Assembly: GCA_021774255.1 (NCBI GenBank) | Contig: JAJFJF010000012.1 | Coordinates: 30,259 to 94,258 of the forward strand | Direction of reading: 5' to 3' | DNA length: 64,000 nt | From: Gammaproteobacteria bacterium | Lineage (GTDB): Bacteria; Pseudomonadota; Gammaproteobacteria; JAJFJF01 | Part shown: piece by piece, positions 1 through 64,000 of the stretch | Numbering within the stretch: position 1 is the first letter of the stretch | Layout of the letters: every line of letters begins with the position of its first letter | Position numbers and translations under genes: made by a program | The notes under the pieces: model-generated | Seen by the model: only the letters and a program-made list of their open reading frames with translations | Told to the model about the DNA's origin: nothing | Databases searched by the model: none

Positions 1-771
1 AATCAAAAGAAAGGCTATTTTTACTACCTCTTGTTCTCCTGAGCTTAATTGGTTGAATGTGAAAGTTTTCTCAAAGCCTTCTATTTTATATTTGAAGTTA
101 CTCATCTTGCCTGAATCAACATTTTCTAAAGTTTTCCCAGGGAGTAATTTCCCAAAGGCTTCTTTATATTTAATGAATGGATTCTGAAATTGTGAGTTAA
201 TTTCCTCTAAAGTTTCCTTTCCATTCTCATTCGCTGTAACATATTTTGCTATTTCTCTCTCAAAACTAATCTGCTTTTCATGAATATCTTTTATTATCTT
301 GTCCCATTGAACATTGAAAGGCTCCAGGTACACATTTCTACTTATAGCCTGCTTTTCTGGATCATCAGCTCCACTTGACAAAGAAGTTTGTTTTATTTCA
401 TTAGCATTCCTATTCGTATCAATGTCAACAATAACACCTTCAATCAATGCGCCCTTAACAGGAGGGCTCATATGATTCGAAAGTTTTTCTGACCTCTCTC
501 CTTTTACTATTTCATGAGGCTCGCCAAAATTTATTTTCTCATCTTCTGTTTCTGGAATTATGGTTAAATTCAATGTGGTAGCTACTTTTTTAGAAGTATT
601 GTTGAAGGAAAATTGCTTGTTATGCTCCTGAAATGTTTTCAAAATTTCATTTTTTAAGAACGTTTTTCCTGACCCATTGACGCCAGCAATCATCGTTATA
701 TTTTTCATGTCTTTAATTATGAGTTTTTTTATTGGCCCAATATTTTCTGCTTCAATTTTACTTATCTTCAT
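1..771 (-). CDS. P-loop ATPase (AAA/ABC-type, abortive-infection-like), 3' part truncated by window edge
   Basis: The reverse translation from 771 reads MKISKIEAENIGPIKKLIIKDMKNITMIAGVNGSGKTFLKNEIL... with a Walker A motif GVNGSGKT. The reading frame stays open to position 1. GC is much lower (~35%) than in the rest of the window. This ORF is not in the supplied track because it is partial. Confidence 0.5.
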   Translation of the reverse strand, partial: MKISKIEAENIGPIKKLIIKDMKNITMIAGVNGSGKTFLKNEILKTFQEHNKQFSFNNTSKKVATTLNLTIIPETEDEKINFGEPHEIVKGERSEKLSNHMSPPVKGALIEGVIVDIDTNRNANEIKQTSLSSGADDPEKQAISRNVYLEPFNVQWDKIIKDIHEKQISFEREIAKYVTANENGKETLEEINSQFQNPFIKYKEAFGKLLPGKTLENVDSGKMSNFKYKIEGFEKTFTFNQLSSGEQEVVKIAFLLI

Positions 772-1061
772 GTTTGAAACTCCTAGTATATTTCAATAGC
801 ACCTATATATTACTCGCATTTTAGTTTAAAATTATTACTTAGCAATACAGTAGATCAGAAAGCCAAAAATTTCAGATCGACAACTTACGTTCTATTTAAA
901 AATAGATGAATCACAAAAACACACAACCTCAGCCACTCAAAAAAAGCACCCAAAGTCGACTTGTGTCATCCCCTCCCTTGCCCCCACCTCCTCCATCACA
1001 ACCCAGTGAAAGCAATATTGCTCGAAAGGGGATCTAGCACTAGTGAAACACTAGCTTATCA

Positions 1062-2255
1062 TTAGCCTGCTAGCTTTTTCTTCCGCAGCTGCTCTAAAAA
1101 ATCTTGCCAGGGAAGAACGGTAATTGCTGCGCCATTAGCTTCTTCCAGTGCAATTTTGCGTGCTTTTGGCACTGTAGATACAACAATGCTGTGCTTAGGT
1201 TGATATTCTTCAGTGAATGCAATGAGTCCCTTCAAATCACTCTTATCAATCTTGTCGCCTATTTTTACCTCAATGGCAACTTCGGCGTCTCCCAAGATAA
1301 AATCAACTTCTAGGCCGCTTTTTGTGCGCCAGAAAGTGATATCAAAATCTAGTTCATTTAGCCCTTTATAGGCCATCAGCTCCATCAATATAAAATGCTC
1401 AAAAGCCTTACCAGCATCATGGCCCTTTAATTCTGAGATCCTGCGTTTTAATAAACTATTCGCAGCACCCACATCAAAAAGGTAAAACTTAGGCATGCTC
1501 ATGATAATGTCACGCTTGCGTTGCTTTTTATATGGATAAATAAAATAGCCCGCTAGAGTATCAATCATGATTTGGTAATATTCTTTCACTGTTTTTGAAT
1601 CAATGGATGACTCTCTAGCAATACTTGAAAAGTTAATTAATTCACCATGTGAAAAAGCTAAAGCATCTAAGAATCTTGTGAACGCACCTAAATTACGCAC
1701 CAGTCCTTCTGCTTGAATTTCTTCAGTCAGATAATCTTGCCAATAAGCACGCAGTGAACGCCTTGCATCTTCTTGCAAATAATGAGAAGGAATTAAACCT
1801 GAGTTAAGTGCTCTTAATAGCTCAAAGCCAGGGATCTCAGGATAAACTAATGGATAAAAAGTAAATCGCCACGCCCTGCCCCCTAATAAATTTGCTGCGC
1901 CGCGTTTAAGTTTTCGTGCACTAGAGCCGCATAAGATAAAAGAGATCCCTGCATTTTCGATGAGCCAATGTACCTCATCCAGCAGTTCTGGTATTTTTTG
2001 TACTTCATCAATGATAATAGGAAGGCGTCGTTCGTTTTCCGGAAGTGCTAATATCTCTTCCCGCAAAAGGTGTGGTTGCTTGGTAAGACGAAGGTAAAGA
2101 TCGGTTTCAAGCAAATCATAGCGGACAGAATCAGGGAAATGCGACTTTAAATAAGTCGACTTCCCTGTTTTACGTGGTCCCCATAGGAATGCAGACTGCC
2201 CAGCAGGAAGCTGCAAATCTAGGTATCTTTTATATTTAACTATTTCGGACATCAT
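1062..2255 (-). CDS. AAA+ ATPase with C-terminal DUF4143-like domain (COG1373-type 'ATP-binding protein')
   Basis: The 397-aa protein carries a Walker A motif (GPRKTGKST) and a Walker B-like motif (IIIDEVQ). Its architecture is typical of the AAA_14+DUF4143 family. There is a distant paralog at 39465..40670. Confidence 0.75.
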   Translation of the reverse strand: MMSEIVKYKRYLDLQLPAGQSAFLWGPRKTGKSTYLKSHFPDSVRYDLLETDLYLRLTKQPHLLREEILALPENERRLPIIIDEVQKIPELLDEVHWLIENAGISFILCGSSARKLKRGAANLLGGRAWRFTFYPLVYPEIPGFELLRALNSGLIPSHYLQEDARRSLRAYWQDYLTEEIQAEGLVRNLGAFTRFLDALAFSHGELINFSSIARESSIDSKTVKEYYQIMIDTLAGYFIYPYKKQRKRDIIMSMPKFYLFDVGAANSLLKRRISELKGHDAGKAFEHFILMELMAYKGLNELDFDITFWRTKSGLEVDFILGDAEVAIEVKIGDKIDKSDLKGLIAFTEEYQPKHSIVVSTVPKARKIALEEANGAAITVLPWQDFLEQLRKKKLAG

Positions 2256-2256
2256 T

Positions 2257-2289
2257 CCGAAATAGTAGCACTAATTCGGAGCATGTTCC
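2257..2289. promoter_or_regulatory. 5'-leader hairpin (CCGAAATAGT-AGC-ACTAATTCGG) fused to near-palindrome GGAGCATGTTCC, immediately upstream of the ATPase start
   Basis: This was seen directly in the sequence. The same composite element (hairpin plus a GGAGYATRCTCC palindrome) recurs at 4172..4203. The palindrome alone recurs twice at 40672..40721. Confidence 0.4.
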
Positions 2290-2509
2290 ACAAATGGTTT
2301 TCAGCAATCAGTGAGAAGGAATTAAGACTAATTTGCAAGGCATTGATTTTAATAGAAAAACCCAACAATCTTGAGGAGGAGCCTTTGGTTGAAAATATAT
2401 CTCACGCCATAGTAAGGTAGGGTAAGAAATACCTTCATCGACCTACAAAATCGCTATCAAACAAATAAAGCCGCCAGAATAAGCGAAATCAATCCGGCGG
2501 GTATCTAAA

Positions 2510-4027
2510 TTATAAATCTTGGTGGTAAGGATAAGAAATATCCTCATCGATTTGCCAAACGGTATCAAAATCCCAACCGATAAAAGTCTCTTCTTTCATC
2601 ATTTCTTTTGTGGTTTCCTTACCTATTCCACCCTCTGAAGTATCTTGTTGTGAACTTTCAATATCCCAATAGCTTTCTACCACAATGGGATTACCGCCAT
2701 GGCTATTTCTAAATCCGACTAAACCACCGGCAGCGTCATATTCTGCAAATACAAATCCAACCGCATAGCTTTGACTAATTACAGCATCAGTACACGGGAG
2801 ACCTCCTGCAAAATTGAATCCAACTAGACCACCAACATAACCAAGTCCCTCAACACTGCCCATTGCATAGCTTTGGCTAATAATAGTATCAAACCAATGC
2901 GTGATATTTTTCCCAACTAAACCACCAACGTTTTCATGCCCTTTTGTATGTCCTGTCGCATAACTTACAGTAATAATGCCGTCATAATTTTCACCAACTA
3001 AACCTCCTACATTTCTAGAGCCTGTGACGTTTCCAGTAGCATAACTATATTCAATAATTGCACTTTGAGACATATTCCCATAACTATCTATACGACCGGC
3101 TAAACCACCTATATCTCGATATCCATATGAATCATTATGAATAGACACATTGCCTATTGCATAGCTATCAGTGATTTTTCCTGAGCTTTCACCAACCAAT
3201 CCTCCCACAGTATAATCCCCTATCACATTACCTGTGGCATAACTTGCTTCAATATCACCATGGTTACTTCCAATTAAGCCACCAACATAATATACGCCCG
3301 ATATGTCAGTTGTTGAGTAACTTTCCCTGACAATGTTACGATTTATCCCAATAAGCCCCCCCATATGATTACCCAAGGTGCTCTGCACAAGAATATCGCC
3401 ATGAGCATGACTATTAACTATCTCACTGCGACTCTCTCCTACCAATCCACCAAAAACTCTGTCAGATATCACAGTTGTATTGGTGTAGCTATTTTGCACA
3501 ACTTTATGTAAATGAAAACCAGATATACCACCAACGGTACTAGCACCTTCAATTGTGCCGCCTTCAACAAAACTATTATCGATTATTGTGTATTGACTAG
3601 TACCGGTTATGCCACCAACATAATTCTTACCAAAAATCATTGGGTCGATTAAACCTATATGGCTAATACGACCACCTTCTACTGTTTGGTGATGTGTATA
3701 GCCAAATAAGCCTACGTGATCTTGCATAGGACGATTAATGTGGAGATCTCTAATTTCATAACCTTGCCCATCTAAAACGCCAGCAAAAGGATTTTCATAA
3801 TCCCTACCAATAGGCATAAATCCACCATCATCACCATAATCCCAGGAGAAGCAGCTAAAACTTGTGCCCAATTGATAATGGGCAAACAAATTATCCTCCA
3901 TCATTTGGAGTTCAGCACAATTCATAATGATATAGGGATTGTTTTCTGAGCCATCTCCCTTGCTGAAAGCCATGATTGAAGTTGAGGTAAAAAGTAAAGA
4001 AATAGCTAATGTTGATATTTTTCTCAT
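2510..4027 (-). CDS. secreted single-module GLUG-like (VGGLVG) repeat protein
   Basis: The 505-aa protein has an N-terminal signal peptide (MRKISTLAISLLFTSTSIMA). An N-cap follows (CAELQ...DYGDDGGFMPIG...FAGVLDGQGYEIRDLHINRP...VGLFGY). About 12 repeats of the type VGGLVG-x-N-x-G-x-I-x-x-SYA-x-G-x-V come next. The C-cap is conserved (SYWDIESSQQDTSEGG...ETFIGWDFDTVWQIDEDISYPY). Confidence 0.8.
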   Translation of the reverse strand: MRKISTLAISLLFTSTSIMAFSKGDGSENNPYIIMNCAELQMMEDNLFAHYQLGTSFSCFSWDYGDDGGFMPIGRDYENPFAGVLDGQGYEIRDLHINRPMQDHVGLFGYTHHQTVEGGRISHIGLIDPMIFGKNYVGGITGTSQYTIIDNSFVEGGTIEGASTVGGISGFHLHKVVQNSYTNTTVISDRVFGGLVGESRSEIVNSHAHGDILVQSTLGNHMGGLIGINRNIVRESYSTTDISGVYYVGGLIGSNHGDIEASYATGNVIGDYTVGGLVGESSGKITDSYAIGNVSIHNDSYGYRDIGGLAGRIDSYGNMSQSAIIEYSYATGNVTGSRNVGGLVGENYDGIITVSYATGHTKGHENVGGLVGKNITHWFDTIISQSYAMGSVEGLGYVGGLVGFNFAGGLPCTDAVISQSYAVGFVFAEYDAAGGLVGFRNSHGGNPIVVESYWDIESSQQDTSEGGIGKETTKEMMKEETFIGWDFDTVWQIDEDISYPYHQDL

Positions 4028-4171
4028 TACGAACCCTCTATATTTAAAGATTTAAACGTGTTTGAAAACTAAAAAAATTTTAACAAAAATAACACCTAAA
4101 CAAAAGGCAAGCTCTGCTCGCCACAAGGCATTTCTAACTTGCGGAGAACAGGACAAGTTTATCTTACACTG

Positions 4172-4203
4172 CGAAATAGTCTCACTATTTCGGAGTATGC
4201 TCC
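4172..4203. promoter_or_regulatory. second copy of the hairpin (CGAAATAGT-CTC-ACTATTTCG) + GGAGTATGCTCC palindrome element
   Basis: It is a sequence relative of 2257..2289. It lies ~140 bp upstream of the GLUG gene start (4027, minus strand) and ~300 bp upstream of the LuxR pair. Confidence 0.35.
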
Positions 4204-4443
4204 CAAGATAGTTGAATCATTTAAAAAGAAGCCAGGCCAAGAATAAATTGTAACTATTTGATATTATTGTAATTTTAAGATTTTCGCTAATGGTGAAGTG
4301 TATATTTTCATATATTTCAGCAAATTATTCTATTCTGCCGTCAATTTGAGTTAGTTAACTTTATGCGATATAATGCGGAGCTTTGAAAGGAAAATAGTCT
4401 ACTTAGAGCAGGGATCTACCCTTCTCGCTTCTTTTTTACGTAG

Positions 4444-4465
4444 TTTTTGCTGCATGCAGTAAAAA
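4444..4465. promoter_or_regulatory. 22-bp near-perfect palindrome TTTTTGCTGCATGCAGTAAAAA (candidate operator) upstream of LuxR-like pair
   Basis: There is one mismatch relative to the perfect 24-bp copy at 5817..5840. It sits ~35 bp upstream of the ATG at 4501. Confidence 0.45.
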
Positions 4466-4500
4466 CACTGCTGAGATACAATAGGCACTCGAGGGGCTTC

Positions 4501-5034
4501 ATGTTAAGAGAAGAAACCATTCAAGATATAGCAGAGCCTGACGTGCGGGAAATTTGTCAGCCGCTATTCAATGCGACTGATATTTCTTACTTTCATCACG
4601 GGCGCGTTTACAAAGACGGCACAGCCTGCTCGCTTAACACCTCCCCGCGCTGGTTTGACTGCTATATAGAGGAAGGCTATCACCAAAAAGCCAACTATTT
4701 TCTCGACGCTGGCGTCTACTTGTTAACTGCCATGCCTGCTTATGCCGCTGAATGCGCTAGTTTGCGCTCTCAATTTGGTGTAGATCATAAGTTCGATATT
4801 ATCGTTAAAAAAGACACGCACCTTGATATATTTGGTTTTGGAGCAGATGCCCATAACGACAGTATCGTAGAATTTTATTTTAACAACCTGGATTTGTTAA
4901 AAGGCTTTTCTGAATATTTTCTAGATGTTGCTGAGCCGCTTATTAACAAAGCGCTCTTACCTGAAAATCGTCTTTTCTTACCTGAGCTCAAGAAAAACTT
5001 TGCCAACGCCAATACAATAGAAGGTGCAACATGA
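4501..5034 (+). CDS. LuxR-N-domain paralog lacking the HTH (possible partner/anti-activator)
   Basis: The track ORF starts at a TTG at 4447. The ATG at 4501 (MLREETIQDIAEP...) aligns with the start of the downstream paralog (MIKEDSIQTILAP...). The ~170-aa domain is ~50% identical to the N-domain of 5031..5795 (FHH.R.Y.DG...SLNTSPRW..CY..EG......Y). It has no C-terminal HTH. Its stop overlaps the next start (ATGA). Confidence 0.6.
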   Translation: MLREETIQDIAEPDVREICQPLFNATDISYFHHGRVYKDGTACSLNTSPRWFDCYIEEGYHQKANYFLDAGVYLLTAMPAYAAECASLRSQFGVDHKFDIIVKKDTHLDIFGFGADAHNDSIVEFYFNNLDLLKGFSEYFLDVAEPLINKALLPENRLFLPELKKNFANANTIEGAT

Positions 5035-5795
5035 TCAAAGAAGATAGCATCCAAACAATATTAGCACCACAAACACAAGAGATCTGTAAGCCGTTGTTTG
5101 ACTCAACAGATATCACCTATTTCCATCACGCACGCATCTATCATGATGGCAGAACAACCTCGCTTAACACCTCTCCTCGCTGGCTTAATTGCTATATGGA
5201 TGAAGGGCACTATAAAAACGCTGACTACTACTCCCTGACCCGCGCAGTGACGCTGGTATCTGCCATGCCAAGCCAGCATGCCGAAGCGGCTGCCATGCGA
5301 ACACATTGCAACTTAGATCATAAGTTTGACATCACCGTTAAAACTGACGAATACCTTGATGTGTTTGGATTTGCAACACATGCATATAATGACAAAATCA
5401 TTGGGTTCTATTTCCACAACATGGACTTATTAAAGCGTTTTACAGAATACTTCCTAGAGGCTTCGCAAACATTACAGTCCACTTTACTTTCCCCTGGCAA
5501 CCACTTTCATTATCCTGATCACAAAAAAATATTTTTCAAACCAGCAGAAGAGAAAAAGGCAAGGCATGACAGCTTTGTTTTTAACCGTCACTCTCTAAAA
5601 AAAGCGGCACTCTCACCTAAAGAGCATGAGGTGCTACTTTACTTGCAACAGGGTTACGCCTCAAAAGATATTGCCAGAGCAATGGATATTTCGACCAGAA
5701 CAGCCGAAAGTCATATTTTCAGGCTCAAAAAACGCCTTGGCGTTTATTCTAAATATCAACTTATTCAAGACATCAAGCCTCTGCGCACTGCATAG
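5031..5795 (+). CDS. LuxR-family transcriptional regulator (N-terminal sensor-like domain + C-terminal GerE/LuxR HTH)
   Basis: The C-terminal stretch LSPKEHEVLLYLQQGYASKDIARAMDISTRTAESHIFRLKKRLGV is a canonical LuxR/GerE helix-turn-helix. The N-domain is paralogous to the upstream gene. Confidence 0.75.
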   Translation: MIKEDSIQTILAPQTQEICKPLFDSTDITYFHHARIYHDGRTTSLNTSPRWLNCYMDEGHYKNADYYSLTRAVTLVSAMPSQHAEAAAMRTHCNLDHKFDITVKTDEYLDVFGFATHAYNDKIIGFYFHNMDLLKRFTEYFLEASQTLQSTLLSPGNHFHYPDHKKIFFKPAEEKKARHDSFVFNRHSLKKAALSPKEHEVLLYLQQGYASKDIARAMDISTRTAESHIFRLKKRLGVYSKYQLIQDIKPLRTA

Positions 5796-5816
5796 CCCCC
5801 TTCTCTCTATTAGGTG

Positions 5817-5840
5817 TTTTTTGCTGCATGCAGCAAAAAA
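5817..5840. promoter_or_regulatory. 24-bp perfect palindrome TTTTTTGCTGCATGCAGCAAAAAA between LuxR gene and downstream GLUG gene
   Basis: The palindrome is perfect and seen directly in the sequence. It is not a classical terminator, because the T-run precedes the stem and the A-run follows it on both strands. It sits ~90 bp upstream of the start of 5927. Confidence 0.5.
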
Positions 5841-5926
5841 TACTGCCGTTAATCTTCACTCCCTATTTTTAACAGGTCTAAAATTATCTAGACGCATCTA
5901 TTCATTCTCAATAAAAGGAATTTATC

Positions 5927-7465
5927 ATGAGGGAAAAACATCAAGCTCTAAAAACAGCCTTTCTTGGTATTGCTATCAGCAGCACCCCCATTTTTGCTGA
6001 CTCAAGCAACCTCGTGCAAAATATTGCTACGTGCGAAGCACTTCAAGAAATTGCATTTTCAGGCGACCTGGGCGGCAACTACGTTTTGACGCAAGACATC
6101 GATTGCACAGAAAGCGCAAAATGGGATGAAGAACAAGGCTTTTTTCCTGTCGGCAATAAAGAAACTCCTTTTACAGGCACATTAGAAGGCAATGGCCACA
6201 CTATTTTTAATTTGACAATTAATCGCCCTGCTCAATCCTATTTAGGTATATTTGGCGCAACAGATGAAGCCAGCATCACCAATCTTACGCTCAGTGAAGT
6301 CAATACCTTTGGCTTGGGCGGAAAATATGTTGCTGCTTTAATAGGAAAATCCAGTAATACCACTCTAAGCGCTATTAATTTAATGAATGTCAGTGTAGAA
6401 GGATTAGTGGATGTGGGTACGTTAACAGGCTATCACAACGGCTCAGAGAGCATTGATAAAATCAGCGTACAGAATGCCTTTGTTCGCGGCACATTTGCCG
6501 GTGGGCTCGTAGGGTATCTGCTTAACAGCACTATTCGTGACGCCTATGTAGATAATACTACACTTGCAACGGCCTATGCTGTCGGTGGACTGGTGGGTGC
6601 AGCTGAATTTTCAACCATTACTAATAGTGGCTTTAGCGGTGATATTGTGGGTGCGCATGCTGCTACCCCAACGGCTATTGGTGGCTTAGTAGGTATCACA
6701 TTAGATGTTTATATAGATAACAGTGTTGTCTTGAATGCACAGATCCACGGAGAAGAGTCCGTGGGCGGATTAGTCGGATATGGCGGGGTAAGCAAAATAC
6801 GAAATAGCCATGTGATTGACGCTGAAATAGCACACCACGTAAATGTCGGCTCAGGTAGAAACATGGGTGGCTTAATCGGTACCAGTTTACACGATCAATT
6901 AACCAACACTTCTGTGCAAAATACAAATATCACCGTCTGGGAAAAAGGCGGTGGCTTGATTGGAAGCGCAACGGGCACAGAGATCAGCCAATCTTTTGCA
7001 GATGGAAACGTGACGGGCACAGCAAGCACATACAGCAACATAGGTGGGTTAATTGGTGAAATCGATGCTACCCGCGCTGTCACGATTACCGATAGCTACT
7101 CTCACTCTTCAGTGACAGCCATGGGCGGCAGAGCCGGCGGTTTAGTGGGCCTCTTAGGCAATGGGCGCATTGAGCGCAGCTATGCCGCAGGGCGTGTAAC
7201 AGGCAATGGGAGCGGCCTGGGCGGCTTAGTAGGCGTCAGCTATTGTCACGATGAGAGTCCGGGGGAAGAAGGCGTACAAAAGGTATTTGAGAGCTATTGG
7301 GATACTCAAACAACCGGGCAAGCAGCATCAGCGGGCGGCGGGATCCCTAAATATCACGATGAAATGAAACGTCAAAGCACGTTTGTCGGCTGGGACTTCC
7401 CTGCTGTCTGGCAAATTGATGAGGGTGTGAGCTATCCCTATTTGGCTTGGGAAAGCACTTCTTAA
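5927..7465 (+). CDS. secreted single-module GLUG-like (VGGLVG) repeat protein
   Basis: The 512-aa protein has a signal peptide and an N-cap (CEALQEI...DIDCTESAKWDEEQGFFPVGNKETPFTGTLEGNGHTIFNLTINRP..YLGIFG). GGLVG repeats follow. The C-cap is SYWDTQTTGQAASAGGG...STFVGWDFPAVWQIDEGVSYPYL. Confidence 0.8.
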   Translation: MREKHQALKTAFLGIAISSTPIFADSSNLVQNIATCEALQEIAFSGDLGGNYVLTQDIDCTESAKWDEEQGFFPVGNKETPFTGTLEGNGHTIFNLTINRPAQSYLGIFGATDEASITNLTLSEVNTFGLGGKYVAALIGKSSNTTLSAINLMNVSVEGLVDVGTLTGYHNGSESIDKISVQNAFVRGTFAGGLVGYLLNSTIRDAYVDNTTLATAYAVGGLVGAAEFSTITNSGFSGDIVGAHAATPTAIGGLVGITLDVYIDNSVVLNAQIHGEESVGGLVGYGGVSKIRNSHVIDAEIAHHVNVGSGRNMGGLIGTSLHDQLTNTSVQNTNITVWEKGGGLIGSATGTEISQSFADGNVTGTASTYSNIGGLIGEIDATRAVTITDSYSHSSVTAMGGRAGGLVGLLGNGRIERSYAAGRVTGNGSGLGGLVGVSYCHDESPGEEGVQKVFESYWDTQTTGQAASAGGGIPKYHDEMKRQSTFVGWDFPAVWQIDEGVSYPYLAWESTS

Positions 7466-7553
7466 AGTGAATTATAAAGAAATCATTTCAACTGCCTATC
7501 GAGTAATGTTTAAAGCATTACCCGTTCCCTGCCTCATATCTTGATAAACTACA

Positions 7554-9170
7554 TTACGTTTTATGTGTAATATGCTTAAATCGCAAGCCTAAAAGATAAA
7601 GAGAAGCAAAGTAGATAATCACAGCTAAGCACAAGATCCCACCTAGATTTAAAAAGCGCAGCTGCCAGCCCCAAGCAAGCCATTGCTCAAGCCCGGGGGA
7701 CGCAAACCAGATCGCAGCAATCATGCAGAGGTTGGCGATGATGATGCGCAAAGCATACATGCCCCACCCTGCACAGGCTTTATAAATCTGACGGCGACGC
7801 AATAGATAAAAGAGTACGCCCGCATTAATAAACGCAGACAAGGTCGTTGCAAGCGCCAAGCCAGCATGTGCTAACGGCACAATCAAGATGGCATTAAAAA
7901 CAATATTGCTCACCAGCGCGAGCACGGCCACCTTCACGGGGGTTTTAATATCTTGCTTGGCATAAAAACTAGAGGCAAAGACTTTCACTAAAATAAACGC
8001 CTGCAGGCCAAAGGCATAAGCCAATAAGCTGCGGGTGCTCATGATCACATCATGCGTGTTGAACGCGCCATATTGGAATAAGGTTGTCAGCAAAGGGCCA
8101 GCCAAAATAAACAAACCAATGGCCGCGGGTAACGCGATTAAACATATACTACGCATCGCCCAGTCAATGGTATTAGAGAAGCCTGCGCCCTCCTCTTTGG
8201 CGTGCTGCCGAGATAAATGCGGCAAAATCACGGTAGCCAGCGCCACACCAAAAACGCCCAGTGGAAACTCCATTAAGCGATCAGAATAATACAGCCAAGA
8301 AATACTGCCTGCAGGTAAAAAAGAAGCAAATATCGTATCGACTAGCAAATTAATTTGAGCAACCGACACACCAAATAAGGCCGGCACCATCAAGCTCATG
8401 ATTTTTTTTACGCCAGGATGCTGCCAATCAACACGCCATCTTGGCATTAAGCCCAAACGCTGCAAAAAGGGAAACTGAAAGATGAGCTGCAATACCCCAC
8501 CCGCAAATACACCCCATGCCAACGCCGTAATCGGTTTACTCATTTGAGGCGCTAAGAAAACAGCCGCCAGGATCAAGGCAATATTCAGTAAACAAGGTGT
8601 CAGTGCCGGAATAGCAAAGCGCCCAAAGGTATTTAAAATTGCGCCCATAAAGGCGGTAAGCGAAATTAAAAGGATATACGGAAAAGTAATCCGCAGCATT
8701 TGCGTGGCTAAATCAAACTTTTCTGTTTCACCGATAAAGCCCGGTGCAAACACCATGATCAAGAGCGGTGCGGCTAAAATAGACAGCACCGTCACCAAGC
8801 CCACGATCAGCGCCAGGTTACCTGCCACACGGTCAATTAAGCCTTTAAGCTCATCGGGTGAATGTTTCGTTTGGTATTCAGACAGTACCGGCACAAAAGC
8901 GTGCGAAAAAGCCCCTTCTGCAAATAAGCGGCGCAAAAAATTGGGGATTTTAAAAGCAACGATAAAGGCGTCAACACCTGCCGTGGCACCAAAAAAGCGC
9001 GCAATGACGATATCGCGGATAAAGCCAAGCACACGCGAGATGGTGGTCATGCTGCCAGCAATACCCGTTGATTTCCAGAGCGATTTACCTGGTTTTTTGT
9101 CTAGACTTACTTCCTCTTGGTTTAGAGGATGGTTTTTTGATGCCTTCACTACACGACCCACAATTTTCAA
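7554..9170 (-). CDS. murJ: lipid II flippase MurJ (MviN)
   Basis: The sequence ISRVLGFIRDIVIARFFGATAGVDAFIVAFKIPNFLRRLFAEGAFSHAFVPVLSEY matches the conserved MurJ N-terminus. The protein has ~14 TM segments. The true start may lie slightly downstream of the track start. Confidence 0.9.
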   Translation of the reverse strand: MKIVGRVVKASKNHPLNQEEVSLDKKPGKSLWKSTGIAGSMTTISRVLGFIRDIVIARFFGATAGVDAFIVAFKIPNFLRRLFAEGAFSHAFVPVLSEYQTKHSPDELKGLIDRVAGNLALIVGLVTVLSILAAPLLIMVFAPGFIGETEKFDLATQMLRITFPYILLISLTAFMGAILNTFGRFAIPALTPCLLNIALILAAVFLAPQMSKPITALAWGVFAGGVLQLIFQFPFLQRLGLMPRWRVDWQHPGVKKIMSLMVPALFGVSVAQINLLVDTIFASFLPAGSISWLYYSDRLMEFPLGVFGVALATVILPHLSRQHAKEEGAGFSNTIDWAMRSICLIALPAAIGLFILAGPLLTTLFQYGAFNTHDVIMSTRSLLAYAFGLQAFILVKVFASSFYAKQDIKTPVKVAVLALVSNIVFNAILIVPLAHAGLALATTLSAFINAGVLFYLLRRRQIYKACAGWGMYALRIIIANLCMIAAIWFASPGLEQWLAWGWQLRFLNLGGILCLAVIIYFASLYLLGLRFKHITHKT

Positions 9171-10270
9171 GTCAACTTCAAGTAATATCTTGTATATTTA
9201 AGTTCGCCTTTTTTCATTAAGGCCCCCAATAAAACCAGCGCTTGCAGATCACGTGTTGCTGTCGCCCGCGATGTTTTGGTAATAGCAATATAGTTTTCTG
9301 CACTTAAACCACCGTCAAAGCCATCAACCCCTTCTTTAAACATCCGTAACAGCACTTTGCGCTGTCGTTCATTTAACTTCAAGCCAAATTTATCAAAAAA
9401 CTTTGTCTTTTTAATAAGAAGCTCTATCTGTTTTTGAGTATGCTCTTGAGCAGACAACACTGTCTCAGAAAAGTAAATTAACCAATCTGTAATATCTAAA
9501 GAATGATTGGTTTTCTGCAAGGCAGCATAATACGCTTTTTTATTTTTCTCTATTACATAGGACAAAGAAATAAGTGTAGGTTGCCCCAGAGATTGAGAAA
9601 GCGCTTTTTCTACAATGGCGCGCCCTATTCTGCCATTTCCATCCTCAAATGGATGAATAGATTCAAAATATAAATGCGCAATCCCTGCACGTACTAAAAC
9701 AGGTAATGGATTTTTACCATTAGCTTCTGTGTCATTAAACCATTCAATAAATTTTTGCATTTTCCCTGCAACTTGCTCAGAAGGAGGCGCTTCAAAATGT
9801 ATTGTCGGTTCTCTTTTTCCACCTGAAACAATTAACATGGGGTCTGAATGGGTGCGATATGCTCCCTTTTTTTCAAGATCCGTTCGCCCTCTTGTTAAAA
9901 CCTCGTGCCAAGCAAATAAGGTATCATCTGTTAACGTATCGGAATAATGCCAATAAACATCTAGCATCATTTTTACAATATTTTCTTCTGCTAGTGTAAT
10001 GTGTGATTTTTGGGTGGTGAGCCCAAGCTCACGACAAATAGAGGACTGCAAGCTTTCCCTGTTTAAATACTCCCCCTCTATTGCAGAGGTATTCATGGCT
10101 TCCTCGCTCAATAACTGCACACGAAGCTGATCTTGCTCTGAAGCATCTAAGCACTTAAAAATTCCAAAAGCAGCACCTGAAAGAGAGAAGAAACGCTGCT
10201 CAAAACCAGATAAGTTGTTGTTATTAAATGAGAAGCTTGGCCATTTCGCCAGCTGCCAGTTCCACTTCAT
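9167..10270 (-). CDS. fic: Fic family protein (class II, AMPylation-type)
   Basis: It carries the Fic motif HPFEDGNGRIGR. Upstream is an inhibitory-helix-like TSAIEG segment ((S/T)xxxE(G/N)). The C-terminus looks like a winged helix. Its stop overlaps the murJ start by 4 bp. Confidence 0.85.
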   Translation of the reverse strand: MKWNWQLAKWPSFSFNNNNLSGFEQRFFSLSGAAFGIFKCLDASEQDQLRVQLLSEEAMNTSAIEGEYLNRESLQSSICRELGLTTQKSHITLAEENIVKMMLDVYWHYSDTLTDDTLFAWHEVLTRGRTDLEKKGAYRTHSDPMLIVSGGKREPTIHFEAPPSEQVAGKMQKFIEWFNDTEANGKNPLPVLVRAGIAHLYFESIHPFEDGNGRIGRAIVEKALSQSLGQPTLISLSYVIEKNKKAYYAALQKTNHSLDITDWLIYFSETVLSAQEHTQKQIELLIKKTKFFDKFGLKLNERQRKVLLRMFKEGVDGFDGGLSAENYIAITKTSRATATRDLQALVLLGALMKKGELKYTRYYLKLT

Positions 10271-10344
10271 GAGTTATAGCCCCTTGTTCTATAACTCATA
10301 TTATAGCAGAATCATGAGTTATAGAAACAAATTCTATAACTCAT
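10269..10344. promoter_or_regulatory. two tandem copies of inverted repeat ATGAGTTATAG-N9-CTATAACTCAT overlapping the fic start codon / upstream region
   Basis: This was seen directly (copies at 10269-10299 and 10314-10344). The elements lie between the transporter stop and the fic start. They could be an operator and/or a terminator hairpin. Confidence 0.45.
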
Positions 10345-10347
10345 AGA

Positions 10348-11703
10348 TTACCTGAGTAAGCTAATCACAATGACAAGCACAGCAAGTGGTGCCACATAGC
10401 GCACTAAAAAGCGCCAGCTTTGGTATAGCCTTTTATTGGGCATAGCCAGCTCATCCTCAGAAGCTTGTCGCGTCATAAACCAACCGGCAAAGACCGCGAG
10501 TAATAAAGCGCCCAGTGGTAACAGCAGCAAAGAGACAAGCGCATCCACTATTTCATAATAGTTCCAGCCTAATAAACGTTTTTCTTGCCAGATATTAAAC
10601 GATAGCAAAGAACCAACCCCGAAGAGCCAAATCAGCCCGCCGGTGAGCCACGTTGCTTTAGGGCGGCTTATTTTCCAGCGCTCGGTGATCCAGGCGACCA
10701 TGGGTTCTACCATTGAAATAGAAGATCCCAGCGCTGCAAATAAGAGCAGCAAGAAAAACAAGCTGCCAAAAAACGAACCGCCTGGCATCGCACCAAAGGC
10801 AATCGGTAACGATTTAAAAACTAACGTGGGGCCCACATCGGGCACTAACGCATACGTAAACACAATCGGGAAGATAGCCAAGCCCGCTAAAATTGCCGAT
10901 AAGGTATCGAGAAAGGCAATGGTCACAGAGGTGCTGGCGATCGACGCGCTACGTTGTAAATAAGCCCCATAAATTAGCATACTGGCCGTGGCCACACTTA
11001 ACGTGAAAAAAGCATGACCAAGTGCCACTAAAAAGGCCTGCCCTGAAAACTCGCTAAAATCAGGTTTGAATAAAAAACGTACCCCTTCCATAAAACCCGG
11101 TGTGCTCGCGCTATAAAGCACCAGAATAATCAAAATTAAAAAAAGCCCGGGTACTAATACCCGAATCGTGCGCTCTAAACCGCGGTGCAAACCAAAAGAA
11201 ACGACCGTGATAGTGATCAGCATAAAGACGCTATGCCAAAAGGTCAGGCGCCATGGGGAGGCCAAAAAGTCGTCGAACAGCTCAACAATTTGCAGCGCGC
11301 TAATATCACGAAAAGCCCCTGAGGCGGTTTGAAAGATATAGGCCGCTGACCAACCGGCAATGACACTGTAAAACGACAATAAGAAAAAGGAGGTGATGAT
11401 CCCCAGCAGCCCCAGCAAAAACCAGCGCTCACTGCGGCCAGACTCAACCGCCACTCTTGCCATGCTATTAACCGGGCTACGCCCGCCTCGTCGCCCGAGC
11501 ATGATTTCTGCCATTAAGACCGGCAGTCCAATCAGCGCCACACAGCCCAAATAGACCAGCACAAAGGCGCCACCGCCGTTTTCACCTGCCACATAGGGGA
11601 ACTTCCAGATGTTACCTAGCCCAACAGCAGAGCCCGTTGCAGCCATGATAAACATCCACCGTGATGACCAATGGCCTAAGGGGTAGCGTTTTGATAATTT
11701 CAT
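10348..11703 (-). CDS. sodium-dependent transporter, neurotransmitter:sodium symporter (NSS/SNF) family
   Basis: It starts with the N-terminal NSS signature GSAVGLGNIWKFPY. The 451-aa protein has ~11-12 TM helices. Confidence 0.85.
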   Translation of the reverse strand: MKLSKRYPLGHWSSRWMFIMAATGSAVGLGNIWKFPYVAGENGGGAFVLVYLGCVALIGLPVLMAEIMLGRRGGRSPVNSMARVAVESGRSERWFLLGLLGIITSFFLLSFYSVIAGWSAAYIFQTASGAFRDISALQIVELFDDFLASPWRLTFWHSVFMLITITVVSFGLHRGLERTIRVLVPGLFLILIILVLYSASTPGFMEGVRFLFKPDFSEFSGQAFLVALGHAFFTLSVATASMLIYGAYLQRSASIASTSVTIAFLDTLSAILAGLAIFPIVFTYALVPDVGPTLVFKSLPIAFGAMPGGSFFGSLFFLLLLFAALGSSISMVEPMVAWITERWKISRPKATWLTGGLIWLFGVGSLLSFNIWQEKRLLGWNYYEIVDALVSLLLLPLGALLLAVFAGWFMTRQASEDELAMPNKRLYQSWRFLVRYVAPLAVLVIVISLLR

Positions 11704-12047
11704 CGCGCCATTATACCCGCAAAGCCCCCTTCAAATCACGGGCTTAGCATAAATAAGTCATTTTGATAGCTGATTTTTGTGCATCGCTTAACTTCAACAA
11801 AACTGGATCGCTGGCCCCTAAAAAAATAGAGAATGGCGCTCTAATTTTCGCGAAGCTCCGCAAAACAACACAGGTGTTCCAGCCCATGCCAAAGCAGAGT
11901 TGACCCTACAGCATTACAGCTTATATCCTCTAACGCCTCAAATTTGCTTTTAAGCACGAAGAAAAGTTAAATTATAATTTTCTTTTAAATCAACGGGTTA
12001 TTTTATATTTTTAAGATTTTTATTGTTAAGATGGGAAAAACAAAAAA

Positions 12048-12081
12048 AACATACATGCCGATGTTACACCATATATATAGA
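12048..12081 (+). promoter_or_regulatory. conserved regulon promoter motif copy (aCATACatgccGATGTTACACCATATATATAGA)
   Basis: It is one of 7-8 copies of the same ~35-bp motif in the window. It lies 40 bp upstream of the ATG at 12122. Confidence 0.55.
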
Positions 12082-12121
12082 AACAAACGTTAAAGCGAAT
12101 TATTAATCAACACCTATCAAC

Positions 12122-12466
12122 ATGAACATCTGTTATCTTAATCTTCGTGACATGACTCCTGGGATGTTCATCTACGAGCGGCCTATCTCAGCCGAGGATA
12201 TCGACCCAAATAGCCTCAGCCCGGAACAAGTTTTCTTGGTTAAGGGTGGGGAGCTGGAATACAAGCTTCTGGAGCGGGTCTCTGACGGTAAACTCTTCCT
12301 GCTCTATTCGCACACTCGAACGACTGACACGGCTGAAGGGCCACATCCACGCATCACATTCAAGCACGCCCTACGCGGTGTTCCTCCTGCTTGGAAAGCG
12401 CCAGCTAAAGGGCCTTCTAAAAGTGAGTCTTGGTTTGGCAGTTGGTTTGGCAGTTGGTTTGGTTAA
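12122..12466 (+). CDS. small hypothetical protein with C-terminal SWFG x3 tandem repeat
   Basis: The 114-aa ORF sits downstream of the conserved motif. Its 3' end has three tandem 12-bp units AGTTGGTTTGGC encoding SWFGSWFGSWFG. I recognise no family. Confidence 0.45.
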   Translation: MNICYLNLRDMTPGMFIYERPISAEDIDPNSLSPEQVFLVKGGELEYKLLERVSDGKLFLLYSHTRTTDTAEGPHPRITFKHALRGVPPAWKAPAKGPSKSESWFGSWFGSWFG

Positions 12467-12625
12467 AAGCAAGAGTCAGCCTCTTTCAGAGAAATAATAG
12501 TCATTTTTATTACTAAAAAACATCATCAAAAAGGGTCAGGCATATTTAATAAGTTTATTATTGAAGCTACTTTGCTGATGACAGTGATCCAATAGGCAAG
12601 AAAACTAATTTATAAGAAACAGAGA

Positions 12626-13360
12626 ATGTCTTACAATGTGAGCATGAATAAAGACCAAGCCAAACAACTATCAAAAAAAGTCATTTTAATCACCGGCGCG
12701 GCCAGCGATATTGGCCAAATGGTGGCAAAGGCCTACGCTAGCCACGGCGCTGAACTTATCTTGCTCGATCGGAATACCGATCAGCTTACCGCGCTTTATG
12801 ATGAGATTGCCGCCACCGATGCCCCTACGCCCGCGCTTTACCCGCTACATCTTGCCGGCGCCAGCCCAGAAGATTATCAAAACCTTGCCGATAATATCGC
12901 AAAAGAATATAGCCACTTAGATGGGTTAGTTCATGCTGCAATGGAATTAGGCACCCGCACGCCGCTGCCCCTCTATGACATTAAACGCTGGTATGAAGTA
13001 CTGCAAGTTAACGTAAACGCCCCTTTCATGCTGACCCAAGCTTTGTTTGAATTGCTTAAAAAAGCCCCTGCGGCTTCTGTTGTCTTCACTCTCCCGGACA
13101 TTGGCCAAGAAAGCCAAGCCTACTGGGGTGCCTTTGGCGTCTCAAGATTTGCCGTGCAGGGCCTCGCCCAAGTGTTTGCGGATGAAGTAGCAGAAAATAC
13201 TTCGATTCGCGTGAGCACAGTTGCTCCCGGAAAAGTACGCGCTCAGTTAAGAGCAAAAGCCTTTCCTGCTGAAGAAGCATCTGAACTTCCATCTATTAAC
13301 AGCCTAGAAAATTTATACTTAGAAAAAATAGTTAATTTAATACCTGAAGAAATTAGCTGA
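12626..13360 (+). CDS. SDR-family short-chain dehydrogenase/reductase (YciK-like)
   Basis: It carries the Rossmann motif VILITGAASDIGQ. Its length and layout are typical of SDR proteins. Confidence 0.8.
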   Translation: MSYNVSMNKDQAKQLSKKVILITGAASDIGQMVAKAYASHGAELILLDRNTDQLTALYDEIAATDAPTPALYPLHLAGASPEDYQNLADNIAKEYSHLDGLVHAAMELGTRTPLPLYDIKRWYEVLQVNVNAPFMLTQALFELLKKAPAASVVFTLPDIGQESQAYWGAFGVSRFAVQGLAQVFADEVAENTSIRVSTVAPGKVRAQLRAKAFPAEEASELPSINSLENLYLEKIVNLIPEEIS

Positions 13361-13639
13361 TCCTTCACACAGGGGAACGCAAACACTTGTAGATGCACTC
13401 TTTAAAATCAAGCCTATTTTTGCTTGTTTTTCACTAACTCACTCTGCATAACCAAATAACCAAGCGTAGCCCCCCCTTCCACTTTGAATTCGTTTTGCCC
13501 CCTTGAAAGCACTTAGATTCATTTTGAGAACAAAATTTGTTCTCAGGATTTTACCGTGGGTTTAAAGAAAAAATTTGTTATACTCCTTGCGGTTAGAGAT
13601 TTAATCTCTGAACGACTTACTACAATAGGAGCTGATTAT

Positions 13640-14386
13640 ATGAAATTAAGGACCCTTGCACTCAGTTTAGTGGCCGTATTTGCGACGCAAGCGTGTGCTG
13701 ATAATAATCGAGATATTTCTCTTGATACCCAACAAGAAAAAGTAAGCTACAGTATTGGTGTGGACATTGGCCGTTCTTTAACTGCCAGTGAAATTGACAT
13801 CGACATGGATAGCTTTAGCCAAGGTATCAGCGATGGTGTCGCGGGCGATGACACCCTTCTCACTGATGAAGAAATGGAACAAACATTAATTTCTTTCCAG
13901 GAAGAACTTATGGCAGAGCAACAAGCTGAACAACAAGCCATTGCAGATGCCAATGCGGCACAAGAAGATACTTTCTTGTCTGCTAATGCAGCAAGAGAAG
14001 GTGTGGTTGTTTTAGACAGCGGCTTACAATACAGCATCATTGAAGAAGGTACTGGCATTAGCCCTGATAGCAACGACATTGTGTCTGTACACTATCAAGG
14101 CACACTGCCTGATGGCACCGTGTTTGATAGCTCTTATGAGCGCGGCGAACCTGCTAGCTTCCCCGTTAACGCTGTGATCAGCGGCTGGACAGAAGCCCTG
14201 CAACTCATGCAAGTAGGCGATAAATGGGAACTCTATATCCCTTCTGATTTAGCGTATGGTGAAACAGGCACTGCCGGCGTGATTGGCCCTAATCAAGTGT
14301 TGATCTTCGAAGTTGAATTATTAGATGTAGATCAAATAGAAAATGCTGCAGCTGTTTCAGTAGAAGATGGCGTTGATATGAGCTAA
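13640..14386 (+). CDS. mip: FKBP-type peptidyl-prolyl cis-trans isomerase, Mip/FkpA-like lipoprotein/periplasmic
   Basis: The ATG at 13640 is preceded by an AGGAGC ribosome-binding site. There is a signal peptide (MKLRTLALSLVAVFATQACA). An FkpA-type dimerisation helix is present. The FKBP domain is GVVVLDSGLQYSIIEEGTG..VHYQGTLPDGTVFDSSYERGEPASFPVN.VISGWTEALQLM..GDKWELYIPSDLAYGE, which resembles Legionella Mip. Confidence 0.85.
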   Translation: MKLRTLALSLVAVFATQACADNNRDISLDTQQEKVSYSIGVDIGRSLTASEIDIDMDSFSQGISDGVAGDDTLLTDEEMEQTLISFQEELMAEQQAEQQAIADANAAQEDTFLSANAAREGVVVLDSGLQYSIIEEGTGISPDSNDIVSVHYQGTLPDGTVFDSSYERGEPASFPVNAVISGWTEALQLMQVGDKWELYIPSDLAYGETGTAGVIGPNQVLIFEVELLDVDQIENAAAVSVEDGVDMS

Positions 14387-14415
14387 TCGTTAGCTTGTTT
14401 TTCGCGTTTTAATCT

Positions 14416-14448
14416 AAAAAGGGGGATGTTATATCCCCCCTTTTTTTT
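14416..14448 (+). terminator. rho-independent terminator (GGGGGAT-GTTAT-ATCCCCC + T8)
   Basis: A GC stem-loop is followed by a run of 8 T, 30 bp after the mip stop. An A-run precedes the stem, so the structure could work in both directions. Confidence 0.6.
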
Positions 14449-14720
14449 GTAGGGGCACGGCGTGCCGTGCCCTTCGCCAAAAATCACCTCTCACCTCTTG
14501 CTGCTCTTCACTATCCTGCTGGGCGAGCGCCGCTCGCCCCTACACATAAAACGTAGGTCATCCGTAGCCTTAGGAGCTCATCTTCCTAGCTTTTACCTGG
14601 AACTCATCGCTACAGAATACTCGGGCCACGGAAGGGCCAGGAAAGTTTTGTGTAGGGGCGAGCGGCGCTCGCCCAGCAAGGTTACGTAGTGCTGAAACGG
14701 CACGCTGTGTCCCTACAGGC
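14449..14720. repeat. GC-rich nested-palindrome element (MITE/REP-like): outer IR TGTAGGGGCACGGCGTGCC / GGCACGCTGTGTCCCTACA, inner perfect 27-bp IR CTGGGCGAGCGCCGCTCGCCCCTACAC
   Basis: The inverted repeats were seen directly in the sequence. A related short copy is at 37722..37808. The element lies between the convergent mip and rluB genes and is flanked by T-runs. Confidence 0.5.
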
Positions 14721-14726
14721 GAACAA

Positions 14727-15467
14727 TTAATTTTTTTTGCAGGTTTCCATCAGGCGATGGGTTTCTGCATCTGAGAGAATTTTATATTGGCCTGTTTTAA
14801 ATTGAGATGGCAGGCTAACAGAGCCGAAGCGCACACGAATTAAACGGCTCACCGTGGCACCTACCGCTTGCCACAAACGCCGCACCTCATGTTTACGGCC
14901 TTCTTTTAACACCACACGATACCAATGATTTGCACCGGCGCCACCGGCATCCGTAATGCGCGTAAAACGCGCCATACCGTCTTCTAGGCGCACACCTTGC
15001 TTCAATTGAGTAAGCGTGGCGTTATCGACTTTACCCAGTACTCTCACAGCATATTCACGTTCGACCTCAAAAGAAGGATGCATCATGGCGTGCGCCAATG
15101 CACCATCGTTGGTGAGTAATAATAACCCCATGGTATTGATGTCTAATCGGCCGATGTTAATCCAGCGGCCTGCAGGCGGCGGTGGCAAGCGATCAAAGAC
15201 CGTACGGCGCCCTTCTGGATCAGAACGGGTGCAAAGCTCACCCTCAGGTTTATAGTAGAGTAATACGCGACGCGGTGGGGAGGTTTTTGTTTGCGGGCGG
15301 TTGAGTGGACGGCCATCAACACTGAGCTTGTCAGAAGTGGCAACGCGGTCGCCAATGTGGGCCGTTTGGCCGTTAACGGTGATTCTGCCAGCCTTGATCC
15401 AGCGTTCCATTTCGCGGCGAGAACCAACACCAAGATCGGCTAATACTTTGTGAAGTTTTTCGGTCAT
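14727..15467 (-). CDS. rluB: 23S rRNA pseudouridine synthase RluB
   Basis: The N-terminus is an S4 domain (KLHKVLADLGVGSRREMERWIKAGRITVNG). The catalytic region is RsuA/RluB-type (GRLDINTMGLLLLTNDG). Its position downstream of scpB is the conserved one. Confidence 0.85.
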   Translation of the reverse strand: MTEKLHKVLADLGVGSRREMERWIKAGRITVNGQTAHIGDRVATSDKLSVDGRPLNRPQTKTSPPRRVLLYYKPEGELCTRSDPEGRRTVFDRLPPPPAGRWINIGRLDINTMGLLLLTNDGALAHAMMHPSFEVEREYAVRVLGKVDNATLTQLKQGVRLEDGMARFTRITDAGGAGANHWYRVVLKEGRKHEVRRLWQAVGATVSRLIRVRFGSVSLPSQFKTGQYKILSDAETHRLMETCKKN

Positions 15468-15567
15468 CCGTATTCAATTGCTAGAGTCAATTACCCCCTC
15501 ACCCTCCCCCCCTTGGGGGAGAGGGGATAAAAGAAGGGGTAGAAATATACGTAGGTTAAATTGATTA

Positions 15568-16398
15568 TTAAGCTGCAACAGGCTCGCGCGCTGATTCAGA
15601 TGTTATTTCAGGTGTCTCAGCTTCCCGCTCAGGTTCCGCGTCAGCTTCTACTTCAAGATTAACCTCTGCCGCATCGCTAACCGTTTCTTCTTCCGCTTCT
15701 GAAACAGCCGCCACAATGACGTCTGTTGCTTCTACTTCCGTTTCAGTGCCTGCGTCTGCAGCAGCTAGCTCATCAGAAGCCGCGACTGCTGTTGCCTCTG
15801 CGCCCTCTTCTACAAGAGCGCCACCCTCGCCTGGCAAGGCTAAATCCAGCTCCATATTGATTTGATCCATATCACGCAGTTCTGCGAGGCTTGGCAATTC
15901 ATCCAGACTTTTTAAGCCAAAGTGGTCAAGAAAGCCTTTTGTGCTGCCATACAAGGCGGGGCGGCCTGGCACATCACGGTGCCCCACCACACGCACCCAT
16001 TCACGCTCAAGCAAGGTTTTAATAATCGAAGAGCTCACTCCCACGCCACGTACGTCTTCAATCTCACCGCGGGTAATTGGCTGACGGTAAGTAATCAAGG
16101 CTAAGGTCTCTAATAAAGCACGCGAGTAGCGCGTAGGCCGTTCTTCCCAGAGTTGCTGTATCCAGGGGGCAAATTCGGCTTTGACCTGAAAACGAAAGCC
16201 AGAGGCCACTTCAAGCAATTCCACACTGCGCGCGGCACAGTCTTCTTTTAATTCCAATAAGGCCTTGCGAATTTGGGTCGCTTGCACATTGTCTTTTTCA
16301 GGAAATAATTTTTCTAAGCGGGCCACCGTCAGCGGTTCACCCGCTGCGAGCAAAGCCGCTTCGACAATGCCTTTCGTTTGTTCAAATGAAATACTCAT
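15568..16398 (-). CDS. scpB: segregation and condensation protein B (ScpB) with acidic C-terminal tail
   Basis: The N-terminal winged-helix region (GIVEAALLAAGEPLTVARLEKLF) is the ScpB type. The gene is adjacent to scpA. Confidence 0.85.
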   Translation of the reverse strand: MSISFEQTKGIVEAALLAAGEPLTVARLEKLFPEKDNVQATQIRKALLELKEDCAARSVELLEVASGFRFQVKAEFAPWIQQLWEERPTRYSRALLETLALITYRQPITRGEIEDVRGVGVSSSIIKTLLEREWVRVVGHRDVPGRPALYGSTKGFLDHFGLKSLDELPSLAELRDMDQINMELDLALPGEGGALVEEGAEATAVAASDELAAADAGTETEVEATDVIVAAVSEAEEETVSDAAEVNLEVEADAEPEREAETPEITSESAREPVAA

Positions 16399-16420
16399 AA
16401 TAAATCGCTCTTAAAATATA

Positions 16421-17260
16421 TTATGTTGTGATAGCTCTGACATGAATGGGACCATAAGGTTCATTTTGGACCAATTCAATTAAGGTGTTTTTAATGAGTT
16501 CCAATACCGCTAGAAAGGTCACGACCACGCCCATGCGCCCTTCTTCTACCGTAAATAAGGTAACAAAATCAGTGAAATTTTCTTGCTTCAATGAAGATAA
16601 GATAATGGTCATGCGCTCGCGCACTGATAACGTTTCACGCTGCACAGAATGACTGTTAAAATGTTCTGCACGGCGCATGACTTCTCGTAAAGCCAGCAAC
16701 AACTCGGGCAATTCAACAATCGGCTCTGGTTTGGTTTGATCTAATTCAGGCAATGCAACGGGTGTGCTCACAAAGGTATCGCGGCCTTGACGTGGCAACG
16801 CATCCATATCTTCTGCTGCTTGTTTAAAGCGCTCATATTCTTGCAGACGGCGCACTAATTCCGCGCGTGGATCAGCTTCTTCGTCATCGATACTTTCTGG
16901 GCGCGGCAATAATAAGCGGGATTTAATCTCAGCCAACATCGCCGCCATCACTAAGTATTCTGCTGCCAATTCCAAATGTATCTCTTTCATCACTTCCACA
17001 TATTGCATGTATTGTGCCGTGATTTTAGCAATGGGGATATCTAAAATATCCAAGTTTTGCTTCTTGATAAGATAGAGCAGCAAATCCAGCGGGCCCGAAA
17101 ACATCTCTTCCAGAAACACTTCTAATGCATCGGGTGGAATATAGAGATCTTTGGGCACATCGGTCATCTGTTTGCCCAAGACAACCGCAATGGGGTTGAT
17201 GTGATGCGCAACCTGTTCTGCCGGTGGTGCTATTTGTGCGGGTGATGCCTGCTGGGTCAT
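16421..17260 (-). CDS. scpA: segregation and condensation protein A (ScpA, kleisin)
   Basis: The 279-aa protein has the ScpA pattern LDLLLYLIKKQNLDILDIPIAKIT. It is in the scpA-scpB-rluB arrangement. Confidence 0.85.
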   Translation of the reverse strand: MTQQASPAQIAPPAEQVAHHINPIAVVLGKQMTDVPKDLYIPPDALEVFLEEMFSGPLDLLLYLIKKQNLDILDIPIAKITAQYMQYVEVMKEIHLELAAEYLVMAAMLAEIKSRLLLPRPESIDDEEADPRAELVRRLQEYERFKQAAEDMDALPRQGRDTFVSTPVALPELDQTKPEPIVELPELLLALREVMRRAEHFNSHSVQRETLSVRERMTIILSSLKQENFTDFVTLFTVEEGRMGVVVTFLAVLELIKNTLIELVQNEPYGPIHVRAITT

Positions 17261-17273
17261 GTTGTCAGGTTAC

Positions 17274-18452
17274 CTATTGGTAAATTAAATGCATGGCTTG
17301 TCGCACTTCTTTTAGTGTCGCGCGGGCGGTATCTTGTGCCACTTCTCTGCCTTCCGCCACGATATTACGCACTAAAGAAGGGTTTTCTTCGTATTCTTTT
17401 GCGCGCGCTTGGATCGGTGCTAGCTCTTTTTTAATCGCGTCGATCAGCGGTTGCTTGCATTCTAAGCAGCCAATGCCCGCACTGCGGCAACCTTGTTGCA
17501 CCCATTTTTGCGTATCTTCTTTAGCATACACTTTATGCAAGCCCCAGACGGGGCATTTTTCAGGTTCGCCTGGATCGGTACGACGCACACGTGCTGGATC
17601 AGTTGGCATGGTACGGATTTTCTCTTCAACGCTCTCGGGCGCTTCACGCAAAGCAATGGTGTTGTGGTAAGACTTTGACATCTTACGGCCATCCAAGCCC
17701 GGAAGCTTAGGGGTTTCGGTCAGCAAGGTTTCAGGTTCCGTGAGAATGAGCTTGCCACTGCCTTCTAAATCCCCGAGCAAACGCTCGCGATCGCCGAGTG
17801 AAATATTCTGAACGCTGTCGATTAATGCGCGACCGGTTTCAAGGGCTTCATGCTCACCTTTTTCTTGATAATTTTTTCTTAACTGACTGTATAACTTAGC
17901 GTTTTTCTTGCCAAGTTTATGTACAGCGTTATCAACCTTTTCAGCAAAATCAGGTTCGCGGCCATAAAGGTGATTAAAGCGGCGCGCAATCTCGCGAGTG
18001 AGTTCCACATGCGGGGCTTGATCCTCTCCCACCGGCACGCTGCTAGCATGGTAAGCCAAGATATCCGCACTTTGTAACAAGGGATAGCCCAAAAAGCCGT
18101 AAGTCGATAAGTCTTTCTGATCAGAGAGGGCTTCTTGTTGATCACGGTAAGTCGGCATACGCTCCAACCAACTCAACGGCGTGATCATCGAGAGCAGCAA
18201 ATGCAGCTCCGCATGCTCTGGCACATGCGATTGAATAAACAAATGCGCGGCGCTGGGATCCACCCCCGCGGCTAACCAGTCAATCACCATGTCCCAAATA
18301 TTTTCTTCAATGAGCTGGGGCTCATCATAGTGGGTGGTTAAGGCGTGCCAATCAACAATGCAAAAAAAGCATTCATGCTGGTATTGTAGCTTCACCCAGT
18401 TTTTTAAGGTGCCATGATAGTGGCCCAAGTGCAGCCGCCCTGTCGGGCGCAT
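17274..18452 (-). CDS. trpS: tryptophan--tRNA ligase
   Basis: The class I HIGH-like motif (GRLHLGHYHG) and the KMSKS motif are present. The track ORF extends 37 codons upstream. The start was set at MRPTG so the gene does not overlap yciO. Confidence 0.85.
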   Translation of the reverse strand: MRPTGRLHLGHYHGTLKNWVKLQYQHECFFCIVDWHALTTHYDEPQLIEENIWDMVIDWLAAGVDPSAAHLFIQSHVPEHAELHLLLSMITPLSWLERMPTYRDQQEALSDQKDLSTYGFLGYPLLQSADILAYHASSVPVGEDQAPHVELTREIARRFNHLYGREPDFAEKVDNAVHKLGKKNAKLYSQLRKNYQEKGEHEALETGRALIDSVQNISLGDRERLLGDLEGSGKLILTEPETLLTETPKLPGLDGRKMSKSYHNTIALREAPESVEEKIRTMPTDPARVRRTDPGEPEKCPVWGLHKVYAKEDTQKWVQQGCRSAGIGCLECKQPLIDAIKKELAPIQARAKEYEENPSLVRNIVAEGREVAQDTARATLKEVRQAMHLIYQ

Positions 18453-18504
18453 GCCGGATAACACACGTTGATGTCGGTTGCCTGCCGCGCTCACATTAAA
18501 ACCC

Positions 18505-19128
18505 CTACGCAACAAAGGCTTCGACAGGCGCGAGACCTGTACGCACAATAATCGGCACATCACCTACCATATCAATCACCGTGGTTTCCTCAATGCCGCC
18601 AAACCCACCATCGATAATGAGGTCAACCTGCTTGTGTAAACGCTCATAAATGAGCTCAGGATCTTGCATCGGCAACTCATCGCCGCGCATGAGGCAGGTA
18701 CTGCTCATCAAGGGTTCTCCTAAGCTTTCCAATAACGCGAGCGTAATCGCGTTATCAGGCACTCTCAGGCCCACTGTTTTGCGCTTGGGGTGCTGCAAGC
18801 GCCGCGGTACTTCGCGCGTGGCTTTTAGCAAAAAGGTGTAAGGCGCCGGCGTAGAGGCTTTGATCAAACGATAATCTGTGTTGTTGACTTGGGCATAGGT
18901 CGCCAGCTCCGACAAGTCTCGGCAAATCAGCGTAAATAAATGCCCTTCATCCAGGTGGCGAATAGCGCGAATGCGATCAAGTGCGGCTTTATCTCCCACA
19001 TGGCAGCCAAAGGCATAGGTCGAATCGGTTGGGTAGACAATCACGCCACCCTGGCGCACCACCTCAGCAGCCTGGGTGATTAAACGTTTTTGAGGATTAT
19101 CTTGATGAATTACAAGGCGTTGCGTCAT
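18505..19128 (-). CDS. yciO: L-threonylcarbamoyladenylate synthase-like protein, YciO/TsaC (Sua5/YrdC) family
   Basis: The YrdC-domain sequence VIVYPTDSTYAFGCHVGDKAALDRIRAIR is present. The protein is 207 aa. It is next to trpS, as in many gammaproteobacteria. Confidence 0.8.
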   Translation of the reverse strand: MTQRLVIHQDNPQKRLITQAAEVVRQGGVIVYPTDSTYAFGCHVGDKAALDRIRAIRHLDEGHLFTLICRDLSELATYAQVNNTDYRLIKASTPAPYTFLLKATREVPRRLQHPKRKTVGLRVPDNAITLALLESLGEPLMSSTCLMRGDELPMQDPELIYERLHKQVDLIIDGGFGGIEETTVIDMVGDVPIIVRTGLAPVEAFVA

Positions 19129-19337
19129 GTTTCTTTTGTACTAAATCAATGTTAATAAACTAAAAAAATAAGGAAAACTCCGAACAAAGATCATACCTTA
19201 ACTAGGCATACTTATATAGCCCAGCTGCTTTGTCGGCTTAGTTCACCTGCAGGCCACCCTACCTCCAGAAAAAATATTTATGTCATAAATCAAACTCACT
19301 TGTGAGGCTTTTTTTATTTGTGGATCGGGCTTAAGCC

Positions 19338-22300
19338 TTAACGCCAGGCAAATGCCCACATTCCGCGCAGATCGCGCCACCCCTTGTGCAAAGCAGGTAA
19401 GTTATAAAGCAAACGAATCAACATCGCCAGGGTACTCAGCAGAGAAAATAGCAATCGTGCGAGAACAATAGCACTGAGTCCTTGCCGAGCCAGGTACGTT
19501 GCACCAATAGTAAATTGAGGTAAATCTTCTACAGCAACACAGAGCAGCTTAAGAAGTACCAGCTGTGTATCCGCATATTCCGTTCGGGTTCGCAGGCGCA
19601 CCAGATCAGGACCCAGCACGGGCATAAACAATAGCCAATAAGGTAAATCTCCTGCCCGACGAGGCAACCAAGTGCCGTACATCAATTTCAAAGAAAGCAA
19701 CCCAATTCCCAATGAGGCCAGCAAAAAGAATACAAGTGACACCAAAACCAAATCGTTTTGGTGATCTTCATCCATTGCTATGATCAGCGAGCCATCCAGA
19801 ACTTTATCAGCGATCCACCAGAAAAATCCCCAGGTAGCCATCACTTGGTAGCGCTGCAGCAGAAGCAACCAGGCTACTGGTAGACAATAAAACATTTGCG
19901 TCAACCAGCGGTGCTTCCATGTCAAAGTAGGCACCGTTAGGCGCGACCAATCTTGCTCATCGGGTGATAGCAGTTCATTACCCTCAAGCAGGACATCAGC
20001 AAGCACGCTTGAATGTTGTCGTACTGCTGCCTTGAGTGATCCCAGCGCGCGTTTATCGACTCGATTATAGCGGATATCGAGGTGCTGTAGTGTGGGAAAC
20101 GTCCCCAGCTGTTCAAATAAGCAGCGGATCCCCAGCCCCGTGATCTTGTTATGAGAAGCTTTCAGGTGCGTCACAGGGGTTGCTTGCAAAGCACGTAAGA
20201 GCCGTTCAAACGCGACGTCATCCAAACCCAACCCGCTGACATCTACTTCGCTTGGTCCATTTCTTCCCTGCTGCACAAGCAGCTGCAACAAGATCTCGAA
20301 GCTCAAACGCCAGCGATTAGATTTTGAATCGGCGGCCTGCATGAAGTGGTAGACGAGCATCCACCCGTTTTTTTCAATGAGTAGTTGGATAAGTCTCTTT
20401 CCTTTTCGTGTGCATATAAAAGGATTATCCCCTTTCCTGACTAACGCGATGACCTCGCTGGAACGATTACGTGTACCAGCACTTAACAGAGCAATACAAC
20501 CTTCTGGGGTAACCTGGTTTAGCTGTGGTGGATCTGGAAAAAACCACCAGCTTTCAAATAGCCCCACCTGCCCCTCTGTCAAACGCACAAAACTTTGAAG
20601 TCGCTTACTGCAAACCAGCTTAGCGGTGGGTTCAGCAGAAACGTCTACTCCCAAATGAGGCTTTAAATAAGCAGCGATCTGGGGATAGCGTTGCTGGCTG
20701 ATAGCATAAGCTGCACGACACAAAGCGGCCTTTTGCTCTCCCAATCTATTTTCTTCACAAAGAAATTGAACAACATCATAATGCCCCCCTTTTGCGGCCC
20801 ACTCGATAGCGGTGTCACCTTTCACTTTGCGCGTCGCCATACTTGCATCTTGCGTATAAAGCCAGCGCACTGCCGCCAAGTTGCCTATCTCCGCCATCCA
20901 GGCCAAACGATCAGGGCTTTCTAGTAAGCGCTTCAAGCGACGGGAAGCGCGCCAACGATGCAAGACCGTTTCTAACCACAAGCCTGTCGCCATTAGTGTT
21001 ACGGTCAAAATCCAGCGTGGCATCCATTTTTCATAAAACGTGGTGTCGCCTGGGCAAGGCCCTTCAGGAACAGTGGGCGCCTTATCTGGCACCAAATCAC
21101 AATGATAAGGGTAGCTCTTGCCGTGCGCTATGCACCAGATGGTCGGGTCCCAATCTTGGAAAGTTTCCCAGTGATACATTGCTGGCGTTTTTTTACCGTA
21201 GGCACGCAGGCCAAAACTGCCACTTTCTCCTGCTGGAAAGTCTTGCCCCGTTGCATTGATATCCCAGTAAGACGCTTCAAAAATGCCATCTGCTCTTGAT
21301 CCCACCAAGCCACCTTTGGCCTGGTTGGACTGCACACAACCGGCGGTGTAACTAAAACGAACATGATCATTGGCTCCCACACTATGACCGACTAGACCAC
21401 CGGCTTCATCTTTGCCTGTGACAGGCCCCAAAGAATAACAGTATTCAACCATACCGTCGTTTTCGCCAATCACCCCGCCTACTTGGCGGCCCGTGCCTTC
21501 GATAGCGCCTGTACCATAACAATGTGTGAGCACGCCTCCGGCAGTTTGCCGTCCAACCAAGCCAACATTGTCACGACCGGTGACACGACTGGTGGCATAG
21601 CTGCGATCAATGATGCCTGCATTCAGGCCAGCGAGCGCACCCACATCATCACCTTCACTGAGTAGCCGCCCAAAAGCAACGCTCTCAATAACATGTCCCT
21701 CAGCACGGTTATCCCCCACTAAACTTGCAGCACGATCGCCGCGAGCTGTTACCGTGTTATTAACCCAACAACGCAGGAAGATCCCCAGATTTTGGCCAGC
21801 AAGCCCACCCACAGCAACATTGCCTTCAACTTCGCTGTAGACTGCTAATGCTTCAGCCCGCCCCAGGTTGTTGCCAATGGCGCCGCCAACAATTCGAATA
21901 CCCGTCACGGGGCCGTAGGCGGTACTGTGGTAAACGTCTCCACTGCTTTCGCCTATCAATCCACCCGTGGCACTGTCATAGCCAATGACGGCGGCCCATG
22001 ATTGACTGGTGTTGAGCAACCCTTCTAGATGCCCTACCAAGCCACCGACACGATAACTTCCCGTCACGGTTCCAGCAGCAGTACTGTTTGTGATAACACC
22101 AATAATTTTGCTCTGCCCTACTAAACCACCAATGCTCTCACCCGGATCAGCGCCTATCACATCACTTTGCACATGAAGAGCTGTCAGTGTGCCGCCATTG
22201 TGACCAACAGCGCCCCCTACAAAAGCATGCCCTCTCACAATTCCCGAACTGATGCTGTCTGTGACCGTGCTATAGTAATCGTTAGATCCCACCAACCCAC

Positions 22301-23483
22301 CAATAGCCTGTCCTGGGTAGACGCCGGTCACGTTGATTTGAGCATCTACGGTCATCAGTGCACCAAAATTGATACCTACAGCACCCCCCACTAGATAAGC
22401 GCCTCTGACTGCCCCCAAAACGGTGCTCTCCATCACCAGACCTGTGCTTTGTCCTACCAGGCCACCGATACAGCGTCCTGAATGGGCACCGGTCACATCA
22501 ACTTCGGCATAAATACCTGCAAGCGTACCATGATTAAGGCCGAGCACTCCGCCAACCAAAGTCGTGCCTGTTGTCGTAGTAAAAACGGTACTGTTGGTGA
22601 CAGTGCCCGGATTGGATCCTAACAAACCACCAACGAGCTCAACGCCGATCACCTTAGTGTGGGCATAGAGGGCGGTGACTGCGCCATAATTGTTGCCCAC
22701 TGCCCCGCCTACATAAAGGGAACCGGTTACCACGGCAAAAACTTCACCGTTTGTCACTGTGCCCAGCGCACTGTTATACCCCAGCAAACCACCAATAGAG
22801 TGACTCAGGCCGATCCCGGTCAGATTACTTTGGGCACGGATACTTATTAGAGCAGCAGAATTGTAGCCAACTACTCCGCCGACGAGACTGCTCCCTGCTA
22901 CTGTGCCAAAGGCCACCCCCTCAGTCACGGTGCCTTGGTTTCTCCCGACTAAACCACCAATACCCTGTCCTAGGCCTCTACTCTTGACACTCCCTTCTGA
23001 GTAAAGAGCTGTGAGCGTACCTAAGTTATATCCCACTGCCCCGCCGGTATAGACAGTACCTGTTACTACCCCAAGGACTGTGCTGTTGGCGACAGTGCCT
23101 GCATTTCGTCCAACTAAAGCACCGACTTCTTCTTTGCCAACTATTCGAACATGCTTCAAACTCACGCCCTTTATTAGCCCTGTGGTAGCCAGATAGCCAA
23201 ATAATCCTACATAATTTTCATCAGTTCGGTTGCTAGTTAGGTAGCTGATTTCGTACCCGCTCCCATCATATTCACCCGAAAAAGGGGTGGCTAGCGTGCC
23301 AATGGGCCTAAACCCGGCTCCTCCATTCCACGCTTCGCTGCCTGCGCAGCTAATATGATGGGTTTGAATGAAAGAACCCGATAGATTGCCAGCCAAGGCC
23401 TGCAACGACTCACAGCTATCCACAGCGGCTTGCGCGCAAGCCGCCTCTATCAGTAAAAACAGTAGAAAAATTTCCCCAAACAT
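19338..23483 (-). CDS. giant GLUG-like repeat protein with TM segment, ankyrin repeats, RNI-type LRR and conserved C-terminal membrane domain
   Basis: The start was set at MFGEIFLLFLLIEAACAQA, a signal peptide; the track ORF starts 23 codons earlier. The N-cap plus GGLVG/GGAVG repeats and C-cap YWDINATGQ...YPY are followed by a hydrophobic segment. An ANK-like region and an LRR region (LKASHNKITGLGIRCL..LQHLDIRYNRV) come next. The C-terminal domain is YWLLFMPVLGPDLVRL... The N-terminal ~110 aa are nearly identical to those of the divergent neighbour. Confidence 0.8.
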   Translation of the reverse strand: MFGEIFLLFLLIEAACAQAAVDSCESLQALAGNLSGSFIQTHHISCAGSEAWNGGAGFRPIGTLATPFSGEYDGSGYEISYLTSNRTDENYVGLFGYLATTGLIKGVSLKHVRIVGKEEVGALVGRNAGTVANSTVLGVVTGTVYTGGAVGYNLGTLTALYSEGSVKSRGLGQGIGGLVGRNQGTVTEGVAFGTVAGSSLVGGVVGYNSAALISIRAQSNLTGIGLSHSIGGLLGYNSALGTVTNGEVFAVVTGSLYVGGAVGNNYGAVTALYAHTKVIGVELVGGLLGSNPGTVTNSTVFTTTTGTTLVGGVLGLNHGTLAGIYAEVDVTGAHSGRCIGGLVGQSTGLVMESTVLGAVRGAYLVGGAVGINFGALMTVDAQINVTGVYPGQAIGGLVGSNDYYSTVTDSISSGIVRGHAFVGGAVGHNGGTLTALHVQSDVIGADPGESIGGLVGQSKIIGVITNSTAAGTVTGSYRVGGLVGHLEGLLNTSQSWAAVIGYDSATGGLIGESSGDVYHSTAYGPVTGIRIVGGAIGNNLGRAEALAVYSEVEGNVAVGGLAGQNLGIFLRCWVNNTVTARGDRAASLVGDNRAEGHVIESVAFGRLLSEGDDVGALAGLNAGIIDRSYATSRVTGRDNVGLVGRQTAGGVLTHCYGTGAIEGTGRQVGGVIGENDGMVEYCYSLGPVTGKDEAGGLVGHSVGANDHVRFSYTAGCVQSNQAKGGLVGSRADGIFEASYWDINATGQDFPAGESGSFGLRAYGKKTPAMYHWETFQDWDPTIWCIAHGKSYPYHCDLVPDKAPTVPEGPCPGDTTFYEKWMPRWILTVTLMATGLWLETVLHRWRASRRLKRLLESPDRLAWMAEIGNLAAVRWLYTQDASMATRKVKGDTAIEWAAKGGHYDVVQFLCEENRLGEQKAALCRAAYAISQQRYPQIAAYLKPHLGVDVSAEPTAKLVCSKRLQSFVRLTEGQVGLFESWWFFPDPPQLNQVTPEGCIALLSAGTRNRSSEVIALVRKGDNPFICTRKGKRLIQLLIEKNGWMLVYHFMQAADSKSNRWRLSFEILLQLLVQQGRNGPSEVDVSGLGLDDVAFERLLRALQATPVTHLKASHNKITGLGIRCLFEQLGTFPTLQHLDIRYNRVDKRALGSLKAAVRQHSSVLADVLLEGNELLSPDEQDWSRLTVPTLTWKHRWLTQMFYCLPVAWLLLLQRYQVMATWGFFWWIADKVLDGSLIIAMDEDHQNDLVLVSLVFFLLASLGIGLLSLKLMYGTWLPRRAGDLPYWLLFMPVLGPDLVRLRTRTEYADTQLVLLKLLCVAVEDLPQFTIGATYLARQGLSAIVLARLLFSLLSTLAMLIRLLYNLPALHKGWRDLRGMWAFAWR

Positions 23484-23564
23484 CCTGCCTTGGCAAAATA
23501 CTCTCTCCTGATCAATGGCGTAACAAGCAAAGGTAAGATACAAACACGCCATTCAAACGCGAAC

Positions 23565-23600
23565 GCAATAAAAAAGCCAGCTCAAGCAATTGTTTTATAT
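23565..23600 (-). promoter_or_regulatory. conserved regulon promoter motif copy (minus strand; CTTACC-N7-GTTACGCCATTGATCAGGA variant)
   Basis: It has TTAC boxes 13 bp apart. It is ~80 bp upstream of the corrected start at 23483. It matches the core consensus at 14 of 22 positions. Confidence 0.4.
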
Positions 23601-23784
23601 GAAATTAATCCACCCTTCCCTTTGCTTGTCATAACGGTTGTATGCCCTAAAAAACAGAGCCGCCCTGCCCCTAGCATCGCTTTTTCAGGCAACTGTAACG
23701 ACGAGAAGTGCCTACAGAAAGAGTGGCGAGAAAATTTACCCACCCGTGTTACGCTACTAGAAAGGAAAGCGTATTAAAAAAGAA

Positions 23785-26700
23785 ATGGCTAACAACCGTG
23801 TGCTTCTTTTTTTATTGACACTATCTGCAGCAGTTTTAGCCCAAGAAGAAATAGAGAGCTGCGAGGCGTTACAGGCAGTTGCCGACAACCTTTCTGGCTC
23901 CTTTATTCAAACCCGTCACATTAGCTGCGTAGGCAGCGAAGACTGGAATGGAGGAGCCGGGTTTAGGCCCATTGGCACACTAGCCACCCCTTTTTCGGGT
24001 GAATATGATGGGAGCGGGTACGAAATCAGCTACCTCACTAGTAACCGAACTGATGAAAATTATGTAGGATTATTTGGCTATCTGGCTACCACAGGGCTAA
24101 TAAAGGGCGTAAGTTTGAAATATGTCCGAGTCATTGGAAAAGAGCGAGTAGGCGGTTTAGTTGGCCAAAATAGAGGGGCTGTTTTCGATAGCACAGTGCT
24201 TGGAAATATAACCGGCATATTTATGGTGGCTGGGGTGGCAGGTACTAATCTCGGTACGCTGACCAACATCCGTGCCCAAATTATTATAACGGCCCTCCCC
24301 CCTGGCGAACGTGTTGGCGGCTTGGTGGGGGAAAATACCAACACAGAAGGCGCAACAGGTATCGTGACAAATAGCAGTGCTTTCGGGACGGTCACTGGAA
24401 ACTACTTGGTTGGCGGTGCAGCAGGAAATAATGATGGCACGCTCATAGCGATCCATACCCAAACTCACGTGATTGCAGTTGATCCTGGGGAGTACATTGC
24501 CGGCTTAGCAGGACTCAATATGGGGCTCATCGCTGACAGCAGTGCTTCCGGAACAGTCGTCGGTACCCAGCTCGTCGGCGGAGTGGCAGGTGCCAACTTT
24601 GGCACACTGATTGCCACCTCCCAAGCCAACATCACTGGCAGCAGCAAAGCTACCGGAGGCCTGGTAGGCCAAAATGAAGGCCTCGTAATAGATAGCGCAG
24701 CTTTTGGGGCAGTAACTGGCACAACGCATGTAGGCGGAATTGCAGGCATCAACGGCAACACCATAACGGATACCTTCAGCCATTGCACTGTCATAGGAAT
24801 CGAACCGGGGTGGTACGTTGGCGGTTTAGCCGGCTATAACAGTGGCAGCACCATGAACAGTGCTGTCTATGGCGAAGTAATAGGCACCGCTTATGTAGGT
24901 GGCGCGCTAGGCGTGAATTTCGGCACCTTAACTGCCGTCGATGTTGAAGCCAGCGTGAGTGGCCTCGACCCCGCTGAATTCATCGGTGGTGTAGTAGGCG
25001 AAAATGGCGGCACAGGTATTATCTCAAACGCTACCTTTTTTGGGGAGGTAGTAGGCAGTGCCCAAATTGGCGGCGCCTTGGGCAACAACCTGGGCATAGC
25101 GACTCTCCTCTATTCTCAAGGTGACGTGACCGGCATGACTTCAAGCAAATCTGTCGGCGGATTGTGTGGACGCAATGAACGATTGATCTCCCATAGCACA
25201 GCGAATACCGCAGTCTTCAGTGCGGGCCCCAATGCAGGTGGTTTTGTGGGTGAGAACACTTATACTGGCGAATTACTCAACGCCACTGCTTTGGGAAACG
25301 TTATCAGCACAGCAGACAGTGCCGGCGGCCTAGCGGGGGCTAACCATGGTAAAATTTTTGATAGCCTAGCCCTGGGAAATGTCTCTGCCTATTATCTGGC
25401 GGGAGGACTCATTGGCGTCAACACGATCACCGCGCTTGTTAATCGAAGTGCTTGCTTGGGCGTTGTCTCGGGAACAGAAAGCCAAATCGGAGGATTGATC
25501 GGTCTTCACGAAGGTGTCCTTGAGAACAGCTATGCTTTAGGGTGTGCTTCAGGCACCCATACCGTAGGGGCTTTGCTTGGAAAAAATGAAGGCACACTCA
25601 AACATTGCTACGCTGTTGGTTGTGTGACGGCAGAAAACAACACCGGTGGGCTGGTGGGTGGAACACTGTCATCCCATGATGTTTTCTCTTGTTTCTGGAA
25701 TAAGCACAGCACCGGGCAACGCCACCCTGCTGGCGGGCGCTACGACGCCTCCCTACAAACGCTTGGTCTTTCAAACGAAGAGATCCGTCAGGCTGAGACT
25801 TTTATCGAGTGGGATCCTGGTACTTGGCACATGATTGAAGGCCAGCTTCCTTATCTTCCCTCACTCACACTTGCCCCACAACCTCAGCTACCAACCGAGC
25901 ATTGCCCGATGGCGCCACTGCCCTTTTCTGCCTGGATGAGTGAACTTGCATCCCTGGGTACAGTTTGGATCAGCATGATGCTGCTTTGGCTGATGTGGCG
26001 ACGCTGGCGTACCTTACAACAAAGCTTCCTTGTATGGCAGGATAGATGGCTGTGGCGGGTAGCGACAAAAGGCGATCAACACCTGCTTCACTATCTTCTG
26101 ACTGATAAACCCAATATACCTACCGAAGATGAGCAAGAGATCTCTGCCATTGTTTTCGCCGCACGTATGGGTTTTCTTGAGATGGTGGACACCCTCATTA
26201 AAAAATGGAAGATTCAAGCAACAGAGGAACGTTACACGGAAGCATTGTCCACAGCCCAATATTATGGATACCAAGAGATCATCACACTTTTAAAGCCAAC
26301 AGATGCCGGCTCACTTGTCCCCCCCTCTCCTGTCGAGATGAGAGAAGGAGGCGGCAACCTACGCCGTCGAGCGCAACCACGTAGCGGCGCTGGGGAAGCA
26401 CTATTGGGCACCCATCAACAACACACGCAAGAAGAAGAGCTGTACGAAGCCGCTTCCAACGGACACTACTTTACAACATGGTGGCTACTGCTTAACGAAG
26501 CCATATGTAATCGTGTCTTAGAACAATATCAGACAACACCACTTTGGGCAGCTATCAAAAAGGGGCACTTAAATACAGCACTTTTGCTCGTGGCATATGG
26601 TGCCTTTTTACCAGTACAAAATTCACGTAAGCAAACCGTGGCGCACCTCTTGATAAGCCAGCACCGACGGATCTGGGCCAAGCGTCTGCGCGATGCCAGT

Positions 26701-27678
26701 CCAGAAGCGGCTTTGTGGCCGTTTTGTTTCCGGTTATACCGACAAGCCTTGAGAGATAATAGTGATGCTTTAACGTCAGCCGATCTCAGTGGCTACGGTT
26801 TGGGCGACGAAGCGCTTGCCGATTTAGCGGATGCCATGAAGGGGAATTCTCACCTAACGCACTTGTTAGCCAGCAACAACCATTTCACCGACCGAGGCCT
26901 CCAATACCTGGCACAAGTATTGACTGAGCATGCCGCCATCCCGCTCACTGAAGTGGACGTACGTCATACTTTGGTGACGCAGCGGGGCATTGACGCTTTG
27001 CGGCGGGCCAAGTGTGATCTGACGATCCAATGGGAGGGTACCCGAGCAGATACTACCGTCACTGAAAACCGTTGGGCGCACTGGAGTGAAGCATGGCAGC
27101 AGCGATGCAGTTTGAAGCTCGCCCTCTCCTGGCAACGTTATACATTAGGCCCCCTGTTGGGATGGTGGCTTATCATGGCCCATCGCTTTATCAGCGGCTT
27201 TCTCATTCAAGATTTGGATGAACAGCACCAAGAAGCGCTCATGACAGCAGGAAGCATCTTGTTTATCATTAGCTACGCTAATAGCCTGCTTGCCTTACGC
27301 TACGTCTACGGTGCATGGTGCCCTCGCCAACTACTCGATATCCTAGGCTTCTTGGCGTTGTTGCCTTTACTGTCGCCTGAGCTACTTATCCTTATCTGGC
27401 AAATTAACTACCCGGATGTTGCGCTGACGCTTTTTAGCAGTGCCCAACTCCTGCTTGAAGTCGCACAGGCAACTTTGTTTCTTTATGCCGGCACGTTAGA
27501 AGGGTTTTCAGCATTTATCCTTCTAAAGTTAAGCCTCACGCTTTTTTCGATACTCTGGCACCTGGCCGCTTGGCTTCACCAAGGCACGACTCTCATTCCT
27601 CAATTTCAAGGGCTATGGGAACGCCCCGGAGATTTTTTCACACCAGAGGATCCCGGAGAGGAGATGCGCCAAGTCTAA
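23785..27678 (+). CDS. giant GLUG-like repeat protein with TM segment, ankyrin repeats, RNI-type LRR and conserved C-terminal membrane domain
   Basis: The 1297-aa protein has a signal peptide and GLUG repeats. A TM segment follows (VWISMMLLWLMW). The ANK region reads LWAAIKKGHLNTALLLVAYGA. The LRR region reads LSGYGLGDEALADLADAMKGNSHLTHLLASNNHFTDRGLQYLAQVL. The C-terminal region is multi-helix and hydrophobic. Confidence 0.8.
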   Translation: MANNRVLLFLLTLSAAVLAQEEIESCEALQAVADNLSGSFIQTRHISCVGSEDWNGGAGFRPIGTLATPFSGEYDGSGYEISYLTSNRTDENYVGLFGYLATTGLIKGVSLKYVRVIGKERVGGLVGQNRGAVFDSTVLGNITGIFMVAGVAGTNLGTLTNIRAQIIITALPPGERVGGLVGENTNTEGATGIVTNSSAFGTVTGNYLVGGAAGNNDGTLIAIHTQTHVIAVDPGEYIAGLAGLNMGLIADSSASGTVVGTQLVGGVAGANFGTLIATSQANITGSSKATGGLVGQNEGLVIDSAAFGAVTGTTHVGGIAGINGNTITDTFSHCTVIGIEPGWYVGGLAGYNSGSTMNSAVYGEVIGTAYVGGALGVNFGTLTAVDVEASVSGLDPAEFIGGVVGENGGTGIISNATFFGEVVGSAQIGGALGNNLGIATLLYSQGDVTGMTSSKSVGGLCGRNERLISHSTANTAVFSAGPNAGGFVGENTYTGELLNATALGNVISTADSAGGLAGANHGKIFDSLALGNVSAYYLAGGLIGVNTITALVNRSACLGVVSGTESQIGGLIGLHEGVLENSYALGCASGTHTVGALLGKNEGTLKHCYAVGCVTAENNTGGLVGGTLSSHDVFSCFWNKHSTGQRHPAGGRYDASLQTLGLSNEEIRQAETFIEWDPGTWHMIEGQLPYLPSLTLAPQPQLPTEHCPMAPLPFSAWMSELASLGTVWISMMLLWLMWRRWRTLQQSFLVWQDRWLWRVATKGDQHLLHYLLTDKPNIPTEDEQEISAIVFAARMGFLEMVDTLIKKWKIQATEERYTEALSTAQYYGYQEIITLLKPTDAGSLVPPSPVEMREGGGNLRRRAQPRSGAGEALLGTHQQHTQEEELYEAASNGHYFTTWWLLLNEAICNRVLEQYQTTPLWAAIKKGHLNTALLLVAYGAFLPVQNSRKQTVAHLLISQHRRIWAKRLRDASPEAALWPFCFRLYRQALRDNSDALTSADLSGYGLGDEALADLADAMKGNSHLTHLLASNNHFTDRGLQYLAQVLTEHAAIPLTEVDVRHTLVTQRGIDALRRAKCDLTIQWEGTRADTTVTENRWAHWSEAWQQRCSLKLALSWQRYTLGPLLGWWLIMAHRFISGFLIQDLDEQHQEALMTAGSILFIISYANSLLALRYVYGAWCPRQLLDILGFLALLPLLSPELLILIWQINYPDVALTLFSSAQLLLEVAQATLFLYAGTLEGFSAFILLKLSLTLFSILWHLAAWLHQGTTLIPQFQGLWERPGDFFTPEDPGEEMRQV

Positions 27679-27857
27679 GATAGGAAGATGATGACTTGTA
27701 AAAGGCATGACAAAAAAACAGCAATATATTTGCCAGAAAAATAACTTATTTTGACCGACACGAAGAAACAAGATATGATTTTATAAGCTTACATGATCAC
27801 AATGTTCGTTCGGGCAACCGGATAGCAACCCACAAAATAATACTAAAAGGCAAAACC

Positions 27858-28130
27858 ATGATGACACCTGAAGCACGCAAAGCAACCCTGACTGAACGTT
27901 TAACAGCAACACTCCGCCCTACTCAATTAAATATCACAGACGATAGCGCAGCACACGCAGGCCACCCAGGTGCACAAAGTGGTGCAGGCCATTTTACGGT
28001 GCACGTTGCCTCAGAAGCCTTTGTCGGCAAGTCTCTTATTGAACAACACCGTTTAGTCTATCAAGCCGTCGGTGATTTAATCCCCGCAGAAATTCATGCG
28101 CTGCGCATTGATGCTTCCCTGCCCGCTTAA
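27858..28130 (+). CDS. BolA-family protein
   Basis: The 90-aa protein carries a BolA-like HFTVHVASEAFVGKSLIEQHRLV motif. Confidence 0.75.
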   Translation: MMTPEARKATLTERLTATLRPTQLNITDDSAAHAGHPGAQSGAGHFTVHVASEAFVGKSLIEQHRLVYQAVGDLIPAEIHALRIDASLPA

Positions 28131-28158
28131 TGCTTGCAACGAAGGCCTTTCTGATTCA

Positions 28159-29127
28159 ATGGAAACATTAAACTTCAAAAAAGCTGTAGAGGCTGCTCAC
28201 GCAAAGATAAGACCTTATCTCTATCAAACCCCTTTAATAAAGGCGTATGCGCTGAGCCATCGGCTAGACGCTGACATCTATCTCAAACTTGAAAACACAC
28301 AGCTCACCCATTCCTTTAAAATTCGCGGTGCTTTTAATAAGGTTTTATCACTCCCCCCTGAAGAAAGGCAGCGTGGTGTCATCACCGCCTCAACGGGTAA
28401 TCATGGTGCGGCGGTGGCATTTGCCTGCCAGAAAATGAATATACCGGCTAAAATTTTTGTTGCTCACAATACACCTGATAGCAAGACCCAAAGCATTAAA
28501 CAGTTTGGTGGCGAGTTGATATTAAGCGGTGCAGATTGTGGTGAAGCAGAACAAAATGCACGCGCCTACGCAGCAGAAAATCAGTTAACCTATATCTCGC
28601 CTTATAACGATATTGATGTGATCTGCGGGCAAGGCACGATTGGGTGTGAAATACTGAGCGTCATGGATGATCTTGACGAAATCTATATCTCTGTTGGTGG
28701 GGGTGGGCTTATTTCTGGGATCGCAGGCTATCTTAAATCCGTTAAAAAAGACGTCAAGGCCATTGCTTGCTTGCCAGAAAATTCACCCGTGATGTACGAG
28801 AGTGTGCAGGCTGGCAAAATAGTGACATTTGCTAATAAGCCTACTCTGTCTGATTCAACTGCAGGGAACCTAGACTTAGATTCAGTGACATTTGATTTTT
28901 GTAAGCAATATGTGGATGACTACACACTTGTCAGTGAAAGTGAGATAGCCCAAGCTATCAAGCTTTTCCTAACACAAGAACATATGCTGGTAGAAGGTGC
29001 TGCTGCAGTGCCCCTCGCCGCCCTGCTAAAAGCAAAAGATAAAATCCAAGGGAAAAAAATTGTTATAGTGGTGTGTGGGGCGAATATCACTCTTGAGCGG
29101 CTAAAGCAGGTTATTTGTGATGGCTAA
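28159..29127 (+). CDS. PLP-dependent threonine/serine dehydratase-like enzyme (fold-type II)
   Basis: The start was set at METLNF, 21 codons after the track start. The PLP-binding lysine motif is SFKIRGAFNK. STGNHGAAVA and a glycine-rich loop are also present. Confidence 0.8.
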   Translation: METLNFKKAVEAAHAKIRPYLYQTPLIKAYALSHRLDADIYLKLENTQLTHSFKIRGAFNKVLSLPPEERQRGVITASTGNHGAAVAFACQKMNIPAKIFVAHNTPDSKTQSIKQFGGELILSGADCGEAEQNARAYAAENQLTYISPYNDIDVICGQGTIGCEILSVMDDLDEIYISVGGGGLISGIAGYLKSVKKDVKAIACLPENSPVMYESVQAGKIVTFANKPTLSDSTAGNLDLDSVTFDFCKQYVDDYTLVSESEIAQAIKLFLTQEHMLVEGAAAVPLAALLKAKDKIQGKKIVIVVCGANITLERLKQVICDG

Positions 29128-29195
29128 TCGGGTAGCCCCTCACCCTAAAGGCAAAAGCAATAAAACATTACAAATCAATAAACTAAACTATAAAT

Positions 29196-29756
29196 ATGAA
29201 GCTATTATTTGACTTTATCCCATTGTTGGCATTTTTTATTGCCTTTAAAATTTACGATATTTTTGTAGCCACGGCTGTACTCATGGTGGCCTGCGTCCTG
29301 CAAATAACCCTCTTCTGGCTAAAAAATCGACGCTTTGAAACCATGCATGTTGCCACGCTTGCGGCTGTATTAGTGTTTGGTACAGCAACGATTCTTCTCC
29401 ATGACCCTATTTTTATTATTTGGAAAGCGACCATTGTTAACTGGTTGTTCGCTGCACTCTTCTTGGGCACACAGTTTATTGGCGAGAAAAACCTTATTCA
29501 GCGCCTAATGGAAAAAAACTTGCCTTTGCCCGCCAACGTCTGGACACATCTTAATATCAGCTGGGTGATCTTTTTTGCGGTCATGGGCTTTGCAAACTTA
29601 TATGTTGCCTTTAACTTTTCTCAAGAAGTCTGGGTAAACTTTAAAGTATTTGGCATGCTGGGCCTGACACTGGCCTTTGTGCTTGTGCAGGCGTTGTATA
29701 TGGCACGCTTTATGAAAGAACCAGAGCAAAATCCCTCTCAACAAGACAAGCAATGA
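29196..29756 (+). CDS. yciB: inner-membrane septation protein YciB (IspZ)
   Basis: It begins MKLLFDFIPLLAFFIAFKIYDIF. It has 5 TM helices. The ~180-aa length is typical of YciB. Confidence 0.85.
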   Translation: MKLLFDFIPLLAFFIAFKIYDIFVATAVLMVACVLQITLFWLKNRRFETMHVATLAAVLVFGTATILLHDPIFIIWKATIVNWLFAALFLGTQFIGEKNLIQRLMEKNLPLPANVWTHLNISWVIFFAVMGFANLYVAFNFSQEVWVNFKVFGMLGLTLAFVLVQALYMARFMKEPEQNPSQQDKQ

Positions 29757-29892
29757 ACCCTAAAGGCAAAAGCTCATCCAATACACTTACCTCTCACTAT
29801 TAATATTTAACCAAGACAACCTGCCTCACTCCCCCTAGAACAACCCATATTTTTATTATGTTAAATGTGATGTGTTTTTTTAGGGCCTTCTC

Positions 29893-30202
29893 TTAAAAAA
29901 ACTGTTTGCCTATTTCAGTATGTCTGACCCAATGCGCGCGGGGCTTTTGTGTCCGAACACTAGGCGCATCGGCACGGCATCGGAACCCTCTCCAAGGGAA
30001 CCCGTTCCATAGGCATTCCTGATACAACTGAGCCCGTAAAATAGGCAGTTGTGATGATGTCGAGGTTAAAACCCACCAGGCCACCCACAAAGTCACCAGA
30101 GACCATGACGGAGCCCTTTGCATAAGCACGCATGGTCATGTCGCTGCTAAAATTCACTAGGCCAGCCACAAAGTAAGCAGAGCTCATTGAAGAGCTGCTC
30201 AT
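29893..30202 (-). pseudogene. degenerate/frameshifted fragment of a GLUG-like gene
   Basis: Two overlapping short ORFs sit in different frames. One encodes FVGGLVGFNLDIITTAYFTGSVV. A regulon motif lies ~75 bp upstream. The remnant is far too short for a complete module. Confidence 0.5.
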
Positions 30203-30277
30203 GATATAAGTAAAATTATTTTAATAACAAAAACGAAAAGTATGAGAAAACCTGTTTCAAAAAATAACTTTAACTTT

Positions 30278-30313
30278 TCTAAATATATAGAGTAACATCG
30301 ACGTGTATGTATG
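30278..30313 (-). promoter_or_regulatory. conserved regulon promoter motif copy (minus strand, 19/22 core match) driving the GLUG remnant
   Basis: The reverse complement reads GTAGCATACATACACGTCGATGTTACTCTATATATTTAGA. Confidence 0.5.
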
Positions 30314-30354
30314 CTACCCCTCGAACAGTGAACAGGCCATGAACGCTTAGAACT

Positions 30355-30389
30355 AAACTTACCCGCGGATGCTACACCATATATATAGA
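30355..30389 (+). promoter_or_regulatory. conserved regulon promoter motif copy (21/22 core match), divergent from the previous copy
   Basis: The sequence is AACTTACCCGCGGATGCTACACCATATATATAGA. It ends 10 bp before the ATG at 30400. Confidence 0.5.
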
Positions 30390-30399
30390 GAGAAAAAAA

Positions 30400-30905
30400 A
30401 TGGGGACGCGGGGGAAGAGAGCGCATCCGAGCTGGGCAGCGTTTTTTTCTGAGGATACGGACAACAGGCCCTCCCTTCCTTCGTTTTCGAAGGGGCCAAC
30501 TGCAGGTCGCCCGCTTGAGCGGCCTCCTTGCGATGACGAAGCAACGGCGGATGAGGCCCCAGAGGACCAAGCGTGGATTAGTTACTGTCAAGAGCTTGTT
30601 GAGTTGGAGCACCAGAAGAACACCGACAACAACAGAGATTCGCCCATTGACGGTTCCTTCTTGAATAGGCAGGACCCCTATGAGTGGCTGATTAACCACT
30701 TGACTTGGATCTACATTATGAGGCGCTGAACGCTGCCGAACGTCTTTTTTGGATGCTGGACTACTCAGAGGACGAACCCACAGAGGAAGAGAAGAGAAAG
30801 CTGGCGAGTAGCACGAGAGCATACAACTTTTCTCACACTTGGGCGGCCGATAGTGAGAGAGAAAGCCTCTACTCATTTTTTTATTCAAAGAATTTTATTT
30901 TATAA
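30400..30905 (+). CDS. hypothetical small acidic protein, apparently frameshifted (30400..30729 and 30705..30905) - possible pseudogene or sRNA
   Basis: It sits downstream of the motif. The segment is locally GC-rich. The two ORFs overlap in different frames. The opposite-strand 229-aa ORF is low-complexity and R/K-rich and looks spurious. Confidence 0.3.
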
Positions 30906-30995
30906 GGAAAGGATATCAAAGGGTATTTTAAAAACAGCAAAATTAAGTTGTAAATCTGACTTTATTTTGTAATGACTGAGGGTTAGTATTTAATA

Positions 30996-31072
30996 TGGCG
31001 CGCCCGGAGAGATTCGAACTCCCGACCGCCTGGTTCGTAGCCAGGTACTCTATCCAGCTGAGCTACGGGCGC
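30996..31072 (-). tRNA. argV: tRNA-Arg (anticodon ACG)
   Basis: The reverse complement reads GCGCCCGTAGCTCAGCTGGATAGAGTACCTGGCTACGAACCAGG...GGTTCGAATC...CCA. It has a cloverleaf with a CT-ACG-AA anticodon loop. It is very similar to E. coli argV. Confidence 0.9.
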
Positions 31073-31118
31073 GTTGTCAGTTTATGTCAGAAATGTGTGG
31101 CCGGAGAGGTCGGGATCT

Positions 31119-31178
31119 GCAGACTCTCTGCGTAAACTAGGTTTAGCTTACCACAATAGTGGCGGAGAGGGAGGGATT
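31119..31178. repeat. 60-bp direct repeat copy 1: duplicated tRNA-Ser 3' end (19 nt) plus 41 bp of 3' flank
   Basis: It is identical to 31300..31359. It contains TGGCGGAGAGGGAGGGATT, the 3' acceptor/T-arm of tRNA-Ser, but no rest of the tRNA. Confidence 0.7.
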
Positions 31179-31299
31179 GCCTCCGGGCTCCTGCCCTACG
31201 GCCCTTCGGGGCGGCTGCGCCGACCCAAATCGCTGTCCTGCGATTTGGTCGAACCCTCTGCTCGGGTTCTCATCCCTCTGCGAGTTAAAAATAAACACC

Positions 31300-31359
31300 G
31301 CAGACTCTCTGCGTAAACTAGGTTTAGCTTACCACAATAGTGGCGGAGAGGGAGGGATT
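31300..31359. repeat. 60-bp direct repeat copy 2 (overlaps the intact tRNA-Ser 3' end)
   Basis: It is identical to 31119..31178. Confidence 0.7.
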
Positions 31360-31431
31360 CGAACCCTCGATGGAGTTTTGCCCCATACTCCCTTAGCAGG
31401 GGAGCGCCTTCAGCCACTCGGCCACCTCTCC
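31341..31431 (-). tRNA. serV: tRNA-Ser (anticodon GCU), long variable arm
   Basis: The reverse complement reads GGAGAGGTGGCCGAGTGGCTGAAGGCGCTCCCCTGCTAAGGGAG...GGGTTCGAATCCCTCCCTCTCCGCCA. It is 91 nt and close to E. coli serV. Confidence 0.9.
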
Positions 31432-31684
31432 AATTCAGAATCATTTCTGGAGCGGGATAATATCATGTTTGACAGCCAAGCAGTAGCCAGAAAAAGCAGG
31501 AATGAGAGGTATGGTGTGGAATCCGTGTCTCGGCGCTCGCCGGGCCGAAGCAGTGCTTCGGCTTATCCCGGCTCGCCCTGCCATCCATCGCGCAAATAAG
31601 GTAGGTCAAGCCGGGGCCCCAAGGTATGACAGCAATCTGGGGTAGCCCGGTCGAAAGAATATTATGTTACGTAGGCAGCAGGAT

Positions 31685-31891
31685 CTATTCTTCAGGGGAA
31701 GATTCGGGCTTCTCGACGCCACCTTCTTTCTCTTTTTGAATACGTTGATAGATCTCTTCACGGTGTACCGCCACTTCTTTAGGGGCATCCACACCAATAC
31801 GGACTTGGTTGCCTTTCACACCTAGCACCGTCACGGTCACTTCATCCCCTATCATCAACGTCTCACCGACACGTCTTGTTAAGATAAGCAT
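31685..31891 (-). CDS. csrA: carbon storage regulator CsrA/RsmA
   Basis: The sequence [48 protein letters not shown] is a near-canonical CsrA. It has a short acidic tail. Confidence 0.95.
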
Positions 31892-31947
31892 TTTATTTCT
31901 CCTTCATCCAATCCAATTAATACGCCGAATATTCCGTTGTTATCATT

Positions 31948-33192
31948 CTATTTTGTTAAATCAACTTCTTCAGTTGGCGCTTTTTCCAAGTCAAACGCGG
32001 CGTGCAATGCGCGCACACCGAGCTCCAAATATTTTTCGTCAATCACCACAGAGGTTTTAATCTCCGAAGTAGTGACTAACTGAATATTAATGCCCTCTTT
32101 TGCAAGCACTGAAAACATTTTGCTTGCAATGCCCGGGTGAGATCGCATCCCTACCCCGACAATTGAAATTTTTGCAATCTTGTTATCACCCGTGACCGCT
32201 TTAGCCGGTAAACTTTCAATGAGTGGCTCAAGTAGCTGTAACGCATGTTCATAATCTTCACGCTGCACAGTAAAACTTAAATCCGTAGAACTATCACGCA
32301 CGGTATTTTGCACAATCACATCCACGTCAATATTGGCATCGCTAATCGGTTGCAAAATACGGTAAGCCGCACCCGGCTCATCAGGCACACCCGTAATCGT
32401 CAATTTGGCTTCGTTTTTGTTAAACGCAATTCCAGACACCACAGGTTGTTCCATCTCTTTTTCCTCATACGTAATTAATGTACCGGGTCCGTCTTCAAAA
32501 CTTGATAACACCTGCAACGGAACATTGTACTTGCCTGCAAATTCCACTGAGCGTAACTGCAATACTTTAGCGCCCAGACTCGCCATCTCTAACATTTCTT
32601 CAAAGGTAATACGTGCTAACCGCCGCGCAGCCGGTTCAATGCGGGGATCGGTGGTATATACACCATCCACATCCGTATAAATCTGACACCTATCTGCTTT
32701 CAGAGCAGCCGCTAACGCCACTGCCGTCGTATCTGAACCACCTCTTCCTAACGTCGTAATATTGCCCTCACTATCACTGCCTTGAAAGCCCGCGACGACA
32801 ACAATTCGTCCTTCATCAAGATCGGCACGAATTTTCTTTTCATCAATCTCTAAAATGCGCGCTTTGCCGTGTGCGCTATCGGTGCGGATGTGTACTTGCG
32901 CACCCGTGTAAGAACGAGACAAAAATCCTTTGCTTATTAACAAAATACATATCAAAGCAATAGTAGATTGTTCACCTGTTGATAGCAGCACATCCATCTC
33001 GCGTGGATCAGGATCAAAACTTAACCCATGGGCCATTTCAATCAGACGATTGGTTTCTCCCGCCATCGCTGATACGACCACGACAACATCGTTGCCTTGG
33101 CGTTTGGCGCGAATAATACGCTCCACCACCTCATGTATGCGCTCAAGTGAGCCCACTGAGGTGCCGCCGTATTTTTGTACCCAGAGTCCCAT
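31948..33192 (-). CDS. lysC: aspartate kinase
   Basis: The start was set at MGLWVQKYGGTSVGS. The amino-acid-kinase domain is followed by two ACT domains. The position between alaS and csrA matches Pseudomonas-like synteny. Confidence 0.9.
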   Translation of the reverse strand: MGLWVQKYGGTSVGSLERIHEVVERIIRAKRQGNDVVVVVSAMAGETNRLIEMAHGLSFDPDPREMDVLLSTGEQSTIALICILLISKGFLSRSYTGAQVHIRTDSAHGKARILEIDEKKIRADLDEGRIVVVAGFQGSDSEGNITTLGRGGSDTTAVALAAALKADRCQIYTDVDGVYTTDPRIEPAARRLARITFEEMLEMASLGAKVLQLRSVEFAGKYNVPLQVLSSFEDGPGTLITYEEKEMEQPVVSGIAFNKNEAKLTITGVPDEPGAAYRILQPISDANIDVDVIVQNTVRDSSTDLSFTVQREDYEHALQLLEPLIESLPAKAVTGDNKIAKISIVGVGMRSHPGIASKMFSVLAKEGINIQLVTTSEIKTSVVIDEKYLELGVRALHAAFDLEKAPTEEVDLTK

Positions 33193-33422
33193 GTGTTGTC
33201 CCTGTATCCTGCTTAATTTGATAAAACATGACATTTTGCCATGGAAATGGCTACTTAGTCCATGATTTTAGCCACTAAACTTAAAGATTAAGCTAGAAAA
33301 ATAAATTATTTTTCTCACATCTATAAAAATAGTAATAATATAAGGATATTGCCAAGTTATAACAAATTACTTTAAGAGTAAAACACAAAGAAATAGCTTA
33401 AAGTTATTGATTAACTTGAACT

Positions 33423-36029
33423 TTATTGGTGTTTTTTATTTTCACTGATCCAAGCAGGTAGTGAAGCTAAAGCTGCTTCTAAGTGCTCAGGCTGATTGCC
33501 GCCAGCTTGGGCAATATCAGGGCGGCCTCCGCCTTTGCCACCCACTTGAGTAGCAACGAAATTAACGAGATCGCCTGCTTTAATCTGAGCAGTGAGCCCT
33601 TTACTCACCCCCACCACAACACTCACTTTTCCATCATTCACCGCCGCGAGCACAACAATCGCCGTGCCCAGCTTATCAACCAGTTTGGGCACCATCTCGC
33701 GCAGGGTTTTAGCATCAGCGGTTATTTCTTGCAGCAGCAGTTTTGCACCGTCTGTTTCTTGCGCGGCAAGCAGCAAATCTTGTATCGCAAACTGTGCTAA
33801 TTTACTTTGCAATTTAGTCTGTGCTTTTTCTAAATCACGTTGGCGTTGCTGTAACTGTGTGACTTTTGCTTCCACTTCGTCTCGCTTGCAATTTAAGGCA
33901 CCAGAAAGTTGTTTAATTTGCGATTCAGCATTCAGCACCCAATCCAGCGCTACTTGGCCCGTCACCGCTTCAATACGGCGAATACCGGCCGCCACCGCTT
34001 CTTCTGTGCTTATCTTCAGCAAACCAATATCACCGGTGCGATCAACATGCGTACCACCACACAGCTCCATTGAAAAATCACCCATGTTTAATACACGTAC
34101 TTGATCAGCGTATTTCTCACCAAATAGCGCCAGCGCGCCTTTTTTAGTTGCTTCTTCCGGCGTCATGATATCCGTCACCACGGCACTATTCAGGCGGATC
34201 TGCGCATTCACCAAGCTTTCAATGTCGTGTAGCTGCTCTGTAGAAAGTGCTTTGGGATGCGAAAAGTCAAACCGCAGACGCTGCGCATCGACTAACGAGC
34301 CTTTCTGTATCACGCCCTCCCCTAAGACATGTCGCAATGCTGCATGCAAAAGGTGGGTAGCAGAGTGATTTAAACGCGTCGCTTGGCGCGTGCGGGGGTC
34401 AACTTCAGCCGTGACCGTCGCACCTTGCTGCAACTGCCCTTTTTTGAGCGTACCGATATGCAGATGGACGCCCGCTTGCTTTTGCGTGTCACGCACCACA
34501 AACAAGCCATGATCAAGCAAATGGATCTCACCTTGATCACCCACTTGCCCACCACTTTCGGCATAAAAAGGCGTTTTTTCAAGCACGATCACAGCGTCAT
34601 CGCCTTCTGCTAAGGTATCGACTTCTACCCCATCACGAAATAATGCCGGGGCGCTGGTTTCAACACGTAAATGATCATAGCCCACAAAATCAGTTGACAA
34701 CTTTTCATCCAGCGCCAAGGCTTTTTGATCATAAAAATGACTGCTCGCACGTGCGCGTGCACGTTGCTGCTCCATTTCTTTTTCAAAGCCTGGCATGTCC
34801 AGGGTTAAGTCACGCTCACGCGCAATATCAGCCGTGAGGTCAACCGGAAAGCCATAGGTATCGTATAAACGAAATACAACATGCCCCGGGATCTGCTTAC
34901 CTTTTAAATCTCGCAAGGCATCTTCTAAAATACCCATGCCTTGTTCAAGCGTCTTGGCAAACTGCTGCTCTTCGGTTTGCAGTACTTCTTCGCATAGTGC
35001 TTGCGATTGCGCGAGTTCAGGGTAGGCTTCCCCCATCTCTTTGACGAGCACAGCCACTAACTTCGAGAAGAACGGATCCACCACGCCCAATTGATGACCA
35101 TGACGAATAGCGCGCCGGATAATACGACGCAACACATAACCCCGTCCTTCATTGCTAGGCGTCACGCCATCGAGAATTAAGAACACGCAGGCGCGAATAT
35201 GATCTGCAATCACCCGCAGCGAGCTGTTGTCCAGTTCACGTGTCTGGGTAATATCGGCAACCGCCTGAATAATATTTTTGAAAAGATCGATGTCGTAATT
35301 GCTATGCACACCTTGTACAACAGCTGCAATACGCTCCAAGCCCATCCCCGTATCCACAGAAGGTTTGGGTAAAGAATGCAATTCACCGTTCGCATCACGG
35401 TTATACTGCATAAAGACAAGATTCCAGATCTCAACGTAACGCTCGCCTTCTTCATCCGGGCTACCCGGCGGACCACCGGCGACGTCAGGCCCATGGTCGT
35501 AGAATATTTCCGAACACGGCCCACAAGGACCCGTGTCACCCATGGCCCAAAAATTATCTTTCTCGCCACAGCGCGAAAAGCGCTCAGGATCAACTTTCAG
35601 CTCTTTTAGCCAGATATCAGCGGCTTCATCGTCATCTTGATAGACAGTCACCCATAAACGCTCTGGCGGCAAGCCCAAAACGCCTGTTAAAAACTCCCAG
35701 GCATAGGCAATGGCTTCACGTTTAAAATAATCTCCGAAACTAAAATTACCGAGCATTTCAAAGAATGTGTGGTGGCGCGCGGTATACCCTACATTTTCCA
35801 GATCGTTATGCTTGCCCCCTGCCCGTACACAGCGCTGGCTACTCGTTGCTCGCTGATAACCGCGGTTATCTTTCCCCAGAAAGCTGTCTTTGAACTGCAC
35901 CATGCCCGCATTAGTAAAGAGCAAGGTGGGATCATCCAGTGGCACCAGCGAACTACTTGGCACAATTTGATGGTCTTTTTGAGCAAAATAGTCAAGAAAG
36001 GTTTGGCGGATCTGATTAACTGTTTTCAT
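33423..36029 (-). CDS. alaS: alanine--tRNA ligase
   Basis: The 868-aa protein has the class II core. The editing-domain motifs HSATHLLH and CGGTHV are present. The C-terminus is a DHHA1-like domain. Confidence 0.95.
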
Positions 36030-36483
36030 GATGGGGTGTTTCTTTTAGCGCGCGACGTATTTGATCGCTAGTGAACCCTCGGTAACGAAGGAAATTTATT
36101 TGTTTAGCGTGTTCCTGAACGGTTGTTGTTTGGTTTGTCTCCACGTCAAAACGCTTTAGATAAGCTTGGCGAGCATGCGCTATCCATTGGGCTTCATCAA
36201 GCGCTAAAGCGGCCTCACTTAAAACGCTTTCAATGCCTCGCTCTTGCAGCTCAACACGAATACGTACGGGCCCATAGCCGCGCACGATACGAGCACGCAC
36301 ATACGCTTCGCAAAAACGCTGTTCGCTGAGTAAGTCTTCTTCCAGTAATAAGGCAATAGCAGCATCAATCTCTGTTGCTTGCTCTGGAAAGCGCTGCAAT
36401 AACTTTGTTTTAAGCTCTTTTTGAGAGTGTTCGCGGCGAGCAAGCAGGCGCATGGCTGCTTGCTGTATCTCCACCGCTACCAT
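36016..36483 (-). CDS. recX: recombination regulator RecX
   Basis: The 155-aa protein is immediately downstream of recA. The alaS start overlaps its 3' end. It has the three-helix repeat architecture. Confidence 0.85.
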
Positions 36484-36486
36484 TAT

Positions 36487-37530
36487 TTACTCAGCCGCTT
36501 CCGCTACGCCTTCTTCAGCTACTTTAGAAGTTGCATTAAGGTCAGGCAATAATATCCCTCTTAATTTACCTTCAATTTCAGCTGCAATCTCTGGATTTTC
36601 TTTCAAAAAGGTGCGCACATTGTCTTTACCTTGACCAATACGCTGATCGCCATAGCTATACCAAGCACCGGATTTATCGACAATCCCTTCTTGCACACCT
36701 AAAGAAATGAGCTCACCCTCGCGCGAAATACCTTCGCCGTATAAAATCTCAAACTCAGTTTGCTTAAACGGCGGCGCCACTTTGTTTTTCACGACTTTCA
36801 CACGCGTTTCATTACCGACTACTTCATCGCCTTTCTTAATGGCACCAATACGACGAATATCCATCCGTACTGAAGAGTAGAATTTTAAGGCATTACCACC
36901 GGTCGTGGTTTCAGGGTTACCAAACATCACGCCGATCTTCATACGTATTTGGTTAATAAAGATAACTAAGCAATTGGAACGCTTAATATTTGCTGTCAGT
37001 TTACGTAAGGCTTGAGACATGAGGCGGGCTTGTAACCCCATGTGACTGTCGCCCATATCGCCTTCAATCTCTGCTTTTGGCGTGAGCGCTGCCACCGAGT
37101 CAACCACCAACACGTCAACGGCCGCTGAACGCACGAGCATATCGGTAATTTCCAAAGCTTGCTCACCGGTGTCAGGCTGTGAGACGAGCAAATCATCTAC
37201 ATTCACTCCGAGTTTTCCGGCATAAATTGGATCGAGAGCATGCTCCGCATCCACAAAGGCCGCGGTACCGCCTGCTTTTTGGCATTCCGCAATGACTTGC
37301 AATGTGAGTGTGGTTTTACCCGATGACTCTGGCCCGTAAATTTCCACTACCCGGCCTTTTGGTAAGCCACCAATGCCCAAAGCAACATCTAGCCCCAAAG
37401 AACCTGTTGAAATACTTTCAATATTGCGCGAGACGGTTGAATCGCCCATACGCATCACCGAGCCCTTGCCAAACTGGCGGTCTATCTGACCCAATGCTGC
37501 TTCGAGTGCTTTTGCTTTATTGTCATTCAT
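36487..37530 (-). CDS. recA: recombinase RecA
   Basis: The sequences [23 protein letters not shown]...[24 protein letters not shown] are canonical RecA. Confidence 0.95.
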
Positions 37531-37721
37531 GCTCTTAATCTACCTCAATTTTAGTTGTGCCGAGTGGCATAAGGGGGAAGATTATTATCACATACAAACT
37601 ACTAGCGCGATAGTGCCTGCCTGAGTGGATCTGCCTTTGTCATAGCGCTAAGCTGGTTTTTAATGCCTTAGATAGCAGCCTGCTTACTCTGATGATCTCA
37701 AAAAGTCTGTCATTTTATTGT

Positions 37722-37808
37722 AGGGACACGGCGTGCCGTGCCCTCTCGAACGCAAAATGCGAACTCAGAGCTGGGCGCAGACGCCGTGCCCCTGCAAAAA
37801 ATTTATAA
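37722..37808. repeat. short MITE/REP-like palindromic element related to 14449..14720 (termini TTGTAGGGACACGGCGTGCCGTGCCC ... GACGCCGTGCCCCTGCAAAAAA)
   Basis: The terminal inverted repeats share the GTAGGGRCACGGCGTGCC core with the element downstream of mip. Confidence 0.45.
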
Positions 37809-37840
37809 CTTACCTGACGATGTTACCTCATATGTATAGA
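37806..37840 (+). promoter_or_regulatory. conserved regulon promoter motif copy (TAACTTACCTGACGATGTTACCTCATATGTATAGA)
   Basis: It matches the core at 19 of 22 positions. It lies 55 bp upstream of the ATG at 37896. Confidence 0.5.
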
Positions 37841-37895
37841 CCCCAAACAGCCCACAGAAAAAACGTGAAAAAAATCTTGCTACCCAGACAAGAAA

Positions 37896-38702
37896 ATGGC
37901 TCCTTTTTTCGCCCGTGTCGTTGTTTTGTTCGCGGCTTTCTCGGCTCTTGAGCAAGTATTAGCAGCTTCATTGCCTAGTGAAGCACTGCCTGGAAGCATC
38001 AACAGCACTGCCACTATCTCGCCAGTACCAAGCGCTGCCCCCTCCCCAACAGAAGGTCCTAGTCCAGGTGCTTCGTCTGAGTCCGAGGAAGCAGGGAGTG
38101 ACTTTAGCGGTAGCCCTGAATTGTTACTTATTTTTTGTGTGCTTGCACTGCTTCTTCCCTGCTTAGTTTCTCTTGTGACTTATAGTTTAAGTTCTCAAAG
38201 AGAAGACGCCTCTGGAAGCCCGATTGAGAGTTATAGCTGCTATGTTTGCTTGAACTATTGGTACCTTGCCTATTTCAGAGGCCTAGAGAATTTCCTAAGT
38301 CTAATGGTAATGCGCTATTTGTCTTATGCACTTGCCCTACTATGCACCATACTGAATTTTATTGCCTTACGTTCCAAAAACAGTGATCTGCTTGTGGGCG
38401 CACTGATTGTTTTTATCCTATGGTTTGGACTCGTTGTTGATGCCGTGCATTACGAAAAACTTGTGGGTACTAACCTGAATTTTCACTATTTTTTGTGCTT
38501 GCTCCCTCTCATTCTGTTTGCATCGGCAAGCGGTTTAGTCGGACATGCTTTTGAACAGGATGAAGATGATAAGCGAAAAGCCTCTGTTATAGGGTTGGCT
38601 TTTGTATTCCTTTTTTTCTTAATCTTCTTTTTATATTTGAGCCACAGTAAAATGCTCCACGAAATACGTACAGGGTGGTGGGGTTACCGTCCCATTAACT
38701 AA
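37896..38702 (+). CDS. hypothetical membrane protein (signal peptide, Ser/Pro-rich acidic linker, ~6 TM helices)
   Basis: The 268-aa protein begins MAPFFARVVVLFAAFSALEQVLA. The linker reads SAAPSPTEGPSPGASSESEEAGSDFSG. Hydrophobic helices follow. I recognise no family. It is inserted between recA and pncC, downstream of the regulon motif. Confidence 0.55.
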   Translation: MAPFFARVVVLFAAFSALEQVLAASLPSEALPGSINSTATISPVPSAAPSPTEGPSPGASSESEEAGSDFSGSPELLLIFCVLALLLPCLVSLVTYSLSSQREDASGSPIESYSCYVCLNYWYLAYFRGLENFLSLMVMRYLSYALALLCTILNFIALRSKNSDLLVGALIVFILWFGLVVDAVHYEKLVGTNLNFHYFLCLLPLILFASASGLVGHAFEQDEDDKRKASVIGLAFVFLFFLIFFLYLSHSKMLHEIRTGWWGYRPIN

Positions 38703-38944
38703 TACTCTCCTCTTCACCGCAGGCAAGCAAAATTCACCCAATCAACAGGCGTTAAGATTATATTTTTTAGTTAAGAAGTGGATTTAAAGACTAAATTTAA
38801 GTCTATGATTTGAATAAAAGTGCAGGTAATAGTGCAATTGGATTGTTAATTCGCAACACAAAAAAAACATTATTTTTAGCTAGAAAAATAACTTTTAAAG
38901 ACATCCCTAAGCCAAAATATAGGTTTTGTCCCTGATAGGTATTT

Positions 38945-39439
38945 TCAGGAAGCGCTGCTAAGCAACTCATCCATCCACACTAAAGCAGCCAATACAGACT
39001 GTTCACGAATGTGCTCACGATCGCCTTTCAAATTTAACTTTTTAGTTTGAACTGTTCCAGCAGGCAGCTTCACCGCGAGCCAAACAAGCCCCACTGGCTT
39101 CTCGGTATTATCGGCATCAGGGCCCGCAATACCGCTCACCGCAACACTCACTTGGGCATGGCTATGTTTCAGCGCGCCTTCGGCCATGGCCACCACCACC
39201 TCTTCGCTCACCGCACCGTGCTTTTCAATGACTGCAGCAGGCACACCCAGCATTTCTTGCTTAGCAAGATTGCTGTACGTCACAAAACCTCGTTCAAACC
39301 AATTAGAACTCCCCGGCACTGCGGTGATCGCTTGCGATACCCACCCGCCTGTACAGGACTCGGCTGTTGCAAGCATCCAGCCCTTTTCTTTAAGACGCTC
39401 CCCGAGTTTTTTGGCGAGTAAATATTCTTCTTTTTCCAT
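38945..39439 (-). CDS. pncC: CinA C-terminal domain protein / NMN amidohydrolase PncC
   Basis: The start was set at MEKEEYLLAKKLGERLKEKGWMLATAESCTGGWVSQAIT, which carries the hallmark ATAESCTGG. With this start the gene does not overlap the upstream ATPase gene. Confidence 0.8.
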   Translation of the reverse strand: MEKEEYLLAKKLGERLKEKGWMLATAESCTGGWVSQAITAVPGSSNWFERGFVTYSNLAKQEMLGVPAAVIEKHGAVSEEVVVAMAEGALKHSHAQVSVAVSGIAGPDADNTEKPVGLVWLAVKLPAGTVQTKKLNLKGDREHIREQSVLAALVWMDELLSSAS

Positions 39440-39464
39440 GTGCGAAAGCTCTTTTATTAAGGCG

Positions 39465-40670
39465 CTAATAAATAAATCCAAAATAAGGCAGAGGGATTGT
39501 TTTATGGCTAGGCAGTAAGATGTCATCTTTTACTAAAAATGCATTTTTCTGCCCTTTAATTTGTGTAGTTGTTTTATTTTTCCCGCCAATCTCGAAAACA
39601 GCATCATCGATCTGGTAATCGCCTGCTTTGCTATGAAGGATCTCAAGGCCCGCCCCCTTAATAGACTGCACAAAAAAGAGCTCTCTAATAGTACCCAAAC
39701 CATCATCCTTGAGTGCATTTGATTGCAATGCATAGTGCAAGTTCGTATTACTTAAGAAAGCTTTCTCTGGTTTTCTCAAACCAACGTTCCCTGTTTCAGC
39801 TGGATACAGAACTTCAACCAACCCGGTTTCATGTAAAATATTTAAGTAATTAGCGGCTGTTTTATCGTCAATGCCCATGTTTTTGCTGATGTTATAGGTG
39901 CTAATTTTGCCCGGTGGTATTGTTGACAAAAATCTTAAGATTTTGCTGAAATAGCGCAAATTAGTTGTTTTTAACTGATAAAAATTTGCAATGTCCTCAT
40001 AAATGGTTTTTTCTACAATACTTAATATTTTCTCATAGTACGACAACGCATCTTCCATAAAAAATGGATAGAAACCTTGTTGTAGATATTGCTTGAAATG
40101 CCCCAACAACTTAGGGAAATTTGAAATATTCTCTCGTGGCATTTTGCCCAAAAGTAATTGAGAAAAATCAACTATTGGGAAATTTTCAGCTTGTGAAAAA
40201 TTGAGATACTCCCTAAATGATAAGCCCGGCAAACGATATAACTTGGCTCGTCGTGATAAATCATAACTACCCTTAATGAGATCCAGGCTAGAACTACCTG
40301 AAAACACTATTTTTAGCGAAGGAAAAGCATCATATAAGTTCTTTAGCTCCTGGTTCCAGTTTTTGTAACGATGGATCTCATCAATAAAAAATAACTCAAT
40401 CCCTTCCGTAAGCACTAAATCTTCAACAAATTGATAAATAGTGACATCATTAAAATAAATATGATCAGCAGAAAAGTAGAAAACTTTACTCCTATCGTCA
40501 CATTTATTTTTTATATACTGCAGTAGCAATGTCGTTTTTCCCACACCTCGTGGACCAACAAGGCCAGTCAGACGATTATTGATATTAAAACTCGAATAGA
40601 GGTAGCGGTAAAAATCACTATCCACTTCATCTAGTAAGCGTTCAAATATCAGTCCTAAAGATTTCTGCAC
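39465..40670 (-). CDS. AAA+ ATPase with DUF4143-like C-terminal domain (second paralog; GTG start)
   Basis: The Walker A motif is GPRGVGKTTL and the Walker B motif is FFIDEIH. The architecture matches 1062..2255. The AT-rich codon usage suggests foreign origin. Confidence 0.7.
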   Translation of the reverse strand: MQKSLGLIFERLLDEVDSDFYRYLYSSFNINNRLTGLVGPRGVGKTTLLLQYIKNKCDDRSKVFYFSADHIYFNDVTIYQFVEDLVLTEGIELFFIDEIHRYKNWNQELKNLYDAFPSLKIVFSGSSSLDLIKGSYDLSRRAKLYRLPGLSFREYLNFSQAENFPIVDFSQLLLGKMPRENISNFPKLLGHFKQYLQQGFYPFFMEDALSYYEKILSIVEKTIYEDIANFYQLKTTNLRYFSKILRFLSTIPPGKISTYNISKNMGIDDKTAANYLNILHETGLVEVLYPAETGNVGLRKPEKAFLSNTNLHYALQSNALKDDGLGTIRELFFVQSIKGAGLEILHSKAGDYQIDDAVFEIGGKNKTTTQIKGQKNAFLVKDDILLPSHKTIPLPYFGFIY

Positions 40671-40671
40671 A

Positions 40672-40721
40672 AGAGTATACTCCGAGAAAATTGCACCATT
40701 TCTCAGAGTATACTCCGAGAA
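40672..40721. promoter_or_regulatory. two direct copies of AGAGTATACTCCGAGAA (palindromic core GAGTATACTC) immediately upstream of the ATPase start
   Basis: This was seen directly (copies at 40672-40688 and 40705-40721). The core is related to the GGAGYATRCTCC palindromes at 2278 and 4192. Confidence 0.4.
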
Positions 40722-40932
40722 TTAAGAATTAGCAACAATTCAACCCTTAAATCTATTATAATCAATGAGTTATTTTTCATATAAAATTGACTCAACTTGA
40801 GCCTATAGATATGAAAAGTCATTCTCTGGCTTCAAAGGCAAAAGTAATCCTGGAGAAGCTAGAAAAAATATCAAGGGTCGAAGATGTAGGCTAAGAATTT
40901 AATCGACTCCTCACCTATGCTAAAGTGCAAAA

Positions 40933-43335
40933 ATGACAAGCGCGACCGCAAATATCGAACAACATACCCCCATGATGCAGCAATATCTGCGCATAAAGGC
41001 AGAGCATCCAGACAAATTGCTGTTTTATCGCATGGGCGATTTCTACGAGTTTTTCTTTGAAGACGCAAAGCGTGCTGTCAAATTGCTCGACATCACCCTC
41101 ACCCATCGTGGCCAATCAGGGGGTGAGCCTATCCCCATGGCCGGCGTGCCCTATCATGCGGTAGAAGGCTATTTGGCCAAGCTTATTCGGCTCGGCGAAT
41201 CCATGGCGATTTGCGAACAAGTGGGCGATCCCGCGCTGGCTAAGGGCCCTGTCGAACGCAAAGTTGTGCGCATTGTCACACCCGGCACCGTCACCGATGA
41301 AGCTTTATTAGAAGAACGACAAGAAAATTTACTCGTGGCCATTAGCGAAGCAAAAGGTCATTTTGGTGTGGCCAGCCTCGACATGGGCAGTGGTCGCTTC
41401 CATGTATCAGAAGTGGATAATCTGGAAAGTGTCAGCAGTGAACTGGCACGTTTACAGCCAGCAGAATGTTTGTTGAATGAAGCCTCTGAGGCCCCCATTG
41501 AAATAACCGCCAGCACACAACGCCGCCCGGCACACACCTTTGACATAGATCATGCCACCCGCTTGCTGACCACACAATTTGGCACACAAGATTTATCGGG
41601 TTTTGGTTGTGAGCATTTGCCACTTGGGATCAGCGCTGCCGGTGCCTTATTGCATTATGCGCAAGAAACACAGCGTACCGCCCTGCCTCATATTCGTGGT
41701 TTACGGGTACAATCTTCTGATGACAGTGTCACGCTTGATGCCACCACGCTGCGTAATTTAGAATTACTCACGAATCTTTCTGGCGGCAAAGAGCACACGC
41801 TGGCTTGGGTGCTCGATCATACCGCGACCCCGATGGGCAGTCGCTTGCTGCGGCGCTGGATTAAACGGCCGTTAAAAGATCACAACACGCTGACTCGCCG
41901 ACACCAAGCGATCCATACATTACTTTCAAAACAGACTTATGAAAATATCACGCCCTTGCTTAAAAGCATCGGCGATATCGAGCGCATTTTAGCCCGCATT
42001 GCCTTGCGCAGCGCCCGCCCACGCGATTTGGTCGGTTTGCGGCAAGCCTTAAGCACCCTGCCTGCACTGCAAAAAATACTAGGCACGTTAGACAATCCTT
42101 TTCTGCAGAAACTGAGTACCCAAATTGGTGAATTTCCCGAGTTATTTGCTCTGCTTGCCCGTGCAATTGAAGCGTCCCCTGCGCAATTGATCCGCGATGG
42201 CGGCGTGATTGCCGATGGGTTTGATGCCACACTCGATGAACTGCGCCAAATCAGTGAACATGCCGGGCAATATTTAATTGATTTTGAGGCCACCGAGCGT
42301 GAGCGCAGCGGCTTGCCCACATTGAAAGTCGGCTTTAACCGTGTGCATGGTTATTATATTGAAATCAGCAAAGCGCAAGCCGGCCAAGCACCTGAGCATT
42401 ACACACGTCGTCAAACGCTCAAAAATGCCGAGCGCTATATTACGCCGGAACTCAAAACCTTTGAAGACAAAGTACTCAGCAGCCGCGAACGCGCGTTAGC
42501 GCGAGAAAAAGCCCTCTATGAAAGCTTATTAGACGATTTACTAAACGTATTACCTGAACTGCAACAATGCGCACATAGCCTGGCGGTGCTGGATGTTTTA
42601 ACAAACCTGGCTGAACGTGCCGACATACTTCATTTTACTTGCCCTACTTTTACCGAGCAGCCTGGCATTCATATCGAGGAAGGTCGCCACCCCGTCATCG
42701 AGCAGGTACAGTCCGCGCCCTTTATTCCAAACGATGTGATACTCAACGAGGCTGATCGCATGCTGATCATCACCGGCCCCAATATGGGCGGTAAATCAAC
42801 GTATATGCGGCAAACCGCGTTGATCACTCTGCTGGCCTATATGGGCAGCTTTGTGCCTGCAAAAGTCGCCCAGTTTGGGCCGATTGATCGGATTTTTACG
42901 CGCGTGGGCGCCGCGGATGATTTAGCCAGCGGCCGCTCGACGTTTATGGTGGAGATGACAGAAACCGCCAACATTCTGCTTAATGCCACGGCACAGAGTT
43001 TGGTGTTATTAGATGAAGTTGGGCGTGGTACCAGCACCTACGATGGCTTGGCGCTTGCCTGGGCGGTCGTCACGCATCTTGCGGAAGAAACAAAAGCCTT
43101 TACGCTCTTTGCTACCCATTATTTTGAACTCACCAGCCTACCTGAATCGATTAAAAACATCAGCAATGTGCATCTTGATGCTGTCGAGCACAATGATGAT
43201 ATTGTCTTCCTGCACAAGGTTAATCCTGGCCCCGCCAGCCGCAGCTATGGCCTACAAGTTGCCAAACGTGCGGGGATTCCTGAAGCTATTATTCAGCAGG
43301 CAAAAGAAAAGTTAAATCAACTAGAACAGCATTAA
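40933..43335 (+). CDS. mutS: DNA mismatch repair protein MutS
   Basis: The 800-aa protein has a mismatch-binding N-terminus ([30 protein letters not shown]). The Walker A motif is GPNMGGKST. The C-terminus is the standard one. Confidence 0.95.
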
Positions 43336-43499
43336 TACGTGGGTAAACTTGTCTAATCCACACAACTCCTTAGGAAGTGCCCTTGAATCGATTCATAGTT
43401 ATTTAAATAACAAAGTATTTGCCGTTTTATTTTTGCGAGAGGATCCTCCGCTTTGTATCGTTACTAGTCACATAGATTGGCTTGTTTAAATGTGCGGCA

Positions 43500-46400
43500 C
43501 TAAAGCGTCGACATTTCAATATCACCCGGCAACGTGCCTGCTCTGGGTTTATCAGCTAACGCTTGCTTCCCAAAGCATCTTCCTTTTAACTGCCATAATT
43601 GCTGGCGCATCGTTGGCAAATCATAAAACAATAACTTGCTCAGAAAAAAGAGGGATGCGGTAAAAGCAACAACGACCTTAATCAACACAAAAGTATTGCT
43701 CCCCTTGCGAGTCAAAAACAATACCCCAATTGTAAATTGCGGCACATCTTCCAGGGAGAAGTTAGCGATTTTCATTTTGGCAAAACGTTGGTCGATGTAT
43801 TCAACACCCCACTCCAAGCGAACCCATTCTGGGCTTAAAATAGGCAAGGTAAGTAACCAGTAAGGACATTCGGATAACGACTTCGGATACCAACGACCAC
43901 GCACAGTCCGCATACCCCACAAACCAATTCCATACGATGCAAATAAAAACAGGGTCGAATAGAGGGCTAGCTGAGCTTCATCATTAGCCAGCAATTCACG
44001 GATCAAAAAGGCGTCTGAGATCCTATCGGCCATCTCCAGCATAAAACCAAATACAGTGACAAGTTGATAGCGCTGCAGGCGAAGTTGAATATGCTCAAGC
44101 TGTGCACCAAACATGTTCAGCAACGAACAAGAGGGCGCGTTCTGAAGCAGTTCTTCATTTGCGTTGCCCAACTGACGTTGCGACAAATACTGGTTCAGTT
44201 GGTTCCAGTAAACATCATTTTGAGGCAAGAGCTCATTATTAGCGAGTTCAACTATCCGCAAGACCGTTTGCCTTTGCAAGGCCCGCATCAGCAAGCGCAC
44301 GCTAGCAACATCAAGCAAATTGTCACTCAAATCCAACTTGGTTAATTGGGCAGGCAAACCAGGCCCTTCGAGCCAACCACGCAAACCCACCACGCTCAGA
44401 CTGTTGCGCGCCAAATTGATTTCAGTTACCACGGTATTGTTAGAAAGTGCTTGTGCTAGCTTTTGAAGCTGTACATCCGTGAGATTTTGTCCGCTCAAAT
44501 CAAGGTGTGTGAACTGCGGTGCATTCTCTTCAATGGCCTGCAAGAACAAGTCAAAACTCGCAGGCCAAACAGCGTAATAAGGGCTCGCTCGTACAAGCAA
44601 CTGTGCATCTACACGCTTGCCTTGCATGATAGCCATATCAATGGCCGTGTAGCCTTTGGGTGAACGCACAAACAGATCTGCACCGTCGCCAACAAATTTT
44701 TGGGCCTCGTAAAAATCACCAAGACAAACAGCCAGCATCGGTGGCGTAAGGCCAGAACAGTTGACTAGATTTATCTCAGTGTGGTCTTTTGCTGCCACAA
44801 GATCATGCTCTGATAACAAACTCAGTGATAAACCCGCTTTCAGTTCTTCATCAATTTGCTGCTGATACTGTTGCTCAATGGCCTCACTGTTTGGAATATA
44901 TTGATTGACGCCCTTGTGACCATTGTTGATTGCTGCTTTTAACGCTACTTCAAATGCGAACAAGGAGTCTTGCACAGACATCTTGGAAACAAGGTACGCC
45001 ACGACCTCCAGGTGCCCACCTTGCGCAGCCCACCATAAAGGCGTGTGGCCTTCAGCATCTTCTGCCATGACAGAAGCGCCCTTCTCTTCAATCTGCCACT
45101 TGACGAGCGAGAGGCTGCCGATTTGCGCGGCAGCATGCAATGGATGAAAGACGGCTTGCTTCTGACGACGACGCCACATGAGCCAGGCAAATCCCAGCGC
45201 GGCTGCACCCGCCGTCACACCAATATAGCTATTGAGCTGCGTCTGGTACAAAGCGGGTGGGATAGGACAAGCATCAACAGGTTTGATCGGTATCATGCTT
45301 GTCTGAAATTGCAAGTAAGGATAGCTATCGCCTTTGGCAATTTGCCATATCTGCTCAAAATCCCAGCCTTGATAAGTGTTGGGCTGGTACATTGCTTGGG
45401 TCTGTCTGCGATAGCGGCGGCGATAGCTGTAATACTGATCGTTCACACCGGGCAAAGACTGCCCCGTCGTCGAGACATCCCAGTAAGACTGGCTCACCAG
45501 CGCAGTATCCAAAAATGAGCCTGTCAGAGCGCCTACACTATTACCTTGCACACAACCTGAAACATAACAATTGCTAAAGCGTCCGCTGTTTTGGCCAATC
45601 AATCCACCGACATTTTGCTCACCTGTTGTGCTCGTGACGGCATAGCTATCAATAAGTTCTCCGCTGTGCACACCAATCAGGCCGCCCGTTTGGCGTACGC
45701 CGATCACGCGTGACTGGGCAAAACACTGAGTGATCTCTCCTAGGTTATGCCCAACCAGTCCACCGGCCGTTTGTGCTGCTGCCACTTCGCCCAGCGCATA
45801 ACTGCTCAAGATATCACCACTATTTCTACCCACTAATCCGCCGGCGGTGTCTTGTGCTGTCACAGAACTGTTACTATGGCTAAATATTAACGTGCCTGAA
45901 TGGTCCGCAATTAAGCCACCCGCTTCTTCAAGAGCCGTGACGTCTGCTTTGCTGTGACAAGACGATACCTCACCTTGGTTCCGAGCAATGAGGCCCGCCA
46001 CTGTGAAATTGCCATTCACCACCGCACTTGCTGAACAATCTGTTACTGTGCCTGTGTTTTCGGCGATGAGGCCTGCAACCGTATCGATACCGTCAACCTG
46101 ACCTGTAAAGTGACTATTGCTCACCTCACCCTGGTTAACACCGAGCAGGCCTGCGCCGATAGCCACCGTCAGACTGACGCTACCGGTCACCTGGCAATGA
46201 GAGACACTTCCTTGATGATAGCCAACCAATCCACCAATGATTTCTTGACCGTGAATATTCACTTCCTCAAGAATAACGTTACGGATCTCCGCCGTGGCTG
46301 CGGTGTAACCAAAAAGACCCAAGCGCGTCTTGTCGGGCTGGTTCATGTAGAGAGAACGAATGCGATAGCCCTGCCCATCAAAAACGCCTGAAAAAGGTTC

Positions 46401-49400
46401 AAAGGTATCGGCATCTTGGTACCAGCCCAAGGGTAAAAAACCTTTCCCATCATTCCAATTTTCTGTCTCCATACAATCAATATCTTGTGAGAGGTAAGCA
46501 GTCGCATTGGGGCAAACGCTTTGTAAGCTGAGACAGTCAGTCACATTAACGACACTTTCAGTCGCTTCAATGGGTGCCAGACGACGCAGCTGGGGATAAC
46601 GTTGGCATCCCAGCCACCACGTATGGATAAAGTCCCAGGTTGCATAGTTAGCTTGCCATTGCATCAGCTGAGTAGAGCGCCCCTGACCACCTGCACTTGC
46701 TGTTTGACCAGAAATATCGACATCCCAGTAGCTATGCGTTGTGGTTGCGCCAGTACTGCTAAACCCAACCAAGCCGCCCAAGTTTTCACTACCTTGAACA
46801 GGGCTTGCTGCGTAACAGGCAATGATTTGGTTTTGGTTCCAGCCCACTAAACCACCCAGCAGGTTCACACCTTGCACATTGACTGAGCTTGCACTATTTC
46901 TAAGCACACCTTCTTGCCAGCCAATCAGGCCGCCTGCAATCGCGTCTGTGGCCGTTACCTGTCCTGTCACATGTGTGTAAGCCACCCTGCCGTTATTCCA
47001 GCCCACTAGGGCACCTGTATAACGCCCACCGTTAACATTCACATTTATGAGAGAAACATTACCGATGACTGTCGTCTGTGCGGTATAGCCAAACAAGCCA
47101 ATGTAGTCTTCATCAGGACGATTAATGGTCAAACCGCTGATTGCGTAACCTTGCCCATCAAAATAACCAGCAAATGGACCGGTTAATGAAGCGTCTTGGA
47201 ACCAACCCAAGGGAAGAAAACCCTTGCCGTTATTCCAATTAGCCGTATCACTACAGTCAATGTCTTGCGTGAGATAAACGCTTACGTCAGCATCAAGGCA
47301 AACTTCCCCCAGCGCCTCACAAGTAGACACCCAGAAAACGTTAGTATTGTTGTCAGGCGCATTGCTCCATACTTGAAGCTGTGGGTAGTTTTGACACGGG
47401 AAACGCCAAACAGTGGCGCTGTCCCATGCCTCATAGTTATTTTGCGCACGCATCACCTGCGATATTCTACCGACACCGCCTGCACTAGTGGTTTGTGCTG
47501 ACGTTTGAATATCCCAGTAAGCATCTTGTACAAAACCGCTGCCCTGGCCAACAAGGCCACCTGCATGCGTGTTTGCCGCAACGTTACCTATCGCGTAGCT
47601 TGCAGAGACGATGCCATCATTCAGCCCCACTAAGCCACCCGCGATATGGTCTGCGCTCACAGGTCCTGTCGCATAAGTATTTTCTAAAATAGTGAGATGG
47701 TGACCCATCAGGCCACCTACTGTCGAATTACCTGATACCGCGCCCGTGGCAAAACTTTGCGTCACGGTCACCCTATTTTTGCCAACAAGCCCACCTACTG
47801 AGTAATTACCTGTTACGTCGCCCGCCGCAAAGCAGCGCTCAAGCGCTATCTCAAATTCATCAAGTTCATAGTCATGAGCACCTATTAGACCACCTACAAA
47901 ATTTTGGCCACTCACGGCACCTAAGGCATAGCAGTCTGTCACGCTGCCGATGTTAAAACCGAGCAACCCGCCAAAATAACGACCACCTGCGCTGATAGCA
48001 CTGACAGCTCCAGTAGCATGAAGATGACGGATACTGACTTTTTCATTAGCACCTATTAGGCCACCTACATACTGTTTACCAAAAACATTACCCTGTGCTG
48101 TGGTATTAATGAGTATGCCGTTATTCCAACCGATCAAACCACCCACATAGCTATCACCTCTTACATCGCCACTAGCCGTCACATTCGTCAAGGAGCCTTG
48201 TCTATTTTCGCCCAAGAAACCACCTACGTAATGGCCTGAGCTTTCCACGTTACCGCTGGCATAGACGTTCCTAAAAACGACATTAGTGCCCATGTTGGAA
48301 CCCAGTAGGCCGCCCACGTAGTTAGCCGAACCCGAGAAGTTACCCGTAGTGTAAATATTGTCGAAAACAACACCATCACCACTGTTGAAGCCTAGCAGAC
48401 CACCAATGTAGTTAGCCGAACCCGAGAGGTTACCCGTAGTATAAATATTGTCGAAAACAACGCTATCAGCACTGTTGAAACCCAGTAGGCCACCAACGTA
48501 ATTAGTCGAACCTGACACGTCAGCGCTAGCATAGATATTACTAAAAATAAAACCATCAATGTTATTAGAGCCGAGCAAACCGCCAACAGCACTTGAGCCC
48601 ATCACACTACCTGTAACACTAACGTTCTCAAAAGTTCCAGTGTTAAAGCCTAACAGACCACCAACATGATCGCCTAAGGCCTCCACGCTGGCAGAAACAT
48701 AGGCATTGCTGAGAAAGCCCGTGTTATAGCCCAGCAAACCAGCAACGTAGTTGCCTGAACTTACCACGCTGCCGCTGGAATAGGCGTTAGTCAGAAAACC
48801 GGAATTGTACCCTAACAGACCACCAACGTAGTCAGCTGAGCCTATCACGCAAGCTGTAGCAGTGACGTTATTGAGAGTGCCAGAGTTGCTGCCTACTAGG
48901 CCACCGATGCGTTCTGAGCCTGCAATATTGCCACTCACATAAACGTTGCTAAGGGTGCCACCGTAATTGTAGCCCGCCAGGCCGCCAACGTATCTGCCTG
49001 AAGCCGTCACATTGCCACTAACAGTGACGTTGTTGATGGGGGCCAGGTTATTATAACCGACCAGACCACCAATGTAGTCGCCTGAGCCCGTTACGTTACT
49101 CCTAACATAGACATTACTGATAGTGCCGGAGCTCTTGCCGACCAGACTACCCACATATTCATTACCTGATACACTTCCGTCTAGTAAAGTGACAGCATCT
49201 ACTTGCGCCAAAGCGCCGATACTGACAAATAATCCCAGATAAGATATTGTTGTGCGATCAATAACTAGCCCTGAAATGCTATAGCCCTGCCCCAAAAAAG
49301 CGCCAGTGATAGCAAGCCCTGTGCCAGGTAAAAACCCCGCACCACCGTTCCAGTTCGCCGTATCGACACAATCAATATCCTGGCCAAGGATAATAGTGCC

Positions 49401-64000: not shown

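What the first reader, a model, noticed from the sequence alone, without database searches (positions are those of the whole stretch)
4444..5840. Translationally coupled tandem LuxR-type paralogs (one lacking its HTH) bracketed by a 24-bp perfect palindrome, sandwiched between two single-module GLUG genes
The ORFs at 4501..5034 and 5031..5795 share a ~170-aa N-domain (~50% identity) and overlap by ATGA. Only the second keeps the LuxR/GerE HTH. The first therefore looks like a domain-only paralog that could heterodimerise with the full-length regulator and titrate it. TTTTTTGCTGCATGCAGCAAAAAA is a perfect 24-bp palindrome downstream of the pair and ~90 bp upstream of the GLUG gene at 5927. A 22/24 copy sits in the pair's own promoter. 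LuxR-family proteins bind ~20-bp dyad boxes. This suggests autoregulation plus control of the adjacent secreted GLUG protein.
Basis: partly seen in the sequence, partly recalled or inferred. Interest (0 to 1): 0.55.

Follow-up and report, generated by a model that had tools for sequence, protein, structure and literature searches.

The report
LuxR-type regulator with sensor-only paralog
Two overlapping genes encode a LuxR-type regulator and a sensor-only copy of it that lacks the DNA-binding part, flanked by two copies of a 24-bp palindrome that is probably the regulator's binding site; this is a new example of a known regulatory design, not a new kind of system.

Summary
ORF A (4501..5034, 177 aa) and ORF B (5031..5795, 254 aa) overlap by ATGA and share 51% identity over 168 aa. 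Only B has a GerE/LuxR HTH. The 24-bp palindrome (5817..5840) and a 21/24 copy (4443..4466) are its only occurrences in 64 kb, against 0 in shuffles. Two GLUG paralogs flank the pair.

A sensor-only LuxR paralog that antagonises a full-length one is already known experimentally (TrlR/TraR, CerN/CerM). A palindrome as local operator has a precedent in Legionella LexR1.

Operator function and heterodimerisation remain inferred. All three proteins are singletons in public data, so conservation could not be tested. Because the two genes are co-translated, a ligand-dependent partner switch is more likely than simple titration. Verdict: a plausible, tidy module and a new member of a known kind, of moderate interest.

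The parts
4443..4466 (.). Upstream copy of the palindrome (GTTTTTGCTGCATGCAGTAAAAAC). It is itself a 24-bp palindrome with one G/T mismatch, and ends 35 nt before ORF A's ATG. Candidate operator for autoregulation.
4501..5034 (+). ORF A, 177 aa: a LuxR-type ligand-binding domain only, with no HTH. SD-like GAGGGG at 4491..4496.
5031..5795 (+). ORF B, 254 aa: the same ligand-binding domain (aa 1-~165), a disordered linker, and a GerE/LuxR HTH (aa 193-245). Its start overlaps A's stop (ATGA). Its own SD-like AAGGTG lies at 5021..5026.
5817..5840 (.). Perfect 24-bp palindrome TTTTTTGCTGCATGCAGCAAAAAA, 22 nt after B's stop and 87 nt before the GLUG2 ATG. Candidate operator for GLUG2.
4346..4374 (+). 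Best sigma-70-like promoter match upstream of the pair (TTGAGT-17-TATAAT, 10/12). If it is used, palindrome copy 1 is centred near +73.
   Evidence: consensus match only
5855..5884 (+). Promoter-like site upstream of GLUG2 (TTCACT-18-TAAAAT, 9/12). If it is used, palindrome copy 2 is centred near -62.
   Evidence: consensus match only
5927..7465 (+). GLUG2, 512 aa: a Glug-motif protein with a signal-like N-terminus. Putative regulated target.
2510..4027 (-). GLUG1, 505 aa: a Glug-motif paralog (29% identity to GLUG2), transcribed divergently from the pair. Palindrome copy 1 lies 416 nt upstream of its ATG, so regulation by it is uncertain.

Best explanation
This is a local small-molecule-responsive regulatory module of the LuxR 'solo' type.

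ORF B is a transcription factor. Its N-terminal domain has the fold of the autoinducer-binding domain of quorum-sensing LuxR receptors, but a divergent pocket, so the ligand is probably not an acyl-homoserine lactone. Its C-terminal GerE HTH binds DNA as a dimer.

ORF A is an old duplicate (51% identity) of the ligand-binding domain alone. It is made from the same mRNA and translationally coupled to B.

By analogy with CerN/CerM and TrlR/TraR, A pairs with B through the ligand-binding domains. A heteromer has only one HTH and cannot occupy a dyad site. Because the A:B ratio is fixed by co-translation, the interaction is most likely ligand-gated (a partner switch) and not simple titration.

The 24-bp palindrome is the operator of the B dimer. 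The copy upstream of GLUG2 controls that secreted Glug protein. The copy between the promoter region and A's start codon gives autoregulation, probably negative.

Shown: the gene anatomy, the domain folds, and the uniqueness and placement of the palindromes. Inferred: DNA binding, heterodimerisation, ligand dependence, and the sign of regulation.

Rough component probabilities: A and B are LuxR-type LBD proteins, 0.9. The palindromes are B's operator, 0.55. A modulates B by direct heteromerisation, 0.5.
For: Anatomy: ATGA overlap, 51% identity, HTH only in B.

A is not decaying: the ORF is intact, an SD is present, all invariant and nearly invariant family residues are kept, and the model is confident.

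Family: 1,634 representative clusters, nearly all 250-290 aa with an LBD plus a LuxR HTH. Clustered paralogs occur in L007, L009, L010 and L011. A 197-aa LBD-only gene sits 25 nt downstream of a full-length member in L011. Eight of the best 150 representatives are 167-200 aa.

Palindrome: only two sites in 64 kb, both within 60 nt of the ends of the pair, none in shuffles. There are no further sites or half-site clusters, including upstream of the four other GLUG genes. Neither strand gives a canonical terminator.

Precedents: CerN (HTH-less, encoded next to CerM) binds CerM in an AHL-dependent way and blocks its DNA binding (PMC11655674). TrlR forms inactive heterodimers with TraR (PMC13043044). 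Legionella LexR1 is a LuxR-type regulator with an unrecognised N-domain that binds an inverted repeat upstream of adjacent genes (PMC13555631).

No LuxI-type synthase was found among the scanned ORFs, which is consistent with a solo.
Against: There is no direct evidence for DNA binding, heteromer formation or a ligand.

There is no comparative support. A, B and GLUG2 are each singletons among about 15 billion proteins. The closest relatives are 25-40% identical. Their loci show no comparable palindromes and no GLUG neighbours.

Seventeen exact matches to the 20-mer in metagenomes are in contexts with no gene of this family. The sequence alone is therefore not diagnostic.

The core spacing CTG-N4-CAG differs from canonical lux/tra boxes.

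Sequence similarity to the AHL-receptor LBD is not significant (hhalign E 0.085), and Pfam Autoind_bind does not match.

Copy 2 also forms a stable RNA hairpin just after B's stop (-16.4 kcal/mol, z -3.3).

The similarity between the two copies extends into their flanks (36 nt at 83%). That could reflect duplicated DNA and not selection for binding.
Confidence: 0.5

Rival explanations
1. The palindromes act at the RNA level and not as a protein-binding operator. Copy 2 would be a 3' stem-loop of the A-B transcript (terminator or stabiliser), and copy 1 a 5'-UTR hairpin that modulates translation or stability.
For: Copy 2 lies 22 nt after B's stop and folds into a 14-bp hairpin (-16.4 kcal/mol, z -3.27; 1 of 200 shuffles folds as well). 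The single core substitution in copy 1 (C to T) keeps a G-U pair on the + strand RNA. If the 4346..4374 promoter is used, copy 1 is transcribed within the leader.
Against: No U tract follows the stem on either strand: the T run precedes the stem and the A run follows it, the reverse of an intrinsic terminator. The terminator scan finds nothing there. The fold around copy 1 is not significant (z -1.56). Near-identity of stem, loop and AT flanks between the two copies is more than a hairpin function requires. There are no Rfam matches.
Confidence: 0.15
2. The two repeats are leftovers or boundaries of a DNA rearrangement. They would be direct repeats bracketing a 1.37-kb regulator cassette inserted between two GLUG paralogs, or binding sites for some other protein, with no functional link to ORF B.
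For: The similarity extends beyond the palindrome (36 nt at 83%, 4430-4465 vs 5804-5839). The repeats bracket exactly the A-B pair. The first ~6.3 kb of the window has lower G+C (0.33-0.43 vs 0.47 overall). A second, unrelated palindrome family similarly brackets GLUG1. LuxR regulators of this type in Legionella move by horizontal transfer (PMC13555631).
Against: No integrase, transposase or recombinase is adjacent. There is no match to attC or dif-like architecture by inspection. Only two copies occur in 64 kb, so it is not a dispersed REP or MITE family. The flanking similarity is AT-rich and modest.
Confidence: 0.15
3. ORF A is a non-functional remnant of a tandem duplication, and B works alone as an ordinary LuxR solo.
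For: Truncated family members that look like pseudogenes exist elsewhere: L002 stops at the start of the HTH, and L014 and L016 are split.
Against: A is an intact 177-codon ORF at 51% identity to B, so the duplication is old, yet it keeps every invariant and nearly invariant family residue. It has an SD and a 4-nt coupled overlap with B. It folds as a complete domain with pLDDT 90. It ends about 10 residues after the domain boundary with no HTH debris. LBD-only members recur (L011; short representatives).
Confidence: 0.15

Closest known systems
CerN/CerM of Cereibacter sphaeroides (PMC11655674)
   Same: An HTH-less LuxR paralog is encoded next to a full-length LuxR paralog. The duplication is old (31% identity there, 51% here). 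The truncated protein binds the full-length one and prevents DNA binding, and the interaction depends on ligand.
   Different: CerN and CerM have a Pfam-recognisable Autoind_bind domain and sit beside a LuxI/LuxR pair (CerI/CerR). Here the LBD is not recognised by Pfam, no synthase is seen, and the two genes are translationally coupled. The interaction here is inferred only.
TrlR/TraR of Agrobacterium tumefaciens octopine-type Ti plasmids (PMC13043044; Chai, Zhu and Winans 2001 as cited in PMC11655674)
   Same: A LuxR-type protein lacking the DNA-binding domain forms inactive heterodimers with the full-length regulator (dominant-negative).
   Different: TrlR is a recent frameshifted copy (88% identical to TraR), encoded elsewhere and regulated separately. 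Here the copy is old, adjacent and co-translated, which argues against simple titration.
LexR1 (lpg2524) and other local LuxR-type regulators of Legionella (PMC13555631)
   Same: About 250-290 aa, with a C-terminal LuxR HTH and an N-terminal sensory domain without a recognisable family. It sits next to its target genes and binds an inverted repeat upstream of them. It is activated by an unidentified small ligand and has a patchy, horizontally transferred distribution.
   Different: No sensor-only partner is described for LexR1. Its repeat contains GTC...GAC, unlike the one here. Whether LexR1 belongs to the same N-domain family was not tested because no sequence was available. The targets here are Glug proteins, not known Dot/Icm effectors.
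Canonical AHL receptors (LuxR, LasR, TraR) and their lux-type boxes
   Different: No Pfam Autoind_bind match. The pocket Asp-Pro is not conserved in the family. There is no LuxI. The operator core is CTG-N4-CAG flanked by T6/A6, not CTG-N10-CAG.

Membership tests
LuxR/FixJ (GerE) HTH transcription factors | C-terminal four-helix GerE-type HTH (Pfam PF00196) | tested here: met
   ORF B: PF00196 E 1.1e-13, 51.1 bits against a cutoff of 23.5, aa 193-245. The profile hits the PDB HTH domains of RhlR, GerE, VraR, EvgA, SdiA and TraR. ORF A: no match, so A is not a member.
Quorum-sensing-type LuxR receptors (autoinducer-binding domain plus HTH) | Sequence match to the autoinducer-binding domain (Pfam PF03472 Autoind_bind) | tested here: not met
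   No Pfam hit on the N-domain of A, of B, or of 47 family members. A profile search of PDB with the N-domain found nothing. hhalign against LasR gave only a 22-residue local match, E 0.085.
Quorum-sensing-type LuxR receptors (autoinducer-binding domain plus HTH) | Alpha-beta-alpha sandwich fold of the ligand-binding domain | tested here: met
Quorum-sensing-type LuxR receptors (autoinducer-binding domain plus HTH) | Six conserved pocket residues (TraR W57, Y61, D70, P71, W85, G113; as listed in PMC11655674) | tested here: inconclusive
   In the weak hhalign alignment, W51 and Y55 of A and B line up with LasR W60 and Y64, and W51 is invariant in the family. The Asp-Pro position is not conserved in the family consensus. 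No structure-based residue mapping was possible.
Quorum-sensing-type LuxR receptors (autoinducer-binding domain plus HTH) | Cognate LuxI-type synthase nearby (its absence defines a 'solo') | tested here: not met
   The neighbours are Glug proteins, a DUF4143 ATPase, MurJ-like and Fic proteins. No Autoind_synth was found among the ORFs scanned across the window. The rest of the genome was not available.
HTH-less LuxR antagonists (TrlR, CerN) | LuxR-type ligand-binding domain present, DNA-binding domain absent | tested here: met
   ORF A is 177 aa, a complete LBD model with pLDDT 90.2, with no HTH.
HTH-less LuxR antagonists (TrlR, CerN) | A full-length LuxR paralog in the same cell as partner | tested here: met
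   ORF B is immediately downstream, 51% identical over the LBD, with an ATGA overlap.
HTH-less LuxR antagonists (TrlR, CerN) | Physical heteromer with the partner that prevents DNA binding | not testable with these tools
   No multimer prediction or experiment was available.
LexR1-type local LuxR regulators of Legionella | Orthology to lpg2524 (at least 60% identity in PMC13555631) | not tested
The only Legionella relative seen was a 28.8%-identical plasmid gene of L. adelaidensis.
LexR1-type local LuxR regulators of Legionella | Inverted repeat at a fixed distance from the -10 element upstream of adjacent target genes | tested here: inconclusive
   Two copies of one palindrome lie next to the regulator genes. 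A TAnnnT-type hexamer starts 21.5-22.5 nt from the centre of each (TACAAT 4477-4482; TAATCT 5850-5855; read). The scan's own best promoters lie elsewhere, and there are only two sites.

The most novel reading that the evidence does not exclude
A and B form an obligate or ligand-switched asymmetric receptor: a sensor-only subunit translationally coupled to a sensor-plus-HTH subunit. It would belong to a large, unannotated LuxR-solo family with more than 1,600 clusters. That family may include the Legionella regulators described as lacking a recognisable N-domain. In this uncultured, probably host-associated gammaproteobacterium, the receptor would sense a host- or nutrient-derived molecule to switch on a secreted Glug protein.
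Probability: 0.15. Interest if true: 0.6.

Novelty: new member of a known kind. Interest (0 to 1): 0.35.

Why it matters
If confirmed, this would be a third example, in a distant lineage, of a LuxR regulator controlled by a sensor-only paralog. It would be the first in which the two are co-translated, which bears on whether such pairs act as inhibitors or as two-subunit sensors.

The N-domain family is large, with 1,634 clusters at 50% identity, and is invisible to Pfam. The result assigns it the autoinducer-receptor fold. That gives a structural starting point for ligand hunting in LuxR solos of Legionellales-like bacteria. It also names one candidate regulator and operator for the otherwise uncharacterised Glug-protein expansion in this genome.

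Tried and rejected
1. Word-indexed protein search with ORF B returned only B itself. The exhaustive profile search was needed to see the family.

2. The search for related loci with the broad alignment failed for lack of a conserved stretch. With the two-paralog alignment it gave 17 loci, all at 25-32% identity over the full domain, and the source genome was absent. Phylogenetic footprinting of the palindrome was therefore impossible.

3. The metagenome scan for the 20-mer TTTTGCTGCATGCAGYAAAA gave 17 loci. None has an ORF matching the LBD or HTH profiles, and their flanks are unrelated to those here apart from duplicates within the set. This is uninformative about the source genome.

4. Palindrome scans around family members in 22 other loci found no shared operator-like motif.

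5. Looking for the palindrome or its half-sites upstream of the other four GLUG(+ankyrin) genes found nothing.

6. The terminator reading was rejected as the main explanation: there is no U tract.

7. Rfam gave no match in 2000..7600.

8. Sequence-level homology to LasR was not significant, so membership in Autoind_bind is not claimed.

9. Exact-sequence lookup for the source contig failed. Cluster lookup gave no accession or name. The organism is not identified; relatives and context (Mip-like FKBP, ankyrin proteins) suggest a Legionellales-like gammaproteobacterium, but this is inference.

10. The LexR1 paper has no supplements held as text, so its consensus and sequence could not be compared.

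Full report
**Observation**

The region reads as the first-stage reader described it. ORF A runs 4501..5034 (177 aa from the ATG, with GAGGGG 5 nt upstream). The N-termini of A and B align from residue 1, so the upstream TTG at 4447 is unlikely to be the start. ORF B runs 5031..5795 (254 aa). B's start overlaps A's stop in ATGA, and B has its own AAGGTG 4 nt upstream. BLASTP gives 51% identity over 168 residues.

Pfam and NCBIfam place a GerE/LuxR HTH at residues 193-245 of B. Neither library recognises anything in A or in the first 170 residues of B.

The perfect 24-bp palindrome TTTTTTGCTGCATGCAGCAAAAAA is at 5817..5840. The second copy, GTTTTTGCTGCATGCAGTAAAAAC, is at 4443..4466. It matches 21/24, not 22/24, and is itself a palindrome apart from one G/T position. 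With up to three mismatches in the 22-nt core these are the only matches in 64 kb, and none appeared in 100 shuffles. The window has 20 palindromes with 10-nt arms, against 3-9 in shuffles, so palindromes as such are not rare. This one is the only perfect 24-mer.

The flanking genes 2510..4027 (minus strand) and 5927..7465 (plus strand) are Glug-motif proteins with signal-like N-termini. They are 29% identical to each other.

**What the proteins are**

A profile of the two N-domains, searched against 1.84 billion representative proteins, found 1,634 relatives (409 at E<=1e-10). Nearly all are 250-290 aa. Of 47 sampled, 36 carry the GerE HTH and none has a Pfam family on the N-domain. No solved structure matches the N-domain by sequence.

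AlphaFold2 models built with a 16-sequence alignment are confident: B has pLDDT 81.5 and A has pLDDT 90.2 with pTM 0.86.

- Foldseek aligns the B model over its whole length with LasR, SdiA, RhlR, QscR, CviR and TraR. It also matches isolated LasR ligand-binding domains at TM 0.6-0.65.

B is therefore a two-domain LuxR-type receptor whose sensor domain has diverged beyond sequence recognition. A is that sensor domain alone.

I verified a LasR sequence against PDB and compared it with the family profile. Only a weak local match appeared (E 0.085). It lines up the invariant W51 and Y55 with LasR W60 and Y64. The Asp-Pro that follows in AHL receptors is not conserved in the family. I therefore do not file the domain under Autoind_bind, and I infer a non-AHL ligand. 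No LuxI-type synthase was found among the ORFs scanned in the window.

**Is ORF A a live gene?**

At 51% identity the duplication is old. Even so, A keeps all five invariant and all ten nearly invariant positions of the family alignment. It has a ribosome-binding site and a coupled overlap with B, and it ends about ten residues after the domain boundary with no HTH debris.

Clustered paralogs are common in this family. L007 has three in a row, two of them 11 nt apart. L010 and L009 have two each. L011 has four. L011 also contains a 197-aa sensor-only gene 25 nt downstream of a full-length one. Eight of the best 150 representatives are 167-200 aa and span the whole domain. Some truncated relatives do look like pseudogenes (L002, L014, L016). 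I keep decay as a rival at low weight.

**How it probably works**

- TrlR, a truncated TraR-like protein, forms inactive heterodimers with TraR (PMC13043044).
- CerN, an HTH-less LuxR homolog encoded next to CerM, binds CerM only when AHL is present and blocks its DNA binding. CerM and CerN are 31% identical, so that pair also comes from an old duplication (PMC11655674).

The present pair resembles CerN/CerM more than TrlR/TraR. Translational coupling adds a constraint: A and B are made together at a fixed ratio. Constitutive titration would then simply cancel B. A ligand-dependent switch of partners, or an obligate two-subunit sensor, is the more sensible reading. This is inference; no tool here could test an A:B interface.

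**The palindromes**

*For an operator:*
- The sequence occurs only twice in the window, and both copies lie within 60 nt of the ends of the A-B pair.
- It is dyad-symmetric and of the size bound by GerE-type HTH dimers.
- It is not upstream of the four other GLUG genes or anywhere else.
- In Legionella, the LuxR-type regulator LexR1 has an N-domain described as unrecognisable. It binds an inverted repeat upstream of neighbouring genes and responds to an unidentified ligand (PMC13555631).

*Geometry, from consensus matches only:*
- Copy 2 would be centred near -62 of the TTCACT-18-TAAAAT site upstream of GLUG2. That position is compatible with activation.
- Copy 1 lies about +73 from the best promoter-like site (4346..4374), or over the -35 region of a weaker TACAAT (4477..4482). 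Both positions favour repression, that is, negative autoregulation.

*Against:*
- The core is CTG-N4-CAG flanked by T6/A6, not the CTG-N10-CAG of lux-type boxes.
- The similarity between the copies extends into the flanks (36 nt at 83%). That could mean duplicated DNA.
- Copy 2 folds into a stable RNA hairpin 22 nt after B's stop (-16.4 kcal/mol, z -3.3).

The hairpin has no U tract on either strand, and the terminator scan ignores it. A classical terminator is therefore unlikely.

**Why conservation could not be used**

A, B and GLUG2 are each single-member clusters, seen on one contig among about 15 billion proteins. The best relatives are 25-40% identical. The closest ones sit in MFS transporter-LuxR-glyoxalase operons without Glug genes. 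Their surroundings show no comparable palindrome.

Seventeen exact matches to the 20-mer in metagenome contigs are in contexts with no gene of this family. This says nothing about the source genome.

**Verdict**

- The sensor domain has the LuxR autoinducer-receptor fold.
- The sensor-only partner is more likely a ligand-gated partner than a titrator.
- The upstream site looks repressive.

The design is a known one (TrlR/TraR, CerN/CerM, LexR1-type local regulators). I rate the locus as a new member of a known kind, with moderate interest. The by-product of wider use is the fold assignment for a large, unannotated LuxR-solo family.

Noticed in passing
window 2258..2279 and 4172..4193 (extending to 2289 and 4203): A second, unrelated palindromic repeat, CGAAATAGTnnCACTAnTTCGG followed by GGAGyATGyTCC, occurs exactly twice in 64 kb (shuffles give a mean of 0.03). 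One copy is 3 nt upstream of the start of the DUF4143/AAA_14 ATPase gene (1062..2255, minus strand). The other is 145 nt upstream of GLUG1. GLUG1 is thus bracketed by this repeat in the same way that the LuxR pair is bracketed by the other one.
   Followed up: partly
window 40672..40688 and 40703..40721; compare 2275..2289 and 4189..4203: GAGTATACTCCGAGAA-type palindromes sit directly upstream of the second DUF4143/AAA_14 ATPase gene (39465..40670, minus strand). They resemble the GGAGyATGyTCC element upstream of the first ATPase gene and of GLUG1. A 15-mer pattern gives 12 matches against 3.9 expected. This may be an operator shared by these ATPase genes.
   Followed up: partly
window 2510..4027, 5927..7465, 19338..23552, 23785..27678, 43500..51713, 51983..60505: Six Glug-motif genes lie in one 64-kb window. 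Four of them (1,297 to 2,840 aa) also carry ankyrin repeats, and they are arranged as two divergent pairs. An expansion of ankyrin-bearing proteins suggests a host-associated lifestyle. None of the large genes has the LuxR-pair palindrome upstream.
   Followed up: partly
window 4106..4122 (minus strand) and 4478..4507 (minus strand): A terminator-like hairpin with a T run (GGCGAGCAGAGCTTGCC TTTTGTTT) lies on the minus strand inside the 474-nt GLUG1/LuxR intergenic region, upstream of GLUG1. It is downstream of a minus-strand promoter-like site at 4507..4478. A ~370-nt minus-strand leader or small RNA that reads through palindrome copy 1 is conceivable. There is no Rfam match.
   Followed up: no
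window 1..6300: G+C is 0.33-0.43 across the ATPase, GLUG1, the LuxR pair and the start of GLUG2, against 0.47 for the whole window. This may be a horizontally acquired island.
   Followed up: no
window 14520..14540 and 14655..14675: Two GC-rich palindromes lie 135 nt apart, TGGGCGAGCGCCGCTCGCCCC and GGGGCGAGCGGCGCTCGCCCA. They are close to reverse complements of each other. They sit between the Mip-like FKBP gene (13556..14386) and a pseudouridine synthase gene (14727..15467, minus strand).
   Followed up: no
L037 3680..6211, L038 106..2637, L039 175..2762; L011 3453..8792; L007 5549..8756: The closest relatives of ORF B (34-35% identity) lie in MFS transporter-LuxR-glyoxalase gene strings, with the LuxR start overlapping the end of the transporter gene. 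Other family members form clusters of three or four paralogs. The family's usual neighbours are transporters and small-molecule enzymes, not Glug proteins.
   Followed up: partly
plasmid hits H2-H15 (Ralstonia solanacearum megaplasmids), e.g. L036 3983..4756: A 25.7%-identical full-length family member is conserved on the megaplasmids of about 130 Ralstonia solanacearum-complex records. In most of them it is not in the PLSDB gene table; where listed it is annotated only as a 'LuxR family transcriptional regulator'.
   Followed up: no

Follow-up and report, generated by a model that had tools for sequence, protein, structure and literature searches.

Two intact divergent paralogs, here called A and B, lie head to head in a 64-kb stretch of DNA (the window, i.e., the whole stretch that was analyzed) from an uncultured gammaproteobacterium. 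Gene A occupies positions 19338 to 23483 or 23552 of the minus strand: its open reading frame reaches 23552 (1404 aa), and translation likely starts at the Met at 23483, giving a protein of 1381 aa with Pfam Glug and Ank_2 matches. Gene B runs from 23785 to 27678 on the plus strand and encodes 1297 aa; the two long divergent frames, of 1381 and 1297 aa, are located exactly where the original prediction had placed them. They share the intergenic region 23484 to 23784, which presumably contains both promoters and in which a simple scan found no sigma-70 consensus. On the minus side, the pair is neighbored by rluB, scpB, scpA, trpS, and a yciO/tsaC-like gene (18505 to 19128, minus strand). On the other side, B is followed on the plus strand by a 90-aa bolA-like gene (27858 to 28130), identified by reading its translation, by a threonine/serine dehydratase gene (28096 to 29127) that had not been listed earlier, and by yciB, encoding septation protein A (29196 to 29756). 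In about 15 gammaproteobacterial relatives, yciB directly adjoins yciO in divergent orientation with a gap of ~70 to 130 bp, and neither a GLUG gene nor the C-terminal domain of A and B is present at that locus in the relatives compared. Thus, A, B, bolA, and the dehydratase gene constitute an ~10-kb insertion bounded by the yciO/tsaC-like gene on the left and yciB on the right, which bears out the claim that the pair splits the neighboring block. Housekeeping genes flank the pair on either side, and none of the accompanying genes is related to lipids. The nearest TrpS sequences (69 to 73% identity) come from metagenome-assembled genomes (MAGs), one of them labelled Coxiellaceae.

Both proteins follow the same plan: a signal peptide, one GLUG beta-helix module, a transmembrane (TM) helix, ankyrin (ANK) repeats, ribonuclease-inhibitor-type leucine-rich repeats (LRR), and a membrane domain of ~190 aa at the C terminus (hereafter, C-domain). 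In A, all on the minus strand and after an atypical signal peptide with two Glu in its hydrophobic core, the exported GLUG module (21033 to 23426) extends from the cap AVDSCESLQ at the mature N terminus to a YWDINATGQ...WDP..W end and a Cys-Pro linker. TM helix 1 (20958 to 21014), followed by the positive patch RWRASRR, would have its N terminus outside and its C terminus inside, and it precedes the cytoplasmic ANK repeats and LRR (19962 to 20906) and the C-domain (19338 to 19904), which comprises four membrane helices and one half-inserted helix. In B, on the plus strand, the signal peptide MANNRVLLFLLTLSAAVLA is followed by the GLUG module (23842 to 25926), which closes with a FWNKHSTGQ end and a Cys-Pro linker, and by TM helix 1 (25945 to 25998), contained within helix 17-55 of the modeled tail (pLDDT ~76 to 84). 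The cytoplasmic part (26047 to 27051) consists of ANK repeats, a disordered linker, a second ankyrin-like block, and the LRR, and the C-domain, with a short tail ending in EEMRQV, occupies 27088 to 27678; AF2 modeled the B tail with a mean pLDDT of 80.8 and a pTM of 0.79. In the predicted topology, the beta-helix lies on the outer side of the cytoplasmic membrane, with the ANK/LRR module and the two termini of the C-domain facing the cytoplasm.

One N-cap and one YWD..TGQ...WD end are found in each protein, so that of the "one or two modules" expected for A and B, one holds and two does not; the expected GGAVG, GGLAG, and similar variants do occur beside GGLVG. Both proteins belong to Pfam Glug (PF07581; 75.9 bits for A and 85.9 for B, cutoff 20.5) and Ank_2 (PF12796; 31.0 and 50.1 bits, cutoff 27.3), and a tail profile searched against the PDB retrieved ankyrin-1/2 at an E value of 1e-80 as well as ribonuclease-inhibitor-type LRR, placing the LRR in the RI/NLR type. 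Matches of A/B-class proteins to PADLOC defense models were limited to the ankyrin region, against the candidate PDC-M72A (E 1e-4 to 1e-9), and do not make them members of that system. The conserved C-terminal domain, previously counted as part of an ANK+LRR tail, is instead a polytopic membrane domain in its own right; no other part of the A/B proteins is as informative.

A second and larger pair with the same domain plan lies at 43500 to 60505. It is formed by gene C (43500 to 51713, minus strand; five GLUG modules) and gene D (51983 to 60505, plus strand; six GLUG module ends), with Glug scores of 296 and 261 bits and tails as in A/B. The tails of A to D align across ~600 residues with 25 to 37% identity, and the architecture is common to all four genes, as had been proposed; an EM..[LV] C-terminal tail is conserved in B, C, D, and several relatives. 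Besides these four tail-bearing genes, the window contains two genes that have GLUG repeats only and no such tail, as well as a GLUG remnant. The claim of at least four genes of this class in 64 kb therefore stands. The head-to-head arrangement does not extend to the whole family, since one member, P0016 (locus L030), has no divergent partner gene. A C-domain profile recovered 19 representatives from 1.84 × 10^9 proteins, including the four of the window, all with E ≤ 1e-10, all singleton clusters, and always with the domain at the C terminus. Neither Pfam nor NCBIfam has a model for this domain; hence, together with its extreme rarity, the family is missed by standard annotation. The LRR, or all of ANK/LRR, is missing from some members: P0013, P0014, and P0017 keep the GLUG and membrane domains without ANK/LRR. 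In P0019, the C-domain occurs twice in tandem, and the second copy is divergent.

Phylogenetic analysis of the tails resolved four orthogroups, each with 92 to 100% bootstrap support and each including sequences from other assemblies: A (A, P0007, and P0012), B (B, P0006, and P0018), C (C and P0005), and D (D and P0010). A tree of the cytoplasmic part unites C and D (100% support) as well as A and B (74%). Thus, each pair looks like its own old inverted duplication, kept since; between the two histories initially considered, the phylogeny favors pairwise duplication over independent acquisition, and no member of A/B or C/D is a pseudogene. Head-to-head A/B-type pairs also occur on two contigs of another sample (L028 and L029). 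Moreover, P0006 and P0012 are both on 184,734-bp contigs, and P0005 and P0010 are both on 82,867-bp contigs.

The 5' coding regions of A and B form an inverted repeat of 374 nt, 84% complementary (left arm in A, 23071 to 23444; right arm in B, 23830 to 24203), with a core of ~175 nt that is ~98% identical (4 mismatches). Residues 41 to 120 of A share 95 to 98% nucleotide identity with B, and synonymous third positions are 92 to 94% identical in this segment versus ~10 to 60% elsewhere. The right arm is a gene conversion tract, and the 5' ends of A and B, encoding the ectodomain cap, have recently been homogenized by gene conversion. The N termini of P0006 and P0012 have likewise been homogenized within their genome. 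We considered whether the inverted paralogs could be alternative cassettes of variable surface proteins, whose beta-helix would be switched or diversified by recombination or inversion (phase or antigenic variation). The repeat does bracket both promoters and 5' ends, as in shufflon- or fim-like invertible-segment loci, many inverted repeats (60 to 620 nt, 70 to 87% identity) link C and D, the module number varies between pairs (one versus five or six), and homogenization is seen in a second genome. However, A-type and B-type genes are stable orthogroups conserved across organisms and assemblies, the conversion tract makes the caps alike rather than different, each gene is intact with its own start codon and signal peptide, and the neighbors of A/B on both sides are housekeeping genes, with no site-specific recombinase among them. 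The N termini of the L028 and L029 pairs are, moreover, not homogenized (40 to 44% identity). We regard this explanation as very unlikely. Where the original prediction had offered hetero-pairs or variable alternatives, it is the hetero-pair that is retained: it fits the head-to-head pairs of L028 and L029, and a single XKR-type repeat, as described below, would be expected to dimerize.

The XK-related (XKR) phospholipid scramblases consist of two related repeats, each with four TM helices and a partly inserted helix (PMC8298096). Hallmarks of the family are acidic residues conserved in both TM1 and TM3, together with a PQL kink in the latter (PMC8298096), and D26, D30, K134, E137, and E141 of XKR8 are needed for scrambling (PMC8500837). 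In both its fold and its signature residues, the C-domain of A and B corresponds to the N-terminal repeat of these eukaryotic scramblases; its sequence link to them is weak. When two models were compared with known structures, all three XKR structures were top ranked, and no other plausible match through the membrane part was present among the best 60 hits. The domain has the four TM helices and the one partly inserted helix of an XKR repeat, and in the hhalign register it carries the TM1 and TM3 acidic residues and the PQL kink in a hydrophilic TM3. In XKR8 numbering, the 19 representatives have D/N/E at D26 (16), D at D30 (14), K/R at K134 (17), E at E141 (16), and Q at Q145 (16), with P at P144 in 10; the counterpart of E137 is polar and uncharged, mostly Asn. 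The conserved charged residues sit within membrane helices. The bacterial domain is predicted to have its two ends in the cytoplasm, as do XKR8, XKR9, XKR4, XK, and CED-8 (PF09815), with which it shares the succession TM1, TM2, half-inserted helix, polar TM3 with an E..PQ kink, and TM4, as well as counterparts of the buried charges that XKR8 requires for scrambling. Unlike XKR, the bacterial proteins also carry an exported GLUG beta-helix, one further TM helix, ANK repeats, and LRR in the same chain, and they have neither a caspase site nor a known partner such as basigin or VPS13A. The eight TM helices of a two-repeat chain are not found in A to D, which have one repeat each, and only P0019 has a second. 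As an analogy only, XKR8-basigin likewise sets a single-pass helix with an extracellular domain beside an XKR-type bundle, TM1 taking that place in the same chain here; A and B are, in contrast, covalent fusions with a beta-helix instead of Ig domains.

Sequence comparison gave marginal statistics. In a relaxed Pfam scan, XK-related was the family matching the most C-domains, i.e., 2 of 19, neither of them A or B; the best match (PF09815, profile positions 2 to 167 of 337) reached an E value of 0.0014 and 18.1 bits, below the gathering score of 24.8 required for Pfam membership. Alignment with XKR8/9/4 by hhalign placed 143 columns onto XKR8 residues 14 to 180 with a score of 21.0 and a probability of 1 to 2%, compared with 11.9 ± 2.4 for column shuffles, 13.7 ± 2.6 for block shuffles (1 of 100 reaching the real score), and 10 to 13 for reversed sequences; against the XKR C-terminal repeat there was no match (13.6 over 28 columns). 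A profile search of PDB sequences retrieved no XKR chain, and in a Foldseek search against the PDB no XKR was among the best 50 matches, all of which were ankyrin proteins. The XKR likeness could then be coincidental, the C-domain being a new polytopic anchor of periplasmic or surface adhesins or sensors held in the inner membrane, with cytoplasmic scaffolding repeats. Chance superposition is possible between helical membrane bundles, AlphaFold may be drawn to folds already known to it, and P0013, P0014, and P0017 keep GLUG and the membrane domain when ANK/LRR are missing, as an anchor would. Against this, the three XKR structures led the ranking with both models, to the exclusion of any other plausible membrane-part match among the best 60, and five signature residues are conserved in register, some of them charges inside membrane helices, which a passive anchor would not need. 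We therefore consider coincidence unlikely.

Altogether, we propose that A and B are an old, conserved, divergent paralog pair of rare bacterial single-repeat XKR-like envelope proteins, probably dimers and plausibly A/B heterodimers, a reading to which we give an even chance. The residues matching XKR8 D26, D30, K/R134, E141, and Q145 would give the XKR-like domain a buried polar path that a lipid or a lipid-linked head group could take across the membrane, and this path would be regulated by the cytoplasmic ANK/LRR module together with whatever partner the beta-helix binds. The working unit would probably be a dimer, because XKR proteins have two repeats and A/B-class proteins one, and the two tandem domains of P0019 support this idea. 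The adjacency kept between A- and B-type genes points to an A/B heterodimer expressed from one shared control region; we infer heterodimerization from gene adjacency alone, and lipid scrambling by A and B is suggested by analogy with XKR. Points that speak against the proposal are the weak sequence link to XKR, the uncharged counterpart of E137, the lack of lipid-related neighbors, the partnerless P0016, the members without LRR or ANK/LRR, and the atypical signal peptide of A. A stronger version, in which these half-size XKR relatives would be obligate A/B heterodimers that rebuild the two-repeat fold and couple a beta-helix probe and an ANK/LRR switch to lipid movement in the bacterium's own envelope or, once delivered, in a host membrane, appears possible but doubtful.

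A host membrane is also where a further explanation would place these proteins or their tails, as effectors of a symbiont or pathogen of protists that acquired the XKR-like domain, ANK repeats, and RNI-type LRR from eukaryotes; ANK/LRR would bind host proteins, and the XKR-like domain would perturb lipid asymmetry. The XKR fold is otherwise described in eukaryotes only (PMC8298096, PMC8500837), and our literature search found no report of bacterial or prokaryotic XKR homologs. The Coxiellaceae label among the nearest TrpS sequences is in line with such a lifestyle, and AT-rich, eukaryote-looking soil metagenome fragments share the LSS.F.RL ... NFIIEDIPQF spacing, although they had been preselected by the search motif. 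A standard Sec signal peptide and type I layout argue instead for insertion into the inner membrane of the bacterium itself, a GLUG beta-helix ectodomain is typical of bacteria, and the window contains no secretion system genes. We thus hold host targeting to be rather unlikely. The ANK and LRR proteins of Legionella, Coxiella, and Ralstonia (LegL1, GALA/RipG) resemble A and B in combining ankyrin and RNI/GALA-like LRR; the known ones are soluble secreted effectors, whereas the repeats of A and B form a loop between membrane helices of Sec-exported type I proteins.

In animals, dying cells display phosphatidylserine through the action of XKR proteins, and XK acts together with VPS13A in a human neurodegenerative disease; both the scrambling mechanism and the evolutionary origin of the family are unsettled. 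If our proposal is true, the core mechanism could be studied in a small and tractable bacterial protein that has a single XKR repeat and conserves these buried charges, and one could ask directly if the N-terminal repeat is sufficient for the lipid path. Such a protein would also bear on how the two-repeat fold came about; under the stronger version above, the family would represent either an XKR repeat prior to fusion or eukaryotic "eat-me signal" machinery borrowed by a bacterium. A and B would, moreover, represent a new kind of envelope protein, in which an extracytoplasmic beta-helix is linked to cytoplasmic eukaryote-like repeats. With known GLUG beta-helix proteins (PF07581; N-terminal regions of IgA1 metalloproteases and large surface proteins) they share coils of 27 to 29 residues and a Cys-containing N-cap. 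They differ in having no protease, autotransporter barrel, two-partner secretion domain (no Pfam or NCBIfam match to the latter two in A to D, with housekeeping neighbors), or cell wall anchor, and in that a TM helix ties the module to repeats in the cytoplasm and to a polytopic membrane domain. Weak matches to Peptidase_M26_N were found in the GLUG region of D, P0007, P0008, and P0014.

The two ORFs of the divergent GLUG/ANK/LRR pair occupy the positions of the original prediction. Gene A (19338-23552, minus strand) encodes 1404 aa as an ORF, or 1381 aa if translation starts at the Met at 23483, and gene B (23785-27678, plus strand) encodes 1297 aa. The larger divergent pair of the window consists of gene C (43500-51713, minus) and its partner gene D (51983-60505, plus). 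Pfam matched Glug and Ank_2 in all four proteins, and no NCBIfam model matched A or B. The order of parts is the same in A to D: a signal peptide, the GLUG module(s), a Cys-Pro linker, and a hydrophobic helix followed by Arg/Lys, then ankyrin repeats, a second ankyrin-like block, a ribonuclease-inhibitor-type LRR, and a hydrophobic domain of ~190 residues, here called the C-domain. The four tails, which stretch from the final module end to the C terminus, align at 25 to 37% identity, and the GLUG modules number one in A, one in B, five in C, and six in D. One or two modules had been proposed for A and B; one each proved right and two did not, as either protein has a single Cys-containing N-cap with "GFxP" and a single "YWD..TGQ...WD..W" end, and the GGAVG and GGLAG variants described for their repeats were found. 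From the distribution of loop charges, the beta-helix of A to D would lie outside the cytoplasmic membrane, and the ANK/LRR part and the two termini of the C-domain would be cytoplasmic. The predicted signal peptide of A (MFGEIFLLFLLIEAACAQA; 23415-23552, minus) holds two Glu within its hydrophobic core and has a basic n-region only if translation begins at the upstream Met (23552), unlike the canonical signal peptides of B and of the A-type orthologs.

An exhaustive HMMER search of 1.84 billion cluster representatives with the C-domain profile gave 19 matches, all at E ≤ 1e-10, with no twilight-zone matches among these representatives. The domain is C-terminal in 19/19. The window contributes four of these proteins, and each of the other 15 forms a singleton cluster, their sources being a few NCBI contigs and a small number of Logan assemblies; scans of genome and metagenome contigs with patterns from the tail alignment returned no relatives. 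Most members share the full architecture, while ANK/LRR is missing from P0013, P0014, and P0017, the LRR from P0010 and P0016, and the GLUG part from P0019, which has many ankyrin repeats.

Under a relaxed Pfam scan, the family matched by the most C-domains was XK-related, with 2 of the 19, and its best match (E 0.0014; profile positions 2-167 of 337) scored 18.1 bits against a cut-off of 24.8. The chain sequences of XKR8, XKR9, and XKR4 from the PDB were aligned and compared by hhalign with the bacterial C-domain alignment, resulting in one collinear match of 143 columns over XKR8 residues 14-180 (score 21.0, E 0.04). This score is to be read against the following hhalign controls: (i) column shuffling gave 11.9 ± 2.4, with a maximum of 20.1 in 100, (ii) shuffling of 12-column blocks gave 13.7 ± 2.6 and reached the real score in 1/100, (iii) reversed sequences scored 10-13 over ~30 columns, and (iv) the XKR C-terminal repeat scored 13.6 over 28 columns. 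The sequence signal is thus weak, yet it singles out the N-terminal repeat. No XKR chain was retrieved when PDB sequences were searched with the C-domain profile, and the Foldseek search of the PDB was dominated by ankyrin matches, with nothing for the membrane domain.

The evidence on fold comes from predicted models of one protein. An AlphaFold model based on four sequences was of mediocre quality (pLDDT 64), and one that used 12 family members was of good quality (pLDDT 80.8, pTM 0.79); the latter predicts a C-domain with five helices, of which a short one is interrupted at a nearly invariant "LPxLSPE." The published description of XKR9 divides the protein into two related repeats, each with four TM helices and one helix that enters the membrane only in part, and gives as hallmarks of the fold acidic residues on TM1 and TM3, the partly inserted helix that separates TM2 from TM3, and a TM3 that is unusually hydrophilic and has a kink at a conserved PQL motif (PMC8298096). 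Scrambling by XKR8 requires residues D26, D30, K134, E137, E141, and R183 (PMC8500837). In the hhalign register to XKR8, the 19 bacterial members have D/N/E at D26 (16/19), then an invariant R/K, D at D30 (14/19), K/R at K/R134 (17/19), a polar residue, mostly Asn, at E137, E at E141 (16/19), P at P144 (10/19), and Q at Q145 (16/19). Altogether, the similarity of predicted fold and motifs argues that the C-domain resembles half of an XKR scramblase. If the XKR match were an artefact, the domain could possibly be a plain new anchor, a reading that leaves its conserved buried charges unexplained. Preferring the resemblance to XKR, we nevertheless do not claim membership in PF09815 because the best Pfam score falls below the threshold and A to D carry one repeat whereas XKR proteins have two. 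The literature searched contained no bacterial or prokaryotic XKR homologs and nothing on a GLUG-ANK-LRR architecture, an absence that is no proof, and we classify A to D as bacterial proteins in which an XKR-like domain with a single repeat is part of a fusion without precedent.

A short C-terminal tail of the "(E/Q)M..(L/V/I)" type is conserved in B, C, D, P0005, P0009, P0010, P0011, P0014, and P0018 (e.g., EEMRQV, IEMSTL, KEMTEMI, QEMRELHL, and TEMKVV), and A-type proteins differ. The C-terminal tail of XKR8 and XKR9 acts as a plug that is removed by cleavage.

Neighbour-joining trees with bootstrap defined four orthogroups at 92 to 100%, named after the window genes: A with P0007 and P0012, B with P0006 and P0018, C with P0005, and D with P0010. 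In the tree of the linker-ANK-LRR part, C grouped with D (100%) and A with B (74%), and the membrane-domain tree did not resolve at its deep nodes. Because of these orthogroups and of the C-D and A-B groupings, each pair looks like the product of its own old inverted duplication, older than the split from the other assemblies. The phylogeny that the original prediction had called for, run here on the tails, thus favours pairwise duplication. Duplication of a whole pair as a unit had been considered, as a first C-domain tree placed A with C and B with D, and was rejected because those deep nodes had 9 to 62% bootstrap, against the 100% and 74% of the cytoplasmic part. On two Logan contigs of one sample, the A-type P0007 lies head-to-head with a B-like gene (L028) and the B-type P0018 head-to-head with an A-like gene (L029). 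P0006 and P0012 are on equal-sized contigs (184,734 bp, also the size given for P0013), as are P0005 and P0010 (82,867 bp), and each couple would be adjacent, judging from contig size only. The claim that such genes always occur head-to-head holds for A/B, C/D, and the two Logan pairs and fails for P0016, which has no divergent partner gene; hence, pairing is common, not universal.

An inverted repeat of 374 nt (arms 23071-23444 and 23830-24203, 84% complementary) brackets the A/B pair, and its core of ~175 nt has four mismatches. Across residues 41-120 of A, identity to B reaches 92 to 100% in protein and 95 to 98% in nucleotides (codon alignment), and protein identity is about 12 to 60% outside this segment. 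Synonymous third positions are 92 to 94% identical within it and ~10 to 60% elsewhere. As synonymous sites are homogenised as well, the 5' tract results from recent gene conversion rather than from selection acting on the protein. The tract starts just past the signal-peptide segment of A (23415-23552). Within-genome homogenisation is also seen between P0006 and P0012 (74 to 81% identity, versus 40 to 45% to A and B of the window), and the Logan pairs show none (40 to 44%). Moreover, C and D have many inverted stretches in common in their internal modules (48857-51400 versus 52314-55609), e.g., a 622-nt repeat at 81% (49057-49678 versus 53886-54507), and each contains tandem 78- to 84-nt GLUG repeats, which suggests repeated exchange between these two genes as well. 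Hypothetically, if the segment between the A/B arms were to invert, the two genes would exchange promoters and signal peptides and both would stay intact. The inverted repeats fit the proposal that A and B are variable alternatives, but that proposal conflicts with the stable orthogroups, with a tract that homogenises rather than diversifies, and with the lack of a recombinase among the neighbouring genes.

As a mechanism, we propose that the XKR-like domain would offer lipid or lipid-linked head groups a polar path, that the ANK/LRR module and the ectodomain could regulate this path, and that a single repeat would need a partner. A dimer is favoured since XKR proteins have two repeats and P0019, from a 49,650-bp NCBI contig, carries a second, divergent copy of the C-domain directly after the first (residues 977-1154 and 1172-1313; i-E 0.004 for the second, which spans the profile core), a tandem layout like that of XKR. 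The simplest form would be an A/B heterodimer because A- and B-type genes stay together. The joint retention of the genes fits the hetero-pairs suggested in the original prediction, and the proposed heterodimer of XKR-like domains is the weakest step of our model.

On the minus side, A/B is flanked by rluB, scpB, scpA, trpS, and a yciO/tsaC-like gene, and on the plus side by a BolA-like ORF (27858-28130, 90 aa), then a threonine/serine dehydratase gene and yciB. Among 27 trpS-region loci of other gammaproteobacteria, yciB and yciO are adjacent and divergent, ~70 to 130 bp apart, in ~15, and none of these ~15 loci has a GLUG gene or C-domain. As both genes adjoin in these relatives, the window carries a ~10-kb insertion at the yciB-yciO junction, and the split of this gene block by A/B is real. 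A sigma-70 scan of the A/B intergenic region gave no match. The C/D pair has mutS on one side and an nlpD-like gene on the other, and recA, recX, alaS, and lysC belong to the same neighbourhood. The closest TrpS proteins are from an uncultured proteobacterium MAG (73% identity) and an uncultured Coxiellaceae MAG (69%). This hint of Coxiellaceae-like relatives and the eukaryote-like parts of A to D would fit host-directed effectors, but their Sec/type-I layout and a window that lacks secretion genes argue against this reading. A role as a defence system was dropped, as PADLOC gave generic ankyrin similarity only.

Two extra GLUG genes, at 2510-4027 (minus, 505 aa) and 5927-7465 (plus, 512 aa), encode a signal peptide and one complete module ending exactly at "SYPY," without TM helix or tail; therefore, the window has six GLUG genes, not four. 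Between them lie an unknown ORF (4447-5034) and a LuxR/GerE-type regulator (5031-5795). Of two AAA_14/DUF4143 ATPase genes in the window, one (1062-2255, minus) is near these small GLUG genes and the other (39465-40670, minus) is between pncC and mutS, ~3 kb from C. Just downstream of yciB, a GLUG-repeat remnant of ~50 to 66 aa (about 30017-30212, minus), closest to the C/D coils, sits among otherwise doubtful ORFs, with two adjoining tRNA genes (tRNA-Arg, 30996-31072, and tRNA-Ser, 31341-31431, both minus) and csrA (31685-31891, minus) nearby. An earlier rearrangement or insertion may have left it behind.

Five AT-rich soil metagenome contigs (L071, L080, L104, L105, and L107) contain short, eukaryotic-looking ORFs rich in N, I, and K with the motif "...LSVLSSKFARLNIFSA.YSTKTQ..LFWLG.LNFIIEDIPQFIIQV," whose spacing is that of the half-inserted helix and TM3 motif in the bacterial C-domain. 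Their E-values are inflated because the fragments were preselected by the search pattern. The ORFs end immediately past "QV," possibly because an intron begins there, and eleven related unnamed fragments (P0021-P0031) are present in the protein collection.

What the first reader, a model, noticed from the sequence alone, without database searches (positions are those of the whole stretch)
23164..24110. ~150-bp, ~98% identical inverted repeats inside the 5' coding ends of a divergent GLUG pair bracket the promoter region - possible invertible expression switch
The first ~110 codons of the minus gene (start 23483) and the plus gene (start 23785) are nearly identical. At the DNA level 23164..23315 and 23959..24110 are inverted repeats with ~3 mismatches in 152 bp. 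Weaker similarity extends ~80 bp further on each side. The 643-bp segment between them holds both start codons and the shared intergenic region. The strong regulon motif in that region points only at the minus gene; the plus gene has only a degenerate copy. RecA-mediated inversion between the repeats would move the strong promoter in front of the other giant gene. That resembles the Campylobacter fetus sap promoter-inversion mechanism for switching surface-protein variants. Alternatively the identity reflects ongoing gene conversion between the two 5' ends.
Basis: partly seen in the sequence, partly recalled or inferred. Interest (0 to 1): 0.8.

Follow-up and report, generated by a model that had tools for sequence, protein, structure and literature searches.

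The report
Gene-conversion patch in head-to-head paralogs
Two anciently diverged, back-to-back giant surface-protein genes share a real, 167-base, 98%-identical inverted patch near their starts. Recent DNA copying between the two genes explains it best, and it could in principle let the promoter region flip, but nothing here shows that it does.

Summary
The full core is 167 nt with 3 mismatches, inside a 374-nt, 84% repeat. The two GLUG/ankyrin genes are otherwise only 30-43% identical as proteins.

In the patch even silent codon positions match. Only 5 of 65 codons differ synonymously, against 25 of 39 in the flanks (p = 1e-9) and about 40% between orthologues of the nearest relative. So the patch is a recent, probably recurrent, DNA-level gene-conversion tract, not protein-level conservation.

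The arms are in the same reading frame, and a simulated inversion keeps both reading frames open. recA and mutS are intact in the window. RecA-mediated flipping of the 613-bp promoter segment is therefore physically possible.

Nothing shows that it happens or that it acts as a switch:
- Only one assembly exists and no reads are available.
- No recombinase gene lies in the 64 kb.
- Both genes keep their own start codon and a homologous ~55-nt leader.
- No consensus promoter is found on either strand, and the claimed promoter asymmetry was not reproduced.
- The other two head-to-head GLUG pairs in the window lack such a patch.

Verdict: an ordinary gene-conversion footprint with an untested potential to invert.

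The parts
23164..23330 (-). Left core arm of the inverted repeat, inside gene A (A codons ~52-107)
   Evidence: 164/167 complementary to 23944-24110 in the register x+y=47274
23944..24110 (+). Right core arm of the inverted repeat, inside gene B (B codons ~54-109)
   Evidence: 164/167 match; perfect blocks of 35, 56 and 68 nt
23071..23444 (-). Extended left arm (weaker homology on both sides of the core)
   Evidence: 374 nt, 84% complementary; flanks 65-70% identical
23830..24203 (+). Extended right arm
23331..23943 (.). 613-bp segment that a crossover in the core would invert. It holds both start codons, both signal-peptide coding regions, ~50 codons of each gene and the whole spacer.
   Evidence: A simulated inversion gives two intact chimeric ORFs of 1383 and 1295 aa
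23484..23784 (.). Divergent spacer. The ~55 nt next to each ATG are homologous (TTACC..TGTTACGC..GTATT) and the distal parts are unrelated. A 15-nt inverted repeat lies at 23523-23537 / 23615-23629.
   Evidence: no sigma-70 consensus promoter
19338..23483 (-). Gene A: signal peptide, GLUG repeats, ankyrin/LRR, C-terminal TM helices (1381 aa). The public gene call starts at ATG 23552 (1404 aa).
   Evidence: Pfam GLUG 8.7e-22, Ank_2; TM segments; start ambiguity
23785..27678 (+). Gene B: paralog of A (1297 aa), 43% identical over the GLUG part and ~30% over the rest
   Evidence: Pfam GLUG 8.1e-25, Ank_2; BLASTP A vs B
19229..27741 (.). 8.5-kb block holding A and B. It is absent from the nearest relative, where Sua5 and bolA are adjacent.
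   Evidence: L002 aligns to window 17593-19228 and 27742-29135 only
36487..37530 (-). recA (followed by recX): the trans-acting machinery that would carry out conversion or inversion
   Evidence: Pfam RecA 2.8e-145
40933..43335 (+). mutS: mismatch repair, expected to restrain recombination between the 98% identical arms
   Evidence: Pfam MutS domains I-V

Best explanation
The near-identical inverted repeat is a recent, probably recurrent, ectopic gene-conversion tract between two old head-to-head paralogs, A and B. They encode secreted or membrane GLUG-ankyrin proteins. The tract sits on the most conserved stretch of the family's N-terminal domain (WNGGxGFxPIG...FDGxGYEI...YVGLFGY). Slow protein divergence there leaves enough DNA homology for RecA-mediated strand exchange, and each exchange re-homogenises the stretch and keeps it recombinogenic. 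The identity gradient (98% core, 87% shoulder, 65-70% outer flanks, then chance level) fits repeated tracts of varying length. Because the arms are inverted and in the same codon phase, resolving the same intermediate as a crossover would invert the 613-bp segment between them. That would swap promoter, leader, signal peptide and about 50 codons between the two gene bodies without breaking either ORF. Shown: the repeat, DNA-level homogenisation, its recency, in-frame compatibility with inversion, and intact recA and mutS. Inferred: RecA as the agent and recurrence of conversion. Not shown: that inversion occurs, at what rate, or that it changes expression.
For: Repeat geometry and identity. 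Synonymous test: in B codons 41-111, 5 of 65 identical-amino-acid degenerate codons differ; in the flanks (codons 16-40 and 112-145) 25 of 39 differ; Fisher p = 1.1e-9. Calibration: orthologues of the window and its nearest relative differ synonymously at 38-41% of such codons, so the patch is several-fold younger than that species split. A and B as whole proteins are only 43% and 30% identical. The same conserved block is 82% identical in nucleotides in pair C/D and 62% in pair G1/G2, so protein constraint alone does not give 98%. The patch coincides with the most conserved columns of the family alignment. recA, recX and mutS are intact. The simulated inversion keeps both ORFs open. No site-specific recombinase domain was found in any sizeable ORF of the window.
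Against: Only one genome sequence is available, so donor, recipient and number of events cannot be reconstructed. A single recent replacement of one 5' end would give the same core, although it explains the graded shoulders less well. RecA involvement is inferred, not tested; template switching between closely spaced inverted repeats is an alternative route. Three head-to-head GLUG pairs in 64 kb, against 0 head-to-head among 28 multi-copy loci elsewhere, hints that the orientation may not be accidental. A pure 'passive footprint' reading does not explain that.
Confidence: 0.75

Rival explanations
1. Programmed, recombinase-free promoter-swap switch. RecA-mediated crossovers in the repeat reversibly flip the 613-643-bp segment. 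One strong promoter then alternately drives the A body or the B body, giving population heterogeneity in two giant surface proteins, as in the Campylobacter fetus sap locus.
For: Inverted, in-phase arms bracket both starts, and both chimeric ORFs stay open. Perfect blocks of 56 and 68 nt exceed the roughly 25-30 nt minimum for RecA-dependent exchange in E. coli (own knowledge). recA is intact. The genes encode signal-peptide-bearing repeat proteins, a class that is often phase-variable. The A/B block is accessory, being absent in the nearest relative. The best relaxed promoter matches are slightly better towards A (8/12) than towards B (7/12).
Against: There is no evidence for a second orientation, because only one assembly exists. 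Both genes keep their own ATG, signal peptide and a homologous ~55-nt leader, so neither is a silent cassette. No consensus promoter is found on either strand. No GLUG-specific upstream motif beats shuffles. The arm is short (167 nt) and 2% diverged in a mutS+ background, so the expected rate is far below classic phase variation (own knowledge). The two other head-to-head GLUG pairs lack a homogenised patch, so this is not a conserved design.
Confidence: 0.12
2. Site-specific inverton. A serine or tyrosine invertase encoded elsewhere in the genome acts on short sites embedded in the arms, as in Mycoplasma pulmonis vsa or shufflon-type gene-altering inversions. The long identity would be a by-product.
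For: Inversions that move a promoter plus an N-terminal coding part onto other genes are known for vsa (PMC4534519). 'Partial intergenic' invertons overlapping genes are common in long-read surveys (bioRxiv 10.1101/2023.03.11.532203).
Against: No recombinase domain was found in any sizeable ORF of the 64-kb window. Site-specific systems need only 10-35-bp sites and usually have the recombinase next door (own knowledge). The graded identity profile looks like homology-driven conversion, not a discrete site.
Confidence: 0.05
3. Conservation only. The patch is identical because this part of the protein, or an overlapping nucleotide-level signal, is under extreme purifying selection, with no recombination between the copies.
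For: The patch is the most conserved block of the GLUG N-terminal domain across distant homologues.
Against: Synonymous positions are homogenised too: 8% differ against 64% in the flanks (p = 1e-9). The same block in C/D is 82% identical and in G1/G2 62%. Rfam finds no RNA family there.
Confidence: 0.02
4. Assembly artefact. A metagenome assembler merged or mis-threaded two similar 5' ends, creating the identity or the orientation.
For: The source is a single 99.5-kb contig with no second copy in public data. Inverted repeats make the orientation of the enclosed segment ambiguous for k-mers shorter than the repeat.
Against: The arms differ at 3 positions and diverge smoothly on both sides. Both ORFs are intact over 3.9-4.1 kb. 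De Bruijn assembly does not average sequences, and the longest exact block is only 68 nt, which ordinary reads span.
Confidence: 0.03

Closest known systems
Ectopic gene conversion (concerted evolution) between inverted paralogs, e.g. tufA/tufB of Salmonella (own knowledge)
   Same: Two oppositely oriented paralogs have a DNA tract kept near-identical at silent sites by homologous recombination. The same substrate can also give inversions.
   Different: Here only ~170-215 bp of genes about 4 kb long is homogenised. The copies are 0.6 kb apart head-to-head rather than far apart. The rest of the proteins is only 30-43% identical.
Campylobacter fetus sap locus: RecA-dependent promoter inversion between the conserved 5' regions of sapA homologues
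   Same: Inverted conserved 5' regions of paralogous surface-protein genes flank a promoter-bearing segment, and no dedicated invertase is needed. [quoted passage not shown]
   Different: In sap a single promoter serves otherwise silent cassettes, and the ~600-bp conserved region includes the start of the gene. Here the repeat is 167 nt, starts ~120-160 nt inside the ORFs, each gene has its own start and leader, there are only two partners, and promoter uniqueness is unshown.
Mycoplasma pulmonis vsa and other gene-altering ('partial intergenic') invertons and shufflons
   Same: Inversion transfers a promoter plus an N-terminal coding part to another gene body (PMC4534519). Invertons overlapping genes are widespread.
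   Different: Those systems use site-specific recombinases and short sites. No recombinase is found here, and the repeat is a long homology tract.

Membership tests
Ectopic gene-conversion tract between paralogs | A patch of much higher identity than the rest of the paralog alignment | tested here: met
   Core 98.2% (164/167) against flanks of 65-70% and chance level beyond; whole proteins 30-43% identical
Ectopic gene-conversion tract between paralogs | Synonymous sites are homogenised, which excludes protein-level constraint | tested here: met
   5/65 against 25/39 synonymously different codons, Fisher p = 1.1e-9; orthologue calibration 38-41%
Ectopic gene-conversion tract between paralogs | Phylogenetic incongruence of the tract against orthologues in other genomes | not testable with these tools
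   No orthologues found: the best hits to the B N-terminus are at most 41% identical, all window proteins are singletons, and the nearest relative lacks the pair
Ectopic gene-conversion tract between paralogs | Homologous recombination machinery is present | tested here: met
   recA, recX and mutS are intact in the window
sap-type RecA-dependent promoter inversion (C. fetus) | Inverted conserved 5' regions of paralogous secreted-protein genes flank the promoter region | tested here: met
sap-type RecA-dependent promoter inversion (C. fetus) | A single promoter in the invertible segment; the copy not facing it is silent | tested here: inconclusive
   No sigma-70 consensus on either strand; weak 8/12 and 7/12 candidates in both directions; both genes keep a homologous ~55-nt leader and their own ATG
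sap-type RecA-dependent promoter inversion (C. fetus) | The conserved repeat covers the gene start, so the encoded protein is exchanged as a whole | tested here: not met
   The repeat core begins 153-159 nt inside the ORFs. Inversion would make chimeras that swap the signal peptide plus ~50 codons
sap-type RecA-dependent promoter inversion (C. fetus) | Both orientations coexist in a population, and this depends on recA | not testable with these tools
   There is a single assembly and no reads
Site-specific invertons / shufflons | A serine or tyrosine recombinase is encoded nearby | tested here: not met
   No recombinase domain was found in any non-nested ORF of at least 100 aa in the 64 kb. 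The rest of the genome was not seen.
Site-specific invertons / shufflons | Short discrete inverted sites (about 10-35 bp) are the only shared sequence | tested here: not met
   The shared sequence is a 167-374-nt graded homology tract within homologous coding sequence
GLUG-motif proteins (Pfam PF07581) | GLUG repeats above the gathering score | tested here: met
   A 76.4 bits and B 85.9 bits against a cutoff of 20.5; C, D, G1 and G2 also pass

The most novel reading that the evidence does not exclude
The patch is the working part of a recombinase-free, RecA-driven switch. Recurrent crossovers in a self-maintaining 170-nt homology tract flip a 613-bp cassette. That swaps promoter, leader and signal peptide between two giant GLUG-ankyrin membrane proteins of an uncultured sulfur-oxidiser-related gammaproteobacterium. 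The head-to-head arrangement of all three GLUG pairs in this region would then be selected for this purpose.
Probability: 0.1. Interest if true: 0.55.

Novelty: new member of a known kind. Interest (0 to 1): 0.33.

Why it matters
If the segment does flip, this would be a rare example outside Campylobacter of promoter or leader exchange between surface-protein genes driven by general recombination rather than by an invertase. It would also be in an uncultured environmental or symbiont-like gammaproteobacterium, and in a protein family (GLUG-ankyrin giants) of unknown role. As it stands, the finding shows how a short, strongly conserved coding block can remain a recombination substrate between paralogs that are otherwise 60-70% diverged. 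It is also a caution for inverted-repeat scans: near-identical repeats in the coding ends of head-to-head paralogs are expected from gene conversion and do not by themselves indicate a switch.

Tried and rejected
- **Strain or orientation comparison.** Exact look-ups of window proteins failed or gave singletons on one 99,545-bp NCBI contig. The genome-contig scan gave one irrelevant Planctomycetia hit. A protein search with B residues 1-200 gave only 5 hits of at most 41% identity. No comparison of orientations was possible.
- **Nearest relative.** The closest relative (Logan contig L002, ~80-85% nucleotide identity) lacks the A/B pair altogether. It can date the patch but cannot show orientation.
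- **Recurrence elsewhere.** In 80 metagenome loci with the GLUG N-terminal domain there is no inverted repeat of at least 80 bp at 85% or more, and no head-to-head pair. These are distant relatives (33-50% identity), so this bears only weakly on the question.
- **The 'regulon motif'.** The 22-mer upstream of A has no other copy. A gapped version is not enriched. A scan of the GLUG upstream regions does not beat shuffles. The enriched 10-mer GCCAGAAAAA is not GLUG-specific and often lies between convergent genes.
- **Promoter asymmetry.** The consensus scan was empty and the relaxed scan was inconclusive.
- **Other searches.** E. coli Chi sites are absent from 22900-24400, but the organism's own Chi sequence is unknown. 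The original C. fetus sap papers are not held in the library, so details of sap beyond PMC3887049 rest on my own knowledge. Rfam finds no RNA family in the region.
Full report
**Observation**

The window carries two divergently transcribed giant genes. A runs on the minus strand, 19338..23483. The public gene call for A uses ATG 23552, but homology with the other family members favours 23483. B runs on the plus strand, 23785..27678.

The repeat finder gives a single long inverted repeat across their 5' ends. Its arms are 23071-23444 and 23830-24203: 374 nt, 84% complementary. In the ungapped mirror register (x+y=47274):
- The core extends to 23164-23330 / 23944-24110, matching at 164/167, with mismatches at 23979, 24036 and 24042.
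- A 215-nt stretch is 95.8% identical.
- The outer 75-84 nt on each side are 65-70% identical, and beyond them identity is at chance level.

The first ~50 codons are not nearly identical: the signal peptides differ, and B codons 16-53 carry 12 amino-acid differences in 38. Only codons ~54-111 are identical.

**What the genes and the region are**

A and B each have a signal peptide, GLUG repeats, ankyrin (and LRR-like) repeats and C-terminal hydrophobic helices. The window holds two more head-to-head pairs of the same family:
- C (43500..51713, minus) and D (51986..60505, plus).
- G1 (2510..4027, minus) and G2 (5927..7465, plus), which flank a LuxR-type regulator gene.

The rest of the window is ordinary chromosome: murJ, scpAB, trpS, a Sua5/YciO family gene, bolA, a threonine/serine dehydratase (PALP), ispA, lysC, alaS, recX, recA, cinA, mutS, surE and an enolase gene.

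RecA is 84-89% identical to those of Chromatiales-type sulfur oxidisers such as Thiohalomonas and Candidatus Thiodiazotropha. The organism is therefore an uncultured gammaproteobacterium without close sequenced relatives. All window proteins are singletons on one 99,545-bp NCBI contig.

**Is the identity more than paralog conservation?**

Yes. As whole proteins A and B are only 43% identical over the GLUG part and ~30% over the rest.

I compared silent positions in codons that encode the same amino acid in both genes:
- Patch (B codons 41-111): 5 of 65 codons differ synonymously.
- Flanks (codons 16-40 and 112-145): 25 of 39 differ. Fisher p = 1.1e-9.
- The same conserved block in C/D: 13 of 36 differ, and it is 82% identical in nucleotides. 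In G1/G2 it is 62% identical.

The patch does coincide with the most conserved columns of the family's N-terminal domain. But protein constraint cannot explain identical silent sites. The patch is therefore a DNA-level homogenisation: gene conversion, or some other recombinational copying.

**Dating**

The nearest relative I could find is Logan contig L002, from run SRR18502801, ~80-85% identical in nucleotides. Its Sua5, bolA and dehydratase orthologues differ synonymously from the window's at 38-41% of identical-amino-acid codons. The patch differs at 7-8% and the A/B flanks at 57-75%. The last homogenisation is therefore several-fold younger than that species split, while A and B themselves are far older.

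The graded profile (98%, then 87%, then 65-70%, then chance) suggests repeated tracts rather than one event. That is an inference.

In L002, Sua5 and bolA are adjacent. The whole 8.5-kb A/B block (19229-27741) is missing. The pair is therefore accessory DNA.

**Could it invert?**

Physically, yes:
- The arms are in the same codon phase.
- Reverse-complementing 23331-23943 in silico yields two intact chimeric ORFs of 1383 and 1295 aa. Each consists of the other gene's promoter side, signal peptide and ~50 codons joined to its own body.
- Perfect blocks of 35, 56 and 68 nt are present.
- recA, recX and mutS are intact in the window.

From general knowledge of RecA-dependent recombination, a 167-nt arm that is 2% diverged in a mutS+ cell should recombine, but rarely. 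The expected rate is well below that of classical phase variation.

**Is it a switch?**

Nothing I could test says so.
1. No second assembly, strain or read set is reachable.
2. No serine or tyrosine recombinase domain occurs in any sizeable ORF of the 64 kb.
3. The switch idea needs unequal promoters, and I could not show that.
   - The ~55 nt upstream of both ATGs are homologous (TTACC..TGTTACGC..GTATT), and only the distal spacer halves are unrelated.
   - An extra copy of the A-proximal block points towards B (15-nt inverted repeat 23523-23537 / 23615-23629).
   - The consensus promoter scan finds nothing on either strand.
   - A relaxed scan gives at best 8/12 towards A and 7/12 towards B.
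4. I could not reproduce a 'regulon motif' specific to the minus gene.
   - No motif shared among the GLUG upstream regions exceeds shuffled controls.
   - The 10-mer GCCAGAAAAA is enriched in the window, 24 copies against 8.8 expected. It has a one-mismatch copy at 23681-23690 (minus) and a two-mismatch copy at 23726-23735 (plus).
   - Many of its copies lie between convergent genes or downstream of stop codons, so it is not a promoter element by position.
5. The other two head-to-head pairs have no homogenised patch. The architecture is therefore not a conserved design.

**Comparison with known systems**

- *Mechanism.* The closest match is ectopic gene conversion between inverted paralogs (concerted evolution, as for tufA/tufB; own knowledge).
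- *C. fetus sap.* The layout resembles the sap locus, where only the homologue downstream of one promoter is transcribed and recombination exchanges homologues (PMC3887049; RecA dependence from own knowledge). Two defining features are not met or not shown here. The repeat does not cover the gene start, so inversion would make N-terminal chimeras. A single promoter is also unproven.
- *M. pulmonis vsa.* The predicted product, a promoter plus N-terminal coding part joined to another gene body, is what vsa inversions do. Those are site-specific (PMC4534519).
- *Invertons overlapping genes.* These are common in long-read surveys (bioRxiv 10.1101/2023.03.11.532203). This is why reads, not sequence alone, are the decisive evidence.

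**A point in favour of something more**

All three GLUG pairs in this window are head-to-head. Among 80 distantly related metagenome loci, 28 carry more than one N-terminal-domain gene. All of those are in tandem and none is head-to-head. None of the 80 has an inverted repeat of at least 80 bp at 85% or more. These loci are only 33-50% identical to the query, so this is a weak hint that the orientation is not accidental.

**Verdict**

The repeat is real and highly non-random. It is best explained as a recent, probably recurrent gene-conversion tract (confidence ~0.75). It is a competent but unproven substrate for RecA-mediated inversion of the promoter and leader segment. The 'expression switch' reading remains a hypothesis, at ~0.1-0.15. 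Novelty: a new member of a known kind. Interest: moderate to low until read-level evidence exists.

Noticed in passing
window 19229-27741; L002 1-3142: The whole A/B pair is an 8.5-kb block absent from the nearest relative, where Sua5 and bolA are adjacent. Both ends of the block carry CCAGAAAAA(A)TA in direct orientation (about 19265 and 27733), which may be a duplicated target or junction sequence.
   Followed up: partly
window-wide, e.g. 27732, 31486, 33292, 38879, 40858, 60548: The 10-mer GCCAGAAAAA (up to 1 mismatch) occurs 24 times against 8.8 expected, 18 of them on the + strand and many of them intergenic. A longer palindromic form, AGAAAAATAA-N-TTATTTTTCT, lies upstream of the lysC-like gene (33292), with related copies upstream of bolA and mutS.
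   Followed up: partly
window 31119-31178 and 31300-31359: A perfect 60-bp direct repeat. The second copy overlaps the 3' end of tRNA-Ser (31341-31431, minus) next to tRNA-Arg (30996-31072), which looks like an att-type remnant of an integrated element.
   Followed up: no
window 2510-7465, 19338-27678, 43500-60505: There are three head-to-head pairs of GLUG paralogs in 64 kb, and the first pair flanks a LuxR-type regulator gene (5031-5795). In 80 distantly related metagenome loci, every multi-copy arrangement (28 loci) is tandem and none is head-to-head.
   Followed up: partly
window 19338-27678 and 43500-60505: The domain order is unusual: signal peptide, long GLUG repeat region, then ankyrin (and LRR-like) repeats, then C-terminal hydrophobic helices. 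No paper linking GLUG and ankyrin in bacteria turned up in the library.
   Followed up: partly
window 23483 vs 23552: The start of gene A is ambiguous. Homology with B, C and D favours ATG 23483, but that signal peptide has no basic residue (MFGEIF...). The public gene call uses ATG 23552, which adds 23 residues including two arginines and would place the conserved 'leader' inside the ORF.
   Followed up: partly
window 52933-54571, 49865-50434, 48293-48539: There are long internal tandem repeats (81-83% identical) inside the giant genes C and D, so copy number can probably vary by unequal recombination.
   Followed up: no
window 1062-2255, 39465-40670, 9167-10270: Two AAA_14/DUF4143 ATPase genes and a Fic/DOC (DUF4172) gene are scattered among housekeeping genes.
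   Followed up: no

What the first reader, a model, noticed from the sequence alone, without database searches (positions are those of the whole stretch)
37722..38702. Small islet (MITE-like element + regulon motif + novel membrane protein) inserted into the conserved pncC(cinA)-recA pair
pncC/cinA and recA are adjacent in many bacteria. Here they are separated by an 87-bp GC-rich palindromic element, a regulon-motif promoter, and a 268-aa protein with a signal peptide, a Ser/Pro-rich acidic linker and ~6 TM helices. That pattern resembles insertion of a cargo gene under the regulon promoter, possibly mobilised by the MITE-like repeat.
Basis: partly seen in the sequence, partly recalled or inferred. 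Interest (0 to 1): 0.5.

Follow-up and report, generated by a model that had tools for sequence, protein, structure and literature searches.

The report
Orphan membrane gene plus REP hairpin
Between recA and pncC/cinA this bacterium carries a common selfish DNA hairpin (a REP doublet) and a real but nearly unique membrane-protein gene, which uses the same promoter as the genome's giant secreted proteins; the hairpin did not bring the gene in.

Summary
recA (36487-37530, -) and cinA/pncC (38945-39439, -) are 1,414 bp apart. The gap holds a GC-rich inverted repeat, a recurring promoter motif and a 268-aa ORF with a signal peptide, an acidic Ser/Pro linker and six predicted helices.

- **The "MITE-like" element is a REP doublet (REPIN).** It has a 5' GTAG followed by a palindrome, paired with an inverted copy. 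Its 18-mer occurs in more than 120 unrelated metagenome contigs. In three of them it sits in or beside an IS200-like Y1 transposase gene.
- **It does not flank the ORF.** It lies on one side only. Of eight promoter-motif sites in the window, only this one has a REP nearby. Mobilisation of a cargo gene is not supported.
- **The promoter motif is real.** WTACMY-N6-GYTAC gives 8 hits against 0.3 expected. It drives four large GLUG/ankyrin proteins, a GLUG fragment, two small orphan ORFs and this ORF.
- **The ORF is a real gene of a three-member family.** The other two members are both from contigs of the same length (120,434 bp), probably one genome. It has no Pfam, NCBIfam, PDB, plasmid or phage match.
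- **The gene is lineage-specific here.** None of 61 proteobacterial cinA-recA loci has it. The junction is variable, and the six most similar loci carry thpR there.

This is an ordinary accessory gene plus an independent REPIN. Interest is modest.

The parts
36487..37530 (-). recA, the left flank of the interval
   Evidence: PF00154 E 2.8e-145 and PF21096. The best relatives in GTDB species representatives are only 84-86% identical.
37531..37719 (.). 189 bp upstream of recA; must hold recA's own promoter because the neighbouring gene is divergent (inferred)
   Evidence: Read from the sequence. Its length is close to the median cinA-recA gap (~190 bp) in 61 other loci.
37720..37743 (+). REP unit: GTAG + GG + palindrome GCACGGC-GT-GCCGTGC + CC
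   Evidence: pair I8. The same 18-mer lies at 14449(+) and, with one mismatch, at 14699-14716(-). It matches the published REP definition (PMC3686654).
37773..37795 (-). Degenerate inverted partner REP (GCAGGGGCACGGCGTCTGCGCCC). Together with 37720-37743 it forms a 76-bp REPIN hairpin.
   Evidence: Inverted repeat I1. Fold -25.8 kcal/mol, z -5.9. Recovered at up to 4 mismatches at position 37795(-).
37804..37841 (+). Shared promoter motif. Direct repeats TTACCT (37810-37815) and TTACCT within GTTACCT (37822-37828), 13 bp apart. They are followed by a -10-like TATGTA (37831-37836) and a conserved TAGA (37837-37840), 55 nt before the ATG.
   Evidence: (51.5 bits against a shuffle maximum of 8.0). 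The reading as -35/-10 elements is inferred from spacing.
37896..38702 (+). ORF268: signal peptide (aa 1-24), acidic Ser/Pro-rich linker (aa 25-73), six predicted transmembrane helices (aa 74-262)
   Evidence: The annotated frame has the best codon score of the six frames (0.02 against -0.48 or lower). Two remote homologues share the architecture. Helices come from AlphaFold.
38703..38944 (.). AT-rich (~34% GC) spacer between the convergent 3' ends of ORF268 and cinA. No REP, no repeat shared with the left boundary, no thpR relic.
   Evidence: Only weak terminator-like hits.
38945..39439 (-). cinA/pncC (CinA C-terminal domain only, 164 aa), the right flank
   Evidence: PF02464 E 9.7e-60.
14449..14716 (.). 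The only other REP cluster in the window. Two REP types are nested as A> <B ... B> <A, between the convergent FKBP isomerase and pseudouridine synthase genes.
12045..12082 (+). Same promoter motif, 40 nt upstream of orphan ORF114 (12122-12466)
   Evidence: No Pfam or NCBIfam match for the ORF.
30277..30390 (.). Two divergent copies of the motif. 30277-30314(-) drives an 80-aa GLUG fragment. 30353-30390(+) drives orphan ORF109.
51813..51892 (.). Two divergent copies of the motif, driving the giant GLUG/ankyrin genes 43500-51713(-) and 51983-60505(+)
   Evidence: (29.9 and 35.4 bits from a matrix that excluded them).
23520..23752 (.). Two further direct-repeat sites (23520-23536 -, 23736-23752 +) upstream of the divergent GLUG/ankyrin genes of 1404 and 1297 aa. 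The region downstream of the repeats differs from the other six sites.

Best explanation
The recA-cinA interval holds two independent things.

(A) A REPIN. It is two REP units (GTAG + GG + palindrome GCACGGC-GT-GCCGTGC) in inverted orientation that fold into one long hairpin. It belongs to a cosmopolitan REP class that, in other organisms, is tied to IS200-like Y1 (RAYT-type) transposase genes. It most likely inserted as a selfish, non-autonomous element into the divergent promoter region. It sits 189 bp upstream of recA and about 9 bp upstream of the ORF268 promoter.

(B) A real, lineage-restricted gene. ORF268 encodes a Sec-exported envelope protein with a cleavable signal peptide, a disordered acidic Ser/Pro tether and a six-helix membrane domain. 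It is transcribed from an activator-type promoter. That promoter has two WTACMY/GYTAC direct repeats 13 bp apart, covering the -35 region and the spacer, and then a -10-like TATNTN plus TAGA. Seven other genes in the window have the same promoter, mostly giant signal-peptide-bearing GLUG/ankyrin proteins. ORF268 is therefore probably switched on together with that set of surface or host-interaction proteins.

The gene occupies a junction that varies across Gammaproteobacteria and often holds thpR. It is an accessory gene at a permissive site. It is not cargo delivered by the repeat.

Shown: the repeat anatomy, the motif statistics and orientation, the coding frame, the family of three, the gene's absence from 61 other loci, and the REP-Y1 transposase association elsewhere.

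Inferred: signal-peptide cleavage and topology, the activator mechanism, co-regulation, and the independence and order of the two insertions.
For: REP/REPIN identity:
- Three copies of the 18-mer in the window against 0.06 expected. A second REP type with the same GTAGGGG head occurs twice.
- Inverted doublet and hairpin, z = -5.9.
- The published definition is GT[A/G]G plus a palindrome, and REPINs are inverted doublets (PMC3686654).
- The same 18-mer occurs in more than 120 metagenome contigs of 31-73% GC.
- In three of those contigs it lies inside or directly next to an ORF that hits PF01797 Y1_Tnp. Two of the three pass the Pfam cut-off and the third falls just below it.
- About 15 inverted doublets of 49-187 bp occur there.

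Promoter:
- 4 exact-type sites against 0 expected.
- The held-out sites score 30-35 bits, against a shuffle maximum of 8.
- 8 of 8 direct-repeat hits lie upstream of an ORF and point towards it. Seven are intergenic. The eighth is intergenic only if the 1404-aa ORF starts at an internal ATG.
- The downstream genes are GLUG/ankyrin proteins and orphan ORFs.

Real gene:
- The annotated frame scores best by a wide margin.
- Exhaustive HMMER over 1.84 billion representatives finds two homologues, at E 3e-7 and 3e-6. The pairwise composition-adjusted E-value is 5e-14.
- Both have the same signal peptide, Ser/Pro linker and membrane-domain layout, with conserved W122, F127, R128, Y144 and G178.

Variable junction:
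- cinA-recA gaps in 61 loci range from 34 to 5,183 bp, and 26 exceed 400 bp.
- 17 loci carry a LigT/ThpR gene in the gap.
- All six of the most similar loci carry it.
- L019 has an unrelated orphan ORF on the opposite strand at the same place.
Against: - No RAYT gene lies in the 64-kb window, and the rest of the genome is not available. A cognate transposase in this genome is therefore unproven.
- Only five or six REP units are visible.
- ORF268 has a weak codon score (0.02, against 0.28-0.35 for core genes) and no obvious Shine-Dalgarno sequence.
- The structure models are low-confidence (pLDDT 60 and 53). Topology and signal-peptide cleavage rest on hydropathy and inspection, not a dedicated predictor.
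- The regulator is unknown, and the promoter reading (-35/-10 assignment) is inference.
- No close relative exists: RecX is at most ~50% identical, and RecA has no partner at 90% or above. Neither the time nor the direction of gain can be determined.
Confidence: 0.6

Rival explanations
1. ORF268 with its promoter is cargo that was moved into the pncC-recA junction by the MITE-like repeat, as a composite or hitch-hiking mobilisation.
For: The repeat directly abuts the promoter, about 9 bp from its A-rich upstream edge. REPs are substrates of Y1 transposases (PMC3686654). The ORF is absent from all other surveyed loci.
Against: There is a REP on one side only. Nothing REP-like lies in 38703-38944, and no direct repeats bracket 37720-38944. 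Seven of the eight sites with the same promoter have no REP nearby. The other REP cluster lies between housekeeping genes. No transposase or integrase lies in the interval. The protein has no match on plasmids or phages.
Confidence: 0.05
2. Recent horizontal acquisition of ORF268, independent of the REP, into a permissive junction. It possibly replaced an ancestral thpR.
For: The closest available loci have thpR at this position, and this genome does not. The ORF's codon score is low. A second lineage-specific gene, an AAA_14/DUF4143 ATPase of 36% GC, sits in the neighbouring mutS-cinA junction.
Against: The ORF's GC3 (0.41) is close to that of core genes (0.43-0.50). It carries the genome's own regulon promoter, which argues for long residence or local assembly. 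No donor is found: there are only two distant homologues in 1.84 billion representatives. No thpR relic remains. The 'closest' loci are still only 40-48% identical in RecX, so the ancestral state is weakly inferred.
Confidence: 0.2
3. ORF268 is a spurious open frame, and the interval is just a long non-coding spacer with a promoter-like motif.
For: No Pfam, NCBIfam or PDB match. A weak ribosome-binding site. Low-confidence structure models. A low codon score.
Against: It is an 807-nt open frame in 44% GC DNA. The annotated frame is best by about 0.5 bits per codon. Two homologues of the same length and architecture exist in another assembly. A dedicated promoter motif points at it, 55 nt upstream.
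Confidence: 0.05
4. The REPIN is not merely selfish. It has been co-opted as a structural or regulatory element, such as an insulator or a binding site, between the divergent recA and ORF268 promoters.
For: It sits precisely between two divergent promoters, with A/T tracts on both sides. REPs bind host proteins in E. coli (PMC3686654).
Against: Nothing here tests it. The same REP class is scattered in unrelated contexts in many organisms. The hairpin lacks a T-tract terminator signature.
Confidence: 0.1

Closest known systems
REP / REPIN elements (repetitive extragenic palindromes mobilised by RAYT Y1 transposases; Pseudomonas, Stenotrophomonas, E. coli BIMEs)
   Same: A 5' GTAG followed by a GC-rich palindrome, about 24 nt per unit. 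Extragenic. Arranged as a closely spaced inverted doublet that folds into one hairpin. More than one REP type per genome. The unit resembles published Pseudomonas REPs such as GTAGGAGCGAGCyyGCTCGCGA (PMC3686654). Elsewhere the same sequence is linked to Y1_Tnp genes.
   Different: The identical 18-24-nt unit is found in contigs of 31-73% GC from unrelated organisms. Classical REP classes, by contrast, are described as lineage-specific and vertically inherited. In three contigs the REP lies inside the transposase ORF rather than flanking it. The copy number and the RAYT gene of this genome are unknown.
Activator-dependent promoters of host-interaction regulons in intracellular Gammaproteobacteria (for example PmrA-dependent effector genes of Legionella/Coxiella, or LexR1 targets in Legionella, PMC13555631)
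   Same: A conserved element lies at a fixed distance upstream of a -10-like box, shared by scattered and mostly lineage-specific genes. The tandem direct repeats covering the -35 region work like a response-regulator site. The fixed-distance principle is described in PMC13555631.
   Different: The sequence is different. It is WTACMY-N6-GYTAC with a 13-bp register. The PmrA tandem TTAATATT repeat (recalled from memory, not checked here) and the LexR1 inverted repeat do not match it. No Dot/Icm genes and no regulator have been identified. The targets carry Sec signal peptides.
Lineage-specific orphan genes at syntenic junctions (for example thpR or orphan ORFs between cinA and recA in other Gammaproteobacteria)
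   Same: A single small gene lies between conserved neighbours, with no mobility genes. Other lineages fill the same junction with other genes.
   Different: Here the gene is on the opposite strand, has its own regulon promoter, and belongs to a family of only three known proteins.

Membership tests
REP / REPIN | Conserved 5' tetranucleotide GT[A/G]G | tested here: met
   GTAG at 37720, 14449, 14716(-), 14543(-) and 14652. The partner unit at 37795(-) has GCAG, so it is degenerate. Definition from PMC3686654.
REP / REPIN | Palindromic region directly downstream of the tetranucleotide | tested here: met
   GCACGGC-GT-GCCGTGC (pair I8) and GCGAGC..GCTCGC in the second type.
REP / REPIN | Two REPs in inverted orientation, closely spaced, forming one hairpin | tested here: met
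   Arms 37714-37734 and 37781-37801. MFE -25.8 kcal/mol, z -5.9.
REP / REPIN | Extragenic and present in many copies per genome | tested here: inconclusive
   All units are intergenic. There are 3 units of type A, 1 degenerate unit and 2 units of type B, at two loci within 64 kb. The rest of the genome is not available.
REP / REPIN | A cognate RAYT (Y1 transposase) gene in the same genome, flanked by the REP | not testable with these tools
   No Y1_Tnp among the window's proteins. In metagenome contigs L114, L123 and L125 the same REP lies in or next to an ORF hitting PF01797, with 2 of 3 above the Pfam cut-off.
MITE (IS-derived miniature element) | Terminal inverted repeats with flanking target-site duplication | tested here: not met
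   The 'TIRs' are REP units. The flanks TTTATT and AAAAAA are complementary, not direct repeats.
Mobile islet / composite element carrying cargo | Repeats on both sides of the cargo, or a recombinase or transposase gene | tested here: not met
   There is a REP only at the left. No repeat is shared between 37531-37895 and 38703-38944. No such gene is present.
Mobile islet / composite element carrying cargo | Presence of the cargo on plasmids, phages or in unrelated genomes | tested here: not met
   No tblastn hit in plasmids or phages. Only two distant homologues, both on contigs of the same length.
PmrA-type regulon (Legionella/Coxiella) | Tandem TTAATATT-like repeats upstream of the -10 (consensus recalled from memory) | tested here: not met
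   The repeats here are WTACMY/GYTAC with 13-bp spacing. The logic is similar but the sequence is different.
Pfam DUF7789 (the only weak domain hit of ORF268) | Score above the gathering threshold (25 bits) | tested here: not met
   13 bits, E 0.099. The homologues P0006 and P0007 do not hit it.

The most novel reading that the evidence does not exclude
ORF268 and its two homologues define a previously undescribed envelope-protein family. It is a dedicated component of a host-interaction regulon of a deep-branching, probably host-associated gammaproteobacterium. It might be a membrane partner for export or anchoring of the giant GLUG/ankyrin proteins, or a protein that is itself delivered to a host-facing membrane. 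The shared WTACMY-N6-GYTAC promoter would then mark a new virulence-type regulon.
Probability: 0.15. Interest if true: 0.45.

Novelty: new member of a known kind. Interest (0 to 1): 0.3.

Why it matters
This shows that a layout resembling a mobile islet can come from two unrelated, ordinary processes: a REPIN insertion, and a lineage-specific gene sitting at a junction that is variable anyway.

Two things are useful beyond that:
- **A sharply defined promoter motif.** It ties an orphan membrane protein to the giant GLUG/ankyrin proteins. That gives a testable handle on gene regulation in a bacterium with no sequenced close relatives.
- **A widely shared REP.** The same 24-nt REP hairpin is present in very different organisms, sometimes inside Y1 transposase genes. 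This does not fit the usual picture of REP classes as lineage-specific.

Tried and rejected
- **Genomic context of ORF268 and its homologues.** Exact look-ups found no record for P0001, P0006 or P0007. The contig carrying P0006/P0007 could therefore not be fetched.
- **More family members.** The word-indexed search found only the protein itself. A profile of the three found nothing new. A metagenome scan with the profile found nothing.
- **Closest relatives through RecX.** The best hits are 47-50% identical and are not syntenic in an informative way.
- **Function from sequence or fold.**
  - Pfam and NCBIfam gave no match.
  - A PDB sequence-profile search gave nothing below E 0.5.
  - The AlphaFold models have pLDDT 60 and 53.
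  - A Foldseek search of the PDB gave only non-specific helical hits, with E at or above 0.1 and TM below 0.3.
  - The afdb50 library was unavailable.
- **Known RNA in the interval.** Rfam gave nothing meaningful.
- **Terminator role for the hairpin.** There is no T-tract, and it lies between divergent genes.
- **thpR relic in the interval.** None was found.
- **The REPIN on plasmids.** Only chance-level matches.
- **Literature search for the REP sequence.** No paper holds it.
- **Promoter as a sigma-28 type.** The GCCGAT-like core suggested this, but conservation extends 20 nt further downstream and no consistent TAAA lies upstream. Rejected by inspection of the alignment.
- **A first guess at 12-bp repeat spacing.** Wrong. 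The true register is 13 bp.
Full report
**Layout.** The region reads alaS (33423-36029, -), recX (36016-36483, -), recA (36487-37530, -) and a 365-bp intergenic stretch. Then come ORF268 (37896-38702, +), a 242-bp AT-rich spacer and cinA/pncC (38945-39439, -). Beyond that lie an AAA_14/DUF4143 ATPase (39465-40670, -) and mutS (40933-43335, +).

**The palindromic element.**
- The element is two units in inverted orientation. One is GTAGGGACACGGCGTGCCGTGCCC at 37720-37743 (+). The other is a degenerate partner, GCAGGGGCACGGCGTCTGCGCCC, at 37773-37795 (-).
- As single-stranded DNA the pair folds into one long hairpin (-25.8 kcal/mol, z = -5.9).
- The 18-mer recurs at 14449 (+) and 14699-14716 (-), which is 3 hits against 0.06 expected.
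- Those two copies bracket two copies of a second unit with the same head, GTAGGGGCGAGCGGCGCTCGCCC. That cluster lies between the convergent FKBP isomerase and pseudouridine synthase genes.
- A 5' GT[A/G]G followed by a palindrome is the published definition of a REP. Closely spaced inverted doublets are called REPINs (PMC3686654). Published Pseudomonas REPs such as GTAGGAGCGAGCyyGCTCGCGA look very similar.
The 80 fetched have 31-73% GC.
- None of them comes from a close relative of this organism. The best RecA match among them is 65% identical.
- In three contigs (L114, L123, L125) the REP lies inside or directly beside an ORF that hits the IS200-like Y1 transposase family PF01797. Two of the three pass the Pfam cut-off and the third falls just below it.
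- About 15 true inverted doublets of 49-187 bp occur in those contigs.
- The element is therefore a REPIN of a widespread REP class. It is not a MITE with cargo.
- No Y1 transposase lies in this window. Whether this genome has one cannot be tested here.

**The promoter motif.**
- The sequence downstream of the REPIN, ACTTACCTGACGATGTTACCTCATATGTATAGA, recurs upstream of ORF114 (12045-12082).
- It also recurs twice, divergently, at 30277-30390. These first four sites amount to 4 hits against 0.00 expected.
- A weight matrix built from those four sites recovers two more sites, between the divergent giant genes at 51813-51892, at 29.9 and 35.4 bits. The next-best site in the window scores 3.6, and the maximum in 20 shuffles was 8.0.
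- The upstream half is a direct repeat, WTACMY-N6-GYTAC, with a 13-bp register. It has exactly 8 matches against 0.29 expected. The pattern was partly derived from six of these sites.
- The two extra sites lie upstream of the divergent 1404-aa and 1297-aa genes. They are an independent confirmation.
- All eight sites lie upstream of an ORF and point towards it. One of them, at 23520-23536, falls inside the annotated 5' end of the 1404-aa ORF. It counts as upstream only if that gene really starts at an internal ATG, which its signal-peptide-like sequence suggests.
- The downstream genes are four large GLUG/ankyrin proteins, a GLUG fragment, two small orphan ORFs and ORF268. The large proteins begin with signal-peptide-like sequences.
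- From the spacing, the first repeat occupies the -35 position. The second lies in the spacer. A TATNTN box sits at -10, followed by a conserved TAGA. I read this as an activator-dependent promoter.
- Similar logic, with a different sequence, is described for effector regulons in Legionella (PMC13555631). The regulator here is unknown.

**ORF268.**
- The annotated frame has by far the best codon score of the six frames (0.02 against -0.48 or lower). It scores lower than core genes (0.28-0.35).
- The word-indexed search of 5.8 billion clusters found only the protein itself.
- Exhaustive HMMER over 1.84 billion representatives found two homologues: P0006 (256 aa, E 3e-7) and P0007 (272 aa, E 3e-6). 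The pairwise composition-adjusted E-value is 5e-14. The two are 33% identical to each other.
- Both are NCBI singletons on contigs of the same length, 120,434 bp. They are therefore probably paralogues in one genome.
- All three proteins share a signal peptide, a Ser/Pro-rich linker and the helical membrane domain. The linker has conserved Gly-Ser and Ser-Pro positions and reads SGSASVS...SP.PT in the two homologues. Invariant residues include W122, F127, R128, Y144 and G178.
- There is no match in Pfam, NCBIfam, PDB sequences, plasmids or phages.
- The AlphaFold models are all-helical but low-confidence. The fold search was uninformative.
- ORF268 is thus a real gene of a tiny, undescribed family. 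Export by the Sec pathway and the six-helix topology are inferred from the sequence.

**Inserted or ancestral?**
- RecA, RecX, CinA and the ATPase are all singletons at 90% identity in a 15-billion-protein collection. The nearest RecX is about 48-50% identical. No close relative is available.
- In 61 gamma- and betaproteobacterial loci that hold both cinA and recA, no ORF268 homologue is present.
- The junction is not fixed. Gaps range from 34 to 5,183 bp with a median near 190 bp, and 26 exceed 400 bp.
- 17 loci carry a LigT/ThpR phosphoesterase between the two genes. Those include all six of the loci most similar to this window.
- One MAG (L019) has an unrelated orphan ORF on the opposite strand at the same place.
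- No thpR relic remains in this window.
- The 189 bp between recA and the REPIN is about as long as a typical complete cinA-recA spacer.
- The gene is therefore lineage-specific at a permissive junction, and it may sit where thpR once was. When and how it arrived cannot be resolved.

**Was the repeat the vehicle?**
- No REP or remnant lies to the right of the ORF, and no direct repeats bracket the unit.
- Seven of the eight regulon promoters have no REP nearby. The other REP cluster flanks no regulon gene.
- The simplest reading is that the REPIN inserted independently into the divergent promoter region.

**Verdict.** The feature combines a new member of a known repeat class with a lineage-specific orphan membrane gene under a well-defined local regulon promoter. 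Interest is modest (0.3). The regulon motif and the wide spread of this REP class are the most reusable results.

Noticed in passing
Metagenome loci L086-L165; especially L123:2-611, L114:536-1114, L125:272-790: The REP unit GTAGGGGCACGGCGTGCCGTGCCC is identical in more than 120 metagenome contigs of 31-73% GC from unrelated organisms. In three contigs it lies inside an IS200-like Y1 transposase ORF, read in frame as 'GTARRAPT' just after the HUH motif. REP classes are usually described as lineage-specific, so this wide spread and the in-gene position are odd.
   Followed up: partly
window 39465-40670 (-); also 1062-2255 (-): A low-GC (36%) AAA_14/DUF4143 ATPase fills the neighbouring mutS-cinA junction. 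In 28 other loci that junction has a median length of about 200 bp. None of the 80 recA loci fetched holds a homologue of this ATPase. A very distant paralogue lies at 1062-2255. Both junctions of the mutS-cinA-recA block therefore hold lineage-specific genes.
   Followed up: partly
loci L001, L004-L006, L008, L010, L012, L018, L024, L029, L035, L042, L043, L055, L061-L063: 17 of 61 surveyed loci have a ~175-aa LigT/ThpR (2H phosphoesterase) gene between cinA and recA, on the same strand. All six loci most similar to this window have it, which suggests an ancestral cinA-thpR-recA order. No relic is found here.
   Followed up: yes
window 29760-31440: tRNA-Arg(ACG) lies at 30996-31072 (-) and tRNA-Ser(GCT) at 31341-31431 (-). 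A partial duplicate of the tRNA-Ser 3' end plus its flank appears to lie at about 31110-31175, judged only by eye from ORF translations. Next to tRNA-Arg is a small islet with two divergent regulon promoters. They drive a truncated GLUG fragment (29960-30202, -) and an orphan ORF (30400-30729, +) that may be frameshifted. This looks like a decayed integration site.
   Followed up: partly
window 2510-4027, 5927-7465, 19338-23552, 23785-27678, 43500-51713, 51983-60505: Six GLUG-motif proteins of 505 to 2,840 aa. Four carry ankyrin repeats, and most begin with signal-peptide-like sequences. They take up about 40% of the window, in three divergent pairs. A Fic/DOC protein (9167-10270) and a LuxR-type regulator (5031-5795) lie among them. 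The set suggests a host-associated lifestyle.
   Followed up: partly
window 23476-23552: The 1404-aa ORF probably starts at an internal ATG that gives MFGEIFLLFLLIEAACAQA, a signal-peptide-like sequence. The direct-repeat promoter site 23520-23536 (-) lies inside the longer annotated 5' end.
   Followed up: no
locus L019:8670-9416 (-): A MAG (Gammaproteobacteria RIFCSPHIGHO2_12_FULL_41_20) has an unrelated 248-aa orphan ORF on the opposite strand between cinA and recA, in a 1,326-bp gap. It mirrors the layout seen here. It has no Pfam match.
   Followed up: partly
locus L164:5139-5997 and window 13556-14472: In both this window and an unrelated metagenome contig, the same REP lies shortly downstream of an FKBP-type isomerase gene. 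The two isomerases are 47% identical. This is probably coincidence.
   Followed up: no

What the first reader, a model, noticed from the sequence alone, without database searches (positions are those of the whole stretch)
43500..60505. Divergent pair of 2.7-2.8k-aa modular GLUG/ankyrin/LRR membrane proteins inserted between mutS and nlpD
The two largest ORFs in the window (2737 and 2840 aa) are divergently transcribed paralogs. Each is a Sec-signal peptide followed by 6-7 complete modules. Every module is an N-cap (C.ELQ...D.DC....WN.G.GF.P.G...PF.G.FDG.GY.I..L.I.RP...YVGLFGY), then 10-25 VGGLVG-type (GLUG-like) repeats of ~25-29 aa, then a C-cap (YWD...SGQ..SAGG.....M....TF.GWDF...W.I.EG.SYP.L). 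The small 505- and 512-aa proteins at 2510 and 5927 are exactly one such module each, so the giants are concatenated secreted-adhesin units. After the modules come one TM helix, ankyrin repeats, an RNI-type LRR and a conserved multi-helix C-terminal domain. ANK and LRR are eukaryote-like domains typical of effectors of intracellular or symbiotic bacteria. I do not recognise their fusion to a multi-module GLUG ectodomain with a membrane anchor as a described system. The pair sits precisely at the mutS-nlpD(rpoS) junction, a classic insertion hotspot.
Basis: partly seen in the sequence, partly recalled or inferred. Interest (0 to 1): 0.85.

Follow-up and report, generated by a model that had tools for sequence, protein, structure and literature searches.

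The report
Bacterial GLUG giants ending in half-XKR domain
Two giant, back-to-back bacterial genes encode membrane proteins with a long repeat-built outer part, ankyrin and leucine-rich repeats inside the cell, and a tail whose predicted fold best matches half of the animal XKR lipid scramblases, a fold I found no report of in bacteria.

Summary

A second divergent pair (19338-27678) has the same architecture. Only 18 representatives among 1.84 billion proteins carry this domain. The host is a gammaproteobacterium with no close relative (MutS at most 66% identical). The pair sits where relatives carry rpoS.

Function is inferred: an envelope receptor or adhesin coupled to an XKR-like module, possibly a heterodimer of the paired genes. 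I found no description of this architecture.

The parts
43500..51713 (-). Gene A, 2737 aa: signal peptide, 5 GLUG modules, TM, Ank, LRR, XKR-like domain
   Evidence: Intact ORF. Pfam Glug E=5.6e-92 and Ank_2 E=2e-13. Residues 30-2737 are identical to the database protein P0017.
51663..51713 (-). A signal peptide (MVLKLFFFVVLVACASA|Q)
   Evidence: Hydrophobic N-terminus. The same 'CASAQT' end is conserved in relatives P0022, P0024 and P0032. No signal-peptide predictor was run.
45297..51662 (-). A ectodomain: five capped GLUG modules (aa 18-303, 301-756, 754-1461, 1459-1724, 1719-2139)
   Evidence: N-cap (W-N-x-G-x-G-F-x-P) and C-cap (YWD...) positions. DNA repeat period of 78-84 nt.
45174..45230 (-). 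A transmembrane helix (aa 2162-2180), followed by WRRRQKQ
   Evidence: Sequence read directly. Its hydropathy is below the 1.6 cut-off used. It aligns with the TM of B, which passes that cut-off.
44907..45140 (-). A ankyrin repeats (aa 2192-2269). A further Ank-like helix pair precedes the LRR (aa ~2329-2395)
   Evidence: Pfam Ank_2 E=3.7e-15 on the tail. Helices 1-67 of the model.
44232..44528 (-). A RNI-type LRR (aa 2396-2494), four beta-alpha units with a period of about 28 aa
43575..44123 (-). A XKR-N-domain-like membrane domain (aa 2531-2713): TM1, TM2, re-entrant IH1, TM3 with the EDVPQF kink motif, TM4
51714..51985 (.). Shared divergent intergenic region (about 270 bp)
   Evidence: Sequence. 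No sigma-70 consensus match was found inside it.
51983..60505 (+). Gene B, 2840 aa (2839 aa from ATG 51986): signal peptide, 6 GLUG modules, TM, Ank, LRR, degenerate XKR-like domain
   Evidence: Identical to P0018 from residue 2.
52049..58786 (+). B ectodomain: six capped GLUG modules (aa 23-457, 455-712, 710-1273, 1267-1533, 1529-1797, 1793-2268)
   Evidence: N-caps of A2/A3 and B2/B3 are 72-84% identical.
58850..58927 (+). B transmembrane helix (aa 2290-2315)
   Evidence: Hydropathy 2.06; coordinates.
58964..59137 (+). B ankyrin repeats
   Evidence: Pfam Ank_2 E=1.1e-8 and Ank_4 E=4.4e-7.
59540..59866 (+). B LRR (aa 2520-2628)
   Evidence: Aligned with the A LRR. Pfam LRR_6 E=0.0047, which is sub-threshold.
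59909..60415 (+). B XKR-like domain (aa 2643-2811). The TM3 motif is degenerate (LESMLPYVI)
   Evidence: 38% identical to the A domain. Subfamily clustering with P0020.
19338..23552 (-). Gene C, 1404 aa: paralog with one long GLUG module, TM, Ank, LRR, XKR-like domain (EDLPQF)
   Evidence: Pfam Glug E=1.3e-21 and Ank_2 E=3.9e-7. Tail alignment. Identical to P0025.
23785..27678 (+). Gene D, 1297 aa: paralog divergent from C, with a degenerate XKR-like motif
   Evidence: Pfam Glug E=8.1e-25 and Ank_2 E=4.1e-13. Tail alignment. Identical to P0033. Inverted repeat of 374 nt at 84% with C.
2510..4027 (-). S1, 505 aa: signal peptide plus a single GLUG module, no anchor
   Evidence: Pfam Glug E=1.5e-26; sequence.
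5927..7465 (+). S2, 512 aa: signal peptide plus a single GLUG module, no anchor
   Evidence: Pfam Glug E=2.5e-21; sequence.

Best explanation
A and B belong to a very rare family of modular envelope membrane proteins. So do C and D, 20 kb upstream.

Shown:
- Each protein has a Sec-type signal peptide.
- It then has one to six capped GLUG-repeat modules with conserved cap cysteines.
- A single TM helix follows, with positive residues right after it.
- Ankyrin repeats and a four-unit RNI-type LRR come next.
- The protein ends in a membrane domain of about 170 aa. Its predicted fold and key motifs match one N-terminal repeat (TM1-TM2-IH1-TM3-TM4) of eukaryotic XK-related (XKR) lipid scramblases.

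Inferred topology: the GLUG array lies outside the cytoplasmic membrane. Ank-LRR is cytoplasmic. The XKR-like domain re-enters the same membrane with both ends in the cytoplasm, as the XKR N-domain does.

Inferred mechanism: XKR proteins are built of two related repeats, and these proteins have only one. Each divergent pair combines one canonical domain (A and C keep E-D-x-P-Q-F) with one degenerate domain (B and D). I therefore propose that the two products of a pair heterodimerise into an XKR-like two-repeat unit.

In this model the GLUG ectodomain binds a surface or ligand. The Ank-LRR scaffold couples or regulates. The XKR-like unit alters the membrane, either by lipid scrambling or by docking a lipid-handling partner.

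The free single-module proteins S1 and S2 would be soluble relatives of the ectodomain.
For: Architecture:
- Pfam supports GLUG and Ank.
- Caps, modules and TM come from direct sequence analysis.
- All four paralogs align along the whole tail.

LRR:
- The AF2 model built on an 18-sequence alignment has pLDDT 86.9 and pTM 0.81.

XKR-like domain:
- Pfam PF09815 matches a family member (P0021) at E=7e-4 over profile positions 2-167 of 337, which is the N-terminal half.
- hhalign of the 18-sequence family profile against XKR8/9/4 scores 25.3 over 151 collinear columns, template positions 14-187.
- Controls score lower. Reversed profiles give 14-16. 100 block shuffles give mean 15.9, maximum 23.0. 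100 column shuffles reach at most 18.7.
- The alignment pairs the family's FxLExxDRxxD with the XKR TM1 acidic cluster. It pairs xEDxPQFxI with the XKR TM3 LExAPQLxL. Straub et al. describe these as the conserved acidic residues and the PQL kink (PMC8298096).

Pairing:
- The A/B and C/D pairs are both divergent.
- Each paralog groups with a counterpart from other contigs: A with P0019, B with P0020, C with P0026 and P0030, D with P0028.
- P0019 and P0020 share one contig. P0028 and P0030 share another.
- The TM1 and TM3 motifs are degenerate in the B and D types.
Against: - No function was tested.
- The Pfam XK-related match is below the gathering score (19.1 against 24.8 bits) and was seen in only 2 of 18 members.
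- The hhalign probability is low (4.7%, P=0.0085).
- A profile search of PDB sequences found no XKR at E up to 10.
- Foldseek did not list XKR among its top 50 matches.
- The heterodimer is untested. Some family members seem to occur without a known partner, or carry extra TM helices after the domain (P0024, P0034).
- The genome encodes Gram-negative-type envelope genes (nlpD-like, murJ). In such a cell a 2100-aa ectodomain anchored in the inner membrane has no obvious route across the outer membrane. No secretion partner lies in the window.
- The GLUG module fold was not modelled.
Confidence: 0.55

Rival explanations
1. These are plain surface adhesins or envelope-spanning structural proteins. 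The GLUG arrays do the work by binding a host or substrate surface. The Ank-LRR part only docks them to a cytoplasmic partner. The C-terminal helical domain is just an extra membrane anchor, and its likeness to XKR has no functional meaning.
For: - The ectodomain makes up more than 75% of each protein. Its modules vary in number and show repeat expansion and exchange between paralogs. N-caps are 72-85% identical while tails are 33% identical. Inverted DNA repeats reach 622 nt at 81%.
- Anchor-less single modules (S1, S2) exist.
- Members P0027, P0032 and P0024 lack Ank-LRR altogether.
- Helical bundles can resemble each other by chance.
Against: - The C-terminal domain is the part shared by all 18 family members, including one without GLUG (P0034).
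- Polar and acidic intramembrane motifs (E/D in TM1, ED-PQF in TM3) are kept in the A-type and C-type domains. That is not expected of a simple anchor.
- The first TM helix already anchors the protein.
Confidence: 0.25
2. These are eukaryote-like effectors of a host-associated bacterium. The Ank, RNI-LRR and XKR-like parts were acquired from a eukaryote. The proteins act in or on host membranes, for example to expose phosphatidylserine or remodel a vacuole membrane.
For: - Ank, RNI-type LRR and XKR are typically eukaryotic domains. The nearest structural matches are all eukaryotic.
- The window also encodes a Fic protein and a Mip-like FKBP.
- The genome has no close relative (MutS at most 66% identical).
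- rpoS is missing from its usual place.
Against: - A cleavable Sec signal peptide, a very large cysteine-containing ectodomain and five membrane segments are hard to reconcile with injection through type III, IV or VI systems.
- No secretion system and no host evidence is available in the window.
- The exhaustive sequence search found no eukaryotic XKR or other donor-like protein, so a recent transfer is not supported.
- The organism's lifestyle is unknown.
Confidence: 0.15
3. The giant ORFs are assembly or annotation artefacts of a repetitive region, or decaying pseudogenes.
For: The region is highly repetitive. The source is a draft contig of 99.5 kb.
Against: - Both ORFs are uninterrupted over 8.2 and 8.5 kb.
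- Repeat copies are diverged, 60-90% identical, not identical.
- The module order is collinear between A and B.
- The same architecture recurs in C and D and on at least seven other contigs.
- The tail domains give a confident co-evolution-based model.
Confidence: 0.03

Closest known systems
XK-related proteins (XKR8, XKR9, XKR4, CED-8, XK; Pfam PF09815), eukaryotic lipid scramblases or scramblase partners
   Different: - It has one repeat of about 170 aa, not two repeats with 8 TM and 2 half-helices.
- It is bacterial.
- It is fused downstream of GLUG, TM, Ank and LRR.
- I did not look for a caspase-cleaved inhibitory tail.
- It falls below the Pfam gathering score.
- Scrambling activity is untested.
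XKR8-basigin/neuroplastin complex
   Same: From my own knowledge, supported only by the title of PDB entry 8xej: a single-pass type I membrane protein with an extracellular binding domain is associated with an XKR membrane module. Here a comparable combination sits in one polypeptide.
   Different: The ectodomain is a GLUG repeat array, not Ig domains. The link is covalent and runs through a cytoplasmic Ank-LRR segment. This is an analogy only, with no homology implied.
GLUG-repeat surface proteins, such as streptococcal Zmp/IgA1 metalloproteases (Peptidase_M26_N region plus GLUG)
   Same: Strong GLUG repeats are present. The N-cap weakly matches the end of Peptidase_M26_N (E about 1e-5, below threshold) and the ZmpB/ZmpD models.
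   Different: No metalloprotease domain was found in the Pfam or NCBIfam scans. The modules are concatenated with their own caps. The anchor is a TM helix plus a cytoplasmic tail.
Tropomodulin/leiomodin C-terminal LRR cap and NLR or RNase-inhibitor LRRs (RNI-like)
   Different: There are only four units. Sequence matches are sub-threshold. The segment lies between Ank repeats and a membrane domain. Partners are unknown.
Ank- or LRR-containing Dot/Icm effectors of Legionella and Coxiella (AnkG/LegA7, LegL1, LegL7)
   Same: They share eukaryote-like Ank and LRR repeats. There are weak hits to the AnkG model and to Legionella LRR structures 4q62 and 4xa9.
   Different: Those effectors are soluble or simple proteins without a Sec signal peptide or a giant ectodomain. 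The scores here are far below the family cut-offs.

Membership tests
GLUG repeat proteins (PF07581) | Repeats match the Pfam GLUG model above the gathering score | tested here: met
   A 296 bits, B 261 bits, C 76, D 86, S1 91 and S2 75 bits, against a cut-off of 20.5.
GLUG repeat proteins (PF07581) | The repeats form a beta-helix-like solenoid | not tested
No solved relative was found by sequence.
Ankyrin repeat proteins | Match to the Ank models above the gathering score | tested here: met
   Ank_2 gives 51 bits for A and 36 bits for B, against a cut-off of 27.3. On the isolated A tail it gives 56.7 bits.
RNI-type leucine-rich repeats | Sequence match to LRR models above threshold | tested here: not met
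   The best matches are LRR_NXF1-5 E=0.0013 (18.7 against 30.5 bits) and LRR_6 E=0.0047 (17.3 against 23.4 bits).
RNI-type leucine-rich repeats | Beta-strand/helix units with a period of about 28 aa forming a curved solenoid like RNase inhibitor, NLR or tropomodulin | tested here: met
XK-related proteins (PF09815) | Match to the Pfam model above the gathering score | tested here: not met
   The best match is 19.1 bits (E=7e-4) against a cut-off of 24.8. Only 2 of 18 members match at E below 1. A itself has no hit.
XK-related proteins (PF09815) | Fold of the XKR repeat (two TM pairs with a re-entrant helix between them) | tested here: met
XK-related proteins (PF09815) | Conserved acidic residues in TM1 and TM3 and the PQL kink motif in TM3 | tested here: met
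   The A-type and C-type domains have FxLExxDRxxD and xEDxPQFxI, aligned to the XKR DLGTDxW and LExAPQLxL. The motif description is in PMC8298096. The motifs are degenerate in the B and D types.
XK-related proteins (PF09815) | Two structurally related repeats in one chain (8 TM plus 2 half-helices) | tested here: not met
   Only one repeat of about 170 aa is present in A-D. A test of the extra TM region of P0034 against XKR was uninformative.
XK-related proteins (PF09815) | Phospholipid scrambling, or partnership with a bulk lipid-transfer protein | not testable with these tools
   This needs proteoliposome or cell assays.
Type IV/III secreted Ank/LRR effectors | Membership in a curated effector family, no Sec signal peptide, translocation signal | tested here: not met
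   The AnkG/LegA7 model gives 17.5 bits against a cut-off of 500. A Sec-type signal peptide and multiple TM segments are present. Translocation itself is not testable here.
M26/Zmp IgA1-type metalloproteases | Zinc metalloprotease catalytic domain | tested here: not met
   There are only weak matches to the N-terminal, non-catalytic region (Peptidase_M26_N E about 1e-5; ZmpB/ZmpD about 20 bits against a cut-off of 3000). No protease domain was reported.

The most novel reading that the evidence does not exclude
These proteins are single-repeat relatives of the eukaryotic XKR scramblase fold that work as heterodimers encoded by divergent gene pairs. A giant extracellular GLUG receptor arm and a cytoplasmic Ank-LRR switch gate them. 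That would be a prokaryotic form of the XKR architecture before, or independent of, the internal duplication. It would also be a new kind of bacterial outside-in membrane-remodelling device.
Probability: 0.25. Interest if true: 0.88.

Novelty: new variant of a known kind. Interest (0 to 1): 0.72.

Why it matters
- Straub et al. describe the XKR fold as novel and built of two related repeats (PMC8298096). From my own knowledge the family is regarded as eukaryotic. How the fold arose and how it moves lipids are unsettled.
- A bacterial protein with a single XKR-like repeat that keeps the buried acidic and PQ-kink motifs would give a minimal system for studying that fold. Such a protein can be expressed in bacteria.
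- It would also give a concrete test of whether the two-repeat protein arose from a dimer.
- Separately, the fusion of a multi-module GLUG ectodomain to a cytoplasmic Ank-LRR segment and a lipid-scramblase-like domain is an undescribed type of bacterial envelope protein.
- It occurs in a gammaproteobacterial lineage that has no close relative in the databases searched.

Tried and rejected
- The homolog search with the whole A tail was swamped by fungal and metazoan ankyrin proteins and was useless for the family.
- The single-sequence AlphaFold run of the tail failed (pLDDT 43). It succeeded only with the 18-sequence alignment.
- Exact look-ups of A, MutS, P0017, P0019 and P0035 found no source contig.
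- The word-index search with the family profile returned only P0029.
- Pattern scans of GTDB genomes and JGI metagenomes with the C-terminal domain found nothing.
- The MutS scans gave no relative above 66% identity, so the organism stays unplaced beyond Gammaproteobacteria.
- PDB sequence searches found nothing for the C-terminal domain profile or for a GLUG module.
- hhalign of the longer P0034 C-terminus against XKR was uninformative.
- The afdb50 fold library was unavailable. The viral fold library returned only giant-virus LRR proteins.
- NCBIfam gave only far sub-threshold hits.
- The promoter and terminator scan showed nothing above shuffle expectation.
- Literature searches on GLUG, bacterial XKR and eukaryote-like effectors found no description of this family.
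- I considered and rejected these labels for lack of the defining domains: lipoprotein (the Cys in the signal peptide is not conserved, by my reading), autotransporter or RTX adhesin, Zmp protease, polymorphic toxin.
Full report
**1. The observation**

The window has two uninterrupted, divergently transcribed ORFs. Gene A is 43500..51713(-), 2737 aa. Gene B is 51983..60505(+), 2840 aa. The GTG at 51983 is followed at once by ATG 51986, which is the start used in the database copy.

Pfam recovers GLUG very strongly (E=5.6e-92 and 8e-81) and ankyrin repeats above threshold. Cap motifs place 5 modules in A and 6 in B. This differs from the 6-7 that were reported. I counted 3-22 GGLVG-type cores per module with a regular expression. 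The DNA repeat period is 78-84 nt.

A and B are collinear. Module A1 matches B1 (65% in the N-cap). A2 and A3 match B2 and B3 (72-84%). B has one extra module.

After the modules comes one TM helix followed by a run of Arg/Lys. Then come Ank repeats, an LRR-like stretch and a conserved hydrophobic C-terminal domain. The two small proteins at 2510 and 5927 are indeed single modules with signal peptides.

LRR models match only below threshold. That part of the observation needed structural support.

**2. A second pair and the family**

The ORFs at 19338..23552(-) (C, 1404 aa) and 23785..27678(+) (D, 1297 aa) form a second divergent pair. They have the same plan but only one long GLUG module each. 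The four tails align throughout.

I ran an exhaustive HMMER search of 1.84 billion representative proteins with the C-terminal domain profile. It found only 18 proteins. Four of them are A-D themselves. The others come from a handful of NCBI and Logan contigs.

The domain falls into subtypes, and each paralog has a counterpart from other contigs. A groups with P0019 (69% identity), B with P0020 (51%), C with P0026 and P0030 (44-46%), and D with P0028 (46%). P0019 and P0020 lie on one contig. P0028 and P0030 lie on another. The four-gene set therefore appears to predate this organism.

Architectural variants exist. Some members have GLUG, TM and the C-terminal domain without Ank-LRR (P0027, P0032, P0024). 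One member has many Ank repeats, the LRR and the C-terminal domain, but no GLUG (P0034). The C-terminal domain is thus the constant part of the family.

**3. The tail structure**

A single-sequence AlphaFold run failed. With the 18-sequence alignment, the model of A residues 2329-2737 is confident (pLDDT 86.9, pTM 0.81).

**4. The C-terminal domain is XKR-like**

Several lines of evidence agree:

- A Pfam scan of the 18 domains gave weak hits to XK-related (PF09815). The best is P0021, E=7e-4, 19.1 bits against a cut-off of 24.8. It covers profile positions 2-167 of 337, which is the N-terminal half.
- I rebuilt XKR8, XKR9 and XKR4 sequences from PDB alignments and ran hhalign against the family profile. 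The score was 25.3, P=0.0085, over 151 collinear columns on XKR8 positions 14-187.
- Controls scored lower. Reversed profiles gave 14-16. 100 block shuffles gave mean 15.9, sd 2.0, maximum 23.0. 100 column shuffles reached at most 18.7. None reached the real score.
- The alignment pairs the family motif FxLExxDRxxD with the acidic TM1 of XKR. It pairs xEDxPQFxI with LExAPQLxL of TM3. Straub et al. single out exactly these features: buried conserved acidic residues on TM1 and TM3, and a TM3 kink at a conserved PQL motif. [quoted passage not shown]

The bacterial domain corresponds to one such repeat. My reading of the model helices, using the hhalign register, is as follows:

| Model residues | Assigned element |
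|---|---|
| 223-248 | TM1 |
| 252-277 | TM2 |
| 285-307 | IH1 |
| 314-342 | TM3 |
| 346-385 | TM4 |

The charge distribution after the first TM helix puts Ank-LRR in the cytoplasm. That agrees with the cytoplasmic start of XKR TM1, which I take from my own knowledge of the XKR8 and XKR9 structures.

There are caveats. The Pfam threshold is not met. A PDB sequence-profile search found nothing. Foldseek did not list XKR among its top 50. The hhalign probability is low. I therefore file the domain as XKR-like in fold and motifs, not as a member of PF09815.

**5. Genomic setting**

MutS has no relative above 66% identity, either among 5.8 billion clustered proteins or in GTDB representatives. The host is a gammaproteobacterium that I could not place further.

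In at least 20 of the 80 fetched gammaproteobacterial loci the order is alaS-recA-cinA-mutS, a gap of 1.3-4.5 kb, then nlpD-surE-eno. In Zooshikella and Neptuniibacter the gap holds rpoS, plus fdxA in Zooshikella. Here the same frame is kept, but the gap is 17.3 kb and contains only A and B. rpoS and fdxA are absent.

MutS is about 50-70 aa shorter than in relatives and lacks PF27441. An AAA_14/DUF4143 ATPase gene is wedged between cinA and mutS. No mobility genes flank the pair.

A and B share inverted DNA repeats of up to 622 nt at 81%. C and D share 374 nt at 84%. The N-terminal modules are far more alike than the tails. This suggests sequence exchange between partners, or a more recent origin of those modules.

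**6. Mechanism**

The domain order, the folds of the LRR and C-terminal domains, the rarity of the family and the pairing of genes are shown. The rest is inferred.

Topology comes from the signal peptide, the cap cysteines and the positive-inside rule. I propose that the GLUG array lies outside the cytoplasmic membrane as a binding arm. The Ank-LRR segment would be a cytoplasmic scaffold or regulator. The XKR-like domain would be the effector part in the membrane.

XKR needs two repeats and each protein here has one. Each divergent pair joins a canonical domain (A and C, with ED-PQF) and a degenerate domain (B with LESMLPY, D with LLE-VAQAT). From this I infer that the products of a pair form a heterodimer that mimics the N-domain/C-domain arrangement of XKR. 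A conserved juxtamembrane Cys on the outer side could help such pairing, but that is speculation.

The activity could be lipid scrambling or docking of a lipid-transfer partner. Nothing here tests this.

The main difficulty is spatial. The genome encodes Gram-negative-type envelope genes. In such a cell a 2100-aa ectodomain anchored in the inner membrane has no evident path through the outer membrane. The window holds no secretion partner.

**7. Rivals**

- **Simple adhesin with an inert anchor.** This remains plausible (0.25).
- **Host-directed, eukaryote-derived effector.** This fits the domain types. It does not fit the signal peptide and the multi-pass topology. The exhaustive search also found no eukaryotic donor-like sequence (0.15).
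- **Artefact or pseudogene.** This is very unlikely, given intact ORFs, diverged repeats and recurrence on other contigs (0.03).

**8. Novelty and verdict**

All individual domain types are known. The architecture is not, and I found no report of a bacterial XKR-like domain in the literature searched.

I rate it a new variant of known kinds, with interest 0.72. If the half-XKR heterodimer idea proves right, the finding would bear directly on the origin and mechanism of the XKR scramblase fold.

Noticed in passing
window 19338-27678: A second divergent pair (C, 1404 aa; D, 1297 aa) of the same GLUG-TM-Ank-LRR-XKR-like family. Each has one long module. A 374-nt inverted repeat at 84% spans their 5' ends.
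   Followed up: yes
window 43336-60616, compared with L001 12400-14541 and L015 12373-13688: rpoS (and fdxA) normally lie between mutS and nlpD in related gammaproteobacteria. They are absent here. No RpoS-type sigma factor was seen among the window ORFs that I scanned.
   Followed up: partly
window 40933-43335: MutS is only 800 aa and lacks the C-terminal PF27441 region that relatives of 840-880 aa have. The truncation lies next to the 3' end of gene A.
   Followed up: partly
window 39465-40670 and 1062-2255: Two AAA_14/DUF4143 ATPase genes. The one at 39465 is inserted between cinA and mutS, which are adjacent in relatives. It overlaps the cinA ORF by 62 nt.
   Followed up: partly
window 4447-7465: A LuxR/GerE-type regulator (5031-5795) and an ORF with no family match (4447-5034) lie directly upstream of the single-module GLUG protein S2. 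S1 lies on the other strand at 2510-4027.
   Followed up: no
window 9167-10270: A Fic/DUF4172 protein lies next to murJ. A Mip-like FKBP (FKBP_N+FKBP_C) is at 13556-14386.
   Followed up: no
C-termini of A (43500-43530), B (60480-60505) and relatives P0019-P0026: A conserved extreme C-terminal motif, [DE]-x-E-M-x-x-hydrophobic-COOH (IEMSTL, KEMTEMI, QEMRELHL, TEMKVV, EEMRQV). Also a conserved Cys(-Pro) about 15-20 aa before the first TM helix.
   Followed up: no
window 51627-51713 and 23483-23552: Gene starts look miscalled in the database copies. The copy of A (P0017) starts 29 aa in and loses the signal peptide. The C ORF probably starts at Met24 (MFGEIFLLFLL), not at the first ATG.
   Followed up: partly
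P0034, P0024, P0027, P0032 (proteins from other contigs): Family variants. P0034 has no GLUG but many Ank repeats, the LRR, the domain, and extra TM helices. P0024 has extra TM helices after the domain. P0027 and P0032 lack Ank-LRR.
   Followed up: partly
L081 1-941: The 231-aa domain-only protein P0029 is preceded on the same strand by a partial ORF that ends 9 nt upstream. It may be the 3' part of a split longer gene similar to P0031.
   Followed up: no
window 37896-38702 and 30199-30888: ORFs of 268 and 229 aa with no Pfam match.
   Followed up: no

What the first reader, a model, noticed from the sequence alone, without database searches (positions are those of the whole stretch)
43600..44400. 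Conserved C-terminal multi-helix domain (YWLL(T/F)(L/M)P(I/V)L(S/G)P(E/D)) shared by all four giants - candidate novel membrane/translocation module
Downstream of the LRR the four giants share a ~200-aa hydrophobic domain with 3-4 predicted helices. It carries an invariant aromatic/proline signature (PYWLLTLPILSPEWVRLEW in 43500, PYWLLTLPIISPEWSRLEW in 51983, PYWLLFMPVLGPDLVRL in 19338, and LLPLLSPELLILIW in 23785). It is preceded by a region rich in ED.HQ. I do not recognise this domain. Placed after cytoplasmic-type ANK/LRR modules, it could be a second membrane anchor or an export domain. That gives a bitopic 'outside GLUG - TM - inside ANK/LRR - membrane C-term' architecture.
Basis: inference. 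Interest (0 to 1): 0.55.

Follow-up and report, generated by a model that had tools for sequence, protein, structure and literature searches.

The report
Bacterial half-copy of XKR scramblase fold
The conserved C-terminal membrane domain of four giant bacterial surface-type proteins is a very rare, single-repeat relative of the animal XKR (XK-related) lipid-scramblase fold; this fold has not, as far as I could find, been described in bacteria, and the domain offers a natural "half-XKR" for testing how these proteins move lipids.

Summary
All four giants end in a homologous ~160-aa hydrophobic domain (pairwise BLASTP E 4e-8 to 3e-37). Pfam and NCBIfam do not recognise it in these four proteins.

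It is extremely rare. An exhaustive HMM search of 1.84 billion representative proteins found only 19 members: the four here and 15 others.

Sequence tests point to the N-terminal repeat (ND) of XKR:
- sub-threshold but collinear Pfam PF09815 hits;
- hhalign P 0.006 against ND, 0.27 against CD;
- the family HMM scores real XKRs at a median of 9 bits, reversed ones at 1 bit or less.

Giants A and C keep counterparts of XKR8 residues needed for scrambling (D26, D30, K/R134, E141, plus P144 and Q145). B and D have lost most of them. The intact and degenerate types are encoded head-to-head here and in two other contigs, and one homologue carries two tandem copies.

Best reading: a single-repeat XKR-like membrane module that pairs up. 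Any action on lipids is inferred. I found no support for an export function.

The parts
43599..44084 (-). Giant A: XKR-ND-like core domain (aa 2544-2705), intact 'alpha' type
44013..44027 (-). Giant A TM1 motif D-R-I-S-D (DxxxD). It aligns with XKR8 D26/D30.
   Evidence: hhalign alignment. Residue table. XKR8 mutagenesis in PMC8500837.
43809..43865 (-). It is the re-entrant helical hairpin between TM2 and TM3 (counterpart of XKR IH1).
   Evidence: AF2 helices 70-82 and 85-92. The two prolines are conserved in at least 90% of members.
43734..43751 (-). Giant A TM3 motif E-D-V-P-Q-F. It aligns with XKR8 E141-T-A-P144-Q145-L.
   Evidence: the family HMM hits XKRs exactly over this TM3-TM4 stretch.
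43503..43598 (-). Giant A cytoplasmic tail with a terminal ..IEMSTL. An 'E-M-x-x-hydrophobic' ending recurs in roughly half of the family.
59948..60430 (+). Giant B: same domain, degenerate 'beta' type (ERIAT instead of DxxxD; ESMLPY instead of EDxPQF)
19380..19865 (-). Giant C: same domain, 'alpha' type (DKVLD; EDLPQF)
27124..27603 (+). Giant D: same domain, 'beta' type (HRFIS; LE-VAQA)
45174..45227 (-). Giant A single stop-transfer TM (YIGVTAGAAALGFAWLMW, followed by RRRQK). It lies between the GLUG ectodomain and the ANK/LRR region.
44229..45146 (-). Giant A cytoplasmic ANK repeats plus RNI-type LRR, linking the single TM to the XKR-like domain
   Evidence: Pfam Ank_2/Ank. LRR read directly from the sequence.
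51714..51982 (.). Divergent intergenic region of the head-to-head A/B pair (35% GC)
23553..23784 (.). Divergent intergenic region of the head-to-head C/D pair

Best explanation
The C-terminal domain is a free-standing, single-repeat relative of the N-terminal repeat (ND) of the eukaryotic XK-related (XKR/CED-8) lipid-scramblase fold.

Its layout is N-in, TM1, TM2, a re-entrant hairpin inserted from the cytoplasmic side (PYWLL..LP.LSPE), TM3, TM4, C-in. TM1 and TM3 carry buried acidic residues (D[RK]xxD and K...EDxPQF). By alignment these correspond to the XKR8/XKR4 'charged stairway' (D26, D30, K/R134, E141, with P144 and Q145).

The domain probably works as a dimer that imitates the two-repeat XKR unit. 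An intact 'alpha' copy (giants A and C) would pair with a degenerate 'beta' copy (B and D) encoded head-to-head next to it. Its most likely activity is local thinning or perturbation of the bilayer and movement or binding of phospholipid head groups. It would do this in the membrane that holds the giant GLUG ectodomain on one side and the ANK/LRR scaffold on the other.

Shown: conservation, rarity, predicted fold, which XKR half it matches, residue correspondences, gene pairing, one tandem fusion.
Inferred: common ancestry rather than convergence, dimerisation, any lipid activity, and which membrane is involved.
For: Conservation and rarity:
- The four domains are clearly homologous.
- Only 19 representatives exist among 1.84e9 proteins.

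Fold:
- AF2 on the 19-sequence alignment gives pLDDT 89.4 and pTM 0.82, with helices 2-33, 37-62, 70-82, 85-92, 99-127 and 131-160.
- Foldseek puts XKR8 first (TM 0.63-0.65, prob 1.00) and XKR9 next (TM 0.58-0.59, prob 0.94-0.97). All other hits have TM of 0.40 or less.
- A first, weaker model also ranked XKR9 first.

Sequence:
- Pfam PF09815 (XK-related) hits P0009 (E 7.7e-4; residues 9-84 to profile 2-83 of 337) and P0012 (E 0.013; residues 104-167 to profile 116-179). Both are collinear with the ND half.
- hhalign gives P 0.006 against ND, 0.27 against CD, and 0.6-0.8 against reversed controls.
- The family HMM scores 104 real XKRs at a median of 9.1 bits (maximum 13.8, per-sequence E 2e-6). 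The match always maps TM3-TM4 onto XKR8 residues ~127-187. Reversed XKRs score 1.0 bit or less.

Residues:
- D24 (XKR8 D30) in 14 of 19 members
- D/E/N20 (D26) in 16 of 19
- K/R105 (K/R134) in 17 of 19
- E112 (E141) in 16 of 19
- Q116 (Q145) in 16 of 19
In XKR8, D26, D30, K/R134, E137, E141 and R183 are required for scrambling, and all lie in ND helices (PMC8500837). In XKR4 the ND vestibule thins the membrane once ND disengages from CD (PMC12334663).

Topology: positive-inside counts fit N-in/C-in, and acidic residues sit only in TM1 and TM3.

Pairing:
- Head-to-head alpha/beta pairs occur in the window (A/B, C/D) and in L087 and L088.
- Alpha and beta types share contigs in two other genomes.
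- P0019 carries a second, degenerate copy in tandem.
Against: - No member reaches Pfam's XK-related threshold (best 19.0 bits against a cut-off of 24.8). The four window proteins get no Pfam hit at all.
- Foldseek E-values are only about 0.1. hhalign probabilities are low. Helical membrane bundles can converge.
- The profile found no XKR at E <= 0.001 in the exhaustive search.
- XKR8 E137 and R183 have no clear counterpart.
- The beta types resemble ND, not CD, so 'beta mimics CD' is not supported by sequence.
- Dimerisation and lipid activity were not tested.
- A Sec signal peptide and a 2,000-aa ectodomain place the protein in the bacterium's own inner membrane, where no need for an XKR-type scramblase is known.
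Confidence: 0.55

Rival explanations
1. The fold is XKR-like, but the domain is only a structural membrane anchor or oligomerisation module. It would hold the ANK/LRR region against the membrane and cluster the giants, and would have no lipid-moving activity.
For: - The domain always sits at the extreme C-terminus of large multidomain proteins.
- The beta types have lost the acidic motifs and are still retained.
- Several XKR family members themselves have no demonstrated scramblase activity (PMC8298096).
Against: - Buried acidic residues in TM1 and TM3 are conserved in 14-16 of 19 members, although they are costly in a membrane.
- They coincide with the XKR8 residues needed for scrambling.
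- A simple anchor would not need a conserved P-rich re-entrant hairpin.
Confidence: 0.25
2. This is a new, unrelated bacterial 4-TM family whose resemblance to XKR is convergent. The function would then have to be worked out from scratch.
For: - Every sequence signal is sub-threshold.
- Identity to XKRs is 12-16%.
- No XKR appeared in the exhaustive search.
- The domain covers only half of the XKR architecture.
Against: - Pfam, hhalign and the reverse HMM test all map collinearly to the same half. Reversed-sequence controls are clean.
- The motifs DxxxD in TM1 and E..PQ[LF] in TM3 coincide in register.
Confidence: 0.12
3. It is a cation-binding or small-solute-conducting module. The acidic cluster in TM1 and TM3 would bind Ca2+/Mg2+ or conduct ions, rather than moving lipids.
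For: [quoted passage not shown]
- A Ca2+ site at these residues has been proposed for XKR4 (cited in PMC12334663).
- The acidic residues are conserved here.
Against: - The XKR9 structure provided no evidence of bound cations at that cluster.
- No transporter or channel family ranks close to XKR in the fold searches.
Confidence: 0.06
4. One reading: a C-terminal export or translocation module, for example a secretion-system recognition domain.
For: - The position is C-terminal.
- A short tail motif '..E-M-x-x-hydrophobic' is conserved at the very end of roughly half of the members.
Against: - The proteins carry N-terminal Sec-type signal peptides and an internal stop-transfer TM.
- The domain is a hydrophobic 4-TM bundle with N-in/C-in topology, unlike the soluble C-terminal secretion signals I know of (background knowledge).
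- No secretion-related family matched in Pfam or NCBIfam.
Confidence: 0.02

Closest known systems
XK-related (XKR) family: XKR8, XKR9, XKR4, XK, C. elegans CED-8 (Pfam PF09815; PDB 7DCE/8XEJ, 7P14/7P16, 9BOJ)
   Same: - The fold of the N-terminal repeat (ND): four TM helices with a re-entrant hairpin between TM2 and TM3, N-in/C-in.
- Acidic DxxxD in TM1.
- Basic residue...E-x-x-P-Q-[LF] in TM3.
- Weak collinear sequence similarity to ND only.
   Different: - One repeat instead of two (ND+CD).
- Bacterial rather than metazoan; the Xkr4 paper describes the family as conserved 'from nematodes to humans' (PMC12334663).
- Below the Pfam threshold.
- Fused to giant GLUG-TM-ANK-LRR proteins.
- No counterpart of the CD repeat and no caspase-cleavable regulatory tail.
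- Counterparts of XKR8 E137 and R183 are unclear.
- Occurs as intact and degenerate paralogue pairs.
Half-size membrane proteins that dimerise to give the fold of an internally duplicated relative (for example SemiSWEET versus SWEET, EmrE-type small multidrug-resistance dimers); from general knowledge, not tested here
   Same: - A single repeat encoded on its own, where relatives have two fused repeats.
- Paired paralogous genes, and one natural tandem fusion (P0019), suggest assembly of two repeats.
   Different: - There is no evidence yet that this domain dimerises.
- The N-in/C-in even-TM topology implies a parallel dimer, like ND/CD, rather than an antiparallel one.
- Here the repeat is only the tail of 1,300-2,800-aa proteins.
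GLUG-repeat surface proteins / IgA1-protease-type Zmp N-terminal regions (Pfam PF07581, PF05342)
   Same: The N-terminal 700-2,100 aa of the giants are arrays of GLUG modules. Two small secreted GLUG-only proteins lie in the same window.
   Different: The GLUG models in Pfam do not cover or predict the TM-ANK-LRR-4TM C-terminal half. The finding's domain is not part of any GLUG model.

Membership tests
XK-related protein family (Pfam PF09815) | Score at or above Pfam's gathering threshold (24.8 bits) | tested here: not met
   The best member, P0009, scores 19.0 bits (E 7.7e-4) and P0012 scores 15.0 bits. The four window domains get no hit even at E <= 10.
XK-related protein family (Pfam PF09815) | ND-type repeat fold: 4 TM helices plus a helix or hairpin partly inserted from the cytoplasmic side | tested here: met
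XK-related protein family (Pfam PF09815) | Two structurally related repeats (ND + CD), 8 TM helices in one chain | tested here: not met
   Each window protein has a single repeat of ~160 aa followed by a 10-45 aa tail. Only the homologue P0019 has a weak second tandem copy (i-E 3e-4 to 1e-3).
XK-related protein family (Pfam PF09815) | Conserved charged 'stairway' in ND: TM1 DxxxD (XKR8 D26/D30) and TM3 E141 with P144/Q145, plus K/R134 | tested here: met
   Met for alpha types, including giants A and C (DRISD/DKVLD; K..EDxPQF). Not met for beta types, giants B and D. The equivalence rests on a weak profile alignment.
XK-related protein family (Pfam PF09815) | Phospholipid scrambling activity | not testable with these tools
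   Needs liposome or cell-based assays.
XK-related protein family (Pfam PF09815) | Statistically significant sequence homology in an unbiased database search | tested here: inconclusive
   The exhaustive search with a 4-sequence profile returned no XKR at E <= 0.001. Targeted tests are positive: hhalign P 0.006 against ND, and reverse HMM per-sequence E 2e-6 to 5e-5 with clean reversed controls.
   No such Pfam or NCBIfam match. The domain is an integral 4-TM bundle.

The most novel reading that the evidence does not exclude
These proteins carry a functional 'half-XKR'. An intact alpha repeat and a degenerate beta repeat, encoded head-to-head, would assemble into a two-repeat scramblase-like unit. 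This would be a prokaryotic, pre-fusion form of the XKR fold, or alternatively an ancient capture from a host by a host-associated gammaproteobacterium. The unit would scramble or thin membrane lipids, or dock a bridge-like lipid-transfer protein as XK docks VPS13A. That would extend XKR-type lipid scrambling to bacteria. Because the ND-like repeat would act without a fused CD, it would also give a minimal system for testing the ND-vestibule model of scrambling.
Probability: 0.2. Interest if true: 0.85.

Novelty: new variant of a known kind. Interest (0 to 1): 0.68.

Why it matters
XKR proteins expose phosphatidylserine on dying cells, and XK partners with VPS13A in McLeod syndrome/chorea-acanthocytosis. 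The family is described as conserved 'from nematodes to humans' (PMC12334663). Its scrambling mechanism is still debated: a hydrophilic path through ND helices, or membrane thinning at the ND vestibule.

A bacterial domain that corresponds to ND alone would be useful in three ways:
1. It would show that the repeat can exist as an independent unit. That bears on how the two-repeat fold arose.
2. It would provide a small protein, expressible in bacteria, for testing whether ND is sufficient for lipid scrambling.
3. It would point to an unsuspected lipid-handling element in a tiny, peculiar family of giant GLUG-ANK-LRR envelope proteins.

My literature searches found no bacterial XKR homologue. 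That is absence of evidence in the held library only.

Tried and rejected
Searches that found nothing or failed:
- The word-indexed homology search with A's domain found nothing. With the 19-sequence profile it found only P0015. That index appears to lack the relevant genomes.
- The search for related loci in genome contigs gave no relative with a single protein.
- My own degenerate pattern (LP..SP[ED]-N75-[ED]D..QF.[IV]) hit A and C in the window as intended. It returned 39 loci from genome contigs and 46 from metagenome contigs. None was a true relative by tblastn.
- The look-up of encoding contigs had no record of D, P0005 or P0006. Adjacency of alpha and beta genes on the 82,867-bp and 184,734-bp contigs could therefore not be checked.
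- The profile search of PDB sequences gave no hit at E <= 10.
- The afdb50 fold library was unavailable.

Ideas tested and dropped:
- 'Beta-type repeats mimic the XKR C-terminal repeat' is not supported. Beta profiles also match ND, not CD.
- 'P0015 is a stand-alone 231-aa version' is rejected. L089 shows a frameshifted or partial larger gene whose upstream frame continues the ANK region.
- Conservation of the hairpin between A and B through recent gene conversion is not supported. No inverted DNA repeat of 60 nt or more covers the C-terminal domains; the repeats are confined to the GLUG parts.
- A 20-bp promoter-region motif shared by L087 and L088 is absent from the window.

Not established:
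- The organism was not identified. Synteny only indicates a gammaproteobacterium, and a Legionellales-like lifestyle is a guess.
Full report
**What is in the window.**
Four very large ORFs lie in two head-to-head pairs:
- A, 43500-51713(-), 2737 aa, with B, 51983-60505(+), 2840 aa
- C, 19338-23552(-), 1404 aa, with D, 23785-27678(+), 1297 aa

All four have the same layout:
- an N-terminal signal peptide;
- arrays of GLUG modules (Pfam PF07581, E 1e-21 to 6e-92);
- one hydrophobic stop-transfer helix followed by basic residues;
- ankyrin repeats;
- a short RNI-type leucine-rich repeat;

The neighbours are ordinary gammaproteobacterial housekeeping genes: surE, an M23/LysM peptidase, mutS, cinA, recA, recX, alaS, aspartokinase, tRNA-Ser/Arg, scpAB, trpS and a Mip-type FKBP.

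**Checking the observation.**
The quoted strings are present. The C-terminal 200 aa of the four proteins match each other with BLASTP E-values of 4e-8 to 3e-37 at 28-38% identity (alignment).

The core is about 160 aa: A 43599-44084(-), B 59948-60430(+), C 19380-19865(-), D 27124-27603(+). Pfam at E <= 10 and NCBIfam give nothing for it in these four proteins.

Three details need correcting. The core is ~160 aa rather than ~200. It has four TM helices plus a hairpin rather than 3-4 helices. The acidic 'ED.HQ' stretch is the TM1-TM2 loop inside the domain, not a preceding region.

**How rare it is.**
An HMM of the four domains was scored against every one of 1.84 billion representative proteins. 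It found 19 proteins at E <= 0.001, all of them at E <= 1e-10. Four are the window's own proteins (P0001-P0004). Each of the 19 representatives sits in a 90%-identity cluster of one or two sequences, from NCBI assemblies or Logan read assemblies. Pattern scans of GTDB species genomes and JGI metagenomes added none.

In every member the domain is at, or in two cases near, the C-terminus:
- Most members share the GLUG-TM-ANK-LRR architecture.
- P0014 and P0018 have GLUG-TM followed directly by the domain.
- P0013 adds further TM helices after the domain.
- P0019 has no GLUG part. It has about 950 aa of ankyrin repeats, then LRR, then the domain.
- The apparent 231-aa 'stand-alone' P0015 is the tail of a frameshifted or partial larger gene.

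**Structure.**
With only four sequences, AlphaFold gave a mediocre model (pLDDT 69). Even so, its two best Foldseek hits in PDB were rat XKR9.

With the 19-sequence core alignment (A2) the model is confident: pLDDT 89.4 and pTM 0.82, with helices 2-33, 37-62, 70-82, 85-92, 99-127 and 131-160.

- Foldseek against PDB ranks human XKR8 first (7DCE/8XEJ, TM 0.63-0.65 on the query, prob 1.00). Rat XKR9 follows (TM 0.58-0.59, prob 0.94-0.97). Every other hit has TM of 0.40 or less and prob of 0.41 or less. The E-values are only about 0.1.

XKR proteins consist of two structurally related repeats, ND and CD. Each has four TM helices and a helix partly inserted from the inside (PMC8298096; PMC12334663). 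The domain here has exactly one such unit.

**Which half, and is there a sequence signal?**
Four tests bear on this.
1. Scanning all 19 members against Pfam gave XK-related (PF09815) for two of them. P0009 scores E 7.7e-4 (19 bits; residues 9-84 to profile 2-83 of 337). P0012 scores E 0.013 (residues 104-167 to profile 116-179). Both are below the 24.8-bit cut-off but collinear with the N-terminal half.
2. Profile-profile comparison with XKR8 orthologues aligned 141 columns, query 8-151 to XKR8 17-181 (P 0.029).
3. With XKR9 and XKR4 added and the family split in two, hhalign gave P 0.006 against ND, 0.27 against CD and 0.6-0.8 against reversed controls.
4. In the reverse direction, the bacterial HMM scored 104 real XKR sequences at a median of 9.1 bits (maximum 13.8, per-sequence E about 2e-6). 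It always mapped its TM3-TM4 onto XKR8 residues ~127-187. The same sequences reversed scored 1.0 bit or less.

These signals are too weak to appear in a database-wide search. This is consistent with the exhaustive search and the PDB sequence search returning no XKR. They are nonetheless specific, collinear and confined to ND.

**Residue correspondences.**
The alignment pairs the following:
- the TM1 motif D-[RK]-x-x-D with XKR8 D26 and D30;
- the TM3 motif K...E-D-x-P-Q-F with XKR8 K/R134, E141, P144 and Q145.

Conservation across the 19 members:

| Position (XKR8 counterpart) | Conserved in |
|---|---|
| [RK]21 (none identified) | 19 of 19 |
| D24 (D30) | 14 of 19 |
| D/E/N20 (D26) | 16 of 19 |
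| K/R105 (K/R134) | 17 of 19 |
| E112 (E141) | 16 of 19 |
| Q116 (Q145) | 16 of 19 |
| P115 (P144) | 9 of 19 |

In XKR8, alanine substitution of D26, D30, K134, E137, E141 or R183 markedly reduces scrambling, and all six lie in ND helices (PMC8500837). In XKR4 the same 'charged stairway' and the proline break in TM3 line a vestibule that thins the membrane when ND disengages from CD (PMC12334663). I found no clear counterparts of E137 and R183.

In the family here, acidic residues sit in TM1 (mean 2.05 per sequence) and TM3 (1.74) and are almost absent from TM2 and TM4. K+R counts favour an N-in/C-in topology, about 6.5 inside against 2.2 outside. This matches XKR ND and fits a cytoplasmic ANK/LRR region.

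**Two types, encoded in pairs.**
Fourteen members, including A and C, keep the DxxxD and EDxxQ[FW] motifs; I call these 'alpha'. Five members (B, D, P0006, P0010, P0017) have S/T in place of the second Asp and degraded TM3 motifs; I call these 'beta'.

- In the window each pair is one alpha plus one beta, head-to-head: A/B are the long class and C/D the short class.
- Two Logan contigs from one sample repeat this arrangement. On L087, P0017 (beta) is divergent from a C-like alpha gene. On L088, P0007 (alpha) is divergent from a D-like beta gene.
- Alpha and beta members share an 82,867-bp contig (P0005, P0010) and a 184,734-bp contig (P0012, P0013 with P0006).
- P0019 has a second, degenerate copy directly after the first: residues 1169-1313, HMM positions 9-147, i-E 3e-4 to 1e-3.

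Together these suggest that two repeats work together, as ND and CD do in XKR. The beta type is not CD-like by sequence.

**Most likely mechanism.**
I think the domain is a single-repeat XKR-ND-like membrane module, with about 0.8 confidence for the fold and probable homology. It probably dimerises, alpha with beta, and perturbs or translocates phospholipid head groups through its acidic TM1/TM3 face. My confidence in a lipid-related activity is about 0.35-0.4. Overall confidence in the statement as written is 0.55.

The rivals are listed with their evidence in the report sections:
- an inert anchor or oligomerisation module (0.25);
- a convergent new family (0.12);
- a cation-binding or conducting module (0.06);
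- an export signal (0.02).

It is unresolved which membrane is involved. The Sec signal and stop-transfer helix argue for the bacterium's own inner membrane. It is also unresolved why a giant GLUG ectodomain is coupled to this module.

**Comparison with what is known, and novelty.**
The domain works like, and probably descends from the same stock as, the ND repeat of XKR proteins. It fails membership of Pfam PF09815 on two defining points, the score threshold and the two-repeat architecture.

I found no report of bacterial XKR relatives in the searchable literature. I rate it a new variant of a known kind: bacterial, half-size, and in alpha/beta pairs fused to GLUG-ANK-LRR giants. It would interest the scramblase field if confirmed.

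Noticed in passing
window 2510-4027(-) and 5927-7465(+), with 4447-5034(+) and 5031-5795(+) between them: Two small (505 and 512 aa) signal-peptide proteins each consist of a single GLUG module, with no TM, ANK, LRR or C-terminal domain. They face away from each other around a LuxR/GerE-type regulator and an ORF with no family hit. This may be a regulated set of secreted GLUG proteins related to the giants' ectodomains.
   Followed up: partly
window 43500-60505: A and B share inverted DNA repeats of up to 622 nt at 78-86% identity. These lie within their GLUG regions only (for example 49057-49678 with 53886-54507), not in the C-terminal domains. Because the genes are divergent, the repeats are inverted and could mediate inversion or gene conversion.
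   Followed up: partly
window 43503-43598(-) and the last ~10 aa of B and D; homologues P0005, P0007, P0009, P0010, P0011, P0014, P0017: Roughly half of the family end in a short motif '..[E/Q/P]-M-x-x-hydrophobic' a few residues from the C-terminus, for example IEMSTL, KEMTEMI, EEMRQV, QEMRELHL, TEMKVV. Its function is unknown. XKR8 and XKR9 use a C-terminal tail as an inhibitory plug, but no similarity was tested.
   Followed up: no
L087 2863-3075 and L088 1760-1908: The divergent intergenic regions of the homologous alpha/beta pairs each carry two inverted copies of a ~20-bp element, GTAACAATTKRWGKTAAGTT, one towards each gene. It is a candidate shared operator or promoter. There is no match in the window with up to 3 mismatches.
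   Followed up: partly
window 40933-43335 to 60617-62674: The A/B pair (about 17 kb) sits between mutS and the surE / M23-LysM peptidase (nlpD-like) genes. From my memory of enterobacterial gene order, rpoS and a variable segment lie in that interval; no rpoS or pcm ORF was seen here. A VTT/DedA-type membrane protein gene (61341-61886) lies between surE and the peptidase.
   Followed up: no
window 1062-2255(-) and 39465-40670(-): There are two AAA_14 + DUF4143 ATPase genes. The second, as listed from a GTG start, overlaps the cinA ORF (38945-39526) by 62 nt, so its start or cinA's start is probably mis-set.
   Followed up: no
window 9167-10270(-): A DUF4172 + Fic/DOC-domain protein is encoded immediately downstream of murJ (7554-9170), overlapping it by 4 nt.
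   Followed up: no
L089 1-941: P0015, listed as a 231-aa protein, is the tail of a larger gene. The upstream frame continues the ankyrin region and is interrupted by a frameshift, due either to an assembly error or to a pseudogene.
   Followed up: yes
window 18001-28000 and 43500-60500: The giants are more GC-rich (0.48-0.55) than most of the rest of the window (0.37-0.51; lowest, 0.37-0.40, at 1-6000). This may simply reflect their Gly/Ala/Val-rich GLUG repeats rather than foreign origin.
   Followed up: no
window 43809-43865(-) versus B (PYWLLTLPIISPEWSRLEW): The hairpin motif is 17 of 19 identical between partners A and B, although their domains are only about 38% identical overall. The same holds for the P0005/P0010 pair. 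This could mark a partner contact or a shared constraint; it is not explained by a DNA repeat.
   Followed up: partly
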